Source: a virus
Strand: one strand, 5' to 3'
IMG/VR virus record: IMGVR_UViG_3300021587_000025
DNA length: 49,594 bases
Made by a program: the position numbers and the translations under genes. Shown piece after piece: positions 1 to 49,594 of this stretch. Position 1 is the first letter of the stretch. The number at the start of each line of letters is the position of its first letter. The notes beneath the pieces were generated by a model. The model ran no database searches, had not been told where the DNA came from, and was given only the letters and a program-made list of their open reading frames with translations.

Positions 1-3000
1 GGGTTGGTTTAATACTTCACTAATACAATTCTCTACTGTTACATCATCTGCTGTCCATACAAATAAACCATTATTTACACCAGCTTCTGTGACATAAATA
101 ACATTGTTAATAGTAACTTTTTTATTTCTGGGTGTGCCTGTATGGGTATTATCTCCTGCCCACTCTATACAAACCGGTTCAAGTCCGCCTATTTCTCCGT
201 TATACAAAAAAATATCCGAAATCTCAATGTTCTCGGACCCGTAACCTACGAAAACAAAATGAGCAGTCACCTCAATCCCTGTTAATTTACTTATCTGAAT
301 ATTTTTAGACCGTATCACTTTTACTCCATCTATTCTTACATCGCTATCACCAAAATCATCGCAGAAGAGATCAGTCAATCGAACATCTTTAGCATGGCTT
401 AACCATACAAGCCCTCCTTCATGAGATACACTGTCTCGAAAATGCTTTCCTGTACAATCATGGACACTAACTCTAATTATTGGCTCATCAGAAGTACCTT
501 CTCCTTTGATAGCTGCTCGCCATATATTCTGAAAATAACAGTTTTTAACTATTAAGTCCTTGACACCAGGAATAACTTTGATAGCAGCATAACCATCAGT
601 CTGATGTTCAACATTACCATCGAATTCAATGTCTTGAATCGTTATCCCATCATGATTAATGTTGAAGAATTCACAATTAGCTCCATCAGCTAATCTGAGG
701 ATAGTATTCCGTCCTGTACCAGCGATTGTTATACTATCACCTGTTGTTGAAGTATTTCCTGTAATTGTAAACACGCCCTCTCCGAAAAATATCTTTCCTC
801 CGTTTGATACGCTATTCATCGCTGTTCGAATTACACTTGTATCATCAGTGCCGGCAGCACCTTGAGTAATTGTTTCTCCATTTGCATTTTTTGCATAAAT
901 TATTCCATTATCTTTATATATAATTGCCGTATACGGTCCTCTTCCTCCCATTTCACCTATTATACTTTCAAGATATTCAATTCTTTCCTCTAAACTTGAT
1001 ATATTAGAGCTATGTACAAATCTTGCATATATATTCTTCCATCTGAAACCTAAAGATCCTAAATTATAAGATTCATCATCATAAGGAACAACATCTGCAT
1101 TCTTTATATCTATTTGTGCTTTATCAGCGTCTCCCGATACGTGTATCCTTTCTGTGGGCGCTCCTACAGAATCAGTAGTTAAAAATGAAAGAGCACCAGG
1201 AAAAGAAGAAGAGTTTCTATCAAATAATCGGATTTGAGCATGACCGTATGAAGGATCACCACCCGCCAATATAAGATCATGTTTACCCCATAATCTTCGA
1301 TCTAATTTAACATCATCATCTATATCTAAGATCGATGTACCTAAAGCACCAATTTTCGTAAAAGATCCAGTATTTGCAAATACTTCTATCCATCTGTGAG
1401 CAGAAGAGCCTAAATAGGATGAGAGATTGTCATAAGGTAATAAATGTGCATTTTTTATGTACACAATACTTCTGTCTGCATTACCAGTAAGACTTAGTCT
1501 TTCAGTTGATGTTCCATTAGAATCCGGTGTCATTAAAGTTAAATCAGTTGAGGTTAGTCTAATCTGAGTATTCTCTGTTGTAGAATTACTATATCCTATT
1601 GTAAAAGTATTATTGCTCCATATTCGAGATTCAACTTGGACATTAGAAAATAAGCTACTTACTGCATATATGTTTTTCCATCTTTTACTTGGGTTTCCTA
1701 AATCCTGTTCAGTATCAATGTACGGTATTAAATGCGCTCCTCTTACTGTAATATCAACGTTTCCACTACCCTCAGGTATCTCAATGCGAGGGACTATCGA
1801 CTGACCTGAAAATGTTCCTAATAATATTTTGCTATTACTCCCTGGTGTTAATTGGATTCTCGATGCAACAGCAGTATCTTCTGCTATTAAATTGAGACCA
1901 TCACTTGAATTACCAACTACATCTCCATCAACTTTTAGATTATCAGTGCATTCAATTATATTTCCCGAATAAGAAGTAATCGTGTCAGTTTCTAATCCTG
2001 ATTCACATTTGAGTAAGCCAGTCATTGATTGAGATCCATCTCTTGAGAGCTTAATGAGACTTAGATTCTGAATTGAATATTCTAATGCTGAACAATTACA
2101 GCTAACATTGCTACTTAAATTTTCTTCAAGATAATCTACTCGTGCATCTAAATCAGATATGTTGGCACTATTGGCCAGTATAGCATCAGGAATAATAGTT
2201 CCGGAAAAATTGCCTTTTGCAGCATAGACGCATCGCCACGTATAACCCGAGGATCCTAAATCCCATCTGTTGTCTGTATACGGAAAGACATCTGCATTCT
2301 CTATTACTATATCGCCGTCGTCCCAACCTCCATGAATGTGAATTCGTTTAACCGGTCCTGAATCTCCGGGTGCGTATACCTCAATATCGTTATAGAAGAA
2401 TTTTATGTGGGGATAACCAACCGGAAATTCGGCTCCGCTGCCTATAGTCAATAGAGGATTGCCCCATATATGAGAATTCACAACAAGATCCTTATCACAT
2501 GTAAGTGTGTCACCTGAGACAGTGCTAATAGTGTTTGTTTTTAATCCTGCTTCACATTGTAATAATCCAGTCATTGGTTGAGAACCGTCTCGCGAAAGCT
2601 TGATTGCACTTAAATTTTCAATGTTGTTTGCATTGGAAGTTATATTTGCACTATTGAGAAGGACTGCATCAGGAAGTATCACACCTGAAAAATTGCCTGA
2701 AACTGCATAAATATTCTTCCACCTGTTACCACTACTACCTAAGTCTTGGTAATTATCTTCGTAGGGAATAAGATTTGAGTCTTTAATTTTAATATCAATA
2801 AAATCGCTTTTACCAGGAATTAACACACGAGATGCGATCGCTCCTCCTGATTGAGGAGTCCTCACAAGAATTTCGCCATTTCCAGTTGAATCCCAAGTAT
2901 AGAGTTCTATCCGGGGGGCATGGGCGTCTAAATTGGATGCTAACAGCAAACCTATGCTGTCATTACCCCATAAAACTGCATCAATTTTTAGTGGCTTTTG

Positions 3001-3291
3001 ACAATTTAAAAATGATTGAGATGTAGTGGATATTGTATCGGTTTTTAAACCACTGCCACATACCAGCTCACCTTCCATTGGTTGTGAACCGTCTCTTGAC
3101 AACTTGATATTACTCAGATTCTCAATTGCAAATTCTAAAGCAGAACAGTTACAACTTATATTACCACCACCAAGATTCGCTTCAATGTATTCTATTTCAT
3201 CTTGTAAATTAGGATAAACACTGCGAGTTAGTCTTACAGCATTACTCCAAATACTTTCGATTTTTGAATAGGATGAACCATTATCGCCCAT
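1..3291 (-). CDS. Tail fibre/tailspike, 3'-truncated by the window edge (>1097 aa): repeat-built fibre arm followed by a pectate-lyase-like right-handed beta-helix
   Basis: Not in the ORF track. Manual translation from ATG at 3291 (MGDNGSSYSKIESIW...) is open to position 1. It has 3 KLSRDGSQxMxG repeats and 5 P-Y/F-x-D-x(3)-LG-x(4)-W-x-x-I/V-Y/F-A-like repeats, then 'GTDDTSVIRTAMNSVSNGGKIFFGEGVF...IAGTGRNTILRLADGAN...IEFDGN', a typical beta-helix start. Confidence 0.8.
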   Translation of the reverse strand, partial: MGDNGSSYSKIESIWSNAVRLTRSVYPNLQDEIEYIEANLGGGNISCNCSALEFAIENLSNIKLSRDGSQPMEGELVCGSGLKTDTISTTSQSFLNCQKPLKIDAVLWGNDSIGLLLASNLDAHAPRIELYTWDSTGNGEILVRTPQSGGAIASRVLIPGKSDFIDIKIKDSNLIPYEDNYQDLGSSGNRWKNIYAVSGNFSGVILPDAVLLNSANITSNANNIENLSAIKLSRDGSQPMTGLLQCEAGLKTNTISTVSGDTLTCDKDLVVNSHIWGNPLLTIGSGAEFPVGYPHIKFFYNDIEVYAPGDSGPVKRIHIHGGWDDGDIVIENADVFPYTDNRWDLGSSGYTWRCVYAAKGNFSGTIIPDAILANSANISDLDARVDYLEENLSSNVSCNCSALEYSIQNLSLIKLSRDGSQSMTGLLKCESGLETDTITSYSGNIIECTDNLKVDGDVVGNSSDGLNLIAEDTAVASRIQLTPGSNSKILLGTFSGQSIVPRIEIPEGSGNVDITVRGAHLIPYIDTEQDLGNPSKRWKNIYAVSSLFSNVQVESRIWSNNTFTIGYSNSTTENTQIRLTSTDLTLMTPDSNGTSTERLSLTGNADRSIVYIKNAHLLPYDNLSSYLGSSAHRWIEVFANTGSFTKIGALGTSILDIDDDVKLDRRLWGKHDLILAGGDPSYGHAQIRLFDRNSSSFPGALSFLTTDSVGAPTERIHVSGDADKAQIDIKNADVVPYDDESYNLGSLGFRWKNIYARFVHSSNISSLEERIEYLESIIGEMGGRGPYTAIIYKDNGIIYAKNANGETITQGAAGTDDTSVIRTAMNSVSNGGKIFFGEGVFTITGNTSTTGDSITIAGTGRNTILRLADGANCEFFNINHDGITIQDIEFDGNVEHQTDGYAAIKVIPGVKDLIVKNCYFQNIWRAAIKGEGTSDEPIIRVSVHDCTGKHFRDSVSHEGGLVWLSHAKDVRLTDLFCDDFGDSDVRIDGVKVIRSKNIQISKLTGIEVTAHFVFVGYGSENIEISDIFLYNGEIGGLEPVCIEWAGDNTHTGTPRNKKVTINNVIYVTEAGVNNGLFVWTADDVTVENCISEVLNQP

Positions 3292-3297
3292 TTCTCT

Positions 3298-4401
3298 TTA
3301 CTTATACTCTAATACAATCGAAGTTGAAGATATATTACTACAATTTGATATTTTTAATTGTATGCCATTATCTGTTTCAATTATATGTGTAAAACTTTCA
3401 TTATATCTATATCCACCTGCACTTCCTAAATTGTAAGTCTTTTCATAACTCCATCCGTTTGCATCATCAATTATTACTTTAATATAACCATTAGAAGCTG
3501 AGGTTAACATCATGAGTTTATAACCTATAAGAGTCACTGTGGTATTAAATTGATACATTGTAGAAACTGTACCTGCACCTAATAAGTATTTATCGCTTGA
3601 AGATGGATTCTCAAGGTAGAAAGGCATAGTTCTCGGCACTTTAAATATACTTGCATTTACCTCATCGAAATAGCCTTTAACAGCATGTATTTCACTCCAT
3701 CTCTCTCCAGAACCACCTAATCGTAATTCATTATCAGTACCAGGAACTAAATGGGCATTATAAATTATTATCCAGCTGGTCTGATATCCTCCCCATATCC
3801 AGATTCGCCATTGTTCGCTTCCAGATTCACTAGAAGTTCCTGGAGTAGCAATAAGCATGCTACCTTTAAAATCAGGATGAGTGCCATCATAAAGCTGGAT
3901 GTAAGGATGTGGAACCAAAGCATGACCCGCTCTCAATAGCAATCCATCACTTCCTCTTATATATTCATCAATTATCAACGCGCAATCAACATTTAGAGGA
4001 CCAGCATCTATACTATAAAGAGTGTCAAAGAAGCCTCCTTGTGCATAAATTCCTTTCCAAGACACACTTGACTTGCCTAAATAAAACGTATCGTTGGCAG
4101 AAGGAATCAAATCTGAAGTAATTTGAATGGAACCATTTTGACTATTAATTTGACTTGTTTTCAAGCCTGCATTGCATATTAACTCACCTGTCATAGCTTG
4201 ACTACCATCACGTGAAAGCTTAATATCGGAGAGATTAGCTATGTTATTAGTATTGGTGTAAATACTTGTTGTGTTTGCATTTATCAATGTCTGTTGATAT
4301 GAAATGTTACCTTCATTCGTCATAATACTATCTTTTATAGCATTCAATCTCGCTGCATTTATAACAGTAACATAATCTTTCCAAACATCTAAATCAGCCA
4401 T
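3298..4401 (-). CDS. Tail fibre-like protein, paralogous to the arm of the downstream fibre
   Basis: Shares KLSRDGSQAMTGELICNAGLKT and two LG-x(4)-W-x-x-I-Y/H-A motifs with the 1..3291 protein; located at the distal end of the tail module. Confidence 0.7.
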   Translation of the reverse strand: MADLDVWKDYVTVINAARLNAIKDSIMTNEGNISYQQTLINANTTSIYTNTNNIANLSDIKLSRDGSQAMTGELICNAGLKTSQINSQNGSIQITSDLIPSANDTFYLGKSSVSWKGIYAQGGFFDTLYSIDAGPLNVDCALIIDEYIRGSDGLLLRAGHALVPHPYIQLYDGTHPDFKGSMLIATPGTSSESGSEQWRIWIWGGYQTSWIIIYNAHLVPGTDNELRLGGSGERWSEIHAVKGYFDEVNASIFKVPRTMPFYLENPSSSDKYLLGAGTVSTMYQFNTTVTLIGYKLMMLTSASNGYIKVIIDDANGWSYEKTYNLGSAGGYRYNESFTHIIETDNGIQLKISNCSNISSTSIVLEYK

Positions 4402-4402
4402 T

Positions 4403-5503
4403 TTATTTTAAACTCCTAAATATTGTACTTAAAGATTTATAGCTTCTTCCTAAGTATAATGTAGTAAATAAACCGTTTTCATCTATTGTATATCTTAATG
4501 ATTTTAATTCAAGAATTTTTGTAATTCCTGGGAGATTAACTCTAACTTTTCCGAAGACTGGATAAACTAAATCTGCAAGTGTAACTTCTATTGCATCTGT
4601 CAATTCATTTCTTATTTTTAATTCTCGTTCTGCTCTTTGTCTTGCATCCCATTCAGTAAGAATTGTATCATCTTCTATATATATTTCCTTATTAGAAGTA
4701 GCCATTTCATCTACTGCGTCTCCTGTTACATAAATCGGATTCCCTGTACTGTCTTCTCCTATCTTAGTACCTCGTACATGACATCTTCTATAACTATCCT
4801 CTTGTGAGGTTTCTACATTTATGTCCGTTATTTTTGAATTCTTATCTATGGTGTATTTTATTTCATCAGTCTTATCCTCTATCACTAATGTATTACCATC
4901 AAGATATAACATACATTTATCACCAAGAATTCTATACAAACAATCCAAAAGTGATAATTCCCAATATTTGAAACTCAAATCTACCGTGTCAGCACTATTA
5001 GCTGATTTATTCTCTATATCCATACCCGCTACACTTACAAATTGCTGTATTACTTCTGAAAGCGTACCACGAAAATCTTTTTGGTCTCCTTCTTTTAAAT
5101 AACGATGTGCTAATTCATCAAATCGAGATATACAATTTAATTCAGACATGATATTGCCTTTGCCCATGACAGTACGCTGAGTTTCACTTTTTATCTTACC
5201 CATAAATACTACTTTCTTCAATCCTTTGCCAAGATGGATACTAACATCCGAATCTATAAGAAGCTGCCCATTATGCACTATGGTAATTGTAGCACTATCA
5301 TCTGTGAATGGCTGATTAAGAATAATTTCAGCTCTAACAAGTGGAAAGAAATATGTGAACCAGCCATCAGGAGTAGTTACTTGTGCAACTCCTTTTATAT
5401 CAGAAGAAGAAACAGTAGGTAGATAATAGGAAATATCGCCACAAATTGTATAACCACAAATTGCTATTCCACAAATCGCACGAGTTCTTTTTCTTCTTTT
5501 CAT
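4403..5503 (-). CDS. Baseplate hub / tail-associated (Tal, gpD/gp44-like) protein
   Basis: 366 aa, follows two Dit-like genes; 'VVFMGKIKSETQ...ELNCISRFDEL' and 'DETEWDARQRAERELK'-type hub motifs; N-terminal AICGxxICG motif. Confidence 0.6.
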   Translation of the reverse strand: MKRRKRTRAICGIAICGYTICGDISYYLPTVSSSDIKGVAQVTTPDGWFTYFFPLVRAEIILNQPFTDDSATITIVHNGQLLIDSDVSIHLGKGLKKVVFMGKIKSETQRTVMGKGNIMSELNCISRFDELAHRYLKEGDQKDFRGTLSEVIQQFVSVAGMDIENKSANSADTVDLSFKYWELSLLDCLYRILGDKCMLYLDGNTLVIEDKTDEIKYTIDKNSKITDINVETSQEDSYRRCHVRGTKIGEDSTGNPIYVTGDAVDEMATSNKEIYIEDDTILTEWDARQRAERELKIRNELTDAIEVTLADLVYPVFGKVRVNLPGITKILELKSLRYTIDENGLFTTLYLGRSYKSLSTIFRSLK

Positions 5504-7587
5504 AAATAAGCATCACGCCATTTCAATTTCATAGTAGCATCGTTATTAAGATTCTTATACCCTATAAATATCTTATTTGCTTTGTTTGGATAAAGATAAA
5601 CGAAACCTTTATTTGCAAAATTTACTGGCGAACGAATTTCCATATTTGTTATTGAAGTATAAGTAGTAGCTACTAAATGCAAATAGAAATGGTCTTTTCC
5701 CAAAAGATTACAACCACTATTATAAATAGGAAACATATATGGAGAATTTGCAAACACTACTTTATACATGTAATTAGTATCAGTTGTACTGTTAAGAGAA
5801 ATATAAGCATTTACATCTCCACTACCACTCCAATGCCCTTCAGGAAAGTTAGCAAATGGTGCTAAAGAGTATAATCCGAATTGAACCCATTCACCCGAAT
5901 CTAAAATTATTTGTGAAGAATAAACACTTGCACCCGATGCCTTAGCTACTACACAATCATCGACGTGCCCACTTTCAAAAGGATTAAATCTATAATAATT
6001 AGAATCATTAAAATGACCATTTTCGCCTAAGAATGATTTTTCAAAAACTAATTCAGTGCTTCTATCTAATAAACTTCTAATTTTGAAATTCTTTACAGGA
6101 GTTTTGTATTTCACTTGTGATACTATAGTTTCAGAATTATGAGTGACATTAAATATTTGTTCCCCTGCGATTGTTCTTTCATAAAAAATTAATCCATCAC
6201 CAGTAGTAGAAGACTGATAAATATTCACTCTTGGTGCTGTACCTGTATATTCAGGATTTAGTTCAATAGCAAACGTATCAAAACCGGATGGATTAAATCT
6301 CAACGTGTGACTGCCACTCCAATCACTCCCACTAATAGTTGTCTTTTTTAAAATCATATTTGGATTGAAAGAGCGATTATTGACATCACTCACTGAAGCT
6401 GGATAAATATTTACATACATATAACCACTAAAATCAGAAGATCCATAGAAGGTTATTTCAACAGGAGCGTGATTATCCACTTCGGGAATTTGAAATACTG
6501 AAACTATAGAATAACCATCAAATCCCATCAGTAGTTGGTCTATGCCGATCATTGATTCACAATAGGATGCATCCCTACTTAAACTTCCATCCTTATATCC
6601 TATGAGGATGGGAGAACCATCATAGTTTTTAATAGGAATAAATTTAGCATCTCCTTCATTTTGGATTGTTGACTGTATTACTCGCCATTCACTTAAATTC
6701 TTATCCCAGACAGACAAACTCCATCCTCCGGGTTTTCCATGAAAGAGAAATAAACATTGTCCTGCAAACCGAATGCTCTCCCATAGTTTGAGAAAGTTTA
6801 TTTTCACCACGATATCCCTATTAACTGCATCGGAAGATGAAAGCTGTATAAAATTAGCAACATACGGGACGTGAATAGGAAGTCGGTTATAAAACAATTC
6901 GGAATCAGCAACTTCTAATTTTTCCTTTTCTCCTTTATCAAGAACTCTCCACATCCACCTACTCTCATTTTCGTAGCTTGGAAAAAGAATTCCATTTTCT
7001 TCAAACCAACTAACATTAGGAATATTTGTTAATGCTTTTATATTGCAATTACTTGTTTTGATCGAACCATAACCCGTTATTTCATAAGATTTACCAGTTG
7101 AAGAATAACTCTTTGTTGTAGACGCTAACCGATAACTTTCTATTGCGAATCCTAATGGTGTTTTGACTTCTCCATTGACATTTATAGTTAATTCTTTTGA
7201 TGTACTATCTAAATTAAATGATAGGGAATTTTCATTTGGAGAATATTTGTAAGGATCAGCAATTATGAATTCTAATTCTACTTCTTTATCATGAACAATA
7301 GGTGCTTCTAATCGTGAATTTCTTCTATTGAATTCAACATACTGAATATATCCATCATATCTTCGTAATTTTAATATATCTGCACTATGCAATTCTTGTA
7401 TTAATGAACTTAGATTTTCAGTAAAGGCTCTAATTCTTAGAGTAGCAGCAGTTACTTCTTGTGAAACAAAACTACCAGTTTCTCCTGTAAATTTAGCATG
7501 AGTAGTAGCAAGAGTAGTATCTTCATCAAACTCTACTGCTTTAAAAGTTACATTTCCCACCTGCCAAACCGAACTAATATTCGTCAT
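5500..7587 (-). CDS. Distal tail (Dit)-like protein with a large inserted accessory region
   Basis: N-terminal 'FIIADPYKYS...INVNGEVKTPL' and C-terminal 'MKLKWRDAYL' are Dit-like signatures; position after the tape measure. Confidence 0.6.
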   Translation of the reverse strand: MTNISSVWQVGNVTFKAVEFDEDTTLATTHAKFTGETGSFVSQEVTAATLRIRAFTENLSSLIQELHSADILKLRRYDGYIQYVEFNRRNSRLEAPIVHDKEVELEFIIADPYKYSPNENSLSFNLDSTSKELTINVNGEVKTPLGFAIESYRLASTTKSYSSTGKSYEITGYGSIKTSNCNIKALTNIPNVSWFEENGILFPSYENESRWMWRVLDKGEKEKLEVADSELFYNRLPIHVPYVANFIQLSSSDAVNRDIVVKINFLKLWESIRFAGQCLFLFHGKPGGWSLSVWDKNLSEWRVIQSTIQNEGDAKFIPIKNYDGSPILIGYKDGSLSRDASYCESMIGIDQLLMGFDGYSIVSVFQIPEVDNHAPVEITFYGSSDFSGYMYVNIYPASVSDVNNRSFNPNMILKKTTISGSDWSGSHTLRFNPSGFDTFAIELNPEYTGTAPRVNIYQSSTTGDGLIFYERTIAGEQIFNVTHNSETIVSQVKYKTPVKNFKIRSLLDRSTELVFEKSFLGENGHFNDSNYYRFNPFESGHVDDCVVAKASGASVYSSQIILDSGEWVQFGLYSLAPFANFPEGHWSGSGDVNAYISLNSTTDTNYMYKVVFANSPYMFPIYNSGCNLLGKDHFYLHLVATTYTSITNMEIRSPVNFANKGFVYLYPNKANKIFIGYKNLNNDATMKLKWRDAYL

Positions 7588-9896
7588 GTATAATAAGCAG
7601 CTCTATACTCAACATGTAAATCTACATCAATATCTTTATCTTTTGAATAATAATAAGTAGTAGGACCGTCAGGAACAGCCCAGGGGAGAGGATTATAGAC
7701 ACTACCTAAATCACAACTAATATGAAGTGCAGAAAAACTCCCCCCTTCAAGCTTAAGAAAGAATCGTTCGAGACCTCGTAAATCTATTTCGGATGAACCT
7801 ATATAGCCTGTATGATTGGGAACAAAACTCACTTCATAGAAATCTTCATTATTACCTGAAACATAAGCATGAGAAACACTTCCTGCTAAATAAAACGTAG
7901 GAACTTCAATGATAGGTAAATTAGGTGAGATCAAATAAGTTATAGAACCACTCCCTAAATTTACAAGAGATGGTGATATACTTACTTCACCCATTTTTTC
8001 GTAGTAACTATCATATATATTTTCGAATGGATTAAATGTGAATTTATCACCCACCTTAGCATTCAATTCGTAATGACCTTGAATCCAAGGTCCTTGTAAT
8101 CGTGTAACTCTATAAGGCTCTAATTCATCATGAATTTCAACAACCCTTAAAGTTTCTATCTGACTGTACTCCTTTATTATTGATTTTCCTGAATGAGTAG
8201 CTCTCACATACTGAGTAGTTTCTTTCTGCTTACCATATATTCTCGTATCTACTTCAATTTCTCCACCACATATCTCCAATGTTTTTGCACCTGCCATATT
8301 GTATAATTCTACCCCTGGAAGCGTGCCTGCATTCAATAGTTCTTCTTTCAATTGAATGAGAATTCCTATATATGAAGCATCGGGCAAATAGTCTATAGAT
8401 GCCAGCGGTATCAAATGAGTGCCAGACCATTCATTACTCGGAATTTCAATTGTACGATACACAAACTCTCCTATCGCATCTGAAGCAGCATTAACAATAT
8501 GAATTTGTACTGTATTGTTCGGGATATTATTTATACCTTTTATGATAGCATATTGTAATATCTCATAGTCACGAGGAATAATAGTAGCAAGTCTATGCTC
8601 TTTTCTAAATACTCGCATGCGTAGGTAGTTAGTGCCTGTTGACATTGCAGCATAAGTTGTATTTTTAGTATAGCGCTGGCGGTCAATTACTAAATCCCAG
8701 CCTCTATCACACTCATTAGGACTACATATTATACCTGTTTTTTGATCATAGAAGAGAAACATCATGCCACCATTTACAGTTAGCGAACTCGAATAATTGA
8801 GAGTTAAGTCAAGATGTTTTATACCAGAATCTCCAGACCTGGGATGCGCATTTCTGACTGCTAAGGGAAACCATGAACCATTAGAAGAATCCCATGCATA
8901 TACATTCACACCATCTATATAATCATCGAAGTGACCAAATACTACAGGAACTCGAAAATCACCCAGTATCTGAATCCTGTCTATATTAGTATCACCTTTA
9001 AAATCCATAAAAATAGCTCCTGCTGCTGCTGTCAATCGTTCGGTTAACTCCCTCACATTACAATGAGGGCATGTACATGGTATATACGTATATGCAGTTC
9101 CAGTCAAAGGAAAATCGTAGCAATAATCATCTTTTAACCATAAAAACTGAATTATATCAGGATGATTTAAACTATGAGGCGATGGTTGAATACCCCATGT
9201 CCACTTAACTTCTCCATCTCCACACGGAATTGTTCCTGTTGTTGAATTAAGTGGAGGAAGAATATAATTCCACTGCCAATCAAAATTATCCCAAAAATCT
9301 TTCCATCGAGGAATAAAAATATGATGCATGTAAAGATGATCAAATCCGAGCTGGTCTTTTCTACCAAATAACAAATAACTACCAGTATCAGAACCAGTAA
9401 CAGTTTTCTTATTTACACCATAAACATCAAAATGAAGACTTATAGGAGTTTTAGTATCGCCAATGACTGCTGGCAGATTAAATGAACCACTTTCACTTGT
9501 TAATGCTCGACTTGCTTCAAATTTTTTACCATAGCGTAATGGATCAGTTGAAAGTACATCAACATCTACAATATATAAGTCCTCGATTTTCCCAGCTTGC
9601 ATAGGATGTTTATGGATATGAGTAGGAACACCATAAAACTTTGTAGATTCATTATATCCAAATTCTATTTCTTCATGTTTGTATAATTCTTGAAGAAGAT
9701 TGCGATATTGTGAATTATTCTCTACAAATAAAGTAAAATGATGCTCAGTAGGAAATAATCCTAAATCTTGATAATCATTCCTGTTTCTACCTAATATATC
9801 AATAGGCACATTCCCAGTTCTATAATCACATTCATAACTTATCACCATTGCACTCGCATTATTTCCGAATGTCACAACAGATGCATTCTCTACCAT
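7584..9896 (-). CDS. Second Dit-like tail-tip protein with a large insertion
   Basis: 'VLSTDPLRYG...VIGDTKTPI' and C-terminal 'LHVEYRAAYYT' parallel the 5500..7587 protein; contains a CTCPHC cluster; directly follows the tape measure. Confidence 0.6.
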   Translation of the reverse strand: MVENASVVTFGNNASAMVISYECDYRTGNVPIDILGRNRNDYQDLGLFPTEHHFTLFVENNSQYRNLLQELYKHEEIEFGYNESTKFYGVPTHIHKHPMQAGKIEDLYIVDVDVLSTDPLRYGKKFEASRALTSESGSFNLPAVIGDTKTPISLHFDVYGVNKKTVTGSDTGSYLLFGRKDQLGFDHLYMHHIFIPRWKDFWDNFDWQWNYILPPLNSTTGTIPCGDGEVKWTWGIQPSPHSLNHPDIIQFLWLKDDYCYDFPLTGTAYTYIPCTCPHCNVRELTERLTAAAGAIFMDFKGDTNIDRIQILGDFRVPVVFGHFDDYIDGVNVYAWDSSNGSWFPLAVRNAHPRSGDSGIKHLDLTLNYSSSLTVNGGMMFLFYDQKTGIICSPNECDRGWDLVIDRQRYTKNTTYAAMSTGTNYLRMRVFRKEHRLATIIPRDYEILQYAIIKGINNIPNNTVQIHIVNAASDAIGEFVYRTIEIPSNEWSGTHLIPLASIDYLPDASYIGILIQLKEELLNAGTLPGVELYNMAGAKTLEICGGEIEVDTRIYGKQKETTQYVRATHSGKSIIKEYSQIETLRVVEIHDELEPYRVTRLQGPWIQGHYELNAKVGDKFTFNPFENIYDSYYEKMGEVSISPSLVNLGSGSITYLISPNLPIIEVPTFYLAGSVSHAYVSGNNEDFYEVSFVPNHTGYIGSSEIDLRGLERFFLKLEGGSFSALHISCDLGSVYNPLPWAVPDGPTTYYYSKDKDIDVDLHVEYRAAYYT

Positions 9897-9905
9897 CTAA
9901 TCACC

Positions 9906-12900
9906 TCAAAATACGGATCTGATCGCTTTACCTATTTCTGTTCTTATTATTTCTTTTAAGCTTTCTTTGTCAACTCCTTTTGGTGGCTGACCTTCGAATT
10001 TCATGTTTATATCTACTTGGTGTTTTTGTGTTACAGTAGTTCCTGCTGGTATAGTAGGAGTCGGTACTGGAGTTGGTACCACTTCAGTTTGTGCAGCTAT
10101 AGTTTGATTTCCTATACCCTTCGATACTCCTTCACTAATGTTGTTTACTAATTCTTTAGAGGTTGTTTCTATGCCTCCTGTAACTGTAACAGTTGATTCT
10201 AAATTCTCTCCGAACAAATTTAATATTTTTTTACCCTCTTTATCGAGCTCTATATTGAGAGTGATTGGTTCACTTTCTATTTGTTTTATTGCCTCATTCC
10301 AGTCTTCCATGAAACTTTCACTATTTAAATCTAATGTTAGCTCTTTTTCGGTATCTATAGTGTTTACTTTGTTAACGAAATCATCTATTCGCTCAAATAA
10401 ATCATTCCATGTCTCGACATCCAATAATTCCTTGAGATCATCAGATAGCGTCATGCTTTTTAATTGCATATCCATGGTATTTAAGTTCTCCATAGCATAT
10501 TTTATAGCCTCAGGAAGAGTTTTTGTTAGAGTAACTTCAGGAGCTTCAGCCCCGCCCTCTTGAGCTTTCTTTATTATTTCTTTTATATCCTCGGGAAGCT
10601 TACCTGATTTCTCTTCGACCTCATCATATATATCAAGAATGTCTTTAAATGATTGCTCACTGCTTTTCGATAATGACTTAGGTACACCATAAATATCATG
10701 GAGTGACGATGTTATACCCGAAGATGCTTTATCCCATTGAGACTCTAAATCTCCAACTCCAACTGTACTTTCTCGGATTAATCGTAGATTACCAGTTACC
10801 CACCTCCATGCTTCTTTATATGCTTCTCGTTCTTCATCGGTGGTTGCTTTCATAGATTTTCTCTTTAATTTTTCTGCGAGTATACGAGCTTTTACCGCCC
10901 CCTCTACTATTTTTTCTGAAGCTGCTGTTTTATCACCCTGTTTTGCATACTTTATACTTTGTTTAACCAGTCTCCCGATTGCATCAACTTCATCATCATA
11001 TTGATTTATAACTTGACGAGTAATACCAGTTGCTTTTTCTTCTATATCTTTCACTTCGTCCCATGTATCATACATTCCGGAATAAGCACCAGCTAAATCT
11101 AAAGAAACATCATATAAATCACGGGAGGAACGAGTAAGGTCATCAAAAGATCTTTTTAATTCATTGTTTAAGTTTTTTAAATCAACTTCAGCTTTTATTA
11201 CATTTAAAATCGCTCCTACTACTTTTGAATACTGAATCTGTAATTTCTCGTTACTGGTAAGATATATGTTTGTTAGTTTATCTCTATCTTCTAATATTTT
11301 ATTGCCTTTGAACCAAGTGTCAGCAAGATTCTTATCTACTATCACCCATTTATTACCCATCCATATAAGATCATGACCAGTTTTTAATAGGGCTTCTCGT
11401 ACTTCGACGCCATTTTTACCTATCTTGATTGATGTGCCATGAGCTTTATTATAATTTTTAATTGTTCTTACTACATTTTTGTATGTTAATGAAGCTTCGT
11501 CATTTAGTGCTATTTCCGCTCGTCTCGCTTGTGCTTGCTTATCCCATAATTCTAATTCTTCTTCTCCAAATCTTCTTTTCTCCCTAAATATATTCTGAAG
11601 ATCCCTGAAATTCTTGAACTCTTCATCCGTTAAAACGCTTCGACTATTATATTCATCAATTATAGCATCTGCAGTTTTACGCGCTAATGAAATACTAATC
11701 ATATCAACTTTTGTTAATTCTTCTTTTCGCTTGCTTTCATCTTTTATACTGTCAGTAATATGCTGCCTCAATTTAGGCTCTATTTCTAACCACTCATCAT
11801 ATTCCTTAATAGTTTGTAAATGATCATTACTAACATTATTTTGCTGACGTACCCATTTAACACCTTCTCTTAATGCAATATTTCTTTGATCCCACAACTT
11901 ACTTTCGAATTCAAATGCTTTAGTCGCATCTCGTGCAGATTCTTTCATTTCTTCCATGCCTTCAATGAGGACTCTTTGTGGAGTATTAAACCCTTCTAAG
12001 ACTGAACGAAAATCAACAGAAAACAATTTGCCAAAAACTTTAGCATTCTCAACAATAGCTTTTGTTCCAAGTGCTATATAAGAAAAGAGTGCTTTATATA
12101 CTGGAGGTAATTTTCCTATGTTCTCACCTAATCTGTTTATCTCCTGAACATAAACATCAGTAGCGGTAGTAGCGCTATCCATTTCGTCATTCAATTTATT
12201 AATCAATTCGGCAGCTGCAGCTAACTGCTCTTCCACAGCTACCAATACACTCTTAAAACCAAGTAGAGTAGGTTGTAAGGCATCACCCAATTCTCGCCTT
12301 GCAGCCTCAGCTCTGTTCTGAAACACTTGTAACTTTGCAGAAGTTTTAGTAATAGCAATCGAATATTCTTTCTGTAGTGATGTACCCCACTTAAGTTCTT
12401 CATGAGCAGTCTCCATATTCTTCACTAATTGTGGATAATTCTCAGCAAGTGTAGCGATAGCAAATCCTGCAATCTCTCCGAAATGTTCATGCGCTTTCTC
12501 CATTCTCTGGACTCGTGAAGGTATTTCATTAAGCTTCTTAAGATACATCATTAGCGCTTGCATTGGATCTCTTTCCAACGCTTCTGCCCATGCCTTACCC
12601 TGGTCACCCATGAATTTGGTTATCTTAGATGCATTTGCAGCTAATTGCTGAAAAGTACGTCTCAATCGAGTACCAGCTCTTTCACCTGCCATACCTGCTC
12701 CAACAAGTGTAGCAGATAATGCAGCTGCTTGGTCTACCGTAAAGCCCATCATCTTACCTGCAGCACCAATATTCTTCATTGCAGAAACTATCTCTTCAGT
12801 TGTAGCAGCAGTTGTGTTTTCAAGTTCATTAATGATAGCACCCAATTTTTCAATTTCAGCGATAGGTAGTCCAAAAGCCTCACGTATTTTTGCTAATGCT

Positions 12901-14405
12901 TCTGCTGCTTGATCTGCTGTAAGAGTTGTAGCTATACTCAACTTTGCAACAGTTTTAGTAAAGGAAAGTAAGTTTTGAGTACCTGAAATACCCAAGCGTC
13001 CAGCCTCACTTGCTATACTTGCTAACGCCGTAGCAGCCATTGGTACATCTTTACTTAGTTTTGTTAATGCATCTCCTAATTCATTCATTTGATCAATTGT
13101 CAAATTGGCTGTCTTTCTTACCTCAAATAATGCATCCTGGAAAGAAATAAAAGGATTGAATAGCCAATCAGCTACCTGACCTATAGTTCGTAGTGCAGCG
13201 TCAAGTAGAAACACGGGACCAAGGACTGTAAGGAATCCCATGCCAACTTTCTTAACCAAGCCACCGATTTTTTCGAGACCAAGACCAAATTTACCCCAAG
13301 TTGTACCATGTCTTTTGAGACTCCTGTCCACTGTTAATATAGCACTGTTTTGCATCTTTGTTGTAGCATCAAGTTCTTTTCCTAATAACCGAGCTGTTTC
13401 TATTTGACGTACACGTGCCTTAAGTTGTTCTTGTAATGATTTATTAACTGCATTTATGCCTCGTTTTTCAATTTCTGCTGCAGCTTTCATCTGTAATGCA
13501 GCTAATCTACCTGATTTAACTTCCTCTCTGAAAATTCTTGAATTGGAATTCAATAAGATATTAAGGAACTTATTGGCATTTGTCTGCTTTTCTAATTCAT
13601 TAGTTACTATTTTAAATGAAGACGCAGCACCTCTTTGCGTGTTAGCCATGCGTTTGGACGCAGCTGCTATTTTATCTATCACTTTACCAAACGACGAATA
13701 CTGTTTGACTGCCTTCTTGAAACTTTCCGTATCACTCCGATGCCATTTATGAGAACGCTGTAAAGAATCGCTAAGTTTATCGTAGTTTTGTGCAGTAGAT
13801 TGAACTACCTTAGAACCTGAACGCTGTATTTTATAAGTTCGTTGTAAAGTACTACTCAGCTTATCATAATTTCCAGAGGCAGAACGCATAACATCAGCAT
13901 TAAATTTCTGCCACTTACCAGTATCTTGTAGCGTCTTACTAAGCTTATCATAATTCTTGACAGAAGCACTAATTATTTTTGAAGAAGCTTTCTGCTGCTG
14001 GTAATTTGCTTGGAGAGAATCACTAAATTTATCGTAATTCCTAAGTGTAGACTGAATAGTCTCTGCATTTGACTTTTGCCACTTACTGGTTTCTCGCAAA
14101 GACTGATCAAGTTTACTATAATATGAAGTAGAAGACTGAATAGCTTTTGCTGATGTCACATGGTGTTTCGCAACATTCTGAGTAGATGTAGCTAATTTAG
14201 AGTTTGCATCATATACACCTTGAAGTTTCTTCTCTAATCCACTAAACAGTGGTGTGAAATTTCGGAATGAATCTCTATAAGCATTAGAAATCACTTTAGT
14301 GCTACGAGCCAACTTTGTTATCCGTGCTTGTAGCCTTTGGAGAGTACGGTCTACAACTCCCGCACCAGTTATACTAAGTCCTACATTATATTCATAATCA
14401 GGCAA
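9906..14405 (-). CDS. Tail tape measure protein (TP901/PhageMin_Tail-type core)
   Basis: 1499 aa, helical; core 'FQDALFEVRKTANLT...ASEAGRLGISG...GMAGERAGTRLRRTF'; TTG start preceded by AGGA; lies after the chaperone genes. Confidence 0.92.
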   Translation of the reverse strand: MPDYEYNVGLSITGAGVVDRTLQRLQARITKLARSTKVISNAYRDSFRNFTPLFSGLEKKLQGVYDANSKLATSTQNVAKHHVTSAKAIQSSTSYYSKLDQSLRETSKWQKSNAETIQSTLRNYDKFSDSLQANYQQQKASSKIISASVKNYDKLSKTLQDTGKWQKFNADVMRSASGNYDKLSSTLQRTYKIQRSGSKVVQSTAQNYDKLSDSLQRSHKWHRSDTESFKKAVKQYSSFGKVIDKIAAASKRMANTQRGAASSFKIVTNELEKQTNANKFLNILLNSNSRIFREEVKSGRLAALQMKAAAEIEKRGINAVNKSLQEQLKARVRQIETARLLGKELDATTKMQNSAILTVDRSLKRHGTTWGKFGLGLEKIGGLVKKVGMGFLTVLGPVFLLDAALRTIGQVADWLFNPFISFQDALFEVRKTANLTIDQMNELGDALTKLSKDVPMAATALASIASEAGRLGISGTQNLLSFTKTVAKLSIATTLTADQAAEALAKIREAFGLPIAEIEKLGAIINELENTTAATTEEIVSAMKNIGAAGKMMGFTVDQAAALSATLVGAGMAGERAGTRLRRTFQQLAANASKITKFMGDQGKAWAEALERDPMQALMMYLKKLNEIPSRVQRMEKAHEHFGEIAGFAIATLAENYPQLVKNMETAHEELKWGTSLQKEYSIAITKTSAKLQVFQNRAEAARRELGDALQPTLLGFKSVLVAVEEQLAAAAELINKLNDEMDSATTATDVYVQEINRLGENIGKLPPVYKALFSYIALGTKAIVENAKVFGKLFSVDFRSVLEGFNTPQRVLIEGMEEMKESARDATKAFEFESKLWDQRNIALREGVKWVRQQNNVSNDHLQTIKEYDEWLEIEPKLRQHITDSIKDESKRKEELTKVDMISISLARKTADAIIDEYNSRSVLTDEEFKNFRDLQNIFREKRRFGEEELELWDKQAQARRAEIALNDEASLTYKNVVRTIKNYNKAHGTSIKIGKNGVEVREALLKTGHDLIWMGNKWVIVDKNLADTWFKGNKILEDRDKLTNIYLTSNEKLQIQYSKVVGAILNVIKAEVDLKNLNNELKRSFDDLTRSSRDLYDVSLDLAGAYSGMYDTWDEVKDIEEKATGITRQVINQYDDEVDAIGRLVKQSIKYAKQGDKTAASEKIVEGAVKARILAEKLKRKSMKATTDEEREAYKEAWRWVTGNLRLIRESTVGVGDLESQWDKASSGITSSLHDIYGVPKSLSKSSEQSFKDILDIYDEVEEKSGKLPEDIKEIIKKAQEGGAEAPEVTLTKTLPEAIKYAMENLNTMDMQLKSMTLSDDLKELLDVETWNDLFERIDDFVNKVNTIDTEKELTLDLNSESFMEDWNEAIKQIESEPITLNIELDKEGKKILNLFGENLESTVTVTGGIETTSKELVNNISEGVSKGIGNQTIAAQTEVVPTPVPTPTIPAGTTVTQKHQVDINMKFEGQPPKGVDKESLKEIIRTEIGKAIRSVF
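13701..14120 (-). repeat. Five tandem 84-bp (28-aa) repeats in the tape measure N-terminus
   Basis: Tyr codons of the Y(D/S)K(L/F)S..L units begin at 14120, 14036, 13952, 13868 and 13784, and a sixth at 13700; spacing is exactly 84 bp. Confidence 0.85.
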
Positions 14406-14415
14406 TTTTCCTAAA

Positions 14416-14709
14416 TTATTCTTCTGGTAATGTTACCCTTTCAAATATCAAATTGTGTAAGAAAATATAATCCTCTCTAAGAAAATCTTCTATTTCTATA
14501 TCTTTACCTATAATAGGTTCTTTCAAAAATGCCCTAAACAATGCATCAATTACTGGTTTTGTATATACTTCTTCTCTTGTAGGATTTATCCCTAATTTAT
14601 CTACTATTCTAAGTAGAGTATATGGTGTAATATTATTAACAGTAACTTCTAATCCACTTGGACATTTAATCTTTTTTGTATTCTTCTTTTTGTAATCTTC
14701 TATTTTCAT
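14416..14709 (-). CDS. Tail assembly chaperone, paralog 2
   Basis: 'EDYKK...K.PSGL...I.P...L.I...ALF.AF...P.I....EDF..ED' is shared with 14912..15268; position immediately before the tape measure. Confidence 0.7.
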   Translation of the reverse strand: MKIEDYKKKNTKKIKCPSGLEVTVNNITPYTLLRIVDKLGINPTREEVYTKPVIDALFRAFLKEPIIGKDIEIEDFLREDYIFLHNLIFERVTLPEE

Positions 14710-14906
14710 TTCAACAATCCCCTCCTTTTCATTTCTTCAATGCGTGCTAAATGAGATTCAAGCTCTTCACCACTCATAGTCTTACTACCCTCTTCGGAAC
14801 GAGCAGTTGCAACCAAAAAATCTAAATATATTCTTTCCATTAAACTCAAATCCCGATACGCATCTAACAGATCCGAGGGACGCAAACCAAAACGTTCACA
14901 TACCAC
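14706..14906 (-). CDS. Tail assembly chaperone C-terminal extension (gpGT-like, probably made by -1 frameshift)
   Basis: This frame is open back through the GGATTTT heptamer at the end of 14912..15268 (…D-F-F-Y-L-I-R-V-V-C-E-R-F-G-L-R-P-S-D). Confidence 0.75.
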   Translation of the reverse strand: MVCERFGLRPSDLLDAYRDLSLMERIYLDFLVATARSEEGSKTMSGEELESHLARIEEMKRRGLLK

Positions 14907-14911
14907 TCGGA

Positions 14912-15268
14912 TCAGGTAGAAAAATCCTTGTTATCATCTCTAATCTCCTCAAGCTCTTTGGCATCTGATAAACTAATTTGTTTTATAATAGTCGCAAGAA
15001 TAGCCTTGAAATCTTCAGATGTGAAATCCTCAACTGTCATCTCATCAGGTATAACTGGAGAAACTATAAATGCTTTAAAGAGAGCTTCGATATGTGCAGG
15101 AGAAAAGTAGTCATCGCCATCATCTTTGAATTGCTTTCTTATCTTTAGATGCACGAGTGGCGAGATGTCTTTGGTTTTTATTATTAGACCCGAAGGCAAT
15201 TTATAGTCTTTAATCTTCCCTTTCTTGTATTCTTCAAGATTCATTTGTTCATCTCCAAATAAATGCAA
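14912..15268 (-). CDS. Tail assembly chaperone (gpG-like), paralog 1; true start probably ATG at 15244 (MNLEEY)
   Basis: Lies between tail tube and tape measure; GGAGA RBS upstream of 15244; ends at a slippery site. Confidence 0.75.
   Translation of the reverse strand: MHLFGDEQMNLEEYKKGKIKDYKLPSGLIIKTKDISPLVHLKIRKQFKDDGDDYFSPAHIEALFKAFIVSPVIPDEMTVEDFTSEDFKAILATIIKQISLSDAKELEEIRDDNKDFST
14921..14927 (-). other. Programmed -1 ribosomal frameshift heptamer G GAT TTT
   Basis: Minus strand reads AAG GAT TTT TCT ACC TGA; the -1 frame GGA TTT TTC TAC CTG ATC CGA GTG GTA TGT joins ORF 14706..14906. This is the classic G/GT position. Confidence 0.75.
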
Positions 15269-15295
15269 TAAATATATTGTTATGCAATATTAGAA

Positions 15296-15781
15296 TTAGT
15301 GTGTTGATATGTTAGTAGCATCATAATCTACCGACTCAGTGACCAAATCACCAGCAGCTGTGGATGTTCTATATGAATGGAATTTAACACCATAGATTAC
15401 CCTATTGTAATCTGCAGAATTGCTACTCGATGTCGTATTCATCAAAATCTTACAAGACTGAAGACTCTCACCATACATACCGGTAGCAGCAAGTAAATCA
15501 AGATGACTGTTATTACCTGCATAAATGAATTCATTGTAAGTTGCATTTTTACTATATAGATTACGCTCTAATGTACCTGTGACCTCCTGCACACCTTCAA
15601 TCATCGAAACAGCATCTCGTGAACCAACAACGAAAATTTTATCTATATCTACAGAAGTATCCATCGTAAGAGAATTCAGCAATGGATCTCTGCCATCGTG
15701 CCAGATACTTTCATTAGGAGCGGATTCTAATCCTATTCTAACTCGATTCTTCCAACCTTTGACAGCCCCAAATTCAGGCAT
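15296..15781 (-). CDS. Major tail tube protein (short form)
   Basis: 161 aa; 'IDKIFVVGSRDAVSMIEGVQEVTGTLERNL' tube-like motif; precedes the chaperones and tape measure; GGAGGT RBS. Confidence 0.8.
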   Translation of the reverse strand: MPEFGAVKGWKNRVRIGLESAPNESIWHDGRDPLLNSLTMDTSVDIDKIFVVGSRDAVSMIEGVQEVTGTLERNLYSKNATYNEFIYAGNNSHLDLLAATGMYGESLQSCKILMNTTSSSNSADYNRVIYGVKFHSYRTSTAAGDLVTESVDYDATNISTH

Positions 15782-15827
15782 TTTAATCTACCTCCATACT
15801 ATTTTTTATTGTTATTTTTAATATCAG

Positions 15828-18248
15828 CTATATTATAACAGTGGGTTCAGGAGAAGTATGTTTACGAACCCTTAGGTTTTTTATATATGCATGTGCTTTG
15901 AGATCAGATCCTGTATATTTTCCTCCGATATTCAAAAAATCTAAAGTTGCAATTCCTGAAATATCAAGATTAGTATTAAGATAAGTTTCAGTGTAAGATA
16001 AATTTTGAATTGTAATATAAGCGGTATTAGAAAGACGCTTTAGAGAACATCGTAGCCAAACTCCAACAGTAGGATCATTACACCAATAGTCAGACTCTTG
16101 AAGGCTATTACCAATAGATATAGCGAGGCGAGAAGTAGGTTGAGTATTACAAAAAAGTGAAGATCCCCCATAATGTTCAAAAGCTATAAAATCCGATATC
16201 GAATTGAAAGTACCGAAATCATTAGACGCTCCAATAAAAAACAAACTACTGGGAATAGAAGATTCGAGATAGTATTCAAATTCGAGAGCAAAATTATTGA
16301 GACTCATTGGATGGTAAGCATAATCATCTGAGATAATTCGATTAGTATGAATATCCATACTTGCAGCATCGGTCTTAGCATATAAATATTTCGAATTGCC
16401 AGTTACCCATTTACTCGTATCTAATAGATAACCTTTGATAGCAGATTGATTACAAGTAGCATATCCTATCGCGCAACCTGCAGTAGAATCAGAAGTAGGA
16501 CAACCAAAATACCACATTCGAATAGTGTCCCCACCTATATCATCTTTAGCTATAACCGCATTTTCGATTCTATAACCATCCCACTCACCATCAGGGGCGA
16601 GATCCATAACCGGATTCTCGAAATATCGCTTCCAATTCACTAAATCCGTACTATATAGAAAGCCCAATTTCCAGTGAAGACCACTCGACTGCCCATTATA
16701 TCCCATAATATACTTACCAGATTCTATTTCACAAATTTTTGCATTCGCAACTCCATGATCATCCCAGGTAAACGGACCATCGCGTTCAACTACTGGATCG
16801 CCACCATTAAGTGGTGTCCATCCTGTTTCTCCATCACTATCACTTGTTATAGCTCCATAAATAGCAAAGAGGGGAGCTTTTGTACCTTCCATATACATCA
16901 CCCACCTGCCATCAGAAAGTTTGATAGCATATGGAAGAACCATAGAATACGGACTTTCAAGATTAAAATCACTCGCTGTGAGTATTGGATTTCCGGAATA
17001 CTTTGTCCAGTTAATACCATCAGAGCTTTCGGCTATGCCTATAGCATAAGAACCACCCGCCTTTCCGCCATAAAACATGATATAATCATTTGTACCTCGC
17101 TTTACAACTGAACCAATATTAACATCATCAGCATCCCACTCTCCAGCAGTGCCTTCTAATACAGGATTATTTGGGTCCTTTGTCCAATGAATGCCATCAT
17201 CGCTTGTTGCTCGTCCTATCCGCCCGATCCCTGAAGCGTCTTTCGCATCGTAGTACATAATGTATTTCCCATTCTCTCGCACCAAATAGCCTGTCGCATT
17301 TATCATTAATGTAGGATCTCTAACTCCAGAAGAATCCCACCCTGAATCAGACTTGATAAGAACGGGATTCCCTTCATAACGAGTCCACGGTTTTAATTTA
17401 ACAACATCAAAAATTTTATCATAGTAAACAGGAGAACTACCAGTCTTAAAATCATCAAAGAAGTCAAAGGTTGCATCTCCATTACTACTTGGATGAGGAC
17501 CAGTATCTCCATAAATCATCCATATATACACAGTACTACCAGCAGGTATTACAGGAATTTTGCACCAAATAACAGCATGATCATCGCCCCATGATTCTAT
17601 CCAGAAAGGTAATTCATTATCACTATTATCAACAAAATGGATATCAGAACCATCATCTGAAGAACTATCAAAATCGAAATTGCTTGGATCCAATTCTATT
17701 TTCACTTGATAATCATATAGTGTCTCACTGGTTCCTAAAATTGTAATCATTTGTCTATTCCCCTTCACAATCTTTAGTTGAGATGCATCATAATCAACTG
17801 ATTCTGCAACAATATCTCGTGCAGCATGAGCAATTCTGTAATTATGAAACTTAACATTGGTAATCACTCGTTCATACCCATCATCAACATCATCAGATTC
17901 TGGATTCCATAGTATTTTACATTCCAAACCTTCTGTTCCGCCCAATCCTGTTGCTTTTAACAAATCATAATGCGTAGAATCATTCACATAAATGAACTCA
18001 TTGTAGGTAGTATTTTTGCTATACAAATTGCGTTCGAGTGAACCAGTAACATCTTTAACACCTTCCACAATGGAAACAGGCAGCCTACTACCAATTACTG
18101 AAATCTTATCTATGTCTACACCCGTTTCGGTAGTAAATGAATTAAGTAAAGGGTCACGACCAGCTTTCCAGATACTCTCGTTTAACGCCGAAGATACACC
18201 AATTCTAATTCGATTATTCCATCCCTTAACTGCTCCATATTCAGGCAT
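15828..18248 (-). CDS. Tail tube paralog fused to DUF2341, a five-bladed beta-propeller glycosidase-like domain (GH32/43/68/130 clan) and a lectin-like domain
   Basis: The first ~160 aa are homologous to 15296..15781 (65 of the first 87 residues identical by manual count). Then come 'DYQVKIEL...DGSDIHFVD...WIESW...IWCKIP' (DUF2341), five W-x-K/R-Y-x-x-NPV/IL blades, and a C-terminal 'LRVRKHTSPEPTV'. Confidence 0.8.
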   Translation of the reverse strand: MPEYGAVKGWNNRIRIGVSSALNESIWKAGRDPLLNSFTTETGVDIDKISVIGSRLPVSIVEGVKDVTGSLERNLYSKNTTYNEFIYVNDSTHYDLLKATGLGGTEGLECKILWNPESDDVDDGYERVITNVKFHNYRIAHAARDIVAESVDYDASQLKIVKGNRQMITILGTSETLYDYQVKIELDPSNFDFDSSSDDGSDIHFVDNSDNELPFWIESWGDDHAVIWCKIPVIPAGSTVYIWMIYGDTGPHPSSNGDATFDFFDDFKTGSSPVYYDKIFDVVKLKPWTRYEGNPVLIKSDSGWDSSGVRDPTLMINATGYLVRENGKYIMYYDAKDASGIGRIGRATSDDGIHWTKDPNNPVLEGTAGEWDADDVNIGSVVKRGTNDYIMFYGGKAGGSYAIGIAESSDGINWTKYSGNPILTASDFNLESPYSMVLPYAIKLSDGRWVMYMEGTKAPLFAIYGAITSDSDGETGWTPLNGGDPVVERDGPFTWDDHGVANAKICEIESGKYIMGYNGQSSGLHWKLGFLYSTDLVNWKRYFENPVMDLAPDGEWDGYRIENAVIAKDDIGGDTIRMWYFGCPTSDSTAGCAIGYATCNQSAIKGYLLDTSKWVTGNSKYLYAKTDAASMDIHTNRIISDDYAYHPMSLNNFALEFEYYLESSIPSSLFFIGASNDFGTFNSISDFIAFEHYGGSSLFCNTQPTSRLAISIGNSLQESDYWCNDPTVGVWLRCSLKRLSNTAYITIQNLSYTETYLNTNLDISGIATLDFLNIGGKYTGSDLKAHAYIKNLRVRKHTSPEPTVII

Positions 18249-18315
18249 AACACTCTCCAGTAATTACTTTTCCATATAATTATAAAATCGCATAAGACGC
18301 ATATATTTAGCCGTG

Positions 18316-18403
18316 AACAAAATATTTTTACTTATCCTATACTTTATATTACCTTCCACAATAAAATTGCAATGAACATGATGTATGGACGTCTCACGCA
18401 AAA
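18316..18403 (-). promoter_or_regulatory. ~88-bp degenerate intergenic element, copy 1 (upstream of the tail tube genes)
   Basis: Minus strand: TTTTGC...AGACG..CATA....ATG.TCATTGCAAT...AAGGTA...AGGATA.GTAA...TATTTTGTT, shared in the same orientation with 26753..26839. Confidence 0.6.
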
Positions 18404-18404
18404 T

Positions 18405-18827
18405 TTATGCCTCTACCTTGACATGAACTACTGCTGATTGTAATATCCATTTCTCAATAGGAGAATATTCTAAATCTATACCGCCATTATAATCTAATTC
18501 ATACCATTTGGAATCATCATGACGTAATGTTCTAAGCTTTTCCATTATAGCATCTAAATCTTCTAATAACCGTGTACCTCGATAATCAAATGGTACTCTT
18601 GTGACTAAATGAATTTCTATTTCTATAATTGCATATTCATCTTCTTCTAATATTCCACCTCTATAGACAGGAGTTATTCTGGTTGGTACAATAAAACACA
18701 CAGGAAAGAAATCAGTAGCAGTAGGAAACCTTAAAAAATGCATTACCTTATAGTTACTAAGAGCATCATCGATTTCAGTCTTCAATATATCCATTACCAA
18801 ATTTAATTTATCAACTAAAGAAGTCAT
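18405..18827 (-). CDS. Tail terminator/completion-like protein
   Basis: 140 aa; 'FFPVCFIVPTRITPV...IEIEIHLVT'; located just before the tail tube genes. Confidence 0.6.
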   Translation of the reverse strand: MTSLVDKLNLVMDILKTEIDDALSNYKVMHFLRFPTATDFFPVCFIVPTRITPVYRGGILEEDEYAIIEIEIHLVTRVPFDYRGTRLLEDLDAIMEKLRTLRHDDSKWYELDYNGGIDLEYSPIEKWILQSAVVHVKVEA

Positions 18828-19153
18828 TTATTAACCTTTCTAATTTTATATATCTCACCTATAGAATTCATAGCCTGTTTGAGATAAGATTCGCCTACAC
18901 GTTTGAATTCACCTGCAGTTGCTGGCACTTCAGTAGTAAACCCGCCTGTACTAATTGTAAATAAATAAGCTGTATAGAAATTAACAGCTGCATTTTTGGC
19001 ATCAGAACTCACCTCACTCAAAACATCAGACGGATAAAATGTATTTAACCACACATTAGCGAGCTCTTTTAAATATATTAACTTCTCTTCTTGCTCACCA
19101 ACATTGAGTTCTAAAATCTGCCTAATCACCTCAATATTTCCATACTCACTCAT
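18824..19153 (-). CDS. Head-tail connector (HK97 gp6/SPP1 gp15-like)
   Basis: 109-aa helical protein 'YGNIEVIRQIL...AKNAAVNFYTAYLF'; neck-module position. Confidence 0.55.
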   Translation of the reverse strand: MSEYGNIEVIRQILELNVGEQEEKLIYLKELANVWLNTFYPSDVLSEVSSDAKNAAVNFYTAYLFTISTGGFTTEVPATAGEFKRVGESYLKQAMNSIGEIYKIRKVNK

Positions 19154-19479
19154 TTTTTCCTACTCGGATTCACATAAAAGAATTTTTCTTCATAAAAATG
19201 ATAGCCTTCTGATGTACCATGTATTATCGCATAATAACCTCCTTGTTGGAAAGAGGCATTTGAAAGATAAACATCAAGAGAGTATTCACCTGTTGCATTA
19301 TGATCCATGGGTTTGTTTTCAATGATTTTATTGTTATCGAAATCTACAATATCAAGATAAATTTCATCAGGATCCGCTAACTCGTTATTCGTATCACGAA
19401 CTTCTATTTTGAATGTTATACTATCACCAATCTCATACCTTTTTTCGACCGTTCTAATCACCCCTACATTTATGAACAA
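19150..19479 (-). CDS. Ig-like virion protein (BppU N-terminal-like); start codon uncertain
   Basis: 'YEIGDSITFKIEVRDTNNELADPDEIYLDI...ATGEYSLD...GGYYAIIHG' beta-sandwich pattern. Confidence 0.5.
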   Translation of the reverse strand: MFINVGVIRTVEKRYEIGDSITFKIEVRDTNNELADPDEIYLDIVDFDNNKIIENKPMDHNATGEYSLDVYLSNASFQQGGYYAIIHGTSEGYHFYEEKFFYVNPSRKK

Positions 19480-20521
19480 AATGTAGTAAACTATCTTCGG
19501 GAGTAATCAGTCTGAGGGACGGATTGCTCCTCGCTACTCTCTCGCCGATATTCCATGCCCCTACCGTGTCAGCTGCCTCCGTATAACCACAGCTGACACA
19601 GCTGAACACTTCATCACGCCGACGATTCGCTCTACTCGTGAACCCACACTTAGGGCATTTGAGGGAGCTAAATGCAGGATTCACTTTATAAAGGCAGAAA
19701 CCTTCCACCTTTCCCATCTCTTCTAATTTATGAGCGAGATGAGCATAAGCCCAATTATTGTTTAGTCTCCTGAATCGTCTACTTCTTCCTCTCTTGCCTT
19801 TGAATGACAATTTCTCTACTGCAAAATCACAACCCGGATACGCTTCCACTATTTCCTTCGCTATCCTGTTCAGTCCTTGTTTATATGCCGATAATCCTTT
19901 ATACTTTCGCCATTTAGTTCTTATCCTCAAATCTCTCAGCTCGTCCCCGAATCTTTGCCCGTCTGATACTACCGCAGGATGATTCATTCCCACATCTATA
20001 CCAACCACCTTAGTATTATGTGATTTTTTCTCTGCGATCTCAAAGAAAAAAGTGGCATAGTAATCATTCCCCTTTCTTTTTATCTTAAAGGATTTTCTTA
20101 GTTTTCCTCTTTCTAATGCTTTATTAAACTCCCTATGCTTCTTACAAGGTAGTTTCAGCCTCTTTCCTTTTCTCAGACTAATAACATTTAGCCAGAGGTC
20201 GAATTCTTTTGTTTGCAAATCGGAGATAATATAAGCGGAACACTCGTTGAGGTCTATCTCATTACCGCTATAACAAGGTCTCTTTTTCTGCCCTATCTTT
20301 TTCGCACCCTTTACGATTTGCCATGCCTTTACCGCTGCATCTCTTATCAGCCGCCCGCCTCTTGTATATTCTTTTGGTGGATAACTCCCAAAGGAATTTT
20401 TAAATACCCAAAATAGCTTTATGAAATGATTAACTTTATCAGTCCAAAACGATATTAGCTGATTAAGCTCTTTCTTCTTGCCTGTATTTGGGTATATCTT
20501 TAGTTGATATGACTTTATCAT
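19454..20521 (-). CDS. tnpB: TnpB (IS200/IS605-family RNA-guided endonuclease, Cas12f-like), no tnpA in the window
   Basis: N-terminal 'KSYQLKIYP'; RuvC motifs VVGIDVG, FAVEKL and AADTVGAWNI; zinc ribbon CPKCG...FSCVSCG. Confidence 0.9.
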   Translation of the reverse strand: MIKSYQLKIYPNTGKKKELNQLISFWTDKVNHFIKLFWVFKNSFGSYPPKEYTRGGRLIRDAAVKAWQIVKGAKKIGQKKRPCYSGNEIDLNECSAYIISDLQTKEFDLWLNVISLRKGKRLKLPCKKHREFNKALERGKLRKSFKIKRKGNDYYATFFFEIAEKKSHNTKVVGIDVGMNHPAVVSDGQRFGDELRDLRIRTKWRKYKGLSAYKQGLNRIAKEIVEAYPGCDFAVEKLSFKGKRGRSRRFRRLNNNWAYAHLAHKLEEMGKVEGFCLYKVNPAFSSLKCPKCGFTSRANRRRDEVFSCVSCGYTEAADTVGAWNIGERVARSNPSLRLITPEDSLLHFVHKCRGD

Positions 20522-20522
20522 C

Positions 20523-21896
20523 TCACTCTCGCTCTATTGTTTCTATATTTATGCTAATATTGAATTTTTTAATATCAATAGTGAGATATTTAACAAGAGC
20601 CTTAGACCTCTTCACAGTTGTCAGGATAGGAGCAAATAACAGAGGAGCAGTAAGCGAATACTCATAAACCATTTGGATCAGAGGCACAAAAGCAGCTTCA
20701 GTTGAAATTGTTAGTATGCCTTTGGTTATACGTTCACTACTATACGTATCTTCAAGTGGCATCAAAACTAAATCTTCTAACATGCTTTCAAGTGTAACTT
20801 TAGAAGCTGTACTAAGAATCTGACTGAATCTGATATTAGAAGTAATGCTTGATATATGATTTAAGAATAATTTTAAAGGTACGTGCAAATCTCTAACAAA
20901 ACTACTTAATGTATTAACTGTTAAGTAATAATTAATGAAGGTATCAAATACTGAGATTAAATTTGGATATATACTAAGTGGAAGAAGAAACAGAAAAGAA
21001 GATTGAAAATCAATATGCGGTTTTAAACCCAAAGATAAATAAATATTGAGATAATCAGTAGGAACAATGATATGTAGCTTAAACAATAGAGACAAAGAAC
21101 TAAGTACATTTCTAACAGATGCGAATCGAAATTGGAATTGAAGCGGCATTAGAACCAATAAAGAAGTAGAGATGATTTCTTCCCATGCAGGATAAGCATA
21201 ATAATTTTCAGCATCAACTACCGGTTTTATTGAATCAATTATGCCTTTTTCATATTTATAAGACAAAAAAGGATGAAGATTATAAGGAGTTAGAAGAAAA
21301 AAGAGTAAGGAAGATTCAAATTCATTAGTGAAAGAAAAATCATATACTAAATCGAAACGAAGAAGAGATTCAAAGAATTTTAAACACTTGTAGTCTAATT
21401 TAATAGTTTTTGAAATTAATCCTTCATTTAGAAATTCATAGAATTCGTCACAATTAAGAATGAACTGTAGATAGATATGTTCAGGAGGCAACCATGATGG
21501 AAATGCATAATCGTTTTCGCTTCTAACAACTGGTTTAATAGTATCTGAAATAGTTTCACCATAAGTGTATTGAATAAAAGGATAGAGAAGAGGAGAAGAA
21601 ATTAATAAATCACTATCAATTAAATCAAGGATATTAGCATGAGCATCGAGAAAGTTTAACGTGTTAGGCGTAAAGTATTCATTAGTAATAGGGAAAGAAG
21701 GAGAAAAAGAAACTGGGATGGTGAGACAAATATCAGAAATTGGAACTGCAAATTGACCATAAATACGATTATTGGCACAAACGGTAGCTTTGAACGTATC
21801 AAAACGAGAAAGAACACTCTTTAACGATGGAGCTTCTTCATAAACTACCGGGGGTAGAAAATTATCCATTCCGATGACAGTCTTTTCTAAAGACAT
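20523..21896 (-). CDS. Hypothetical hydrophobic, F/L/S/Y-rich virion-associated protein with an internal duplication
   Basis: 457-aa ORF within the structural operon; 'YPFIQYTYGETISDTIKPVVRSENDYAFPSW' is repeated as 'HPFLSYKYEKGIIDSIKPVVDAENYYAYPAW'. Confidence 0.5.
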   Translation of the reverse strand: MSLEKTVIGMDNFLPPVVYEEAPSLKSVLSRFDTFKATVCANNRIYGQFAVPISDICLTIPVSFSPSFPITNEYFTPNTLNFLDAHANILDLIDSDLLISSPLLYPFIQYTYGETISDTIKPVVRSENDYAFPSWLPPEHIYLQFILNCDEFYEFLNEGLISKTIKLDYKCLKFFESLLRFDLVYDFSFTNEFESSLLFFLLTPYNLHPFLSYKYEKGIIDSIKPVVDAENYYAYPAWEEIISTSLLVLMPLQFQFRFASVRNVLSSLSLLFKLHIIVPTDYLNIYLSLGLKPHIDFQSSFLFLLPLSIYPNLISVFDTFINYYLTVNTLSSFVRDLHVPLKLFLNHISSITSNIRFSQILSTASKVTLESMLEDLVLMPLEDTYSSERITKGILTISTEAAFVPLIQMVYEYSLTAPLLFAPILTTVKRSKALVKYLTIDIKKFNISINIETIERE

Positions 21897-21903
21897 TTTT
21901 TAC

Positions 21904-22980
21904 TTAAACAACCACAACAGGTTCAGGGGAAGAAAATTTCCGAGCATTAATATATAAACCCATTTTGTCTATATAATAATTATAATGAAGTAGAATCTCG
22001 GTATCGGTTAATGCCCTATGATAAATACGAACTTCATCAATAATACCTTTAAACGGTGAATGAAAAGTAGAACCATAATGATTCGCTCCAATAAACCATG
22101 AATAAGTTTCTGGCTTCGACATTCCTGATTTCATACCTCTGTATTGCCCATCAACATAAATCTTATGGACAGTCCCATCTGTTACAAGAGTATAGAAATG
22201 CCAATTAGTATCAAGTGTGTAATTGTTTCCTTCATTACTCCAAGCATAAGCACCAACACCGATACCTAAATAACCATTATTATCGAATCCAAAATAATGT
22301 CTGTCTGTACCTGTACTTGGTGATTGTGTGCCTACAATAATACAATCCTTTTGATTTGCAACAGCACTCTTAGCCCAAGCCTCAATTGTAACTTTATCTG
22401 TAATATTTAAATCGGTATAATTCGGAAAGAAAATGTAATCATCCACACCATCGAATGATCCAGCACGATTAAATTTACCGTTTGCTACTGTATTTGCTCC
22501 ATTATAAGCGACACCATGATTACTCCCAACTGAATCTTTTACTTCTCCTGTTGCACCTGTCCACACCAATTCGTCCAGATGCCATAAAGCAACTACATCT
22601 TGGATATCAAATTGTTCAAATAAATTATAACCATCACTAAGAGAAGAAGCAGCAGGATTACCGTAAATTATCCATATTTTCTTACTTCTATTCGCTGGGA
22701 TATAAGGAATCTTACACCATATAACTGCTTCATCAGTACTCCATGACTCTATCCAGTAAGATAACCCTTTCCCTGTTTCATCTCTAAATCGTATATCGCT
22801 ACCATCTGATTTACATCTTTCGAAAGGAAAATTACTATTATTGAGAACTATTCTAACTTGATAGTCTCTTAAGTCTGTATTACTACCTATAATGCGAATC
22901 GGACGAATATAGCCAAATTTCTCAAACGGTGAATAAGGATTCCTAAGAGGCAGCATAGAAGGTAAGGAGTATTTCGTCAT
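21904..22980 (-). CDS. DUF2341 + LamG/concanavalin-like lectin protein
   Basis: DUF2341 motif 'DYQVRIVL...DGSDIRFRD...YWIESW...IWCKIP'; LamG motifs 'VALWHLDE...GSFDGVDDY...FKGIIDEVRIYHRALT'. Confidence 0.85.
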   Translation of the reverse strand: MTKYSLPSMLPLRNPYSPFEKFGYIRPIRIIGSNTDLRDYQVRIVLNNSNFPFERCKSDGSDIRFRDETGKGLSYWIESWSTDEAVIWCKIPYIPANRSKKIWIIYGNPAASSLSDGYNLFEQFDIQDVVALWHLDELVWTGATGEVKDSVGSNHGVAYNGANTVANGKFNRAGSFDGVDDYIFFPNYTDLNITDKVTIEAWAKSAVANQKDCIIVGTQSPSTGTDRHYFGFDNNGYLGIGVGAYAWSNEGNNYTLDTNWHFYTLVTDGTVHKIYVDGQYRGMKSGMSKPETYSWFIGANHYGSTFHSPFKGIIDEVRIYHRALTDTEILLHYNYYIDKMGLYINARKFSSPEPVVVV

Positions 22981-22986
22981 TTCTAA

Positions 22987-23973
22987 TTACACAATAACAG
23001 TAGGTTCAGGATATGCATATTTACGAACAATGAACGGTGGCAAGAACTCACCTCCCGCACAACCATCGGTCATAAGACCAATATCCCCTTTATCATAACT
23101 ATTATCAGTAACTAAAAATATTGTATTCCCATTTTCGAGTACTTCAATAGTATCACCATAACGTCTAATCTTAATTGTAACCGTGTCAGAAACTCCAGGT
23201 GCACTCGTATCATCTGCCAAACTACTTACACAATGAGCATCATTATTTTTGCCTATCCACCGAAATGTATCACGTGCACAAGTTGTCCCACTGGTATCAA
23301 TACCTGTATAATCATTTGTATACGAATAATGATAGAAATGAGACGTATCAGTATAACAAAACACCATACCTATAATATCATCATCTACTTCTTTAGTTTT
23401 AATAGTAATTTCAAAATTACTAATGGAAAGACCGGTCATTAAAGCACTCCCGAAAGTCTCACCACCGTTAGCTGTAAAAATATTGGATGCCTGTATCATT
23501 TTCTTATTAATAAAATCGAGGTCCCAATTAGACGGTGATTCACCAGTACCTTCATCTACGACTGTATAATCTGAAAGGAAATGAATACCAGAAAAATCAT
23601 CATAGAAATCAAAGGTGGCTAATGGATTACTTTTAGATTCAGCAGAGGGATTACCATACACCATCCATAGAAATGTAGAACTCTCTTCAGGTATATACGG
23701 AACTCTACACCATATTATGGCTTGATTGTCACTCCAAGATTCTATCCAATAAGAAACTATTTCACCAGAATCATCTCTGAATCGAATATCAGCGCCATCA
23801 GGTCTGCATTTCTCAAACGGAAAATTATCTTGAGTGAGTGTAATCTTGACTTGATAGTCCTTGAGAGCAGCACCAGAATTCTCTATCTTGATAGGTCTAA
23901 TGAAATTGAAACCCCTAAATAATGAATAGGGATTGGGCAAGGGTATCGGCTGAGGTAGAGAATATTTAGCCAT
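22987..23973 (-). CDS. DUF2341 + beta-sandwich lectin (thrombospondin C-terminal/3-keto-disaccharide hydrolase-like) protein
   Basis: DUF2341 N-terminus; C-terminal 'DDDIIGMVFCYTDTSHFY...TDNSYDKGDIGL'. Confidence 0.75.
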   Translation of the reverse strand: MAKYSLPQPIPLPNPYSLFRGFNFIRPIKIENSGAALKDYQVKITLTQDNFPFEKCRPDGADIRFRDDSGEIVSYWIESWSDNQAIIWCRVPYIPEESSTFLWMVYGNPSAESKSNPLATFDFYDDFSGIHFLSDYTVVDEGTGESPSNWDLDFINKKMIQASNIFTANGGETFGSALMTGLSISNFEITIKTKEVDDDIIGMVFCYTDTSHFYHYSYTNDYTGIDTSGTTCARDTFRWIGKNNDAHCVSSLADDTSAPGVSDTVTIKIRRYGDTIEVLENGNTIFLVTDNSYDKGDIGLMTDGCAGGEFLPPFIVRKYAYPEPTVIV

Positions 23974-24345
23974 TTACACAGTACCTTGAGTAGCGTACAC
24001 CTTCACATTACTTACAGCTTTATTATCTTGATTCAACACTGTAACTCGCATGTATTTCGGATCGGGACAGATAGGAACAGTAGCACGAGCAACAGAACCC
24101 GGTGCTAACTCATTATCGAAATATCCATAGGGCACAGTATCAACATCATTCCAATCACTCTGAGCTGTATATATCCTGAGCTGCACTGGATGCGAAGCAT
24201 TAGAAGCATACTGAGCCTCGACAGTTAATGCGAGCTGTATAGTAGAAGATAAATCAATAGTACTACAACTTGATAAACTTGATTCAGTACTTGCATTCAA
24301 ACTACTAAGAGACAATATTTGCCAAGTGGACTTATTTAATGCCAT
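23974..24345 (-). CDS. Hypothetical small beta-rich virion protein
   Basis: 123-aa ORF translationally coupled in the structural operon; 'PKYMRVTVLNQD...V.VYAT'. Confidence 0.5.
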   Translation of the reverse strand: MALNKSTWQILSLSSLNASTESSLSSCSTIDLSSTIQLALTVEAQYASNASHPVQLRIYTAQSDWNDVDTVPYGYFDNELAPGSVARATVPICPDPKYMRVTVLNQDNKAVSNVKVYATQGTV

Positions 24346-24383
24346 ACCTCTTCTTCTCCTCCTTTAATTTTTAAATTTTATAT

Positions 24384-24782
24384 CTAACCTTGTGTAACAG
24401 CAACCTGAGCAGTAATCTTAAGTGCATCATTCTCACCTAATATTTGTTTATCAAACACAGCACGGAGCAAACAATTTGAACTACCATTACTTGCATTTTG
24501 GGAGACTACCACTTCACTTAGTTCATTAGACGGTAAGTCATTATAGACCCATGAAGAATTCCATTGTGCAATAAATGAACCATTAGCATTTGTGAAGTAA
24601 CTCGCATTCCCATTCTTGAATGAAACCTCATCACCCTTCAATCCAGTATCAGATTCACTCGCAGCCTCAGTGTTGTTACCAACACCCATACCATTGTATG
24701 AATACGGTGAGTCAAGCCCAGTAAGCAACTTTGTAACATTGGTCTTACCACTATTCAATATCTTAGAACTGGTAATTGCCAT
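24384..24782 (-). CDS. Collar/whisker-base-like virion protein (tail-collar fibre N-terminal-like)
   Basis: 'ILNSGKTNVTKLLTG...GMGVGNNTEAASESDTGLKGDE' resembles the T-N-x-G...(I/M)-x-VG-x-G...T-x-L-x-x-E motif of phage collar proteins. Confidence 0.5.
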   Translation of the reverse strand: MAITSSKILNSGKTNVTKLLTGLDSPYSYNGMGVGNNTEAASESDTGLKGDEVSFKNGNASYFTNANGSFIAQWNSSWVYNDLPSNELSEVVVSQNASNGSSNCLLRAVFDKQILGENDALKITAQVAVTQG

Positions 24783-24783
24783 T

Positions 24784-24981
24784 TTAATCTACCTCCTTTC
24801 GTATTTCTCCTAATTTTCTTTTCAATTCAATATCATTATTAATCAAATTGAGTAGAGTACTAACAATCATTCGGGAATTATCATCAAGGAAACCAGTATC
24901 ACCAATAACCTTAGTACTACCATCAGCATTAACACGTTCAACAATAATACGATACTTAAAAGGTAAACTATCAATGAGCAT
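24784..24981 (-). CDS. Hypothetical protein
   Basis: 65-aa ORF tightly coupled to its neighbours; its 3' end contains the RBS (AGGAGGT) for the next gene. Confidence 0.5.
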   Translation of the reverse strand: MLIDSLPFKYRIIVERVNADGSTKVIGDTGFLDDNSRMIVSTLLNLINNDIELKRKLGEIRKEVD

Positions 24982-24982
24982 T

Positions 24983-26017
24983 TTAAACTATAACAACAGG
25001 TGCAGGAGTAACATATTTACGAACATTAAAGTAAGAACCCATTTTTTGCATGTAATTCTTGGAGAGGATTTGGATTTCAGTTGGGCTTAGGACTCGGTTG
25101 TAGATGCGGACTTCGTCTATTATACCGTTAAAACTATTTGAAGAAGGCGAAGAAATCCTATATATTGAGTCAATATCATGCTCGCCTGATTGTTGCAATA
25201 TGCTCTTAGTGTAAGCTCCATTTATGTAAAGTTTTGCTGTATATGTATTGGAAGGGTCGGTGTAAGTTATAACAATATGATACCATGTGTTTAATGAAGG
25301 TGTCCAAGGAAAAAAATCAATTGTACCCGTAAAATACAAATAATTATTGCTAATGTGTTGATAGAGATTGTTAAACAAATATATCGACTTCCCTATGTCT
25401 GATGCTAACTGAGAAAAATAGAACCACCCTTCTTGAGTTTTAGCAGTGGTTATATGGGAAGGAAGCTCTACATAATCATCATTTCCGCCAAAATATCCCG
25501 CTCGCCCATATTTAGCATCAGAAGTAGTGGTTGCACCACCATAAGCTGTACCATGATTCACTCCCGTTTCATCTTTTACCTCACCTGTTGCACCTGTCCA
25601 TTGAGGCTCATCCATATGCCAGAAACCTACTATACCTTGAACATCAAACAACTCAAAAACTGCATTACCATTACTCTCAGATTTCGCATTAGGATTACCA
25701 TAAATCATCCAGATGAATTTTGAGGACTCAGCCGGTATAAACGGTATCTTACACCATATCACTCCTTCTGCTGCATTCCAACGTTCTATCCAATACGGTA
25801 GAATCTCACCACTATCATCTCTGAACCTAATATCACTACCGTCTGGCTTACACTTCTCTAATGGGAAATTTGAACGGTCAAGGTGTATCCTAACCTGATA
25901 ATCATGGAGGTCTGTATCAGAACCTACTATCTTAATAGGACGCATGAAATTGAAATTACGGAACGGAGATGTAGGATTCATAATCGGTATAGGATGCGGT
26001 AAAGATAACTTAACCAT
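24983..26017 (-). CDS. DUF2341 + LamG/concanavalin-like lectin protein
   Basis: Close paralog of 21904..22980: 'VGFWHMDEPQWTGATGEVKD...FNGIIDEVRIYNRVLS'. Confidence 0.85.
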   Translation of the reverse strand: MVKLSLPHPIPIMNPTSPFRNFNFMRPIKIVGSDTDLHDYQVRIHLDRSNFPLEKCKPDGSDIRFRDDSGEILPYWIERWNAAEGVIWCKIPFIPAESSKFIWMIYGNPNAKSESNGNAVFELFDVQGIVGFWHMDEPQWTGATGEVKDETGVNHGTAYGGATTTSDAKYGRAGYFGGNDDYVELPSHITTAKTQEGWFYFSQLASDIGKSIYLFNNLYQHISNNYLYFTGTIDFFPWTPSLNTWYHIVITYTDPSNTYTAKLYINGAYTKSILQQSGEHDIDSIYRISSPSSNSFNGIIDEVRIYNRVLSPTEIQILSKNYMQKMGSYFNVRKYVTPAPVVIV

Positions 26018-26022
26018 TTTTC

Positions 26023-26523
26023 TTAACTATAAACTGCAATTCGTAAATATTCATCTACTCTATATCTTACCCACTTTTGGGCTCTTATATATGCTCGTTC
26101 TATAAAATTATTGCCTTTATGTCCTCTTACTCTATGATATAACTGTCCACAAATAGTACCTGCGGGCTGACGAGGATAACAAATCTTCAATGCTCTCTTT
26201 TTCACTGGATATATCCAACCACCGGGACGTACATCTTTCACTACGTATTTCAAATGTGGAAGCCTTCGAGTATCGAGTACTACTGCACCTCTGTACCTAC
26301 CATATCTCCTCACACAATTCGCTGGATTAACTAAATAATTATAAATCTTGTTCTCTGACCATTTATTACCTTTAGATTTACGTGGTGCTGTCCTCACTAA
26401 TTCCCGTCTAATGTCTTCTAATATCCTATTACGTGCATTCTGTAATTGTAACTGAATATCTCTCGATAATGTTGCTGGACTCTTACCTGCTAAATTATAA
26501 TCTAATACTATCTTGAAAGCCAT
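26023..26523 (-). CDS. Neck/tail-completion protein (HK97 gp10-like)
   Basis: Basic 166-aa protein 'LVRTAPRKS...IYPVKKRALK...VRGHKGNNFIERA', a typical gp10-like pattern. Confidence 0.65.
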   Translation of the reverse strand: MAFKIVLDYNLAGKSPATLSRDIQLQLQNARNRILEDIRRELVRTAPRKSKGNKWSENKIYNYLVNPANCVRRYGRYRGAVVLDTRRLPHLKYVVKDVRPGGWIYPVKKRALKICYPRQPAGTICGQLYHRVRGHKGNNFIERAYIRAQKWVRYRVDEYLRIAVYS

Positions 26524-26525
26524 AC

Positions 26526-26741
26526 CTAAAACTCAGCTAAATACGGGAAATATGAAATATTCAATACCTTACCTCTTCGATTAACTGGCTTGAAATCTTC
26601 TGGTCCTGGTCTATAACCATCAGGAAATGTAAGATTAGCCCACTTGTATTCCCATGCTGTTAGAGAGGATACATTCCTCATGCCCTTATTCCTCAATCTC
26701 TGATACTTCCTTGTAAAAATTTTATATACTTCACTGCTCAT
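26526..26741 (-). CDS. Hypothetical basic protein
   Basis: 71-aa ORF, first gene after the intergenic regulatory element. Confidence 0.5.
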   Translation of the reverse strand: MSSEVYKIFTRKYQRLRNKGMRNVSSLTAWEYKWANLTFPDGYRPGPEDFKPVNRRGKVLNISYFPYLAEF

Positions 26742-26752
26742 ATTTGCTTTCT

Positions 26753-26839
26753 AACAAAATAAAATTACTATCCTAATATATTTGTATACCTTATTGATTT
26801 TATTGCAATGAGCATTGAATATGAGCGTCTGGTGCAAAA
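26753..26839 (-). promoter_or_regulatory. ~88-bp degenerate intergenic element, copy 2 (upstream of the neck genes)
   Basis: Aligns along its length with 18316..18403 and includes the palindrome ATTGCAAT. Confidence 0.6.
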
Positions 26840-26857
26840 ATTTTGATAGGTTGTAAA

Positions 26858-26909
26858 CCCTCCCTTTGTACAACTATAAAAATAAAATTATTATGAATGA
26901 AAGGGAGGG
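26858..26909 (-). terminator. Inverted repeat downstream of the MCP gene (putative terminator or RNA-stabilising hairpin)
   Basis: CCCTCCCTTT (26858-26867) / AAAGGGAGGG (26900-26909), enclosing a T-rich tract on the minus strand, ~20 nt after the MCP stop. Confidence 0.5.
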
Positions 26910-26930
26910 CTATTATTATTAATTATGAAT

Positions 26931-27872
26931 CTACGATGACAAGTTAATAGCAGCCTGGAATATTCCTTTGACATCGAAACGCATAGCAACTTTAAGGTTC
27001 ATCAAATCGTTCCGTGGGTCATTAAACTTCTCCAGTGTGACGTCATTGTACATACCTATTGCGAGTACACGTGAAGAATCGAACACTGTACCCTTTATCG
27101 TACCACCCCATGAACCATTCGAGTCTGTAACCGTAAGCAAGTAGGGCTTCAGACCGAGTATCTTACCACCAAGTTCCTGAGTTCTAAATCTACCAGTCTC
27201 TCCTGAATATTCATAAGTGAAGTGTGGATCCATAAACAGGTCACGCTCTAAGATCGTTGTCATCAATAGCGAATCCGGATTGTAACCTGCATCTTTTAGC
27301 TTAAATACCGCCTGAGCTATCGAATCTATTGGCTTGGAAGTATTGTAACCAACACTCGAACCCGCCTGAGCTAAAAGTACATCCAGAGCCTTACGATTGA
27401 GTGTGTTCTCTGCTTTCTTACCTTCCTCTCTCAATCGCATCTCTACAATATCGAACATACTGTCCTTAATGAGTTCCTCTTCTATCATCGCTATCTCACC
27501 ATACTTCTTCGCATCAAACCTGACTTCTGTATAACTCTCATTCGCTGCTACTGGATAATCACTCGTAGGTGGTACAACTGGTAATACGTCATTTAGTCTC
27601 GTCTGGTGAACAATCACACGGTAAGATGGTGTAGGCAGATTCCATGTCATACCCTTGAACACATCTCGCATTACTCGAACGCTGTCAACACCTTCAATTA
27701 CTTTCTTCAGTACTTCTGTGCGTACAAGGAAACTGGCATTTACAGCCGAAGTCTCTATCAATTCATGATAACCCGCAGTAGCCTCATCTTTCTTGAGAGC
27801 AGTAAGCGCTTTAGAACGCTCCTCATCAGTTTTTGCATACACAACATCAAATAATTTACCTAAAGTACTCAT
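26931..27872 (-). CDS. Major capsid protein, HK97 fold
   Basis: 'KKYGEIAMIEEELIKDSMFDIVEMRLREEGKKAENTLNRKAL' backbone-helix region; A-domain 'PDSLLMT...LGGKILGLKP'; follows scaffold and decoration genes. Confidence 0.9.
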   Translation of the reverse strand: MSTLGKLFDVVYAKTDEERSKALTALKKDEATAGYHELIETSAVNASFLVRTEVLKKVIEGVDSVRVMRDVFKGMTWNLPTPSYRVIVHQTRLNDVLPVVPPTSDYPVAANESYTEVRFDAKKYGEIAMIEEELIKDSMFDIVEMRLREEGKKAENTLNRKALDVLLAQAGSSVGYNTSKPIDSIAQAVFKLKDAGYNPDSLLMTTILERDLFMDPHFTYEYSGETGRFRTQELGGKILGLKPYLLTVTDSNGSWGGTIKGTVFDSSRVLAIGMYNDVTLEKFNDPRNDLMNLKVAMRFDVKGIFQAAINLSS

Positions 27873-27876
27873 TTTA

Positions 27877-27883
27877 ACCTCCT
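27877..27883 (-). promoter_or_regulatory. Ribosome-binding site AGGAGGT for MCP (GGAGG/GGTGA sites recur before many genes)
   Basis: AGGAGGTTAAAATG at MCP; GAGGTGATTAGATG at 9896; GGGTGATAAATTTATG at 28873; GGAGGTAGATTAAAATG at 15781. Confidence 0.7.
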
Positions 27884-27890
27884 AATTTAT

Positions 27891-28289
27891 TTAACTTGAT
27901 ATGTTAGGCGCATCTATCAATTTCATTAGCACTACACCCGAAGACGCAGCTTTTACAGCATAACCTATAATCAGGTGATCATTCAAGCCGCTCTTGAGCT
28001 GAGAAACTTTACCTGCAGCATCAGGAACTATATACTTACCTGCAGCAATAGCACCAGATGCATTCGCATACACCTCAGTTGGTGCAGTCACAACACCAAG
28101 CCACTCATCTTTAGCCACTGAATCCATAGCTATACCAGCAAATGCATAGCCACTGCAACTTGCATTCGTAGTCTTCTTTACTGTTTCATCACCAGAAATA
28201 TAAAGTGCATCACCAGCCTCAATAGCTTCACCAGCCAGCCTCCTTCTTATTCGAGGATTAACATCATAAACTATATCCCTTAACACCAT
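27891..28289 (-). CDS. Capsid decoration/cement protein (DUF2190-like beta-tulip)
   Basis: 'AGEAIEAGDALYI...FAGIAMDS...ASGAIAAGKYIVPDAAGKV...IIGYAV', immediately before MCP. Confidence 0.75.
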   Translation of the reverse strand: MVLRDIVYDVNPRIRRRLAGEAIEAGDALYISGDETVKKTTNASCSGYAFAGIAMDSVAKDEWLGVVTAPTEVYANASGAIAAGKYIVPDAAGKVSQLKSGLNDHLIIGYAVKAASSGVVLMKLIDAPNISS

Positions 28290-28309
28290 TTTTATCTACT
28301 CCTCATTTT

Positions 28310-28873
28310 TTAAAGTCGTATTGTTATACTACCATCATCCGATTCAACAAACGGAGAATAGTATTCTTTCTTTTCCTGTTCCTCTTTCAAGCTCTTAGCA
28401 AATGTCTCAATCGGGGTGTCTCTAATATCATCAACCTCTTTCTTTATAGCATCAAGAGACTTCTGCAACTCCTCTATTGTACCCTGTAACTTCTCCTGTG
28501 ATTCTTTCATAGCTGATAGCTCCTGAGTAATCGAAGACTTCTCTTCTGTTTCATCCTCTGACTTCTTAGGGTATGGATATTTACCGGGATATGGATACTT
28601 TACTGGAAATGGATACTTACCCTCTTTAACACCCTTAATCCATTTCTTTATCTCTTCTCTTACTATCTTCCTGACATCAGCCTCTGTTAATGCCTTCTCT
28701 CTATTCTCCTTTAACTCCGGAAATATATCAGACCAATCAGCAAATGGGTCATCAGTTAACTCCTCTGTCTGTTCCTGTTCCTCTGTCTGTTCCTCGCTCT
28801 TAGATTCCTCTGCAACCTCTGGTGTCTCCTGTTCCTCTTCATTTTCCTCTTCATTTTTCTTTTCCTCTACCAT
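28310..28873 (-). CDS. Capsid scaffolding protein
   Basis: Acidic N-terminus, KYPFPVKYPYPGKYPYP repeat, coiled-coil C-terminus; position between protease and MCP. Confidence 0.7.
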   Translation of the reverse strand: MVEEKKNEEENEEEQETPEVAEESKSEEQTEEQEQTEELTDDPFADWSDIFPELKENREKALTEADVRKIVREEIKKWIKGVKEGKYPFPVKYPYPGKYPYPKKSEDETEEKSSITQELSAMKESQEKLQGTIEELQKSLDAIKKEVDDIRDTPIETFAKSLKEEQEKKEYYSPFVESDDGSITIRL

Positions 28874-28906
28874 AAATTTATCACCCTTTCAGATTCTTTT
28901 CTATCG

Positions 28907-29158
28907 TTATTTGGAGAGTGAAATATCTATATTGGAGACGTGGCGAGTCCTGTGGTCTTCATCTTCATACTTTGTATCGTAGATATTGACACTCCTAATT
29001 GAATAGCCATAGTCTCGTTCAGCTATCAATGCCACATCAACTGCCTTCTTCAAATTCGAACCACGAGCCTTTAAAATGCACTCCTTTGTCTTCAGTATGG
29101 CATATATATAATTAGCAATATTTTTTGTACCTATTTTCAACTCCTGTTCCATTTCCAA
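28907..29158 (-). CDS. alba: Alba-family DNA/RNA-binding protein
   Basis: 'LKIGTKNIANYIYAI...ILKARGSNLKKAVDVALI...HVSNIDISL' matches the Alba IG-x-K / KARG-x-x-I/L-x-x-AVDVA / VS-x-I signature. Confidence 0.85.
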   Translation of the reverse strand: MEMEQELKIGTKNIANYIYAILKTKECILKARGSNLKKAVDVALIAERDYGYSIRSVNIYDTKYEDEDHRTRHVSNIDISLSK

Positions 29159-29180
29159 TCCTATTGATTCAAACCTATAA

Positions 29181-30104
29181 TTATTTACTCAAAATCTCAA
29201 GCGAAGTATGTGGATTAGCTGGTGCTTCTGTAATCGAAGTCTCAATATAGTAAGTGTCACCAAGAATCTCCGAAATGCATCTATCTTTATTACAAACTTG
29301 CTTGATATTAGCTGCTGGATTCTTTATACCAAACTTTATACTAAAACCCCGTATCTCACCATTAAGTATTTTCTGTATTATTCGTTGTGCTACCGGGATG
29401 TCATTCCTGAGCTTAAAAATCAAATATAATTTATCACCAATTAATGCACTTTTTCTATTCTTATATTCCATAAGCATCTCACCGATACATGTAGAACTGT
29501 GATTATCATAGAGTCCTCGAAATTTCTTGGGAGTCTTCTTTATAGATTCCCAAATATCACGTAAAGCTTCTGGAGTTAATCGCTCATTCTCTAAATCTAC
29601 TGATGTATCACTAACAAAACCACCAATTACAAATTCTTTACTCTTCTCTATTATCTCACATGAAATATCATCGGAATTGCCTAAAGACATCTTGTGAACT
29701 ATCTCATTAGGAATACGCTCAACCTTTAAGCGATAGAGAGGATACCAATCCGTATAGCTACCAAATGGTTCATCATGGATGTGTAGATATTCGGGTGTAT
29801 CATCATAAGGAATACCAAACACAGCAGAAAACTGGCGATATAATCTAAATCTAACTGCCTCTTTGAGGATCTCTGGCATGTCAGCATCTCGCATGACTAA
29901 ATCAACATCAGCACCTTGACCCTGAGTAGCAACCGAACCAACTAAAAGAATAAAAGGGTCACGTATAAGAAAAGACTTAAAAAACTTATCTACTTCCTCA
30001 AGAGTGAAACGAGGAGGATTTCTACCAGAAGGTGGAGTAGGGGCATAATCTTCTTCATCTTTCAATCCTTCATAACTGAGCTTCCTTATCTCTTCCTTTT
30101 TCAT
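29181..30104 (-). CDS. Pol-beta-superfamily nucleotidyltransferase-like domain fused to a prohead maturation protease (HK97-type)
   Basis: N-half 'ILLVGSVATQGQGADVDLVMR' (GS...DxD). C-half 'VIGGFVSDTSVDLENERL...YDNHSSTCIGE...IRGFSIK...ETSITEAPANP'. Confidence 0.75.
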   Translation of the reverse strand: MKKEEIRKLSYEGLKDEEDYAPTPPSGRNPPRFTLEEVDKFFKSFLIRDPFILLVGSVATQGQGADVDLVMRDADMPEILKEAVRFRLYRQFSAVFGIPYDDTPEYLHIHDEPFGSYTDWYPLYRLKVERIPNEIVHKMSLGNSDDISCEIIEKSKEFVIGGFVSDTSVDLENERLTPEALRDIWESIKKTPKKFRGLYDNHSSTCIGEMLMEYKNRKSALIGDKLYLIFKLRNDIPVAQRIIQKILNGEIRGFSIKFGIKNPAANIKQVCNKDRCISEILGDTYYIETSITEAPANPHTSLEILSK

Positions 30105-30210
30105 TACTTTCTTCTTCTATCACATATAAACTATAACAAAACGGACAATATCCAAAAATACTTTTAGGGATACGTTTCAATTCTATATGACACAAAGGAC
30201 ACTCTTCCAT
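30070..30210 (-). CDS. Small zinc-ribbon protein (46 aa, not in the ORF track)
   Basis: Manual translation MEECPLCHIELKRIPKSIFGYCPFCYSLYVIEEESNEKGRDKEAQL; two CxxC pairs; starts 2 nt after the upstream stop. Confidence 0.6.
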   Translation of the reverse strand: MEECPLCHIELKRIPKSIFGYCPFCYSLYVIEEESNEKGRDKEAQL

Positions 30211-30212
30211 AT

Positions 30213-31223
30213 CTAAAATATGACCTCTTTTATGTCAAGAATCCCTATTACCTTATCTCTATCTACAACTACAAGTTGGTCAACATCATTATCTCGCATT
30301 AACTGTGCAGCATCTGCGACTGTTTCATTTACATCAATCACAAGTGGATTCTTATTCATAAATTCAGATATCTTCCTCTGCATGTCGAATTCTTCTCTGC
30401 TTCCTATAAGTCTCTTCAAATCACCAGCAGTGAATACACCTTTCAATTGACCATCATCAGAACTAACTGCAACAGCCCCACCTTTATTTGCAATCATAAG
30501 AGCCAAGCAGTAATCTAAGCTATCAGTTTCCTTCACTACTAAATTTCTATTTATATTACGTGTAGCAACTGGTTTAAGCATTTCAATATCCATCTTGAAA
30601 GTCTCTGTTCCTTTATCAGTCAATGGATGATAAAACATCTGTGCTAATATATTGGGACGAATAGTAACTGCATCTGCACCTATCATATAGGATTTAATGA
30701 CATGCTGTGGATGACGAATGCTTGAAGACATGACCTTAGTCTCTTCACCATTCACCATGAACGAAGACTTAATAATCTCAAGATTCTCTATAGCATCGTG
30801 ACCTATATCATCAAGCCTACCTATTAATGGACAGATGTACGTAGATTTAACCGTAGCAGCTAATAAGGCTTGACTAACAGAATAAATCAAATGTAAATTT
30901 GTTTTGATACCAACTGAAAGTAATCGCTGCGTAAGTCTAAGCCCATCTTCTGAAAATGGTATCTTAAAGACCAATTCATTATCCTTAGTATCATCACTTA
31001 ACTTTACTGCATTATCAAACATCTCATCAACATTTGCTCCAGTTGCTTCAAGATGAATCTCACCATCAGACATTCTCTTTCTGATTTCTAATACCATCTG
31101 TTTATCATCAGACACACCAGCCCTTCGCTGAAATGTAGGATTAGTTGTAACTCCTTGGATTATACCCAAATTATAATAATATTCAATAGCATCAAGATCA
31201 ACAGAATCTAAAAATATCAACAT
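30213..31223 (-). CDS. Transaldolase/fructose-6-phosphate aldolase (TalC/FSA) domain fused to a CBS-domain pair
   Basis: 'IFLDS...GVTTNPT...VFKIP...PLIGRLDDIG...SSIRHP' (Schiff-base Lys in FKIP), followed by 'LKGVFTAGDL...MNKNPLVI...LVVVDRDKVIGIL' CBS repeats. Confidence 0.85.
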   Translation of the reverse strand: MLIFLDSVDLDAIEYYYNLGIIQGVTTNPTFQRRAGVSDDKQMVLEIRKRMSDGEIHLEATGANVDEMFDNAVKLSDDTKDNELVFKIPFSEDGLRLTQRLLSVGIKTNLHLIYSVSQALLAATVKSTYICPLIGRLDDIGHDAIENLEIIKSSFMVNGEETKVMSSSIRHPQHVIKSYMIGADAVTIRPNILAQMFYHPLTDKGTETFKMDIEMLKPVATRNINRNLVVKETDSLDYCLALMIANKGGAVAVSSDDGQLKGVFTAGDLKRLIGSREEFDMQRKISEFMNKNPLVIDVNETVADAAQLMRDNDVDQLVVVDRDKVIGILDIKEVIF

Positions 31224-31235
31224 TTTATCTTATTT

Positions 31236-32024
31236 CTAACAAGAATGTAATGCGTCCCAAACAGGTTTAACAGCCTGTATTAACTTCTCAAATTCTGAAA
31301 ATGATAATTGAGTAGCATTATCACAACGAGCATACATAGGACAAGGATGACATTCGATAAATAGACCATCAGCACCTGCAGCTATCATAGCTTTTGATAG
31401 AGTAGATGCATAATACTTCATGCCTCCTTGAAGAGAATGAGAGGGAATACCATATCTTCTAACTGTATGACCTGCATCGAAATAAACAGGAAAGCCAAAC
31501 TGTTTCAATTCATAGACACTACGAGGATCAACAACTAAATCATGATAGCCAAACATTGTGCCTCGCTCTGTAATCATAATCTTATCGTTTCCACATCTTC
31601 TGATTTTTTCTATAATATGTCCAACATCCAAAGGAGCTAAGAATTGCCCTTTCTTAATATTTATTGGTTTCTTAAATGATGCCATACGCTTTGTTAATTC
31701 TGTTTGCATACAAAGAAAAGCGGGTAACTGAAAAACATCTATAATCTTGACCAAATCAGTATCAAATTCATATAGATTATGAAAATCTGTAAGAAGCGTT
31801 AGATTGAATTCATCTTTTAGCTTCTCAAATATCCTAATGCTTTCCTCAATAGATAGACCTGAAAAATACTTAAGACTTGTTCGATTATCCTTCTTAAAGG
31901 AAGATTTGTATATTAAATTGAAATCATATTTCTCGCTCATCTTAACTAAGAATTCGGCTGTTTCTAATGAAATATTCTCAGACTCTAATACACAATTACC
32001 TGCAATTATATTTAATTTCTTCAT
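31236..32024 (-). CDS. kdsA: KdsA-like 3-deoxy-ulosonate-phosphate synthase (metal-dependent type) with altered substrate motifs; start likely 32024 rather than 32078
   Basis: IAGNCVLES, KSSFKKDNRTS, QLPAFLCMQT, NIKKGQF, TERG, FDAGH, FIECHP, CDN; ATGA overlap with the upstream stop supports the 32024 start. Confidence 0.85.
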   Translation of the reverse strand: MKKLNIIAGNCVLESENISLETAEFLVKMSEKYDFNLIYKSSFKKDNRTSLKYFSGLSIEESIRIFEKLKDEFNLTLLTDFHNLYEFDTDLVKIIDVFQLPAFLCMQTELTKRMASFKKPINIKKGQFLAPLDVGHIIEKIRRCGNDKIMITERGTMFGYHDLVVDPRSVYELKQFGFPVYFDAGHTVRRYGIPSHSLQGGMKYYASTLSKAMIAAGADGLFIECHPCPMYARCDNATQLSFSEFEKLIQAVKPVWDALHSC

Positions 32025-32590
32025 TTTCTTCCTACTATAAGATGATATGGGAAATGAAAACGACCTGGCTGATACCATTCATTTTCTATATAAAATCCAA
32101 TATCTGTCATCATCTTCTTTACTTCATCACCCTTTATATTAAAATGTTTATGAAATGCAGATGCACTACTCTTTTCCTCCTTTTCAGGATGAGATAAAAC
32201 TAATAGTCCTCCGGAATAAAGTGTATTATAAAATTTTTGACACGTTTCAAATATAGGTATATCTAAATGTTCAATAGTCTCGAAACTAACTATCACATCA
32301 AAATTTCCTAAAGGTGTTAAATCAGTATTTAAATCAAATCGCTGGAATGAAATATTCTCGGCAATCCAGTATTTCTTGGCGTAATCTATTGCTTCCTGTG
32401 AATAATCAACTCCTAAAACGGTATCTGCTTCTTTAGATAGAATATTTGAACCATACCCACATCCACACGCAGCATCTAAAACACTCTGGTCTCTGGAATA
32501 TCTTCGAGCAAATAAATATCTTTCAACATGTTTTATCTCTATATCTTCTATTCTTTCACCTATCTGACGTTCTCCATTCCATCCATCCAT
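32021..32590 (-). CDS. Class I SAM-dependent methyltransferase
   Basis: 'HVERY...VLDAACGCGYGS...LGVDYSQEAI...DVIVSFETIEHL'. Confidence 0.85.
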   Translation of the reverse strand: MDGWNGERQIGERIEDIEIKHVERYLFARRYSRDQSVLDAACGCGYGSNILSKEADTVLGVDYSQEAIDYAKKYWIAENISFQRFDLNTDLTPLGNFDVIVSFETIEHLDIPIFETCQKFYNTLYSGGLLVLSHPEKEEKSSASAFHKHFNIKGDEVKKMMTDIGFYIENEWYQPGRFHFPYHLIVGRK

Positions 32591-32615
32591 TTTTACTTCC
32601 TAATTGAGCTCTCAT

Positions 32616-33263
32616 CTACATCATACGTGAAATACATTCTGCTATCATTAATTCATCCATTGTATCAATATCCCAACCTTCAAGCATATCCACAATCTTG
32701 ATATAAGGATTAAATCCAATCCTTCTTTTATGCTTTTTAAATAAATCCTTTGAAAATATATAGAGTCCTGAAGTTTCTTGTATAACTGGTTTTAAATCCT
32801 GAGTTCTTGGCACGTTATCTAACTCATAATTCAAAGGTCTACCATCAAACCAACAAAAAGAATAAAGTTCAGTAGCTAAAAATGCAGAGTCGTAATCTCC
32901 TGTCTCTATTTTATTAATCATATCCTGAATAGTCTCGGACTTAATAAACGGAGAAGTGCAGCTTAGAAATACAATGTAATCACCGTCTATATCATCTATT
33001 ATACTTTCAAGAATATCATTAAATGTAATATTATCTCCATCAAGATAAGAAGGTCTTTCAATAAACAAATATTTTAAATCTGAATCAATGTAATTTCGAA
33101 TACGTTCCTGACTACAATACAGGATAGTTTCAGAAATACTATCAACTTGATTAAGAATAGATATCGCTTTACTTACGAGAGGAACACCATTAATTTCTCT
33201 TATGCTCTTAAACGGAACTCGCTTGCTATTCAGCCTAACCGTAACATAACCTATAAATTTCAT
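32616..33263 (-). CDS. CMP-ulosonate synthetase (NeuA/CMP-KDN-type cytidylyltransferase)
   Basis: 'VRLNSKRVPFKSI...LSCTSPF...ETSGLYIF...DIDTMDEL'; has the NeuA-type TSPF motif, not the KdsB QGDEP motif. Confidence 0.85.
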   Translation of the reverse strand: MKFIGYVTVRLNSKRVPFKSIREINGVPLVSKAISILNQVDSISETILYCSQERIRNYIDSDLKYLFIERPSYLDGDNITFNDILESIIDDIDGDYIVFLSCTSPFIKSETIQDMINKIETGDYDSAFLATELYSFCWFDGRPLNYELDNVPRTQDLKPVIQETSGLYIFSKDLFKKHKRRIGFNPYIKIVDMLEGWDIDTMDELMIAECISRMM

Positions 33264-33949
33264 ACTATGTCTTCTAATCTTTCTCGCTTGAATACTTCTA
33301 ATTTCCCACCAACTGTAGCATTGATAATCTCTCTACCATCTGCCTCAAAGGCTCTCTTACATATCTCATAACCATAAAAAATATCAGACCAGTCATCAAG
33401 AACTCCACGCCCACCTATATTATCAGTAATCGAGCCATCGAATCTATGCAGACCAGAATAGTCACAATCACAACCAAGAAGATACACTTTATCGAAGCCC
33501 ATGTAATAAGCAACTTGCAAGCATATATCAATTATGATTGTCTCACCAAGATAAGCACCACGAACTATGTCTTTAGAGATATCTCCTGCTGTCCATATCC
33601 TTCCCAATTCACGAATAATGTAAACCTCCGCTTTTTGCCTATCTCCCACATGCCTACCATTTCTAAGATATAAATCCGCAGCTCCAGATGATAAAAAGAG
33701 AATTGTATCTAAACTAAGAATATTTTGATAATGATTTTCCCAGACCATGTAATCTGAGACAGCGTAATATTTGCATTTTATTTTGAATTTCTCTAAACCT
33801 GTATAGAGTGTATTGACTCCAAAAATTATCTCGTCTTTTATTAAACTGAAATTTGTCTTATTCAGAGATGGACCAGTACCTACTATAAAACACCGTTCAC
33901 CTTTATGAATATCCTTAAATTTTTTAAGAGCTTCCCCTCGCTTCCACAT
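33260..33949 (-). CDS. DUF115/MptE-like (Maf/sialyltransferase-like) protein, putative CMP-ulosonate transferase
   Basis: 'FKDIHKGERCFIVGTGPSL...IFGVN...AYYMGFDKVYLLGCD'. Confidence 0.75.
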   Translation of the reverse strand: MWKRGEALKKFKDIHKGERCFIVGTGPSLNKTNFSLIKDEIIFGVNTLYTGLEKFKIKCKYYAVSDYMVWENHYQNILSLDTILFLSSGAADLYLRNGRHVGDRQKAEVYIIRELGRIWTAGDISKDIVRGAYLGETIIIDICLQVAYYMGFDKVYLLGCDCDYSGLHRFDGSITDNIGGRGVLDDWSDIFYGYEICKRAFEADGREIINATVGGKLEVFKRERLEDIV

Positions 33950-34256
33950 ACTCCTTCACAGAACTAAAAGCTCTGTCATCAATAATAACATGATAAACTG
34001 GCTTGTTTATATCGAGGATGTGATATTTAACTCCCCAATTCTTTAATTGTTGTCTTGTAATATTCCATACATCTTTGTGTCTGAAAACTCCTCTTGCTGT
34101 CCATAAAACAATTGTATTGCCTTCATCATATAACTTATTTATTAATCTTATAGCTTCAGGATTAGGTACAGCTTTATCAAAGTCCGGACCCAAATCCTCA
34201 AGTGTTATCACACCATCTATATCAATTGCAATTATTTTCTTCATAGATATCATCAA
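33924..34256 (-). CDS. Small capless HAD phosphatase (capsular/sugar-phosphate type)
   Basis: 'IAIDIDGVI' (DxD), 'WTARG', 'KPVYHVIIDDRA'. Confidence 0.85.
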   Translation of the reverse strand: MMISMKKIIAIDIDGVITLEDLGPDFDKAVPNPEAIRLINKLYDEGNTIVLWTARGVFRHKDVWNITRQQLKNWGVKYHILDINKPVYHVIIDDRAFSSVKEYVEARGSS

Positions 34257-34258
34257 AA

Positions 34259-34429
34259 TTAACTTAAACTGTAATAATACTCTCCGTAGTCATCTATTGC
34301 ATAATCATCTATATCCATTCGTACATAGGGCAAAGAAGACTTTTCAATAGGTGCATAAATTCCATCCTTTGTACGTTCAAGAAATTTTATATATACATTA
34401 TATTCTTCAAGATACTCTTCTTCCTTCAT
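34259..34429 (-). CDS. Small acidic Tyr-rich protein (56 aa, not in the ORF track)
   Basis: Manual translation MKEEEYLEEYNVYIKFLERTKDGIYAPIEKSSLPYVRMDIDDYAIDDYGEYYYSLS; stop lies 2 nt before the next ATG. Confidence 0.5.
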   Translation of the reverse strand: MKEEEYLEEYNVYIKFLERTKDGIYAPIEKSSLPYVRMDIDDYAIDDYGEYYYSLS

Positions 34430-34474
34430 GAGACGTCCATATATACACCTACAATCAATTTTTATATATCACCC

Positions 34475-34513
34475 AATATAAATGTATACCTAATCAAAAA
34501 TATTTCGTTCACG
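34475..34513. promoter_or_regulatory. Partial copy of the intergenic element, inverted relative to copy 1
   Basis: The reverse complement CGTGAACGAAATATTTTTGATTAGGTATACATTTATATT matches 18312..18350 (CGTGAACAAAATATTTTTACTTATCCTATACTTTATATT) at 28 of 39 positions ungapped. Confidence 0.45.
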
Positions 34514-34518
34514 CTTAT

Positions 34519-35244
34519 CTATTTGCGTCTCCTTAAATCTCTACGAATAATCTCTCGTACTGCTTCCTCTACACCAAACTTTGTATCATTTTTATTGAAC
34601 ACTATATCCTTAAATGGACATGTAACTGGTCTTGCATCATTTTCAGGACATACACCCAAGGTCACTCCTCGACACCAAATGTGTTCAAAAATTGTAGGAT
34701 AAGCGTCTAAGCAAAGTTTATACATTTTCTTAGCGAGTTCTCTCATTTCAGGAGCTGCACGTACACATAACCTAAGCATAAAGAAATTAATTAAACTTCG
34801 AACATTCATAGTAACTACATAACGAGTATGTAATGCCATTGGTAATACATATCTTGCTTCTTCTCTTTTGAATCCAATAACTCGGAGTTGTTTATACGCA
34901 TCATTTGCTCGCTCCATTGCTCTCTTATAAGCCTTAAGTGCATTTTTATCTCGCTTTATCTCACGAGGAATATAGTATCCAAAACTGTCTTCTTCATTGT
35001 ATCTTGTACTTCTTGCGGTATGAGAAGCTATCCTATGTTCTAATAACTCTCTACTCAATGCAACACTTATGTCCTCAATATCGAATGTGAAATAGATATG
35101 TTCAAGAACCGAACTATAATCATTATCAACAATCATCTTAGCTATTGACTGAGTATCTACTTTATCTGAAAAACCACTAACTCTTGCAGCATTAGCAATT
35201 AATTCCAAACCATCTTTAGTCACTCTCAATAAGTTTACCCTCAT
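34519..35244 (-). CDS. thyX: Flavin-dependent thymidylate synthase ThyX (divergent signature)
   Basis: 'SVLEHIYFTFDI', 'EHRIASHTARSTRY', 'EEARYVLP', 'MNVRSLINFFMLRLCVRAAPEMRELA'. Confidence 0.85.
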   Translation of the reverse strand: MRVNLLRVTKDGLELIANAARVSGFSDKVDTQSIAKMIVDNDYSSVLEHIYFTFDIEDISVALSRELLEHRIASHTARSTRYNEEDSFGYYIPREIKRDKNALKAYKRAMERANDAYKQLRVIGFKREEARYVLPMALHTRYVVTMNVRSLINFFMLRLCVRAAPEMRELAKKMYKLCLDAYPTIFEHIWCRGVTLGVCPENDARPVTCPFKDIVFNKNDTKFGVEEAVREIIRRDLRRRK

Positions 35245-35253
35245 ACTTTGATT

Positions 35254-36183
35254 TTATCCACCAACACTCATACAACATTTACACGGAAAATCTGGATCAG
35301 ATAGCTTCAAACCCGTTGCCTTATCAACAAAATCTTTACGCTTTTCTCCATTCCAAATTTCCTTAATTGATTGTTTCCTCAGATTACCCCAAACAGGCTT
35401 GCAAGAATACAACATACAGCAAGGCAGCACGTCCAAGTTATACAATACATGCAACCCACTAATAAATCGCCAACATGAAAATGAATGATATTTATCAATA
35501 GCACGATAGAAATTATTAGCAGCTTTCCATTCCTCCATTTTTACTTCACCTGCTCTATTATGAAATCGGTAATAATCAAGTTTCACATTTGCAGGATTAA
35601 GATTATTTTCTTTGAAAATCTTGACCCAGTATTCATGATAGTCTTCTTCCGTAAAATACACTAAACTTCCATCAATAGACGCTCCACTTCCTCTCAGAAT
35701 CGTAATCAACTGACCATCATTAATCATTAAATACTCAATTATGTTATTTAGCGTCTGAGCGTAATTTTTTCTTCTCATTAAAGTTTCATAGGTTTCCTTA
35801 TTTATTGCATGATGAGAAATCCATATATGAGATCTGCGAGATTTATCGTTTTTAGTAATCACTTCAACAAGTTGTTCTGCAAGTTTAGGAGTAAGTTTCA
35901 TTGCATTTGTAGAGACTTCAATACTACATTTAGGAAAATATTTGAATGCCAATTCTATGCGCTCAATCAATTTTTCATCAAGTGTTGGTTCATTCATCAG
36001 ATAAGGACAGAATTGACCATCGAAATTAGGCTGAGCTTCTTTTATTCGTTCTAAAACCAATACATAATCTTCATCACTCATCTTGCCCGGATACTTCTTC
36101 ATCCATGAATAGCTTGCAGGACAGAATACACAATTTCCATTACAACCAGAAACAGTTTGAACCTGAATTAAATTGAATTTCAT
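35254..36183 (-). CDS. Radical SAM enzyme with a SPASM/twitch domain
   Basis: CNGNCVFC (CxxxCxxC), YLMNEP, STNA, NRAG, and C-terminal 'CWR...LPCC...GNLRKQSIKEIWNG...CKCC'. Confidence 0.9.
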   Translation of the reverse strand: MKFNLIQVQTVSGCNGNCVFCPASYSWMKKYPGKMSDEDYVLVLERIKEAQPNFDGQFCPYLMNEPTLDEKLIERIELAFKYFPKCSIEVSTNAMKLTPKLAEQLVEVITKNDKSRRSHIWISHHAINKETYETLMRRKNYAQTLNNIIEYLMINDGQLITILRGSGASIDGSLVYFTEEDYHEYWVKIFKENNLNPANVKLDYYRFHNRAGEVKMEEWKAANNFYRAIDKYHSFSCWRFISGLHVLYNLDVLPCCMLYSCKPVWGNLRKQSIKEIWNGEKRKDFVDKATGLKLSDPDFPCKCCMSVGG

Positions 36184-36192
36184 CTTATCACC

Positions 36193-36990
36193 TCATAAAA
36201 TATAATCTGCTTTCTTTTCTAAGAACTTCTTTTTGTCCACATTCCAATTGTAATTATTGTATGCATAGAACTTACCATTAGCTATCTCAAACCGATCTAT
36301 CTTCATATAATAAACATCTGTAAAATCGAACGGTGAACGATTAGCTGGATGATTATACGAATAAGCCATTAGTTCTCTATCGAATCTAACTTTATAACCG
36401 AGCATCAATAATCTGTGTAAAAATTGAATATCTTCATAACCCCAACCTAAAGCATCATAGATTTCACTATATCCATTGAGAATCGACATCACCTCTAACG
36501 GATAAATACCGAATGAAAAAGTAAACATCGGATTATCTATTTTAAAATAACGACCAGTGCCACCAAAATTAGATTTCCATTTCTCATGATTTTGGCTCTG
36601 CCAGAGTTTCTCGCCAATTATAGCCCACTTCTCATACGTCTCCGAAAAATATTCGATATCTTCTGCAACTACATCCCAGAAATCCGGTCTGAATTCTAAT
36701 GAATCATCGCATCGTAGTATATAAGAACTCTCTGCATACAAAAGTGCAGTATTGAGTGCTTGAGAGAAATCTCGTTTTGTTTTGATTTCATTTTCCTTTA
36801 CTGGTGCATAAACAATTTGATAGTACTCATTTTTTCGTTCTTTAAGAAAAGCCTTAGTATCTTCATTGTAATTACTATCAATGACTATCAACTCTGCATC
36901 AGTAGAAGGATTTACAAATATTGGCTTTAAATATGATTTATCACGATTAGTAGCTATAATTACAGAATATTTAGGATTTGTTTTATTCAT
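36193..36990 (-). CDS. GT-A fold glycosyltransferase (GT2-like)
   Basis: 'YSVIIAT...IVID...ALNTALLYAESSYILRCDD...GWGYEDIQF'. Confidence 0.8.
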   Translation of the reverse strand: MNKTNPKYSVIIATNRDKSYLKPIFVNPSTDAELIVIDSNYNEDTKAFLKERKNEYYQIVYAPVKENEIKTKRDFSQALNTALLYAESSYILRCDDSLEFRPDFWDVVAEDIEYFSETYEKWAIIGEKLWQSQNHEKWKSNFGGTGRYFKIDNPMFTFSFGIYPLEVMSILNGYSEIYDALGWGYEDIQFLHRLLMLGYKVRFDRELMAYSYNHPANRSPFDFTDVYYMKIDRFEIANGKFYAYNNYNWNVDKKKFLEKKADYIL

Positions 36991-37166
36991 TTCAAAATGC
37001 TCATTATCTCATCCTTGACCAGCAACCCAATTAGTGATAAAACACTAATCAGAGCAATCCAGTAACCGAGACTACTTGTATGTATCAACGACACTATTGT
37101 TATTAATATTATACCAACCTCAATCATTTCTCGTTCGGTAAATTCTATTGCATCTATTGCTTTCAT
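36987..37166 (-). CDS. Small two-TM membrane protein (59 aa, not in the ORF track)
   Basis: MKAIDAIEFTEREMIEVGIILITIVSLIHTSSLGYWIALISVLSLIGLLVKDEIMSILK; ATGA overlaps on both sides. Confidence 0.6.
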   Translation of the reverse strand: MKAIDAIEFTEREMIEVGIILITIVSLIHTSSLGYWIALISVLSLIGLLVKDEIMSILK

Positions 37167-37291
37167 ACTTCTTTTATGAGGAAACTAACTACCTCCTCTT
37201 CACGTGCTATCTCATATAATTGCTTCTTTATATATTCTATATCCTCCTCAAGACCTCGACAGGTCATCTGTATTTCAAATGCCTTCTTCAT
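37163..37291 (-). CDS. Small hypothetical protein (42 aa, not in the ORF track)
   Basis: MKKAFEIQMTCRGLEEDIEYIKKQLYEIAREEEVVSFLIKEV; ATGA coupling to both neighbours. Confidence 0.55.
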   Translation of the reverse strand: MKKAFEIQMTCRGLEEDIEYIKKQLYEIAREEEVVSFLIKEV

Positions 37292-38583
37292 GTACAAATC
37301 TCCTTTCTTTTATCCCATTCGGGATAGTCTTCCTTTTTAAAATATTTAATTTTTGTTTCTAACATTATAGGATGATAACCCATATCTAAATGACAGTAAG
37401 GATTTTCAGGTTCAGGATCAGCAGTTGCCTTCCATATCCAATATAACGGAGAACCTTGTGGTCTTTTAAAAGCTTTAATTATGAATCTACCATTAAGAAG
37501 TTTCTGATTGAGTTCGGGCTGGTCGGTATCCGAATAGAAGAATAATTCGTGATAATCAGGACGAGCAGTACCGGTCTTCACTTTCCCTGTCCATATCGCA
37601 CCAAGATAGCCAAAAGCATGAATTGTAGCACCCACATCTCCAGGAAACAGCCAGTACGATTTATCTTTTATGATATACTTATCAATAATCTCTGCTCCCT
37701 TTTCATCAATAAGATATTCTTTTGTTTTTTTGATTCTCATATTTGAAGGTTCTTCTATTTGCATCCTCTCTTTACTTAAAAACAATCCTTTTTGAACGTT
37801 TGCATGACCCTTTTGCTCTTTATTCAGTTCACCTAATAATACTCGAATATATGATTCCATATCACTTTCAACTAATATCCCCTGAATCAACTTATCTATT
37901 CCTTTCAAATGCCATCGGATATCACAATGTAAACTATGACCTATTATAATCTCTTTAAATGATTTCTTATGTTTAATAAAAGCATCTCTATCTTCAGGCT
38001 TTACGCCTCGAATATGAAATTGAGCCAGTGCATAACCCTCTCGATAATCAACATAATACTTAGAAGGTAAAGGTTTATTTTTATAATCTCCTTCCTTTAT
38101 AAGTTGTTTATATTCCTCAGGAGTAAGTTTTTGTGCCTTTGCTCTGATATCAGCTTTCTCAAAAGAAATATCCATATATCTCTCAGGATTAATTAATATA
38201 TTCTGAACTCCTCGCGGCAGTTTTATTGGAGATGGATTCTTAAATAACTCTTTCTTTTTGATTCTATATGCATAAAGAGGAAACTCCCAACCCCATCGCT
38301 TGAATTGTTCATCTGTAACTCTATGCTCTTTTTGCAACTTATCGAATTCTTTTTTACTTTTAATAACAAAAGGCTTATCTAACCATACATACCCATAAGC
38401 ATAATGCAATCCAAATATTAGAAGCTTCTCATTATCAATATTAAAGTTTCTATCCTTTAGAATAAGTGATTTATTTCCCTCCCATATAGCCCTTGCATGA
38501 CCTTCCGGCAAATAGAGTCCTCTACCCTTTACACCTCTTGCACGTAATTCTAAATCAATAATCTTTAATAACTTATCTTTCAT
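37288..38583 (-). CDS. ASCH/PUA-like domain fused to a LigD 3'-phosphoesterase-like domain
   Basis: N-terminal 'GLYLPEGHARAIWEGNKSLILK...AYGYVWL...WEFPLYAY' (ASCH-like); 'LAQFHIRG...HSLHCDIRW' resembles the LigD PE motif QxH...HxDxR; 'HELFF...LLNGRFII'. Confidence 0.65.
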   Translation of the reverse strand: MKDKLLKIIDLELRARGVKGRGLYLPEGHARAIWEGNKSLILKDRNFNIDNEKLLIFGLHYAYGYVWLDKPFVIKSKKEFDKLQKEHRVTDEQFKRWGWEFPLYAYRIKKKELFKNPSPIKLPRGVQNILINPERYMDISFEKADIRAKAQKLTPEEYKQLIKEGDYKNKPLPSKYYVDYREGYALAQFHIRGVKPEDRDAFIKHKKSFKEIIIGHSLHCDIRWHLKGIDKLIQGILVESDMESYIRVLLGELNKEQKGHANVQKGLFLSKERMQIEEPSNMRIKKTKEYLIDEKGAEIIDKYIIKDKSYWLFPGDVGATIHAFGYLGAIWTGKVKTGTARPDYHELFFYSDTDQPELNQKLLNGRFIIKAFKRPQGSPLYWIWKATADPEPENPYCHLDMGYHPIMLETKIKYFKKEDYPEWDKRKEICT

Positions 38584-40939
38584 TCAAATATTTCCTCAAT
38601 TCCCAAAGTTGATTATCACTCAATGCTTTAACTTTCTCAGCTACTCGCTTCAATTCTTTAGGTAGTTTTTCTCCTCTTATGTGAAGCAAATCTTCAATAC
38701 TCATACGCTTGGGTTCAAGAAGACTTAAACGTTCTAATACCTGGAGTGAATCACTAACATTCTTTTCGGGTACTAATTCAAGCGGTCTCCCAATATAAAA
38801 CGAATAGCGAGGATAATCGGGATGCTCTTTATTTTCATACTTTATAACTTCTTCTGCAGCTATCCTGAGGATGTCTCCAATTTCTCCTTGAATATTTGTA
38901 TTATCAGTTTTGGTCATCACCATAACCCAACGACCATTCTTATCAAGAATCTCTTTACCTCTGTATAGCTGTTTGCCTACCAAAACACCCGCAGAATCAT
39001 ACCATGATTTTTGAGACATAGATGCTAAGACTTTAGCATATTCTTTAGGGATATCTATCCCTAAAAGATAGTTCCAAGTTTTCTTTGCTCCTTTAACAAG
39101 TTTTTTATCCAAGATAACACAATCCAATTCTCTAAAAATTTTTGCTTTTGCCCACGACTTATTCTGTGGAACTTGATATACACCATCGAGGGTTTTAATC
39201 ATTACACCCTCTGCTAAATACTTAACAAACTTACCATGTCTCCTCAATCCTTTATCTTTAGTAATTATATTCCAAGCTCTATGGATACCCTTAAAGTCAT
39301 TACCACGCACATAAAATGCAGGATGACCTGCCTCAATTACATGGCTCGGTCGTTCAATGATGATATGTTCACTATCTTTTATTTTATTTAAATATTTAAG
39401 CCTCTCAGATAATGGTAAATTCCTTAAATCTTTACCTTTATAAAACAAAACATCAAAAACAAATATATAAGCAAAAGGAGCAAGTTTCTCAGCATCTTCT
39501 TTAGAATTCAATATGCTATTCGCATCAGTGCGATGAATAACTTCATTTCCCACCATCGCTATAAATTCAGCATCCAATACAGTTCCATCAGGTAAATTAG
39601 TTTCAAGCTCTCGCACAATTTCAGGAAGACGAGATGATACATTAGGAGACTTATGCTTTACATCTGCAGGATCAACAAAAACATAACCTTTACCCTTTAG
39701 TTTTAAAGCAGTTACACGTAGACCATCAGCTTTAGAATCAATCAATAAATCTTTCTTATCCCAACCAAGATGTTTTAAATCACTTTCTATTAAATCTATA
39801 TCACAACGATAAGCAGGTTTACTTTTTGAAAAATAAGTAGCAACTAATGCCTTTTTGAGAATTCTATCACGTTTTCTATCCCACTCCTCTTTTTCCTCTT
39901 TAGTTTTTGGTGGTGAAGACTTAATTAAACCTTTTTTCTTGCATCTCCAATATAATTTCCAAAATGAAGAATTATCATGCTTTTCAGGTATTATAAAACC
40001 AACACTGCGGAGAGTGTCTATACATTTAGCAAAATATTTCTCAACATCTTCAAGAGTCCAATCGCCCCATTTTTCTCCCTTTAATAAACGTGGAAAGGCT
40101 GAATTTCCGAGGTAGCGGGCATCCGCCATAATTTCTCTCCATCGAGTCTCTGGATGTTTGAGATCGTAATCCACACCCGTACTCCTAAATTCCTCTAAAT
40201 GTAATTTTGACTTAATTTGATCACCTTTAATTAACTTCCCATCTCTTGTAAAAGTAAGAACCATGCCTTTCTTTGCAAATAAAATAGGTATATCCCAATC
40301 TTTTCTCAATCGTTTCAATACCTCATCTTTACGACGTAATAAATCTAATCTAAAATTAGTAAGCGTAATTGATAATAATCCTTTATGTTCTTTACAAGCT
40401 AAAATCCTATCAGCAAAATTTATAAAATTGATCTTATGATCTGGTTTACTATACGAACCAATACCCGCTATAAGATGATGTGGAGGAAGAGAAATATCTT
40501 TTATTAACTGCTGTCCTAAATAAGGTGGTAACTCAGGAAGAATAGCAACTCTGAATTGTGGAAAGCGTAAACCTATCATCGGTTCATGAGGTGCGATTGG
40601 AGTCTTTTCCGGTAATATCTTGAGATTACCGACTTTAAAATCATTGCCCATAACTTTAATAACTTTTCTTAACTGCTCATCAGGAATATAATGCTTAACT
40701 CCTAAAGTAGAATAAATAGGAACATCATTATCTGCATAATATTTCCATTGAGACCACTCATCTGGATCAATATCGCAAACTACTACTGCATTAATACCCT
40801 CTATTTTCTTAGTAGGCTGAATAAGTAAATGAGTATCTTGATAATCTACCTCTATACAACTATGATCTCTATTAGATGCTAAAATTCCGTGAAACTTAAC
40901 TTTTAGATTACTCATTAAATTTATTGGATAAATATACAC
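38573..40939 (-). CDS. Multidomain protein: degenerate metallo-beta-lactamase-like N-terminus, a small helical domain, and an ATP-dependent DNA ligase (adenylation + OB); likely start 40915
   Basis: Ligase motifs I SKADGLR, III LDAEF, IIIa VFDVL, IV EGVMIK, V WAKAK. N-terminus 'KVKFHG...HSCIEV...LLIQP' is MBL-like but lacks HxHxDH. Confidence 0.8.
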   Translation of the reverse strand: MYIYPINLMSNLKVKFHGILASNRDHSCIEVDYQDTHLLIQPTKKIEGINAVVVCDIDPDEWSQWKYYADNDVPIYSTLGVKHYIPDEQLRKVIKVMGNDFKVGNLKILPEKTPIAPHEPMIGLRFPQFRVAILPELPPYLGQQLIKDISLPPHHLIAGIGSYSKPDHKINFINFADRILACKEHKGLLSITLTNFRLDLLRRKDEVLKRLRKDWDIPILFAKKGMVLTFTRDGKLIKGDQIKSKLHLEEFRSTGVDYDLKHPETRWREIMADARYLGNSAFPRLLKGEKWGDWTLEDVEKYFAKCIDTLRSVGFIIPEKHDNSSFWKLYWRCKKKGLIKSSPPKTKEEKEEWDRKRDRILKKALVATYFSKSKPAYRCDIDLIESDLKHLGWDKKDLLIDSKADGLRVTALKLKGKGYVFVDPADVKHKSPNVSSRLPEIVRELETNLPDGTVLDAEFIAMVGNEVIHRTDANSILNSKEDAEKLAPFAYIFVFDVLFYKGKDLRNLPLSERLKYLNKIKDSEHIIIERPSHVIEAGHPAFYVRGNDFKGIHRAWNIITKDKGLRRHGKFVKYLAEGVMIKTLDGVYQVPQNKSWAKAKIFRELDCVILDKKLVKGAKKTWNYLLGIDIPKEYAKVLASMSQKSWYDSAGVLVGKQLYRGKEILDKNGRWVMVMTKTDNTNIQGEIGDILRIAAEEVIKYENKEHPDYPRYSFYIGRPLELVPEKNVSDSLQVLERLSLLEPKRMSIEDLLHIRGEKLPKELKRVAEKVKALSDNQLWELRKYLNER

Positions 40940-41294
40940 AACAAGCTAAAAGAAAAGTATCTAAGTCTACCGCATGTTCTCTTGCAGCTTGTTTCAATTT
41001 AAGTGGACCAAAGTACCCCATTAAATCAACAGCATAATCTAAAAGATGATCTTTCTTCTTTATTTCTAAATTATCTAAAGACTCTTTCCACTCCTTAGTT
41101 AGAATATCTTCCTTGAAAGTTACAGGACTACACTCCTGAAAATACCTATCATCAGCAGGTTTTATTAATATATAATTACGAATCCATTTAACATTCTCAT
41201 CAAGACTATCTAATCTACCAACAAGTTTACCTAAAACAAAAACATATTGAACTACAAAACCAATAGCGCTAAGAAGTGCAACATATTCTATCAT
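40908..41294 (-). CDS. Hypothetical protein with an N-terminal TM helix
   Basis: 'YVALLSAIGFVVQYVFVLG' followed by a short coiled coil. Confidence 0.55.
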   Translation of the reverse strand: MIEYVALLSAIGFVVQYVFVLGKLVGRLDSLDENVKWIRNYILIKPADDRYFQECSPVTFKEDILTKEWKESLDNLEIKKKDHLLDYAVDLMGYFGPLKLKQAAREHAVDLDTFLLACCVYLSNKFNE

Positions 41295-41300
41295 TTCATA

Positions 41301-41756
41301 TTAATAAACTCTCGCCACATGCGCCGCTGGAGTAGGAACAACTGCAACCCTTTCTAAATTAAGATCAACTATTCTTATAAAAAACTGTTCATCTTTATCA
41401 AGAGATTTGAATTCAGTACTCAAGCCATTATTTCCTTCAGCGAATTGTTGTAAAACCCAACGATTCCAACGAGGATAAACATGGATATCACCAAGAAGTA
41501 CCTTATTATGTGAATCATAATTGAAATTATCTACATAACCTATCTCAACATTCTTTCTTTCATGACCAAATATCAAAGGAACTCTATCGGGTCGTACCTT
41601 GCTTAATACACTATCGGGTATAAAAATCGGTCTCCCATCAGAAGTAGAATCATAAATCAGTTCATCAGCCTGCAAAAGAGGACGCTGAATATATACATCT
41701 TTAGACCTAACATCGAGATATACAATTTGAGTAACAACCCTCCGTCTAAATCTCAT
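41301..41756 (-). CDS. Stand-alone prohead protease-like protein (S77/S78 fold)
   Basis: 'VPLIFGHE...EIGYV...GLSTEF...LERVAVVPTPAAHVARV' (His and Ser motifs); directly after portal. Confidence 0.65.
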   Translation of the reverse strand: MRFRRRVVTQIVYLDVRSKDVYIQRPLLQADELIYDSTSDGRPIFIPDSVLSKVRPDRVPLIFGHERKNVEIGYVDNFNYDSHNKVLLGDIHVYPRWNRWVLQQFAEGNNGLSTEFKSLDKDEQFFIRIVDLNLERVAVVPTPAAHVARVY

Positions 41757-42784
41757 TTTGAATAGGGTAAAACTAAACTTGCAGGTGGTAATATTTTAAT
41801 TTTCGCCTTAGTATCTTTTAATATTTGCGTGTTTATCGCTTTCTGAAGCGCTTTTTGATAATATTTAATTGTAAAAGTCAACCATACATTAGCACGACTT
41901 TTAGCTGTGGCAAATGAACCTGACTTCGTTATTGCTCCTATTATTTCAGGAGGCGTGCCACTTCCCACAAGAATGCTATTCATTGCCCACATCATATAGT
42001 CTTCCAACTGCGGAACAGTACTCTTAGAATCTATAACATCTATCTCGATGAGGTCAGTAGTTACAAACTCATGATCTCCTGAAAGATCTTTAAATTCCTG
42101 ACCTATCCTTCTCCTCTCTTCTTCCGAAGGATAACGACCAGTCATTTCGTCTTTATGACATACAACATGGAAACGTGGCATGTGTCGAGCTATAGCTATG
42201 GCAGTATTTTCCTCAATTAAACGCTTACGTTCTATCGCCCTCTTACTTGCACCTAATAAAGGTATACCATATAAACTATCAGGTCTATGAAAAAACTCTA
42301 CTTCAAAAATATCATCCTGAGTAAGATTCTTATTCTCATAAACATAAACAACATCCCCGTTGGACTTTAATTTCTTAGTAACATCTAATGGAAATAGAGG
42401 AACAATATTATAAAACTCACCAGCTCTATTCCTAATTATTTTAGAAAAAGAATTCCCGAATATAAGAGTATCACGAACCACATCATAGAAATTCATCCAC
42501 GCTCTATCGAATGCAGTTCTCAAGTGTTCAAATTCTTCAGAGCCTTTAGCAATTCCTTCTAATTCAAAATCTTCACCTAAAGCAATTGTAGAAATAGCCT
42601 GTACCACCGCCCACGCTGTTTCATCCGTAAGATACAAATTCCATAATCGCTTCAACAATTCAGTATTCCGCTGTGCAGCGCTATCATCAATACCTTTAAT
42701 TTGTATATTGAGCTTTTCTGAATTAACTCTGTAATTTTCACTTATTTCAACTTCATTATCCAAATCCTTAAACTTAATCCTCAT
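41753..42784 (-). CDS. Portal protein (compact)
   Basis: Follows TerL; 'DTLIFGNSFSKI...IVPLFPLDV...DSLYGIPLL...GTPPEIIG...GSFATAK'. Confidence 0.8.
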   Translation of the reverse strand: MRIKFKDLDNEVEISENYRVNSEKLNIQIKGIDDSAAQRNTELLKRLWNLYLTDETAWAVVQAISTIALGEDFELEGIAKGSEEFEHLRTAFDRAWMNFYDVVRDTLIFGNSFSKIIRNRAGEFYNIVPLFPLDVTKKLKSNGDVVYVYENKNLTQDDIFEVEFFHRPDSLYGIPLLGASKRAIERKRLIEENTAIAIARHMPRFHVVCHKDEMTGRYPSEEERRRIGQEFKDLSGDHEFVTTDLIEIDVIDSKSTVPQLEDYMMWAMNSILVGSGTPPEIIGAITKSGSFATAKSRANVWLTFTIKYYQKALQKAINTQILKDTKAKIKILPPASLVLPYSK

Positions 42785-44229
42785 ACCTTAGTAACACTCC
42801 AACTAAAATCTTCTGACCTATCATCAACTCTTGTAAACGACCATAGATTAGCATCGGGCTGACGTTCATTCACACTTGAAACATCCATCGCTTGCAAAGC
42901 CAAAGCTAAAGCATCACAAAGATCATCCCTACCACGACCTTCTGCAGGACCCATCTTCTTATGTTCTGAATCATAATAAACAAATGAACCTAATTCTTGC
43001 ATCAAACGAGGAAACTCATCAGCAACAATATTTACCTTTCTATTATAAAATGCTAATACCAATTTATCAATTAATTGTTTTTTCAAAATATCATTGTGAA
43101 TTGAAACACCAACTATAGGAAGATCACGGAGATCGCTAATTATAACATCACCAATACCACTTTTATCTGCTACGATTCTAACAGGTTTAAACCGCCTATA
43201 CAACTCTCTTATTTTAGCGAATTGAATTTGCCAATCATCAGAAAAAGTGGCTGTGTATTTAACATCACCAGTTTCCATATCAATTACTACAACAGCAGTA
43301 GGATCAATTGAACGTCCAAAATCTATACCCATGACAAGATTACCACTATTAGGTAAATGTTCATTTCGTTTTATGGCATCGAGTAGAAGATCATCTGGTA
43401 TCACTCTGTTGGTTACACTTCTAAATTTAGCCTCATATAGTTGTTCATACAATTCCTCCATTCCCGAACGCTTATATTCCTCACGCTTCTTTTCAAACAC
43501 CGACCTGGGTATCCAAAAACACTCATGAGGTTCTAATGAAATACGAACAACATCCTCAGCATTCCACACATTCAACATCACAGTAGAATTCAGATAAGGA
43601 GTAGAAGCTGCAACCTCTATGCCACCTTGAGTAGCCATCTGCGAAAAAGAAGCATAGTAGGCTTCAGGAGTCAAACGCCCTATTTCATCAATTAAAAGAA
43701 GAGAGGCATGCCAGCCTGTACGAGTTTTTGGTGATTGAGGCATTGATATGATTTTAGAATTAAGCTTTGCTAATTTTATTTCTGTTTTTGATGCTGTTGC
43801 TTCGTATTTGCTTTCAATATAACGTCTAAATACTGAATTACTTATCCAGCGCCGTATTTCTTCTATATGCTTCTTAGCAACTGGCTCAGAAATTGAGCCT
43901 ATAACTGTAAGGGAATTAGAAAAATGTGTTACCTCTATAAACGCAAGCATATCGAGCAGAACCGATTTACCTGCTCCCGTTGCTGATTTTAGTATAATCC
44001 TCTTTTTATCACTAAGACCTAATCTTGCAGCAAGATATAATTTGATTACATCATAGAATTTCTTACCACGTGGTCTAATGAAAACACCATCTTTATTTTT
44101 CGGTAATTCACAAAAAAATTCAAATATTTGTCTGTTTATAGGAGTATTACATTCATCACAGAATATGCGACCATACCTAATCTCCCTACCACAGTGATAA
44201 CAGTAAGACAGATACCTCTCCGAAACCAT
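42781..44229 (-). CDS. terL: Terminase large subunit with an N-terminal zinc finger
   Basis: Walker A ATGAGKS, Walker B LLLIDE, nuclease MGIDFGRSIDPTA and RDDLCDALALA; N-terminal CYHC...CDEC. Confidence 0.92.
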   Translation of the reverse strand: MVSERYLSYCYHCGREIRYGRIFCDECNTPINRQIFEFFCELPKNKDGVFIRPRGKKFYDVIKLYLAARLGLSDKKRIILKSATGAGKSVLLDMLAFIEVTHFSNSLTVIGSISEPVAKKHIEEIRRWISNSVFRRYIESKYEATASKTEIKLAKLNSKIISMPQSPKTRTGWHASLLLIDEIGRLTPEAYYASFSQMATQGGIEVAASTPYLNSTVMLNVWNAEDVVRISLEPHECFWIPRSVFEKKREEYKRSGMEELYEQLYEAKFRSVTNRVIPDDLLLDAIKRNEHLPNSGNLVMGIDFGRSIDPTAVVVIDMETGDVKYTATFSDDWQIQFAKIRELYRRFKPVRIVADKSGIGDVIISDLRDLPIVGVSIHNDILKKQLIDKLVLAFYNRKVNIVADEFPRLMQELGSFVYYDSEHKKMGPAEGRGRDDLCDALALALQAMDVSSVNERQPDANLWSFTRVDDRSEDFSWSVTKV

Positions 44230-44260
44230 AGAAACACTAAAAAATAAAATTATGCTATTT

Positions 44261-44524
44261 TTATACTCTTCGCATTAACGCCTTAAACAGCTGTTGAACA
44301 AGAACAATCAAACCAGTATACGCTGCAAGCTGTTCAGTGACATTTGCCTCCGTAATAGGCACTCCAGTTACGTAACAAATACTTCCTATAAGCACCGCAA
44401 CTACAAAGGTCGAAAGAAACTTAGCAACATCAAAATCCTCCTGAGGAGCATTCTTCAAATAGCCCGCAAGACCATATATCACAGATGCAATAATCGCATA
44501 AACAATCGTCTCCATACACATCAC
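44261..44524 (-). CDS. Small membrane protein (holin-like)
   Basis: 87 aa, about 3 hydrophobic segments, basic C-terminal tail. Confidence 0.5.
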   Translation of the reverse strand: MMCMETIVYAIIASVIYGLAGYLKNAPQEDFDVAKFLSTFVVAVLIGSICYVTGVPITEANVTEQLAAYTGLIVLVQQLFKALMRRV

Positions 44525-44545
44525 CCCAATAATATTGTTTTATAT

Positions 44546-45166
44546 TTATGTAGCATGATATGGATAAGCATCCTTTTCAGGTAAATAATTCTTACATATA
44601 GCTTTTCTTTTAATAATTAGTCTTTCTATCTGTTCATCAATACTCGATTTAAAACTTTTCTCAAGTTCAGGTAATATTGCATTTATTCTCGCTATCTTTT
44701 CAGCAATAGCCGCCATTTTCGCTACATCCCTTTCCTCTTTGACTCGCTGTTCAAGCACCTTTAAAATCTCTTCCAATTCCTCACGATGAGCTTTAGCAAG
44801 ATTAATTTTAGTAGTACTCGGTTTCTTTCTCTTCTTTCTCTGTTTTTCCTTCAATCGTTCATAAGCTATATCATGATCAATCAAAGTGTTAATCGCATCT
44901 GTAACAGTCCAACCTTTTAGCTCTCTATATTTTTTAAAACGCTTACTTGTATACTCATCTACATGAAGCGTAAAAACACTACCATCTTTTTCTCGTATGT
45001 GGATAGTAGAAGTGAACTCTTTTTCAATTTTCCGTTTTACCTGCAAATCGGATATGGGCTCTCCTGGAAACTGCTTCTTGTACTCAGATATCGTCATCCC
45101 ATGCTGTTTTAAGTGAAAATAAGTAATACGTCCTAAGTCCTTACCGCAAATTTTGCAACGTACCAT
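44546..45166 (-). CDS. C2H2 (Ros/MucR-like) zinc finger + RHH-like + coiled-coil DNA-binding protein; candidate terminase small subunit or regulator
   Basis: 'CKICGK...HLKQHGMTISEYKKQFP'; 'FTLHVDEYTSKRF...TVTDAINTLI'; located two genes upstream of terL. Confidence 0.55.
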   Translation of the reverse strand: MVRCKICGKDLGRITYFHLKQHGMTISEYKKQFPGEPISDLQVKRKIEKEFTSTIHIREKDGSVFTLHVDEYTSKRFKKYRELKGWTVTDAINTLIDHDIAYERLKEKQRKKRKKPSTTKINLAKAHREELEEILKVLEQRVKEERDVAKMAAIAEKIARINAILPELEKSFKSSIDEQIERLIIKRKAICKNYLPEKDAYPYHAT

Positions 45167-45171
45167 GAATA

Positions 45172-46287
45172 TTAACGATTAGGCTTATTCAAATTACGAT
45201 TATCAAACAAAACTTTCTTATATACAGGATAGGAATTCTTCTTGAAATCAAAATGTTTTAAAACTCTATTTCTACACTCCTCACGATCAACTTTTAAATT
45301 CCTGAAATTTCTAAATGCCCGTTTGTAATTCTCAATATTTTCTTCTTCGGTTGACGCAAATGGAACTATATAACCATGTTTACCGCTTCGATAAATTTCT
45401 CTTACTGCACCACGATCATAGCAGAGTACCTTTCCGCCATATAGTAACCCTTCGAGTATATCCCATTCAAGCGGGCCATTCCAAAAACCTGGATGCAACA
45501 ATCCGCTCGCACGTTTCAAATATTTGATCTTTTCATCCCAACTCGCATTAAATAAAATCTTTACATTATCTAACTCATCAGACTCCTCTAAAATCAATCT
45601 TGCATATCCACCTTCTTGAGTAAACAAAGTATCACCCATTAAAACAAATTCATCATCAGGAAATTCCTTAGCCAATTCTATTATAACATGAGGAGACTTC
45701 ACCATCGAAAAACGAGCTAAGAATATATAGAGATTTTCTTGTTTATCATGAATATCTGCTTCAGGGTAGTTTTCTAAAACTAATCCAGAATATGCCCAAT
45801 AGAAATAGTGACCAAGATTTTTAAACTTCTCTCGTAGTGCAGACATTACCCATTTAGAAACCGCTATAACATGACAGGGGAAATTAGGTAGCGAAGAAAT
45901 ATTATCCGGATGATGATCCCAAGACATTACCAAATGTGGAAAACTCTTCGGATCCTTGGATTTTAGATAATGGTAATAATGGAAATGATTATCTTCAAGA
46001 ACTGCATCACTTTCATTAAGAACATCAAGATTAGATTCAACTAAATCCTTCTCTAAATCAACAGGATGGAGTGTTTTTCCATCCCATGGTCTGTAATTAC
46101 CCGTCAATATTTTGGTATTTTTGTAAGATAAATGTGAACCACGAGGCGCTAACACATTAACTTCATGTCCGTCTTCTCCCAATAACTTAGCAAGATATAA
46201 CGTACGTACTTCAAGTCCTCCATAGAATTTATACATCTTATCAGTAACAGTAAAAAACATCGGAAATATAATGCTTACCAAACTCAT
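45172..46287 (-). CDS. GT-B glycosyltransferase (GT4-like)
   Basis: 'YGGLEVRTLYLAKLL...HEVNVLAP', 'FLARFSMVKSPH', 'LEGLLYGGKVLCYDRGAVREI'. Confidence 0.85.
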   Translation of the reverse strand: MSLVSIIFPMFFTVTDKMYKFYGGLEVRTLYLAKLLGEDGHEVNVLAPRGSHLSYKNTKILTGNYRPWDGKTLHPVDLEKDLVESNLDVLNESDAVLEDNHFHYYHYLKSKDPKSFPHLVMSWDHHPDNISSLPNFPCHVIAVSKWVMSALREKFKNLGHYFYWAYSGLVLENYPEADIHDKQENLYIFLARFSMVKSPHVIIELAKEFPDDEFVLMGDTLFTQEGGYARLILEESDELDNVKILFNASWDEKIKYLKRASGLLHPGFWNGPLEWDILEGLLYGGKVLCYDRGAVREIYRSGKHGYIVPFASTEEENIENYKRAFRNFRNLKVDREECRNRVLKHFDFKKNSYPVYKKVLFDNRNLNKPNR

Positions 46288-46307
46288 TTGTCTCTTCTTC
46301 TCTCAAC

Positions 46308-46333
46308 AAATAAAAAATATAAATAAAAAATAT
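46308..46333 (-). terminator. Oligo-T tract (archaeal-type terminator candidate)
   Basis: Duplicated TATTTTTTATTT on the minus strand directly after the stop of 46337..46993. Confidence 0.4.
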
Positions 46334-46336
46334 TAA

Positions 46337-46993
46337 TTATATTGATATAGGAAACACAGGATATGAAGTCTCAGTTGCCCAAGCACAGAGTGAAGAAATA
46401 TCAGAACTCGGTACTTCGACTTCTACTGCTGGTTGATATGTCTGCCAGTTCGCATTCATCACAATATCTTGACGAACCGCTCGTGAACGAACTATGTTTT
46501 CAAATCGACTTGTAGGCGTCTGAGTAATGAGCCCCATACCGACATTACCAGTCACTTTTCCTTTTACAACATGCGAGAGACTCGTAGTTTCTGCCTGGAC
46601 ATCAGAAGCTAATTCCATTCTTCGACCATCAGCTCTGAAACCAGTAGCACCCAAATCATAGGAATCATTTGTTCTAATTGCACTTACAAAATTTTGCATC
46701 ACCGCACCGGAAGAGATCATTCGCCTCTGCACCGACATCGCTTTTAAAGTATTATTTAGGATTACACCATCACTATCTTCTGAAATAATTCCAGTATTAT
46801 CAATATCCATGTAATCAAACCTCATTGATTGAGAACCTAAAATGGTCTCATTCTCCATTACACTGCGATAACTCATGTCAACACTCACCACTGCATTATC
46901 TCCCTGAATACTGTACTCTATCGAGGACAAAGCGGATGCTGTCCCTATACTTAGCAAAAGCGCCACCAAAATAGTTAGAATTCTTAACTTCAT
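46337..46993 (-). CDS. Secreted/surface protein with a signal peptide
   Basis: MKLRILTILVALLLSIGTASA: basic n-region, hydrophobic core and ASA cleavage motif; strong AAAGGAGG RBS; own intergenic region and terminator. Confidence 0.7.
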   Translation of the reverse strand: MKLRILTILVALLLSIGTASALSSIEYSIQGDNAVVSVDMSYRSVMENETILGSQSMRFDYMDIDNTGIISEDSDGVILNNTLKAMSVQRRMISSGAVMQNFVSAIRTNDSYDLGATGFRADGRRMELASDVQAETTSLSHVVKGKVTGNVGMGLITQTPTSRFENIVRSRAVRQDIVMNANWQTYQPAVEVEVPSSDISSLCAWATETSYPVFPISI

Positions 46994-47022
46994 TTTTCCT
47001 CCTTTATAAATATATTTATGAT

Positions 47023-47114
47023 GGGGGGGGATTACGAAGCCGCAATCCCCCAGAGGTTATTACTTGCCATTGTAGTAGAATACAATGACAAGGAGATTAT
47101 TAGCTTAATACTCC
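47023..47114 (-). ncRNA. Putative structured RNA element (three adjacent hairpins)
   Basis: Minus strand: GGAG-UAUUA-AGC-UAAUA-AU-CUCC; CUUGUCAUUGUA-UUCUAC-UACAAUGGCAAG; GGGGGAUUGCG-GCUU-CGUAAUCCCCC. The single mismatch in each of the last two stems is a G-U wobble only on the minus strand. Confidence 0.55.
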
Positions 47115-47184
47115 TCACTATATACCATGATGTCACAGTTTTTTTATTACTAATTAATGAATTGGTGTTACTCAACAAAAATCC

Positions 47185-47862
47185 TTATATAAACTGAATA
47201 TTATCTTTATCCCAGACTATCACTTCACCAACATGACCAACACTTATAGACGGAGCATAAATAACTTTAACTTTTGCTTCATTTTGAACTTTAAGTAAGA
47301 AAAAGAAATCTTCAGAAACTCTATCGTAGTCATCAAGTTCTTCATGTTCAGAACTAAATAAATAAAACGGTCTTTTCAGTTTCTCAAATACCTCTCGTTT
47401 AACAAGAACGCATCCAAGCCCTGACAGTAACACATCACCATCAGGACGTGGAAACTCAAATATTTCGTTTGTTTTAAAATCAATTGGACCATCTCTTCTA
47501 AATGGTACTTGGCTATGCCTGAAAGCTTGAGGTAATCGCAGCGGAGACTTATCATGATAGCGTGCTACTACTACATCAGCATCTAATTCGAGCATACGTG
47601 CGATAGTATCCTGCCGTAAAACAATATCACAGTCAAGATGCAAAAAATGTGTATAACCTGTAGCCAAAAACTCTTCTGCTAATTGTTCACGTGCAGTTGC
47701 CACACCAAATGCAAAATTCTTACGCCAAATCGTATTCGGAGGTTGCCATGCATTTCGCCAAGAATCTTCTACTACACAATGAGTATATCTAAAAGTAGGA
47801 ATATAAGGAATACCTACAAAAAGAGAAACACCTTTACGAGTTTCTATCTCCCAAGCTTGCAT
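47185..47862 (-). CDS. GT-A fold glycosyltransferase (phage GT2-like)
   Basis: 'VATAREQLAEEFL...THFLHLDCDIV...SGLGCVLVKREVF...SEDFFF...VGHVG'. Confidence 0.85.
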   Translation of the reverse strand: MQAWEIETRKGVSLFVGIPYIPTFRYTHCVVEDSWRNAWQPPNTIWRKNFAFGVATAREQLAEEFLATGYTHFLHLDCDIVLRQDTIARMLELDADVVVARYHDKSPLRLPQAFRHSQVPFRRDGPIDFKTNEIFEFPRPDGDVLLSGLGCVLVKREVFEKLKRPFYLFSSEHEELDDYDRVSEDFFFLLKVQNEAKVKVIYAPSISVGHVGEVIVWDKDNIQFI

Positions 47863-47863
47863 T

Positions 47864-48073
47864 TCAATCCTCTAACTGAAGCTTTATTTTAAATAGAGGA
47901 TTATCAACATCTAACTCATGAAGAAATCGTAGAAAGATCTTCATATCTAAATCTCCTAATTGAAATGTTATTTTATTTTGTTTTGAATCAACCGAATCAA
48001 TCTCAGCAGCAAAACTAATTTCAGATGTTCTACGGTTATACAAAATATTGTTTAGAATTTCATTTTCTTTCAT
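47864..48073 (-). CDS. Hypothetical protein
   Basis: 69-aa ORF coupled to both neighbours. Confidence 0.5.
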   Translation of the reverse strand: MKENEILNNILYNRRTSEISFAAEIDSVDSKQNKITFQLGDLDMKIFLRFLHELDVDNPLFKIKLQLED

Positions 48074-49594
48074 TTAGATAGGAAATTCAACAATTTTCTC
48101 TAACGGTTTATAATTTGAATTGAGTACACCATGAACAAGTACCACATGATTCATGTTGCCTGACCTAATTTTCTTTACTTTATAACCCTCCTCCAATAAC
48201 CAATCAGGAAACTCAAATTTCGTACCATGTACTTCAATTGCTAAAATAGGATGATTATCAGTAATTATATTTCTTGCACCTTCTAAGACCTTTAACTCAT
48301 TACCTTCAATATCAATCTTTATACAATCACATCTACCATCGCTGCAAAAGCTATCGAGAGAGACAACTTGAATGGTAGTATCACCTGCATGATCTACTTT
48401 GCTTACTCCCCTGTTAGATGCATCTGCCATCTTGAAACTAACAGTACCATCAAATTCCCATACTCCTTTGTTTATAGGAACAACATTATCTAGCGAATTC
48501 GCTTCTATATTCTTCTTCAACAATCCAAAGTTTTTTGGATCGGGTTCAAAGGCATAAACAGTTTCAGGACTACCAAATTTAGAGATGTAAATAGTATGTG
48601 TACCTATGTATGCACCAACATCAAATACGACTTTGTTCTTCGTATACTTCACTAATTCACGAAGTAAACCAATTTCATAATAGCCAACGTTAGAAATCCA
48701 TGAAGAAACAAAATCATTCTGCGAATAAGTATTTAAGCGTAACTCCTTACCATCACATCTCACTGTAAATTCGTTATTCTGTACTCTCAAGATTTCAAAC
48801 TGATCTTTTCCAACTAATTCGAAAGGTTCACGAAAAGCAATATGTTTAATGCTATCATTCGAATAATTAAAGTCGTTAAATGCTTTAACTTTACCATGCT
48901 TTATTTGATAGTACTGGAAATAAAAAAGATTTATCAATGGTTCGATAAATTGAAAACGGAATGAAGGATAGGTATCATAAGAATTTGACAATTCCTTATC
49001 AAAATAAACGTGACAACCAGACTTACCTAACCGACAAAAGAAGTCTTTATCTGCATCTTCGACTTTAGAACCTATATAATCATAAAGTTCATCATAGCCA
49101 TTCACAATATTTAGATACTTTCGAGGAAAAACTGCTACATCAAATGGAAGATAAGCACAATCATTCAGCTTATCATACCTGCGACCATCATCATTTAAAA
49201 ATTGTACTGACTTACCACATAATATTGCAAAATCTTCGCTCTGTTCTCTGCTCGCAATCTCTGTAACACTTAAATCAATATCGTGTAAAAGCTCATCAAA
49301 TGGCGCTACCCCCGGTTTGATACAAACTATCCAATCACCTTCTGCATAAAGAAAACCCGTATTCCATAAAGAACCATAGTGAAGCCTAACCTTTCTATCC
49401 TTAGATCGGGAGGAAAGATACAGTATTCGATAAAAATTATCAGTGTACTGCCTGAAATATTCCTTCGTATCGTTATTATAGTCACTATCTACTGCTATCA
49501 ATTCTGTACTAACAGCTGGTGTTGATAGCAAACCTTCCAATTTTTCTTTTCTAAAAAGAGATGGTAAAACAACAATTGAATATTTGAGAGACAT
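48074..49594 (-). CDS. GT2-like domain (lacking DxD) fused to an FkbM-family methyltransferase
   Basis: The N-half is paralogous to 36193..36990; C-half 'VVFDVGAYIG...VYAFEPDP...SLDSF...IKIDIEGNELKVLEGA...PILAIE'. Confidence 0.85.
   Translation of the reverse strand: MSLKYSIVVLPSLFRKEKLEGLLSTPAVSTELIAVDSDYNNDTKEYFRQYTDNFYRILYLSSRSKDRKVRLHYGSLWNTGFLYAEGDWIVCIKPGVAPFDELLHDIDLSVTEIASREQSEDFAILCGKSVQFLNDDGRRYDKLNDCAYLPFDVAVFPRKYLNIVNGYDELYDYIGSKVEDADKDFFCRLGKSGCHVYFDKELSNSYDTYPSFRFQFIEPLINLFYFQYYQIKHGKVKAFNDFNYSNDSIKHIAFREPFELVGKDQFEILRVQNNEFTVRCDGKELRLNTYSQNDFVSSWISNVGYYEIGLLRELVKYTKNKVVFDVGAYIGTHTIYISKFGSPETVYAFEPDPKNFGLLKKNIEANSLDNVVPINKGVWEFDGTVSFKMADASNRGVSKVDHAGDTTIQVVSLDSFCSDGRCDCIKIDIEGNELKVLEGARNIITDNHPILAIEVHGTKFEFPDWLLEEGYKVKKIRSGNMNHVVLVHGVLNSNYKPLEKIVEFPI

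What the first reader, a model, noticed from the sequence alone, without database searches (positions are those of the whole stretch)
30213..36990. Virus-encoded 3-deoxy-ulosonic-acid (Kdo/KDN-like) glycan pathway inserted in the head-morphogenesis operon
Seen: a contiguous, translationally coupled set lies between portal/protease 1 and protease 2/scaffold/MCP. It has an aldolase-CBS fusion, KdsA-like synthase, HAD phosphatase, NeuA-type CMP-synthetase, DUF115/Maf-like protein, SAM methyltransferase, radical SAM/SPASM enzyme and GT2. Three more GTs and an FkbM lie just upstream of terL. Known: synthase > phosphatase > CMP activation > transferase is the logic of the Kdo, KDN and sialic acid pathways. 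A Kdo pathway is known in the giant virus CroV, and some mycobacteriophages glycosylate virions using GTs encoded among structural genes. Inference: this probably archaeal tailed virus makes its own modified ulosonate-capped glycan late in infection, to decorate the virion or to remodel the host surface against competitors. I know of no described archaeal head-tail virus with this pathway, but could not search.
Basis: partly seen in the sequence, partly recalled or inferred. Interest (0 to 1): 0.88.

Follow-up and report, generated by a model that had tools for sequence, protein, structure and literature searches.

The report
Virus-encoded Kdo sugar pathway in head module
A tailed virus from hydrothermal sediments, probably infecting archaea, carries intact genes among its head genes to make, activate and transfer the acidic sugar Kdo; such genes are known in a few phages and one giant virus, but I found no report for an archaeal virus.

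Summary
They are tightly packed.

- **Substrate supply:** In 53 of 80 cellular genomes the fusion lies beside kdsA. The five genomes checked have no KdsD, so it probably supplies arabinose-5-P.
- **Product:** The KdsA motif changes (KDNRT, LCMQT) also occur in the only KdsA of LPS-making bacteria. Ordinary Kdo-8-P is therefore likelier than an exotic sugar.
- **Transferase:** The DUF115 model matches CstII sialyltransferase.
- **Selection:** All genes are intact, match the virus in composition, and show dN/dS of 0.04-0.19.
- **Variation:** Related viruses vary the block: methyltransferase present or absent, two added dehydrogenases, CBS lost, Kdo unit absent.
- **Host:** A 91%-identical viral contig encodes an archaeal-type PCNA. 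Fragments were binned into archaeal MAGs, and the closest named relative of the fusion in the tree is from a Heimdallarchaeota MAG.

Kdo genes in viruses are not new: they are published for CroV and a cyanophage, and a KdsA-HAD-TAL trio occurs in T4-like marine viral contigs. Earlier notes of this scan describe similar DUF115/GT/methyltransferase/radical-SAM head cassettes in other phages. The target, virion or host surface, is unproven.

The parts
48074..49594 (-). 506-aa protein with a weak GT2-like N-terminus and an FkbM-type methyltransferase domain
   Evidence: PF05050 at E 2e-20; PF00535 only at E 0.003. FkbM homologues (about 29% identity) lie about 5 kb from the KdsA-HAD-TAL trio in the T4-like viral contigs.
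47185..47862 (-). 225-aa possible nucleotide-sugar transferase (weak)
   Evidence: PF03407 at E 0.0067, below cut-off; phrog_1574 (function unknown) at E 5.5e-13.
45172..46287 (-). GT4/GT1-type glycosyltransferase
   Evidence: PF00534 at 44.5 bits and PF13439; no TM segment.
42781..44229 (-). Large terminase (context)
   Evidence: Terminase_6C. Remote hits to Thermus phage TerL. A fragment of the 90% cluster (RLI52266.1) was binned in a Thorarchaeota MAG.
41753..42784 (-). Portal protein (context)
   Evidence: PF04860 at 55 bits; phrog_12.
36987..37166 (-). 59-aa hydrophobic small ORF whose stop overlaps the GT2 start (ATGA)
   Evidence: Read directly from the sequence.
36193..36990 (-). GT2-family glycosyltransferase, soluble
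   Evidence: PF00535 at 31.9 bits; no TM segment; 95% aa identity and dN/dS 0.044 against G006.
35254..36183 (-). Radical SAM / SPASM enzyme, probably glycan-related
   Evidence: PF04055 and PF13186; CX3CX2C motif at residues 14-21. Homologues occur fused behind GT2-like domains. dN/dS 0.071.
34519..35244 (-). ThyX, flavin-dependent thymidylate synthase; not part of the sugar pathway
   Evidence: PF02511 at 180 bits; TIGR02170 at 132 bits against a cut-off of 88.
33924..34241 (-). Mini-HAD phosphatase, candidate Kdo-8-P phosphatase (KdsC analogue)
   Evidence: DxDGV motif at the N-terminus. phrog_1238 at E 3.5e-28. PDB 9iqw 'capsule biosynthesis protein' at E 1.8e-12. A homologue sits between KdsA and TAL in 9 viral contigs (8 T4-like group contigs plus L096).
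33260..33949 (-). DUF115/MptE-like protein with a sialyltransferase fold; candidate CMP-Kdo transferase
   Evidence: PF01973 at 51.3 bits against a cut-off of 34.6. phrog_4603 'alpha-2,3-sialyltransferase' at E 8.7e-9. AF2 model pLDDT 91. Foldseek top hits are CstII, E 2.3e-5, TM 0.55.
32616..33263 (-). NeuA/PseF-like CMP-ulosonate synthetase
   Evidence: PF02348 at 53 bits. PseF 55 bits, KdsB models 21-34 bits, all below cut-off. Best PDB hits are CMP-Neu5Ac synthetases.
32021..32590 (-). SAM-dependent methyltransferase, an optional module
   Evidence: Methyltransf_25/31/23. A joint 32019>32617 that removes exactly this gene is seen in all four runs laid. The gene is absent in L086.
31236..32078 (-). 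KdsA, metal-dependent Kdo-8-phosphate synthase; the likely true start is at 32024
   Evidence: NF003543 at 287 bits against a cut-off of 242. Best PDB hits are all Kdo8P synthases. The Cys/His/Glu/Asp metal ligands are kept. Motifs read KDNRT and LCMQT where the solved enzymes have KANRS and LCRQT.
30213..31223 (-). TalC/FSA barrel fused to a KdsD-like CBS pair; candidate arabinose-5-P supplier
   Evidence: PF00923 and 2x CBS. The CBS part matches KpsF/KdsD models best. It has His111, Cys131 and Leu133 where T. acidophilum transaldolase has Thr, Ser and Phe. It lies next to kdsA in 53 of 80 cellular loci.
30088..30210 (-). 40-aa CPxC...CPxC zinc-ribbon small ORF that fills the gap before the protease
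   Evidence: Read directly from the sequence.
29181..30104 (-). Prohead protease (S78 domain in the C-terminal half)
   Evidence: PF04586 at 26.7 bits. 99% aa identity to G006.
26931..28289 (-). Cement/decoration protein (27891-28289) and HK97-fold major capsid protein (26931-27872); candidate acceptors
   Evidence: PF09956, PF25209 and PF05065; Atlas capsid clusters.

Best explanation
The block is a working, virus-owned module for an acidic eight-carbon sugar.

Proposed steps:
1. The TalC/FSA-CBS enzyme supplies D-arabinose-5-phosphate (inferred).
2. KdsA condenses it with PEP to Kdo-8-phosphate (family membership shown).
3. The mini-HAD removes the phosphate (inferred from synteny).
4. In some strains a methyltransferase or dehydrogenases modify the sugar (inferred).
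5. The NeuA-like enzyme makes the CMP-sugar (family shown, substrate inferred).
6. The sialyltransferase-fold DUF115 protein transfers it (fold shown, activity inferred).

The soluble GT2, the GT4 and the FkbM-type enzymes probably build the underlying glycan.

All enzymes lack membrane segments. No lipid-carrier, flippase or oligosaccharyltransferase gene was found among the ORFs scanned. The genes sit in one tightly coupled array with the protease, scaffold, cement and capsid genes. For these reasons the most likely target is a virion head protein, glycosylated in the cytoplasm late in infection.

The virus most likely infects an archaeon of anoxic hydrothermal sediments.

The stated confidence (0.45) is for the whole statement including the virion target. 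The pathway part alone I put at about 0.75-0.8, and the archaeal host at about 0.8.
For: - Gene identities.
- The TAL-CBS fusion lies next to kdsA in 53 of 80 cellular loci.
- None of the five genomes checked has a KpsF/KdsD match over the cut-off. All five have WaaA, and four have a single KdsA over the cut-off. In the two examined, the small SIS ORFs are GmhA.
- E. coli FsaA interconverts arabinose-5-P and glycolaldehyde + GAP (PMC6900487).
- The KdsA-HAD-TAL order recurs in unrelated viral contigs.
- The DUF115 model matches CstII and other CMP-sugar transferases.
- No TM segments in any enzyme. Tight coupling with no excess of promoter-like or terminator-like sites.
- All genes are intact, dN/dS is 0.04-0.19, and GC3 equals the viral background.
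- Homologues of the radical SAM enzyme occur fused to GT2-like domains.
- Host: PCNA in the 91%-identical contig; binning into archaeal MAGs; sister to a Heimdallarchaeota MAG protein at 99/93 support; hydrothermal vent and sediment runs.
Against: - No enzyme activity, product or glycosylated protein has been observed.
- The cytidylyltransferase scores below every curated cut-off and resembles NeuA/PseF more than KdsB.
- In the Saccharibacteria MAG the homologous block lies in a Wzm/Wzt export locus. That points to cell-surface glycans rather than to proteins modified in the cytoplasm.
- The window and its relatives are incomplete (CheckV 37%), so missing carrier or export genes prove little.
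- PCNA lies on a relative's contig, just outside the window.
- The binned fragments are only 2-3 kb and were assigned to two different archaeal phyla.
- The Heimdallarchaeota contig could itself be viral.
Confidence: 0.45

Rival explanations
1. Same pathway, different target. The CMP-sugar feeds the host's own surface glycan (S-layer, pilus or polysaccharide). The virus thereby caps or alters its receptor during infection, to exclude other viruses or to stop progeny from re-binding.
For: - The closest cellular version of the block (L002) sits in a Wzm/Wzt ABC-exporter polysaccharide locus, with DUF115 fused to a pyruvyl transferase.
- The Hydrothermarchaeota locus pairs TAL-CBS/KdsA/KdsB with a KpsS/KpsC-like capsule Kdo transferase.
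- Published readings of phage LPS genes favour surface remodelling (PMC5332604, PMC12801897).
- Strain-level gain and loss of modifying genes fits an arms race at the cell surface.
Against: - Placement inside the head-morphogenesis array, rather than with early genes.
- All enzymes are soluble, and no carrier or export gene was found among the ORFs scanned.
- To my knowledge (not checked here), DUF115 relatives (Maf) glycosylate proteins directly.
Confidence: 0.33
2. The product is not Kdo but another 3-deoxy-ulosonate. The altered KdsA (KDNRT, LCMQT) and the altered aldolase active site would use a different aldose phosphate, and a NeuA-type activator would handle the product.
For: - Motif changes in KdsA at positions that, as I recall, bind the arabinose-5-P phosphate.
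- His/Cys/Leu replace Thr/Ser/Phe in the TAL active site.
- The activator is closer to NeuA/PseF than to KdsB.
- Methyltransferase, radical SAM and, in G006, Zn-ADH + SDR genes sit in the block.
Against: - The same KDNRS + LCMQT motifs occur in 51 of 53 kdsA genes next to TAL-CBS.
- These include the only KdsA over cut-off in Thermonema and Chitinophagaceae genomes, which also carry the Kdo transferase WaaA.
- The variant pair therefore most simply makes ordinary Kdo-8-P.
Confidence: 0.15
3. The host is a bacterium without LPS (CPR or Chloroflexota) rather than an archaeon.
For: - Close homologues of the DUF115-CMPsyn-KdsA-TAL-HAD block occur in Saccharibacteria.
- Relatives of the TAL-CBS and DUF115 proteins occur on Chloroflexota/Dehalococcoidia and Parcubacteria contigs.
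- TerL has remote hits only to Thermus phages.
Against: - An archaeal-type PCNA is encoded on the 91%-identical contig.
- Fragments were binned only into archaeal MAGs.
- The TAL domain is sister to a Heimdallarchaeota MAG protein.
Confidence: 0.15
4. The genes are passive cargo recently picked up from a host and not used by the virus.
For: The block is absent from some related genomes (joints 30212>34018 and 30210>33462).
Against: - No cellular genome in 185,579 species representatives holds a copy above 62% aa identity.
- GC3 matches the virus.
- All genes are intact with dN/dS of 0.19 or less.
- The position is conserved in three related viral contigs.
Confidence: 0.03

Closest known systems
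Bacterial CMP-Kdo pathway (KdsD, KdsA, KdsC, KdsB, WaaA)
   Same: The order of chemistry is the same: aldose-5-P supply, PEP condensation by a true KdsA, HAD phosphatase, CTP activation, transfer.
   Different: The SIS isomerase KdsD is replaced by a TalC/FSA-CBS fusion. The phosphatase is a 105-aa mini-HAD rather than KdsC. The activator is NeuA/PseF-like rather than KdsB. The transferase is DUF115 (sialyltransferase fold) rather than GT30 WaaA. The genes are virus-encoded and there is no lipid A context.
Putative Kdo cluster of the giant virus CroV (Fischer et al. 2010, as reviewed in PMC9614988 section 3.1.2.4)
   Same: A virus carrying its own predicted Kdo biosynthesis genes of prokaryotic type.
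   Different: CroV is a 618-kb eukaryotic giant virus, and the genes sit in a 38-kb carbohydrate island. Here a tailed virus of the HK97 lineage, probably archaeal, holds them inside the head-assembly array.
KdsA/KdsB (or NeuA) genes in marine phages: cyanomyovirus S-SCSM2R (PMC12801897) and a 179-kb Tara viral genome (PMC5332604)
   Same: Tailed viruses with KdsA and a CMP-synthetase. The uncultivated viral contigs found here also share the HAD and the His-variant TAL next to KdsA.
   Different: Those are T4-like phages (the cyanophage infects LPS-bearing cyanobacteria; the Tara genome's host is unknown). They are read as cell-wall modifiers, and no DUF115 transferase or CBS fusion is reported. 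They are not in the head module.
Mycobacteriophage virion glycosylation by glycosyltransferases encoded among structural genes (Freeman et al. 2023, recalled; echoed in PMC11256854)
   Same: Sugar-transferase genes embedded in the structural operon. Soluble enzymes are presumed to act on capsid proteins in the cytoplasm.
   Different: Those phages use host nucleotide sugars and ordinary GTs. Here the virus also encodes de novo synthesis and CMP activation of an ulosonic acid.
Campylobacter CstII (GT42) sialyltransferases and Maf/DUF115 flagellin glycosyltransferases
   Same: Pfam DUF115/MptE-like membership, an N-terminal G-x-G-P-S motif, and a fold match to CstII (TM 0.55). The donors are CMP-activated ulosonic acids.
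   Different: About 14% sequence identity. The donor here is presumably CMP-Kdo rather than a nonulosonate. The acceptor is unknown and the catalytic residues were not verified.

Membership tests
Kdo-8-phosphate synthase (KdsA, NF003543 / TIGR01362) | Score above the curated equivalog cut-off | tested here: met
   NF003543 at 287.4 bits against a cut-off of 242. TIGR01362 at 272 bits is below its cut-off of 314. All 40 PDB matches listed (E up to 1e-20) are Kdo8P synthases.
Kdo-8-phosphate synthase (KdsA) | Metal and PEP ligands (Cys, His, Glu, Asp; Lys, Arg) of the metal-dependent class | tested here: met
   In the alignment to A. aeolicus 1fwn, IAGNC, DAGH, FIECH and CD are conserved, as are KKGQFLAP and TERG.
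Kdo-8-phosphate synthase (KdsA) | Canonical KANRS and LCRQT arabinose-5-P site motifs | tested here: not met
   The motifs read KDNRT and LCMQT. The same variant is found in 51 of 53 kdsA genes next to TAL-CBS, including sole housekeeping copies. It therefore defines a subfamily rather than excluding Kdo8P synthesis.
Arabinose-5-phosphate isomerase KdsD/KpsF (SIS + CBS pair) | SIS catalytic domain | tested here: not met
   No SIS domain was found among the ORFs scanned with Pfam. Only the CBS pair of the TAL fusion matches KpsF/KdsD models, at positions 168-267.
Transaldolase / fructose-6-P aldolase (TalC/FSA, TIGR00875) | Score above cut-off, and the canonical active-site residues Thr, Ser and Phe (transaldolase) or Tyr (FSA) | tested here: not met
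   171.9 bits against a cut-off of 245.95. The Schiff-base Lys87, Asp6 and Glu59 are kept. His111, Cys131 and Leu133 replace Thr, Ser and Phe of T. acidophilum transaldolase. It has the fold and the Lys, but belongs to a distinct subfamily.
Kdo-8-P phosphatase KdsC (HAD-IIIA) | HAD motif I (DxD) and a family score above cut-off | tested here: inconclusive
   The DIDGV motif is present. HAD-SF-IIIA scores 21 bits against a cut-off of 44.6, and BT0820-type 24 bits against 165. The role is inferred from the conserved KdsA-HAD-TAL order.
CMP-Kdo synthetase KdsB (TIGR00466, NF0039xx) | Score above the curated cut-off | tested here: not met
   21-34 bits against cut-offs of 155-281. PseF scores 55 bits against 206. 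The protein is a member of Pfam CTP_transf_3 (53 bits against 22.6). The nearest solved proteins are CMP-Neu5Ac synthetases.
DUF115 / MptE-like (PF01973), sialyltransferase-like fold | Pfam score above the gathering threshold, and fold similarity to CMP-sugar transferases | tested here: met
   51.3 bits against 34.6. AF2 model pLDDT 91. Foldseek finds CstII at E 2.3e-5 with TM 0.55, and also P. multocida and human ST8SiaIII sialyltransferases.
DUF115 / sialyltransferase-like transferases | Transfer of a CMP-activated ulosonate to an acceptor | not testable with these tools
   Needs an enzyme assay. The M. jannaschii pterin kinase MptE shares the fold, so fold alone does not prove transferase activity.
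Phage virion-glycosylation cassettes | Glycosyltransferase genes embedded in the structural (head) operon | tested here: met
   The gene order is portal ... GT2 ... DUF115 ... KdsA, TAL-CBS, protease, scaffold, cement, MCP, all on one strand and tightly packed.
Phage virion-glycosylation cassettes | Glycan demonstrated on virion proteins | not testable with these tools
   No virions or proteomic data are available.
Archaeal tailed viruses (Caudoviricetes of archaea) | Archaeal-type replication proteins or a direct host link | tested here: inconclusive
   PCNA is encoded on the 91%-identical contig G006 and matches archaeal PCNAs full-length at 65 bits, against 27 bits for eukaryotic ones. Binning into archaeal MAGs. 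No spacer or provirus evidence. PCNA lies outside the window itself.

The most novel reading that the evidence does not exclude
An archaeal (possibly Asgard-infecting) head-tail virus coats its capsid with a Kdo-type acidic sugar that it makes from scratch. It uses a previously unrecognised arabinose-5-phosphate-forming transaldolase-fold enzyme that also replaces KdsD in the LPS pathway of many bacteria. The virus population keeps reshuffling the modifying genes to vary the glycan.
Probability: 0.25. Interest if true: 0.82.

Novelty: new variant of a known kind. Interest (0 to 1): 0.62.

Why it matters
Viruses that build their own glycans are well documented for giant viruses and a few phages. 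For archaeal viruses, the held papers mention only isolated glycosyltransferases.

- **A complete pathway in an archaeal-type virus.** Synthesis, activation and transfer of an ulosonic acid, placed among head genes, would extend autonomous viral glycosylation to the archaeal virosphere. It also hints that Kdo-like sugars matter on archaeal surfaces or virions in hydrothermal sediments.
- **A possible missing enzyme.** The TalC/FSA-CBS fusion appears to be the missing arabinose-5-P source of the Kdo pathway in many Bacteroidota and other LPS-making bacteria that lack KdsD. This can be tested directly by complementing a laboratory E. coli kdsD gutQ mutant.
- **Annotation of marine phage 'talC' genes.** Some 'talC' auxiliary genes of marine phages may belong to Kdo synthesis rather than to the pentose-phosphate pathway.

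Tried and rejected
The gene neighbourhoods of the Heimdallarchaeota and Chloroflexota homologues could not be read.
- **No whole genome** is held for the window, and no tRNA was found.
- **Magrovirus guess rejected.** I first took the IMG/VR contigs with KdsA-HAD-TAL plus PolB and a chaperonin for magroviruses. The PolB is T4 gp43-like, 33% identical to a Microcystis myophage.
- **Endosialidase link rejected.** The Pfam 'endosialidase' hit of the 1097-aa tail fibre comes from a repeated fibre motif (DLGSSxxRWKNIYA). It has no solved-structure sequence match, so it gives no link to ulosonate-cleaving enzymes.
- **Promoter and terminator scans** found nothing above the shuffled expectation. They do not cover archaeal promoters.
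- **RNA-library contigs** (run X20) lie on 29 of 30 bins of the region. Contigs from an RNA library can hold DNA and cannot rank genes, so I do not claim expression or timing.
- **DNA hypermodification** (prompted by ThyX, radical SAM, methyltransferase and GTs lying together) was considered and set aside, at 5% or less. KdsA, a CMP-synthetase and a sialyltransferase-fold enzyme point to glycoconjugates, and ThyX is a common viral nucleotide gene.
- **Literature.** Searches combining 'archaeal virus' with Kdo terms, and transaldolase with CBS, KdsD or Bacteroidetes, found no prior description. The library is incomplete.
- **Not used.** Complex prediction was not used, because enzyme-substrate pairs rarely pass it. 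The second structure job was also not used.

Full report
**Anatomy**

All long ORFs of the window lie on the minus strand. In the direction of transcription the order is as follows.
- A GT2-like/FkbM methyltransferase fusion, a weak Nucleotid_trans-like ORF, a signal-peptide ORF and a GT4.
- TerL and the portal.
- Two small ORFs, a 788-aa protein with an ATP-dependent ligase domain, and a 431-aa ORF.
- The flagged block.
- An S78 prohead protease, a scaffold-like protein, a cement protein and an HK97-type capsid protein.

The block contains nine genes:
- GT2, 36193-36990.
- Radical SAM/SPASM, 35254-36183.
- ThyX, 34519-35244.
- A 105-aa HAD, 33924-34241.
- DUF115/MptE-like, 33260-33949.
- A CTP_transf_3 cytidylyltransferase, 32616-33263.
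- A SAM methyltransferase, 32021-32590.
- KdsA, 31236-32078.
- A TalC/FSA barrel with a C-terminal CBS pair, 30213-31223.

It missed ThyX. The 'protease 1' next to the portal could not be confirmed. Only one of the three extra glycosyltransferases is solid.

Genes overlap or are 25 nt or less apart. The three larger gaps are filled by tiny ORFs: a 42-aa ORF, a 59-aa hydrophobic ORF whose stop overlaps the GT2 start, a 56-aa ORF, and a 40-aa zinc-ribbon ORF. Sigma-70-like sites and terminators do not exceed the shuffled expectation.

**What the enzymes are**

*KdsA.* It passes NCBI's equivalog cut-off (287 bits against 242) and matches only Kdo-8-P synthases among solved structures. The Cys/His/Glu/Asp metal site is intact. 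Its motifs read KDNRT and LCMQT where the solved enzymes have KANRS and LCRQT.

*TAL domain.* It keeps the Schiff-base Lys87, Asp6 and Glu59. It has His111, Cys131 and Leu133 where T. acidophilum transaldolase has Thr, Ser and Phe. These three residues are invariant in 13 fusion proteins. Its CBS pair matches KpsF/GutQ/KdsD models best.

*Cytidylyltransferase.* It scores below every curated cut-off. It is closer to PseF/NeuA than to KdsB.

*HAD.* It matches a phage family (phrog_1238, E 3.5e-28) and a solved 'capsule biosynthesis protein'.

*DUF115 protein.* It folds with pLDDT 91. Its best structural matches are the CMP-sialic-acid transferase CstII (E 2.3e-5, TM 0.55), other sialyltransferases, and the archaeal pterin kinase MptE.

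*Radical SAM enzyme.* Its homologues often occur fused behind other domains. In one case (P0304) that domain begins with a canonical GT2 N-terminal signature. This ties the subfamily to glycan work, though only weakly.

None of these enzymes has a predicted membrane segment.

**Evidence from cellular genomes**

The best 80 are mostly Bacteroidota, with Scalindua, Proteobacteria, Gemmatimonadota, Ignavibacteriota and Verrucomicrobiota.
- In 53 of these 80, kdsA lies within about 2.4 kb, usually directly beside the fusion.
- In 51 of those 53, KdsA has the same KDNRS + LCMQT variant as the virus.
- Five genomes were examined whole. None has a KpsF/KdsD match over the cut-off; the best hits are the CBS part of the fusion itself.
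- In the two genomes examined, the small SIS ORFs are GmhA, at about 250 bits to solved phosphoheptose isomerases.
- Four of the five have a single KdsA, and all five have the Kdo transferase WaaA.

The variant KdsA plus TAL-CBS is therefore the housekeeping Kdo route of these LPS-making bacteria. This has two consequences.
1. The fusion very probably supplies arabinose-5-phosphate in place of KdsD. E. coli FsaA, which has the same fold, interconverts arabinose-5-P and glycolaldehyde + GAP (PMC6900487). A retro-aldol/aldol 2-epimerisation of ribose-5-P is a second chemically plausible route; this is my inference.
2. The altered KdsA motifs do not by themselves argue for an exotic sugar.

**Two kinds of locus**

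In the TAL-domain tree the LPS bacteria form one clade. The virus falls in the other, together with proteins from organisms without LPS and from viruses.

In a Saccharibacteria MAG the block DUF115 (fused to a pyruvyl transferase), cytidylyltransferase, TylF methyltransferase, KdsA, TAL-CBS and HAD lies inside a Wzm/Wzt exporter polysaccharide locus. It shows 47-62% identity to the viral proteins.

A Hydrothermarchaeota contig has radical SAM/SPASM, TAL-CBS, KdsA, a canonical KdsB and a KpsS/KpsC-like protein. DUF115 and TAL-CBS relatives share contigs in Chloroflexota and Heimdallarchaeota MAGs, judged by matching contig lengths.

**Viral relatives and population variation**

IMG/VR contig 3300021563_000009 (G006, 66.5 kb, CheckV 37% complete) is 91% identical in DNA on both sides. 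Across HAD, DUF115 and the cytidylyltransferase it is only 72.6% identical. It also has a 1.8-kb insertion encoding a Zn-dependent alcohol dehydrogenase and an SDR.

A third relative (L086) has cytidylyltransferase, KdsA, TAL without CBS, then protease and MCP, with no methyltransferase.

Contigs from four public runs show the same variants.
- A joint that removes exactly the methyltransferase (32019>32617) occurs in all four runs.
- A 185-nt indel after ThyX occurs in all four runs.
- Two joints start at the TAL-CBS stop codon and remove the whole Kdo unit (30212>34018 and 30210>33462). Each rests on one contig.

Between the window and G006 every gene of the block is intact. dN/dS is 0.04-0.19, like the structural genes at 0.01-0.09. 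GC3 is 0.19-0.27, against 0.22-0.27 for most other viral genes (0.39 for the capsid gene). This rules out recent passive capture and decay. It shows an accessory, recombining module under selection.

**Other viruses**

Ten further IMG/VR contigs carry the His-variant TAL without CBS, and nine of them keep the order KdsA, HAD, TAL. One, a 173-kb contig, adds the cytidylyltransferase, methyltransferases, a second DAHP-synthase-family gene and sialyltransferase-like GTs.

The one of these contigs that I tested encodes a T4-like gp43 polymerase. These contigs are therefore probably bacterial myophages. Another contig (L102) has DUF115, cytidylyltransferase, methyltransferase and KdsA in the window's order.

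Published cases are CroV (PMC9614988), cyanomyovirus S-SCSM2R and a Tara viral genome. Earlier notes of this scan describe DUF115/GT/methyltransferase/radical-SAM cassettes next to capsid genes in many phages, and a CMP-keto-sugar island in a giant virus. These notes are AI leads and I did not re-test them.

**Host**

- G006 encodes, just beyond the window's left end, a 246-aa PCNA. It matches archaeal PCNAs over its full length at 65 bits, against 27 bits for eukaryotic ones. It also encodes anaerobic NrdD, dCTP deaminase and an RNA ligase.
- Fragments at 90% identity or more to TerL and the protease, and an 81%-identical TAL, were deposited in Thorarchaeota and Korarchaeota/Thermoproteota MAGs.
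- The TAL of the virus group is sister to a Heimdallarchaeota MAG protein, at 99/93 support.
- The DNA occurs in hydrothermal vent and sediment metagenomes of 17 studies.
- TerL relatives and some radical SAM variants carry inteins.

Together this makes an archaeal host likely, at about 0.8, without naming the lineage.

**Mechanism and target**

The pathway reading is well supported, at about 0.75-0.8. The target is open. I favour virion proteins for four reasons:
- The genes are placed and coupled within the head array.
- All enzymes are soluble.
- No carrier, flippase or oligosaccharyltransferase gene was found among the ORFs scanned.
- Maf/DUF115 enzymes glycosylate flagellin directly, and mycobacteriophages glycosylate their capsids. 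Both points are from my own knowledge.

Remodelling of the host surface is nearly as likely, given the exporter context of the cellular homologues.

**Verdict**

This is a real, functional and interesting block, and a new variant of a known kind. The most transferable result is the TAL-CBS/KdsA pairing.

Noticed in passing
window 30213-32078; loci L005-L081: A TalC/FSA-CBS fusion travels with a KdsA subfamily (KDNRS, LCMQT) in hundreds of genomes. These are Bacteroidota, Scalindua, Proteobacteria and others. The five genomes checked lack KdsD. It is probably an undescribed arabinose-5-P source for LPS Kdo, and NCBIfam has no specific model for it.
   Followed up: partly
L087-L095, e.g. L094:6589-8341: Uncultivated marine viral contigs carry KdsA, a mini-HAD and a His-variant 'talC' in a row; the one tested (L094) has a T4-like gp43 polymerase. 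An FkbM-like gene lies about 5 kb away. Some phage 'transaldolase' auxiliary genes may therefore serve Kdo synthesis rather than the pentose-phosphate pathway.
   Followed up: partly
L096:5230-17284 (IMGVR_UViG_3300046744_000223, 173 kb): A large viral glycan island. It holds a TOD1/MUCI70-like GT, a GT29-like sialyltransferase hit, a cytidylyltransferase, KdsA, HAD, two methyltransferases, TAL, a 2-hydroxyacid dehydrogenase, a second DAHP-synthase-family gene and a GT2.
   Followed up: no
window 35254-36183; proteins P0499 and P0502: Some population variants of the radical SAM gene encode 673 aa. The insertion has intein-like sequence. TerL relatives of 812-837 aa carry intein/LAGLIDADG Pfam domains.
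   Followed up: partly
L083:9807-10547 (G006), just left of the window: The 91%-identical viral contig encodes an archaeal-type PCNA. It also encodes anaerobic ribonucleotide reductase NrdD, dCTP deaminase, an RNA ligase and a DUF5131 protein.
   Followed up: partly
window 1-3291: The tail-fibre protein (over 1097 aa, running off the window) has at least six repeats of a 'DLGSSxxRWKNIYA' motif, which draws a spurious endosialidase Pfam hit. Its C-terminal part looks like a right-handed beta-helix depolymerase by eye.
   Followed up: partly
window 15828-18248: An 806-aa protein carries DUF2341 and a GH32/GH130-like beta-propeller hit. Three further DUF2341-lectin proteins lie at 21904-26017.
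   Followed up: no
window 19454-20521: A TnpB-like gene (Cas12f1-like TNB domain) lies inside the neck/tail region, on the same strand as the structural genes.
   Followed up: no
window 38573-40939: A 788-aa protein with an ATP-dependent DNA ligase domain sits between the portal and the glycan block, followed by a 431-aa ORF with no family hit. The head module thus carries about 11.7 kb of non-structural cargo.
   Followed up: no
L003:8090-14084 (Hydrothermarchaeota MAG contig): An archaeal contig holds radical SAM/SPASM, TAL-CBS, KdsA, canonical KdsB and a KpsS/KpsC-like capsule Kdo-transferase homologue. This suggests Kdo-containing glycans in an archaeon.
   Followed up: no

Follow-up and report, generated by a model that had tools for sequence, protein, structure and literature searches.

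A CBS-fused transaldolase-family barrel beside kdsA as a candidate source of arabinose 5-phosphate in bacteria and a large tailed phage

Most Gram-negative bacteria depend on Kdo synthesis for survival; KdsD is regarded as the universal first step of this pathway and is also viewed as a drug target. KdsD and its relatives KpsF and GutQ join a catalytic SIS domain to a C-terminal CBS pair and occupy an operon slot beside kdsA. The short, decameric TalC-type transaldolases, such as TacTal of T. acidophilum (3s0c), T. maritima TM0295 (1vpx) and B. subtilis Tal (3r8r), belong to the pentose-phosphate pathway, and the canonical, barrel-only TalC of cyanophages is read as a pentose-phosphate gene. 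Within this family, formation or cleavage of arabinose 5-phosphate (A5P) has been demonstrated for E. coli FsaA (1l6w) alone, which interconverts A5P with glyceraldehyde 3-phosphate and glycolaldehyde (Km 0.65 mM, kcat 3.6 per s; PMC6900487), as the original prediction for this locus had noted. A literature search found no paper on a Tal-CBS family or on a KdsD-independent route to A5P.

The gene described here, Tal-CBS, lies in a 49,594-nucleotide stretch of DNA (the window; IMG/VR record IMGVR_UViG_3300021587_000025) from a large tailed phage, and its cassette sits in the head-gene module. Like KdsD, KpsF and GutQ, it fills the slot beside kdsA and ends in a CBS pair in the same order, but their catalytic SIS domain is wholly absent and an unrelated TIM barrel stands in its place, so its chemistry cannot be an SIS-type ene-diol isomerisation. 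The barrel shares the fold of the short transaldolases (35-39% identity over residues 1-216) and, at only about 24% identity, the fold and Schiff-base chemistry of FsaA. Unlike the short transaldolases, Tal-CBS carries its CBS pair in a Kdo biosynthesis context; FsaA has neither a CBS pair nor kdsA linkage. The phage-borne cyanophage TalC falls in the same Pfam family, whereas Tal-CBS belongs to a distinct clade, is CBS-fused and forms part of a Kdo-type cassette. Tal-CBS probably stands in for the SIS-domain KdsD as a non-orthologous source of the A5P that the adjacent KdsA consumes. Comparative genomics supports this reading well, because a signature clade, linkage to kdsA, exclusion of KdsD and a separate, ordinary transaldolase all speak for it.

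Domain architecture and the phage cassette

Tal-CBS is encoded on the minus strand, an orientation that the original prediction did not give. Pfam places TAL_FSA (PF00923) at residues 3-231 (E 1e-38) and finds two CBS domains (E 1e-18), and an AlphaFold2 model with a mean pLDDT of 93.2 divides the protein into the barrel and CBS pair listed in Table 1. The top PDB folds in Foldseek are the short transaldolases 1vpx, 3r8r and 3s0c (target-normalised TM 0.85-0.94). As is typical of the transaldolase/FSA superfamily, the (beta/alpha)8 barrel carries its Schiff-base lysine, Lys87, on strand 4.

Table 1. Features of the Tal-CBS cassette, in window coordinates
Feature	Position	Strand	Evidence or description
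Tal-CBS gene	30213..31223	-	single intact ORF, 336 aa; TalC-type barrel plus CBS pair
TalC-type (beta/alpha)8 barrel, residues 1-216	30576..31223	-	PF00923, 3s0c alignment, Foldseek
CBS pair, KdsD/KpsF type, residues ~222-336	30216..30560	-	Pfam CBS x2, TIGR00393, 4o9k
Tal-CBS key codons	Glu59 31047-31049; Lys87 30963-30965; His111 30891-30893; Cys131 30831-30833; Leu133 30825-30827	-	
Tal-CBS further key residues, Asp6 and Arg136		-	
KdsA (Kdo-8-phosphate synthase), metal-dependent, Cys ligand	31236..32078	-	NF003543, alignment to A. aeolicus 1fwn
SAM-dependent methyltransferase	32021..32590	-	Pfam Methyltransf_25/31/23/11
Cytidylyltransferase (CTP_transf_3; PseF/KdsB-like), presumed CMP-ulosonate synthetase	32616..33263	-	profile matches, cassette homologues
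MptE-like (DUF115; Maf/WaaZ-like), presumed ulosonate transferase	33260..33949	-	PF01973 E 1.5e-13; weak WaaZ match
Small capless HAD-type phosphatase, 110 aa, candidate Kdo-8-P phosphatase	33924..34256	-	NF046079, TIGR01662

The C-terminal part resembles KdsD specifically. Positions 168-267 of TIGR00393, the KdsD/KpsF/GutQ model, match the CBS pair (E 1.4e-12, the second-best CBS match in NCBIfam), as does 4o9k, the CBS pair of an A5P isomerase (E 1.7e-7); the CBS part of TIGR00393 alone matches, without its SIS domain. In tblastn, residues 189-289 of a genuine Bacteroidota KdsD align to 30237-30539 of the window at 29% identity (E 1e-6), which covers the CBS pair only, and the SIS domain of this KdsD has no match in the window or within 8-10 kb in 110 Tal-bearing loci. 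The predicted arrangement, a TalC/FSA barrel bearing the CBS pair of KdsD beside kdsA with no SIS-domain isomerase in the window, thus stands on Pfam, AlphaFold2, NF003543, TIGR00393, 4o9k and tblastn alike. The labels that these proteins bear in public databases, "transaldolase" or "CBS domain protein", are misleading. A Rosetta-stone search, which gives weak evidence, found no longer fusions of Tal-CBS with other Kdo enzymes; the sole other fusion seen, P0112, joins a barrel of the same signature to a Methyltransf_11 domain.

Compared with its 94% identical viral relative in locus L093, the phage gene has a dN/dS of 0.07 and is under purifying selection. A Tal-CBS copy so maintained inside a complete Kdo-type cassette within a head-gene module is new. 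The gene lies 12 nt downstream of that for KdsA, whose true start is probably Met19 at 32024; its homologues are 260-262 aa long. Phage KdsA scores 287 bits on NF003543, above the cut-off of 242, and 272 bits on TIGR01362, below the cut-off of 314, so that it misses one of the two KdsA equivalog cut-offs. Its subfamily carries the motifs KDNRT/S, LCMQT and HxVRRYG. Homologues of the methyltransferase in the related cassettes L006, L011 and L093 share 52-84% identity with it; those of the cytidylyltransferase, in cellular and viral cassettes (L001, L006 and L011), share 58-65%, and this enzyme lies nearer PseF than KdsB. The MptE-like gene is conserved in L001, L006, L011 and L114. The phosphatase translation shows DIDGV (DxDxV), T and DD motifs, and its homologues adjoin Tal in many loci. 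Given the position of KdsA below TIGR01362 and the PseF-nearer cytidylyltransferase, the phage product may be a Kdo analogue.

A signature clade within the transaldolase family

Active-site residues were assigned by alignment to 3s0c. Glu59 in the IHLEA motif corresponds to Glu60 of TacTal, and Lys87 in FKIP to the Schiff-base Lys86. In NLHLIY, His111 takes the place of Thr110, and in CPLIGR, Cys131 and Leu133 take the places of Ser130 and Phe132. The unusual combination of Glu, Leu and His that had been read from these motifs is therefore confirmed. Tal-CBS retains the Schiff-base Lys87, Asp6, Glu59 and Arg136; numbered as in the short transaldolases, the conserved set comprises the Schiff-base lysine, Asp6, Asn28, Glu60, Asn108 and the phosphate site Arg135/Ser167/Arg169. 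Where the short enzymes have Glu/Thr/Phe with Ser130 and Ala166, Tal-CBS has Glu/His/Leu with Cys and Ser; against Gln59, Thr109, Tyr131 and Ala129 of FsaA it has Glu, His, Leu and Cys.

These differences set the protein apart from both described activities. Canonical TalC (EC 2.2.1.2) is recognised by Glu60/Thr110/Phe132 together with Ser130, and Tal-CBS has Glu59/His111/Leu133 with Cys131. Fructose-6-phosphate aldolase is recognised by Gln59 and Tyr131, and Tal-CBS has Glu59 and a leucine at the Tyr131 position. On the equivalog model TIGR00875 (fsa_talC_mipB) it scores 171.9 bits, below the cut-off of 245.95. PMC13259622, citing Stellmacher et al., holds that the Gln/Glu-Thr-Tyr/Phe triad decides between aldolase and transaldolase activity and that Asn28 and Ala129 shape donor scope.

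In 31 fused relatives, and likewise in all 67 members of the clade that were examined, His111, Cys131 and Leu133 never vary; 48 canonical TalC proteins are just as uniform for Thr, Ser and Phe at these positions, so the substitutions are not due to chance. Only four positions discriminate the two groups: T to H111, S to C131, F to L133 and A to S167. The His/Cys/Leu clade, whose members occur with or without the CBS pair, is monophyletic with a support of 0.994, and the phage gene falls within it. The signature of the phage gene, DNHEKNHCLR, includes D6, E59, K87, N109, H111, C131, L133 and R136, and the phage type matches the Bacteroidota type except at positions 28 and 57; in the Bacteroidota subtype, Asn28 becomes Thr. 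Judged from these sequences, Tal-CBS would be a neofunctionalised TalC-family barrel.

Linkage to kdsA and exclusion of KdsD

KdsA is encoded within 3 kb in 53 of the 62 His/Cys/Leu-signature loci, as against 1 of 48 canonical Tal loci. This linkage recurs in all six independent metagenomic context groups and in 15 of 18 viral loci, so the co-occurrence that the original prediction proposed to look for holds nearly everywhere the fusion is found, and its refuting case, no linkage in other genomes, is not borne out. In LPS-core operons the gene orders are waaA-kdsA-TalCBS and kdsA-TalCBS-kdnA-kdnB-kdsB, while phage-type cassettes encode methyltransferases and, in place of WaaA, transferases of MptE-like or GT29 type. 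No conserved glycolaldehyde-forming gene accompanies the fusion in either the operons or the phage cassettes.

The expected mutual exclusion with kdsD was likewise observed. None of eight genomes carrying the fusion, Plebeiibacterium marinum among them, has a KdsD above the cut-off; the best TIGR00393 match is the fusion's own CBS pair, and SIS matches are limited to GlmS and weak ones of at most 38 bits. These genomes do need A5P: each has one canonical KdsA, which adjoins the fusion, and a WaaA Kdo transferase. Seven of the eight also encode a separate canonical Tal of about 220 aa (PF00923 190-300 bits, against 109-126 for the fusion), so the fusion is not their housekeeping transaldolase. 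Among viruses, KdsD is missing from five records, including a 173-kb one with a rated completeness of about 90%. For the nearest viral relative, at 66.5 kb, the completeness rating is only 37%, and for the phage itself the absence refers to the window.

A census of 301 Bacteroidota genomes found KdsA in 222, KdsD in 210 and the fusion in four. All four fusion-bearing genomes have KdsA and WaaA and lack KdsD, and the fusion is absent from every one of about 214 KdsD carriers. The four make up half of the only eight genomes that are KdsA-positive and KdsD-negative (Fisher estimate about 7e-7). This mutually exclusive distribution implies the same pathway role. The other four (G081, G083, G155 and G287) also lack the fusion, which weakens the argument from absence; either they have another A5P source or some of the assemblies are incomplete. 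KdsD is absent from 91 of the 301 genomes, a frequency that could have undercut the exclusion; it does not, since 79 of these 301 genomes have no KdsA either.

Possible chemistry and biological meaning

Tal-CBS would catalyse the first step of a Kdo-type pathway under the control of its CBS pair. The class-I aldolase apparatus is kept in full (the Lys87 imine, Asp6, Glu59 and a phosphate site of Arg136/Ser168/Arg170), and clade-wide changes are confined to the catalytic-water triad and the donor pocket, which makes it most likely that the Lys87 imine route is retained. As a C1 aldimine, A5P would be isosteric with fructose 6-phosphate minus C1. A Glu59-His111 pair may replace the Glu-water-Thr relay, and A5P could form from an enzyme-bound C2 enamine at the glycolaldehyde level and glyceraldehyde 3-phosphate. 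With no glycolaldehyde source travelling with the gene, the preferred version would take the C2 unit from another aldose phosphate, for example ribose 5-phosphate; the net conversion of ribose 5-phosphate to A5P would then be a 2-epimerisation by retro-aldol cleavage and re-addition, in which glycolaldehyde never reacts in free form. A pathway end product or a nucleotide is probably what the CBS pair senses, as has been proposed for KdsD.

The pentose-phosphate donor in particular is a tentative suggestion. Because both transaldolase and FSA show strict D-threo specificity, cleavage of ribose 5-phosphate, which is erythro at C2-C3, would need relaxed stereocontrol, for which we know of no precedent in this fold. 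Moreover, His111 lies on the catalytic-water side, and a second base on the opposite face is not obviously provided. The fullest proposal is possible but equally doubtful: Tal-CBS would be a new activity, a lysine-imine A5P synthase drawing its C2 unit from a pentose phosphate, which gives hundreds of bacterial species a way into Kdo synthesis without KdsD and was captured by large phages with a cassette for a methylated Kdo-type sugar during head assembly.

Several other readings compete with this one. In the version originally predicted, Tal-CBS is an FSA-like true aldolase that joins free glycolaldehyde to glyceraldehyde 3-phosphate. Of the predicted aldol-based replacement for KdsD, the replacement itself fits the kdsA linkage, the KdsD exclusion, the KdsD-like CBS pair and the rebuilt triad; the free donor is the part that fares poorly. 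All aldolase residues are retained, the reversible FsaA reaction (PMC6900487) offers a precedent, the Cys for Ser130 throughout and the Thr for Asn28 in the Bacteroidota subtype fit a donor smaller than dihydroxyacetone, and protonation and release of the enamine, the task of Tyr131 in FSA, could fall to the Glu-His pair. Yet Tal-CBS lacks the FSA hallmarks Gln59 and Tyr131, and no glycolaldehyde-generating gene is conserved around it. Glycolaldehyde is not a central metabolite, being a minor, toxic by-product in bacteria, and would hardly sustain Kdo flux at LPS level, so that a free-glycolaldehyde aldolase seems unlikely. Alternatively, Tal-CBS could be a Schiff-base-independent aldose-ketose isomerase that converts ribulose 5-phosphate to A5P. 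Glu59 and His111 would then play the parts of Glu165 and His95 in triosephosphate isomerase, making the enzyme a true analogue of KdsD in function. Such an enzyme would need a central metabolite alone and would explain the occupied KdsD slot and the exclusion; a TIM barrel that gains a His next to its conserved Glu and Lys is also reminiscent of the triosephosphate isomerase constellation. However, with only four positions changed, the aldolase machinery, Lys87 and Asp6 included, stays invariant, which exceeds what an isomerase needs, and a lysine imine on ribulose 5-phosphate would be expected to end in a dead-end Heyns product, which leaves isomerisation improbable.

The remaining alternatives concern the product and the pathway. 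In phage-type cassettes, another aldose phosphate might feed a KdsA-like synthase to give a non-Kdo 3-deoxy-ulosonic acid that is later O-methylated. The KdsA score, the PseF-like cytidylyltransferase and the methyltransferases with MptE-like or GT29 transferases in place of WaaA agree with this, as do the residues of the partner KdsA at positions lining the A5P site of 1fwn (KDNRS, Met for A. aeolicus Arg106 and HxxR[KR]YG). As a sign of a new substrate this variant is not decisive: it is present in the sole, above-cut-off KdsA of WaaA-bearing, LPS-making Bacteroidota, and also in kdsA-kdsB loci with no adjacent Tal, and so marks a KdsA subfamily. The near-identical Tal signatures of the phage and Bacteroidota types also count against a different sugar, and this outcome has only a slim chance. 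The unusual aldose raised in the original prediction is unlikely in the Bacteroidota type, whose genomes have WaaA and no KdsA besides the partner, and less so in the phage-type cassettes. Tal-CBS might instead be an ordinary transaldolase that raises pentose-phosphate flux as an auxiliary metabolic gene, its position beside kdsA being incidental. Cyanophages widely carry talC, and the best phage-database matches are cyanophage TalC proteins (35-40% identity, barrel only). Against this, the fusion occurs in no INPHARED phage, where no record covers at least 80% of Tal-CBS; its clade stands apart from canonical TalC and scores below the fsa_talC cut-off; the kdsA linkage is nearly confined to that clade; and carrier genomes keep a separate canonical Tal. 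An auxiliary transaldolase is thus very improbable.

If Tal-CBS does supply A5P, the six-gene phage cassette (Tal-CBS, KdsA, methyltransferase, cytidylyltransferase, MptE-like transferase and HAD phosphatase) could be self-sufficient from central metabolites. The phage copy would then mean that viruses mobilise a complete Kdo-type pathway among head genes, a placement that invites the question whether the target is the virion or the glycans of the host. Genome-scale models would also have a "missing enzyme" gap filled for many Bacteroidota and other lineages. The Glu/His/Leu arrangement would represent a third catalytic solution in the transaldolase/FSA family, a family that biocatalysis groups engineer, and CBS-mediated control would be tied to pathway position rather than to catalytic fold.

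A transaldolase-like fusion in a phage Kdo-type cassette

The window comes from a tailed phage and has all its genes on the minus strand, among them those for the large terminase, portal, prohead protease, cement protein, major capsid protein and tape measure. Between the portal and protease genes sits a glycan cassette, which reads from its upstream end as small capless HAD phosphatase, MptE-like/WaaZ-like protein, cytidylyltransferase, SAM methyltransferase, KdsA and Tal-CBS, a TalC-type barrel with a C-terminal CBS pair. Upstream of these six, within 30213-36990, are genes for a radical-SAM/SPASM protein and a GT2-like protein. The same layout recurs in the phage contigs of loci L011, L093 and L114, just upstream of cement and capsid genes. 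One of these contigs, L011 (JAAFKH010000085.1), has been assigned to a "Heimdallarchaeota" MAG; its cassette is followed downstream by genes for phage cement and capsid proteins, and the contig is most likely viral and misplaced in the archaeal bin. The start of the KdsA frame (31236-32078) is probably too early: homologues of 260-262 aa align from Met19, and starting there would drop 32024-32078 and the 58-nt overlap with the methyltransferase frame.

Features of the phage window
Feature	Coordinates	Strand	Remarks
Tal-CBS	30213-31223	minus	single intact ORF, 336 aa
KdsA	31236-32078	minus	ends 12 nt upstream of Tal-CBS; NF003543 287 bits vs cut-off 242
Kdo-type cassette including upstream genes	30213-36990	minus	between portal and prohead-protease genes
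788-aa ORF	38573-40939	minus	between portal region and glycan cassette; only residues 397-611 resemble ATP-dependent DNA ligase (phrog_114, E 1e-12)

Tal-CBS belongs to the transaldolase/FSA superfamily. Pfam assigns residues 3-231 to the barrel (E 1e-38) and adds two CBS domains, and an AlphaFold2 model built with 31 relatives (mean pLDDT 93.2) places a (beta/alpha)8 barrel at 1-216 and the CBS pair after it. The modelled barrel superposes at a TM of about 0.9 with 1vpx, 3r8r and 3s0c, which are transaldolases of the short, decameric type. The fsa_talC equivalog score of 171.9 falls under the curated cut-off of 245.95. Domain content, model and the spacing to KdsA confirm the original prediction of a Tal/FSA barrel with a CBS pair adjoining kdsA. 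The window contains no SIS domain, and a genuine Bacteroidota KdsD aligns to it through its CBS pair alone (30237-30539, E 1e-6), which bears out two further points of it, that an SIS-domain isomerase is missing and that the CBS pair is of the KdsD kind. Tal-CBS has the slot and CBS tail of KdsD but not its catalytic domain, and it fails the defining triads of both transaldolase and FSA.

An altered active site in a distinct clade

Alignment to Thermoplasma acidophilum transaldolase indicates that Asp6, Asn28, Glu59 (equivalent to Glu60), Lys87 (the Schiff-base Lys86), Asn109 and Arg136 are kept, whereas Thr110, Ser130 and Phe132 become His111, Cys131 and Leu133. These three substitutions, already noted from the sequence, are real and invariant across 31 fused relatives. 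When 67 clade members are set systematically against 48 canonical TalC proteins, only four positions are conserved in both groups yet different: T to H111, S to C131, F to L133 and A to S167. Position 57 is Ser in canonical proteins and His, Gln, Tyr or Met in the His/Cys/Leu clade, and position 28 varies by subtype, being Asn in phage and metagenome proteins and Thr in Bacteroidota. PMC13259622, citing Stellmacher et al., describes a Gln/Glu-Thr-Tyr/Phe triad that holds the catalytic water, a swap of which interconverts aldolase and transaldolase activity, and names Asp6, Asn28 and Ala129 as donor contacts. Since this triad decides between the two activities, the His/Cys/Leu family carries a third version of the fold's activity-deciding residues; its remaining class-I aldolase machinery is unaltered.

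A maximum-likelihood tree of the barrel alone (108 sequences) places 59 His/Cys/Leu proteins in one clade, with support of 0.994 and zero canonical members inside. Forms of about 215 aa that lack the CBS pair branch from within fused lineages, which suggests several losses of this pair. Another relative, P0112 on a 1.46-kb contig, joins a His/Cys/Leu barrel to a C-terminal Methyltransf_11 domain instead of the CBS pair.

The closest relative of the phage protein lies on an IMG/VR contig (96% protein and 94% nucleotide identity), and the dN/dS of 0.07 between them indicates purifying selection. That viral record is rated 37% complete with a length of 66.5 kb, which makes this a large phage. KdsA, the cytidylyltransferase and the MptE-like protein are 58-65% identical to proteins encoded in cellular glycan clusters that also have Wzt transporters, which makes the whole module common to cells and phages. 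The fusion is absent from the isolate phages in INPHARED, and none of five viral records, one of them about 90% complete at 173 kb, encodes KdsD.

Linkage to kdsA and exclusion of KdsD

Of the 110 loci compared, 53 of 62 with the signature have KdsA within 3 kb of Tal, versus 1 of 48 canonical ones, and four of the nine signature loci lacking it are cut by a contig end. A KdsA-type gene and a cytidylyltransferase stand beside Tal in every metagenomic context looked up, frequently with an MptE-like or KpsC/S-type transferase, a HAD phosphatase, O-methyltransferases and a Wzt ABC transporter. The 32 Bacteroidota-type loci have LPS-core neighbours, namely KdsA (26), KdnA/KdnB homologues (12), KdsB (9) and WaaA (7), in operons such as waaA-kdsA-TalCBS and kdsA-TalCBS-kdnA-kdnB-kdsB.

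Twelve of the 32 Bacteroidota-type loci (L017, L020, L022, L024, L026, L028, L033, L037, L038 and L040-L042) hold DegT-aminotransferase and Fe-ADH homologues beside kdsA-TalCBS, the KdnA/KdnB pair known for 8-amino-Kdo in Shewanella; this suggests Kdo8N in the LPS of their carriers. The KdsA partners of CBS-fused Tal (window; L001-L044) share four motifs: KDNRS rather than KANRS, Met for Aquifex aeolicus Arg106 (LCMQT), HxxR[KR]YG rather than HSVQxPG, and ALCD. KdsA of KdsD-bearing Bacteroidota retains KANRT/LCRQT, and KdsA proteins of the partner subfamily are also encoded where no Tal gene is next to them (L113). In four marine metagenome contigs (L007-L010), a 2-hydroxyacid dehydrogenase gene always follows an unfused His/Cys/Leu Tal. 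The Tal gene is accompanied there by a GT29 sialyltransferase-like gene, two cytidylyltransferases and a pair of DAHP_synth_1-type genes, of which one is weakly NeuB-like; this set may represent a second, different ulosonate pathway.

Among 301 genomes drawn evenly from the phylum Bacteroidota, 222 have KdsA, 210 have KdsD above cut-off and four have the full-length fusion. All four carriers are KdsA-positive and KdsD-negative, accounting for half of only eight such genomes, and of the 214 or so genomes that encode a KdsD-type protein none has the fusion (our own Fisher estimate, about 7e-7). Both genomic patterns sought for the original prediction, co-occurrence with kdsA and mutual exclusion with kdsD, are thus found. 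In five fusion-bearing genomes no KpsF/KdsD scores above cut-off, the best TIGR00393 match being the fusion's own CBS half. Carriers have a single above-cut-off KdsA, adjoining the fusion, and the Kdo transferase WaaA; their SIS proteins are only GlmS and weak matches of at most 38 bits. The large apparent KdsD-less pool is explained by 79 of the 301 genomes that lack KdsA as well, apparently a sizeable lineage of the phylum without the Kdo pathway. The other four of the eight KdsA-positive, KdsD-negative genomes (G081, G083, G155, G287) have a canonical KdsA, neither KdsD nor the fusion, and an ordinary Tal elsewhere only, so the absence arguments are not airtight; these have either yet another A5P source or assembly gaps.

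Candidate chemistry and control

The genomic evidence says that Tal-CBS would supply the aldose phosphate of KdsA, which in LPS-making carriers must, on this gene content, be A5P. A role as the pentose-phosphate transaldolase is rejected because seven of eight carriers keep a separate canonical enzyme (PF00923 190-300 bits, versus 109-126 for the fusion). Retention of imine chemistry is indicated by the conservation of Lys, Asp, Glu and the phosphate site, and also by the isosteric match between A5P in its C1-aldimine form and F6P lacking C1; a triosephosphate-isomerase-like isomerase is correspondingly improbable. The fold can handle A5P, since E. coli FsaA interconverts it with glyceraldehyde-3-phosphate and glycolaldehyde (PMC6900487), as the original prediction had stated.

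In the proposed mechanism, Glu59-His111 would take over from the Glu-water-Thr relay, Leu133 would make room, and a smaller, less polar donor pocket (Cys131) would fit a C2 unit. Free glycolaldehyde as that unit is doubtful on grounds of supply, as a glycolaldehyde-forming gene is conserved in no context. The interpretation first suggested is partly supported, by the kdsA linkage and KdsD exclusion, with its free donor as the weak point. Given this supply problem, we tentatively favour a C2 enamine drawn from a different aldose phosphate, for example ribose-5-phosphate, which would amount to a net 2-epimerisation. This version needs relaxed stereocontrol at C2, for which we know of no precedent in the transaldolase/FSA fold.

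The CBS pair is KdsD-like in profile, structure-sequence and tblastn-type comparisons, which suggests that an end product or a nucleotide controls the committed step, as in KdsD. PDB 4o9k is a KdsD CBS pair, reportedly crystallised with CMP-Kdo. Databases name these proteins "transaldolase" or "CBS domain protein", and our literature search found no published description of the His/Cys/Leu Tal or Tal-CBS family. New here is a phage-borne Tal-CBS in a complete cassette inside the head module.
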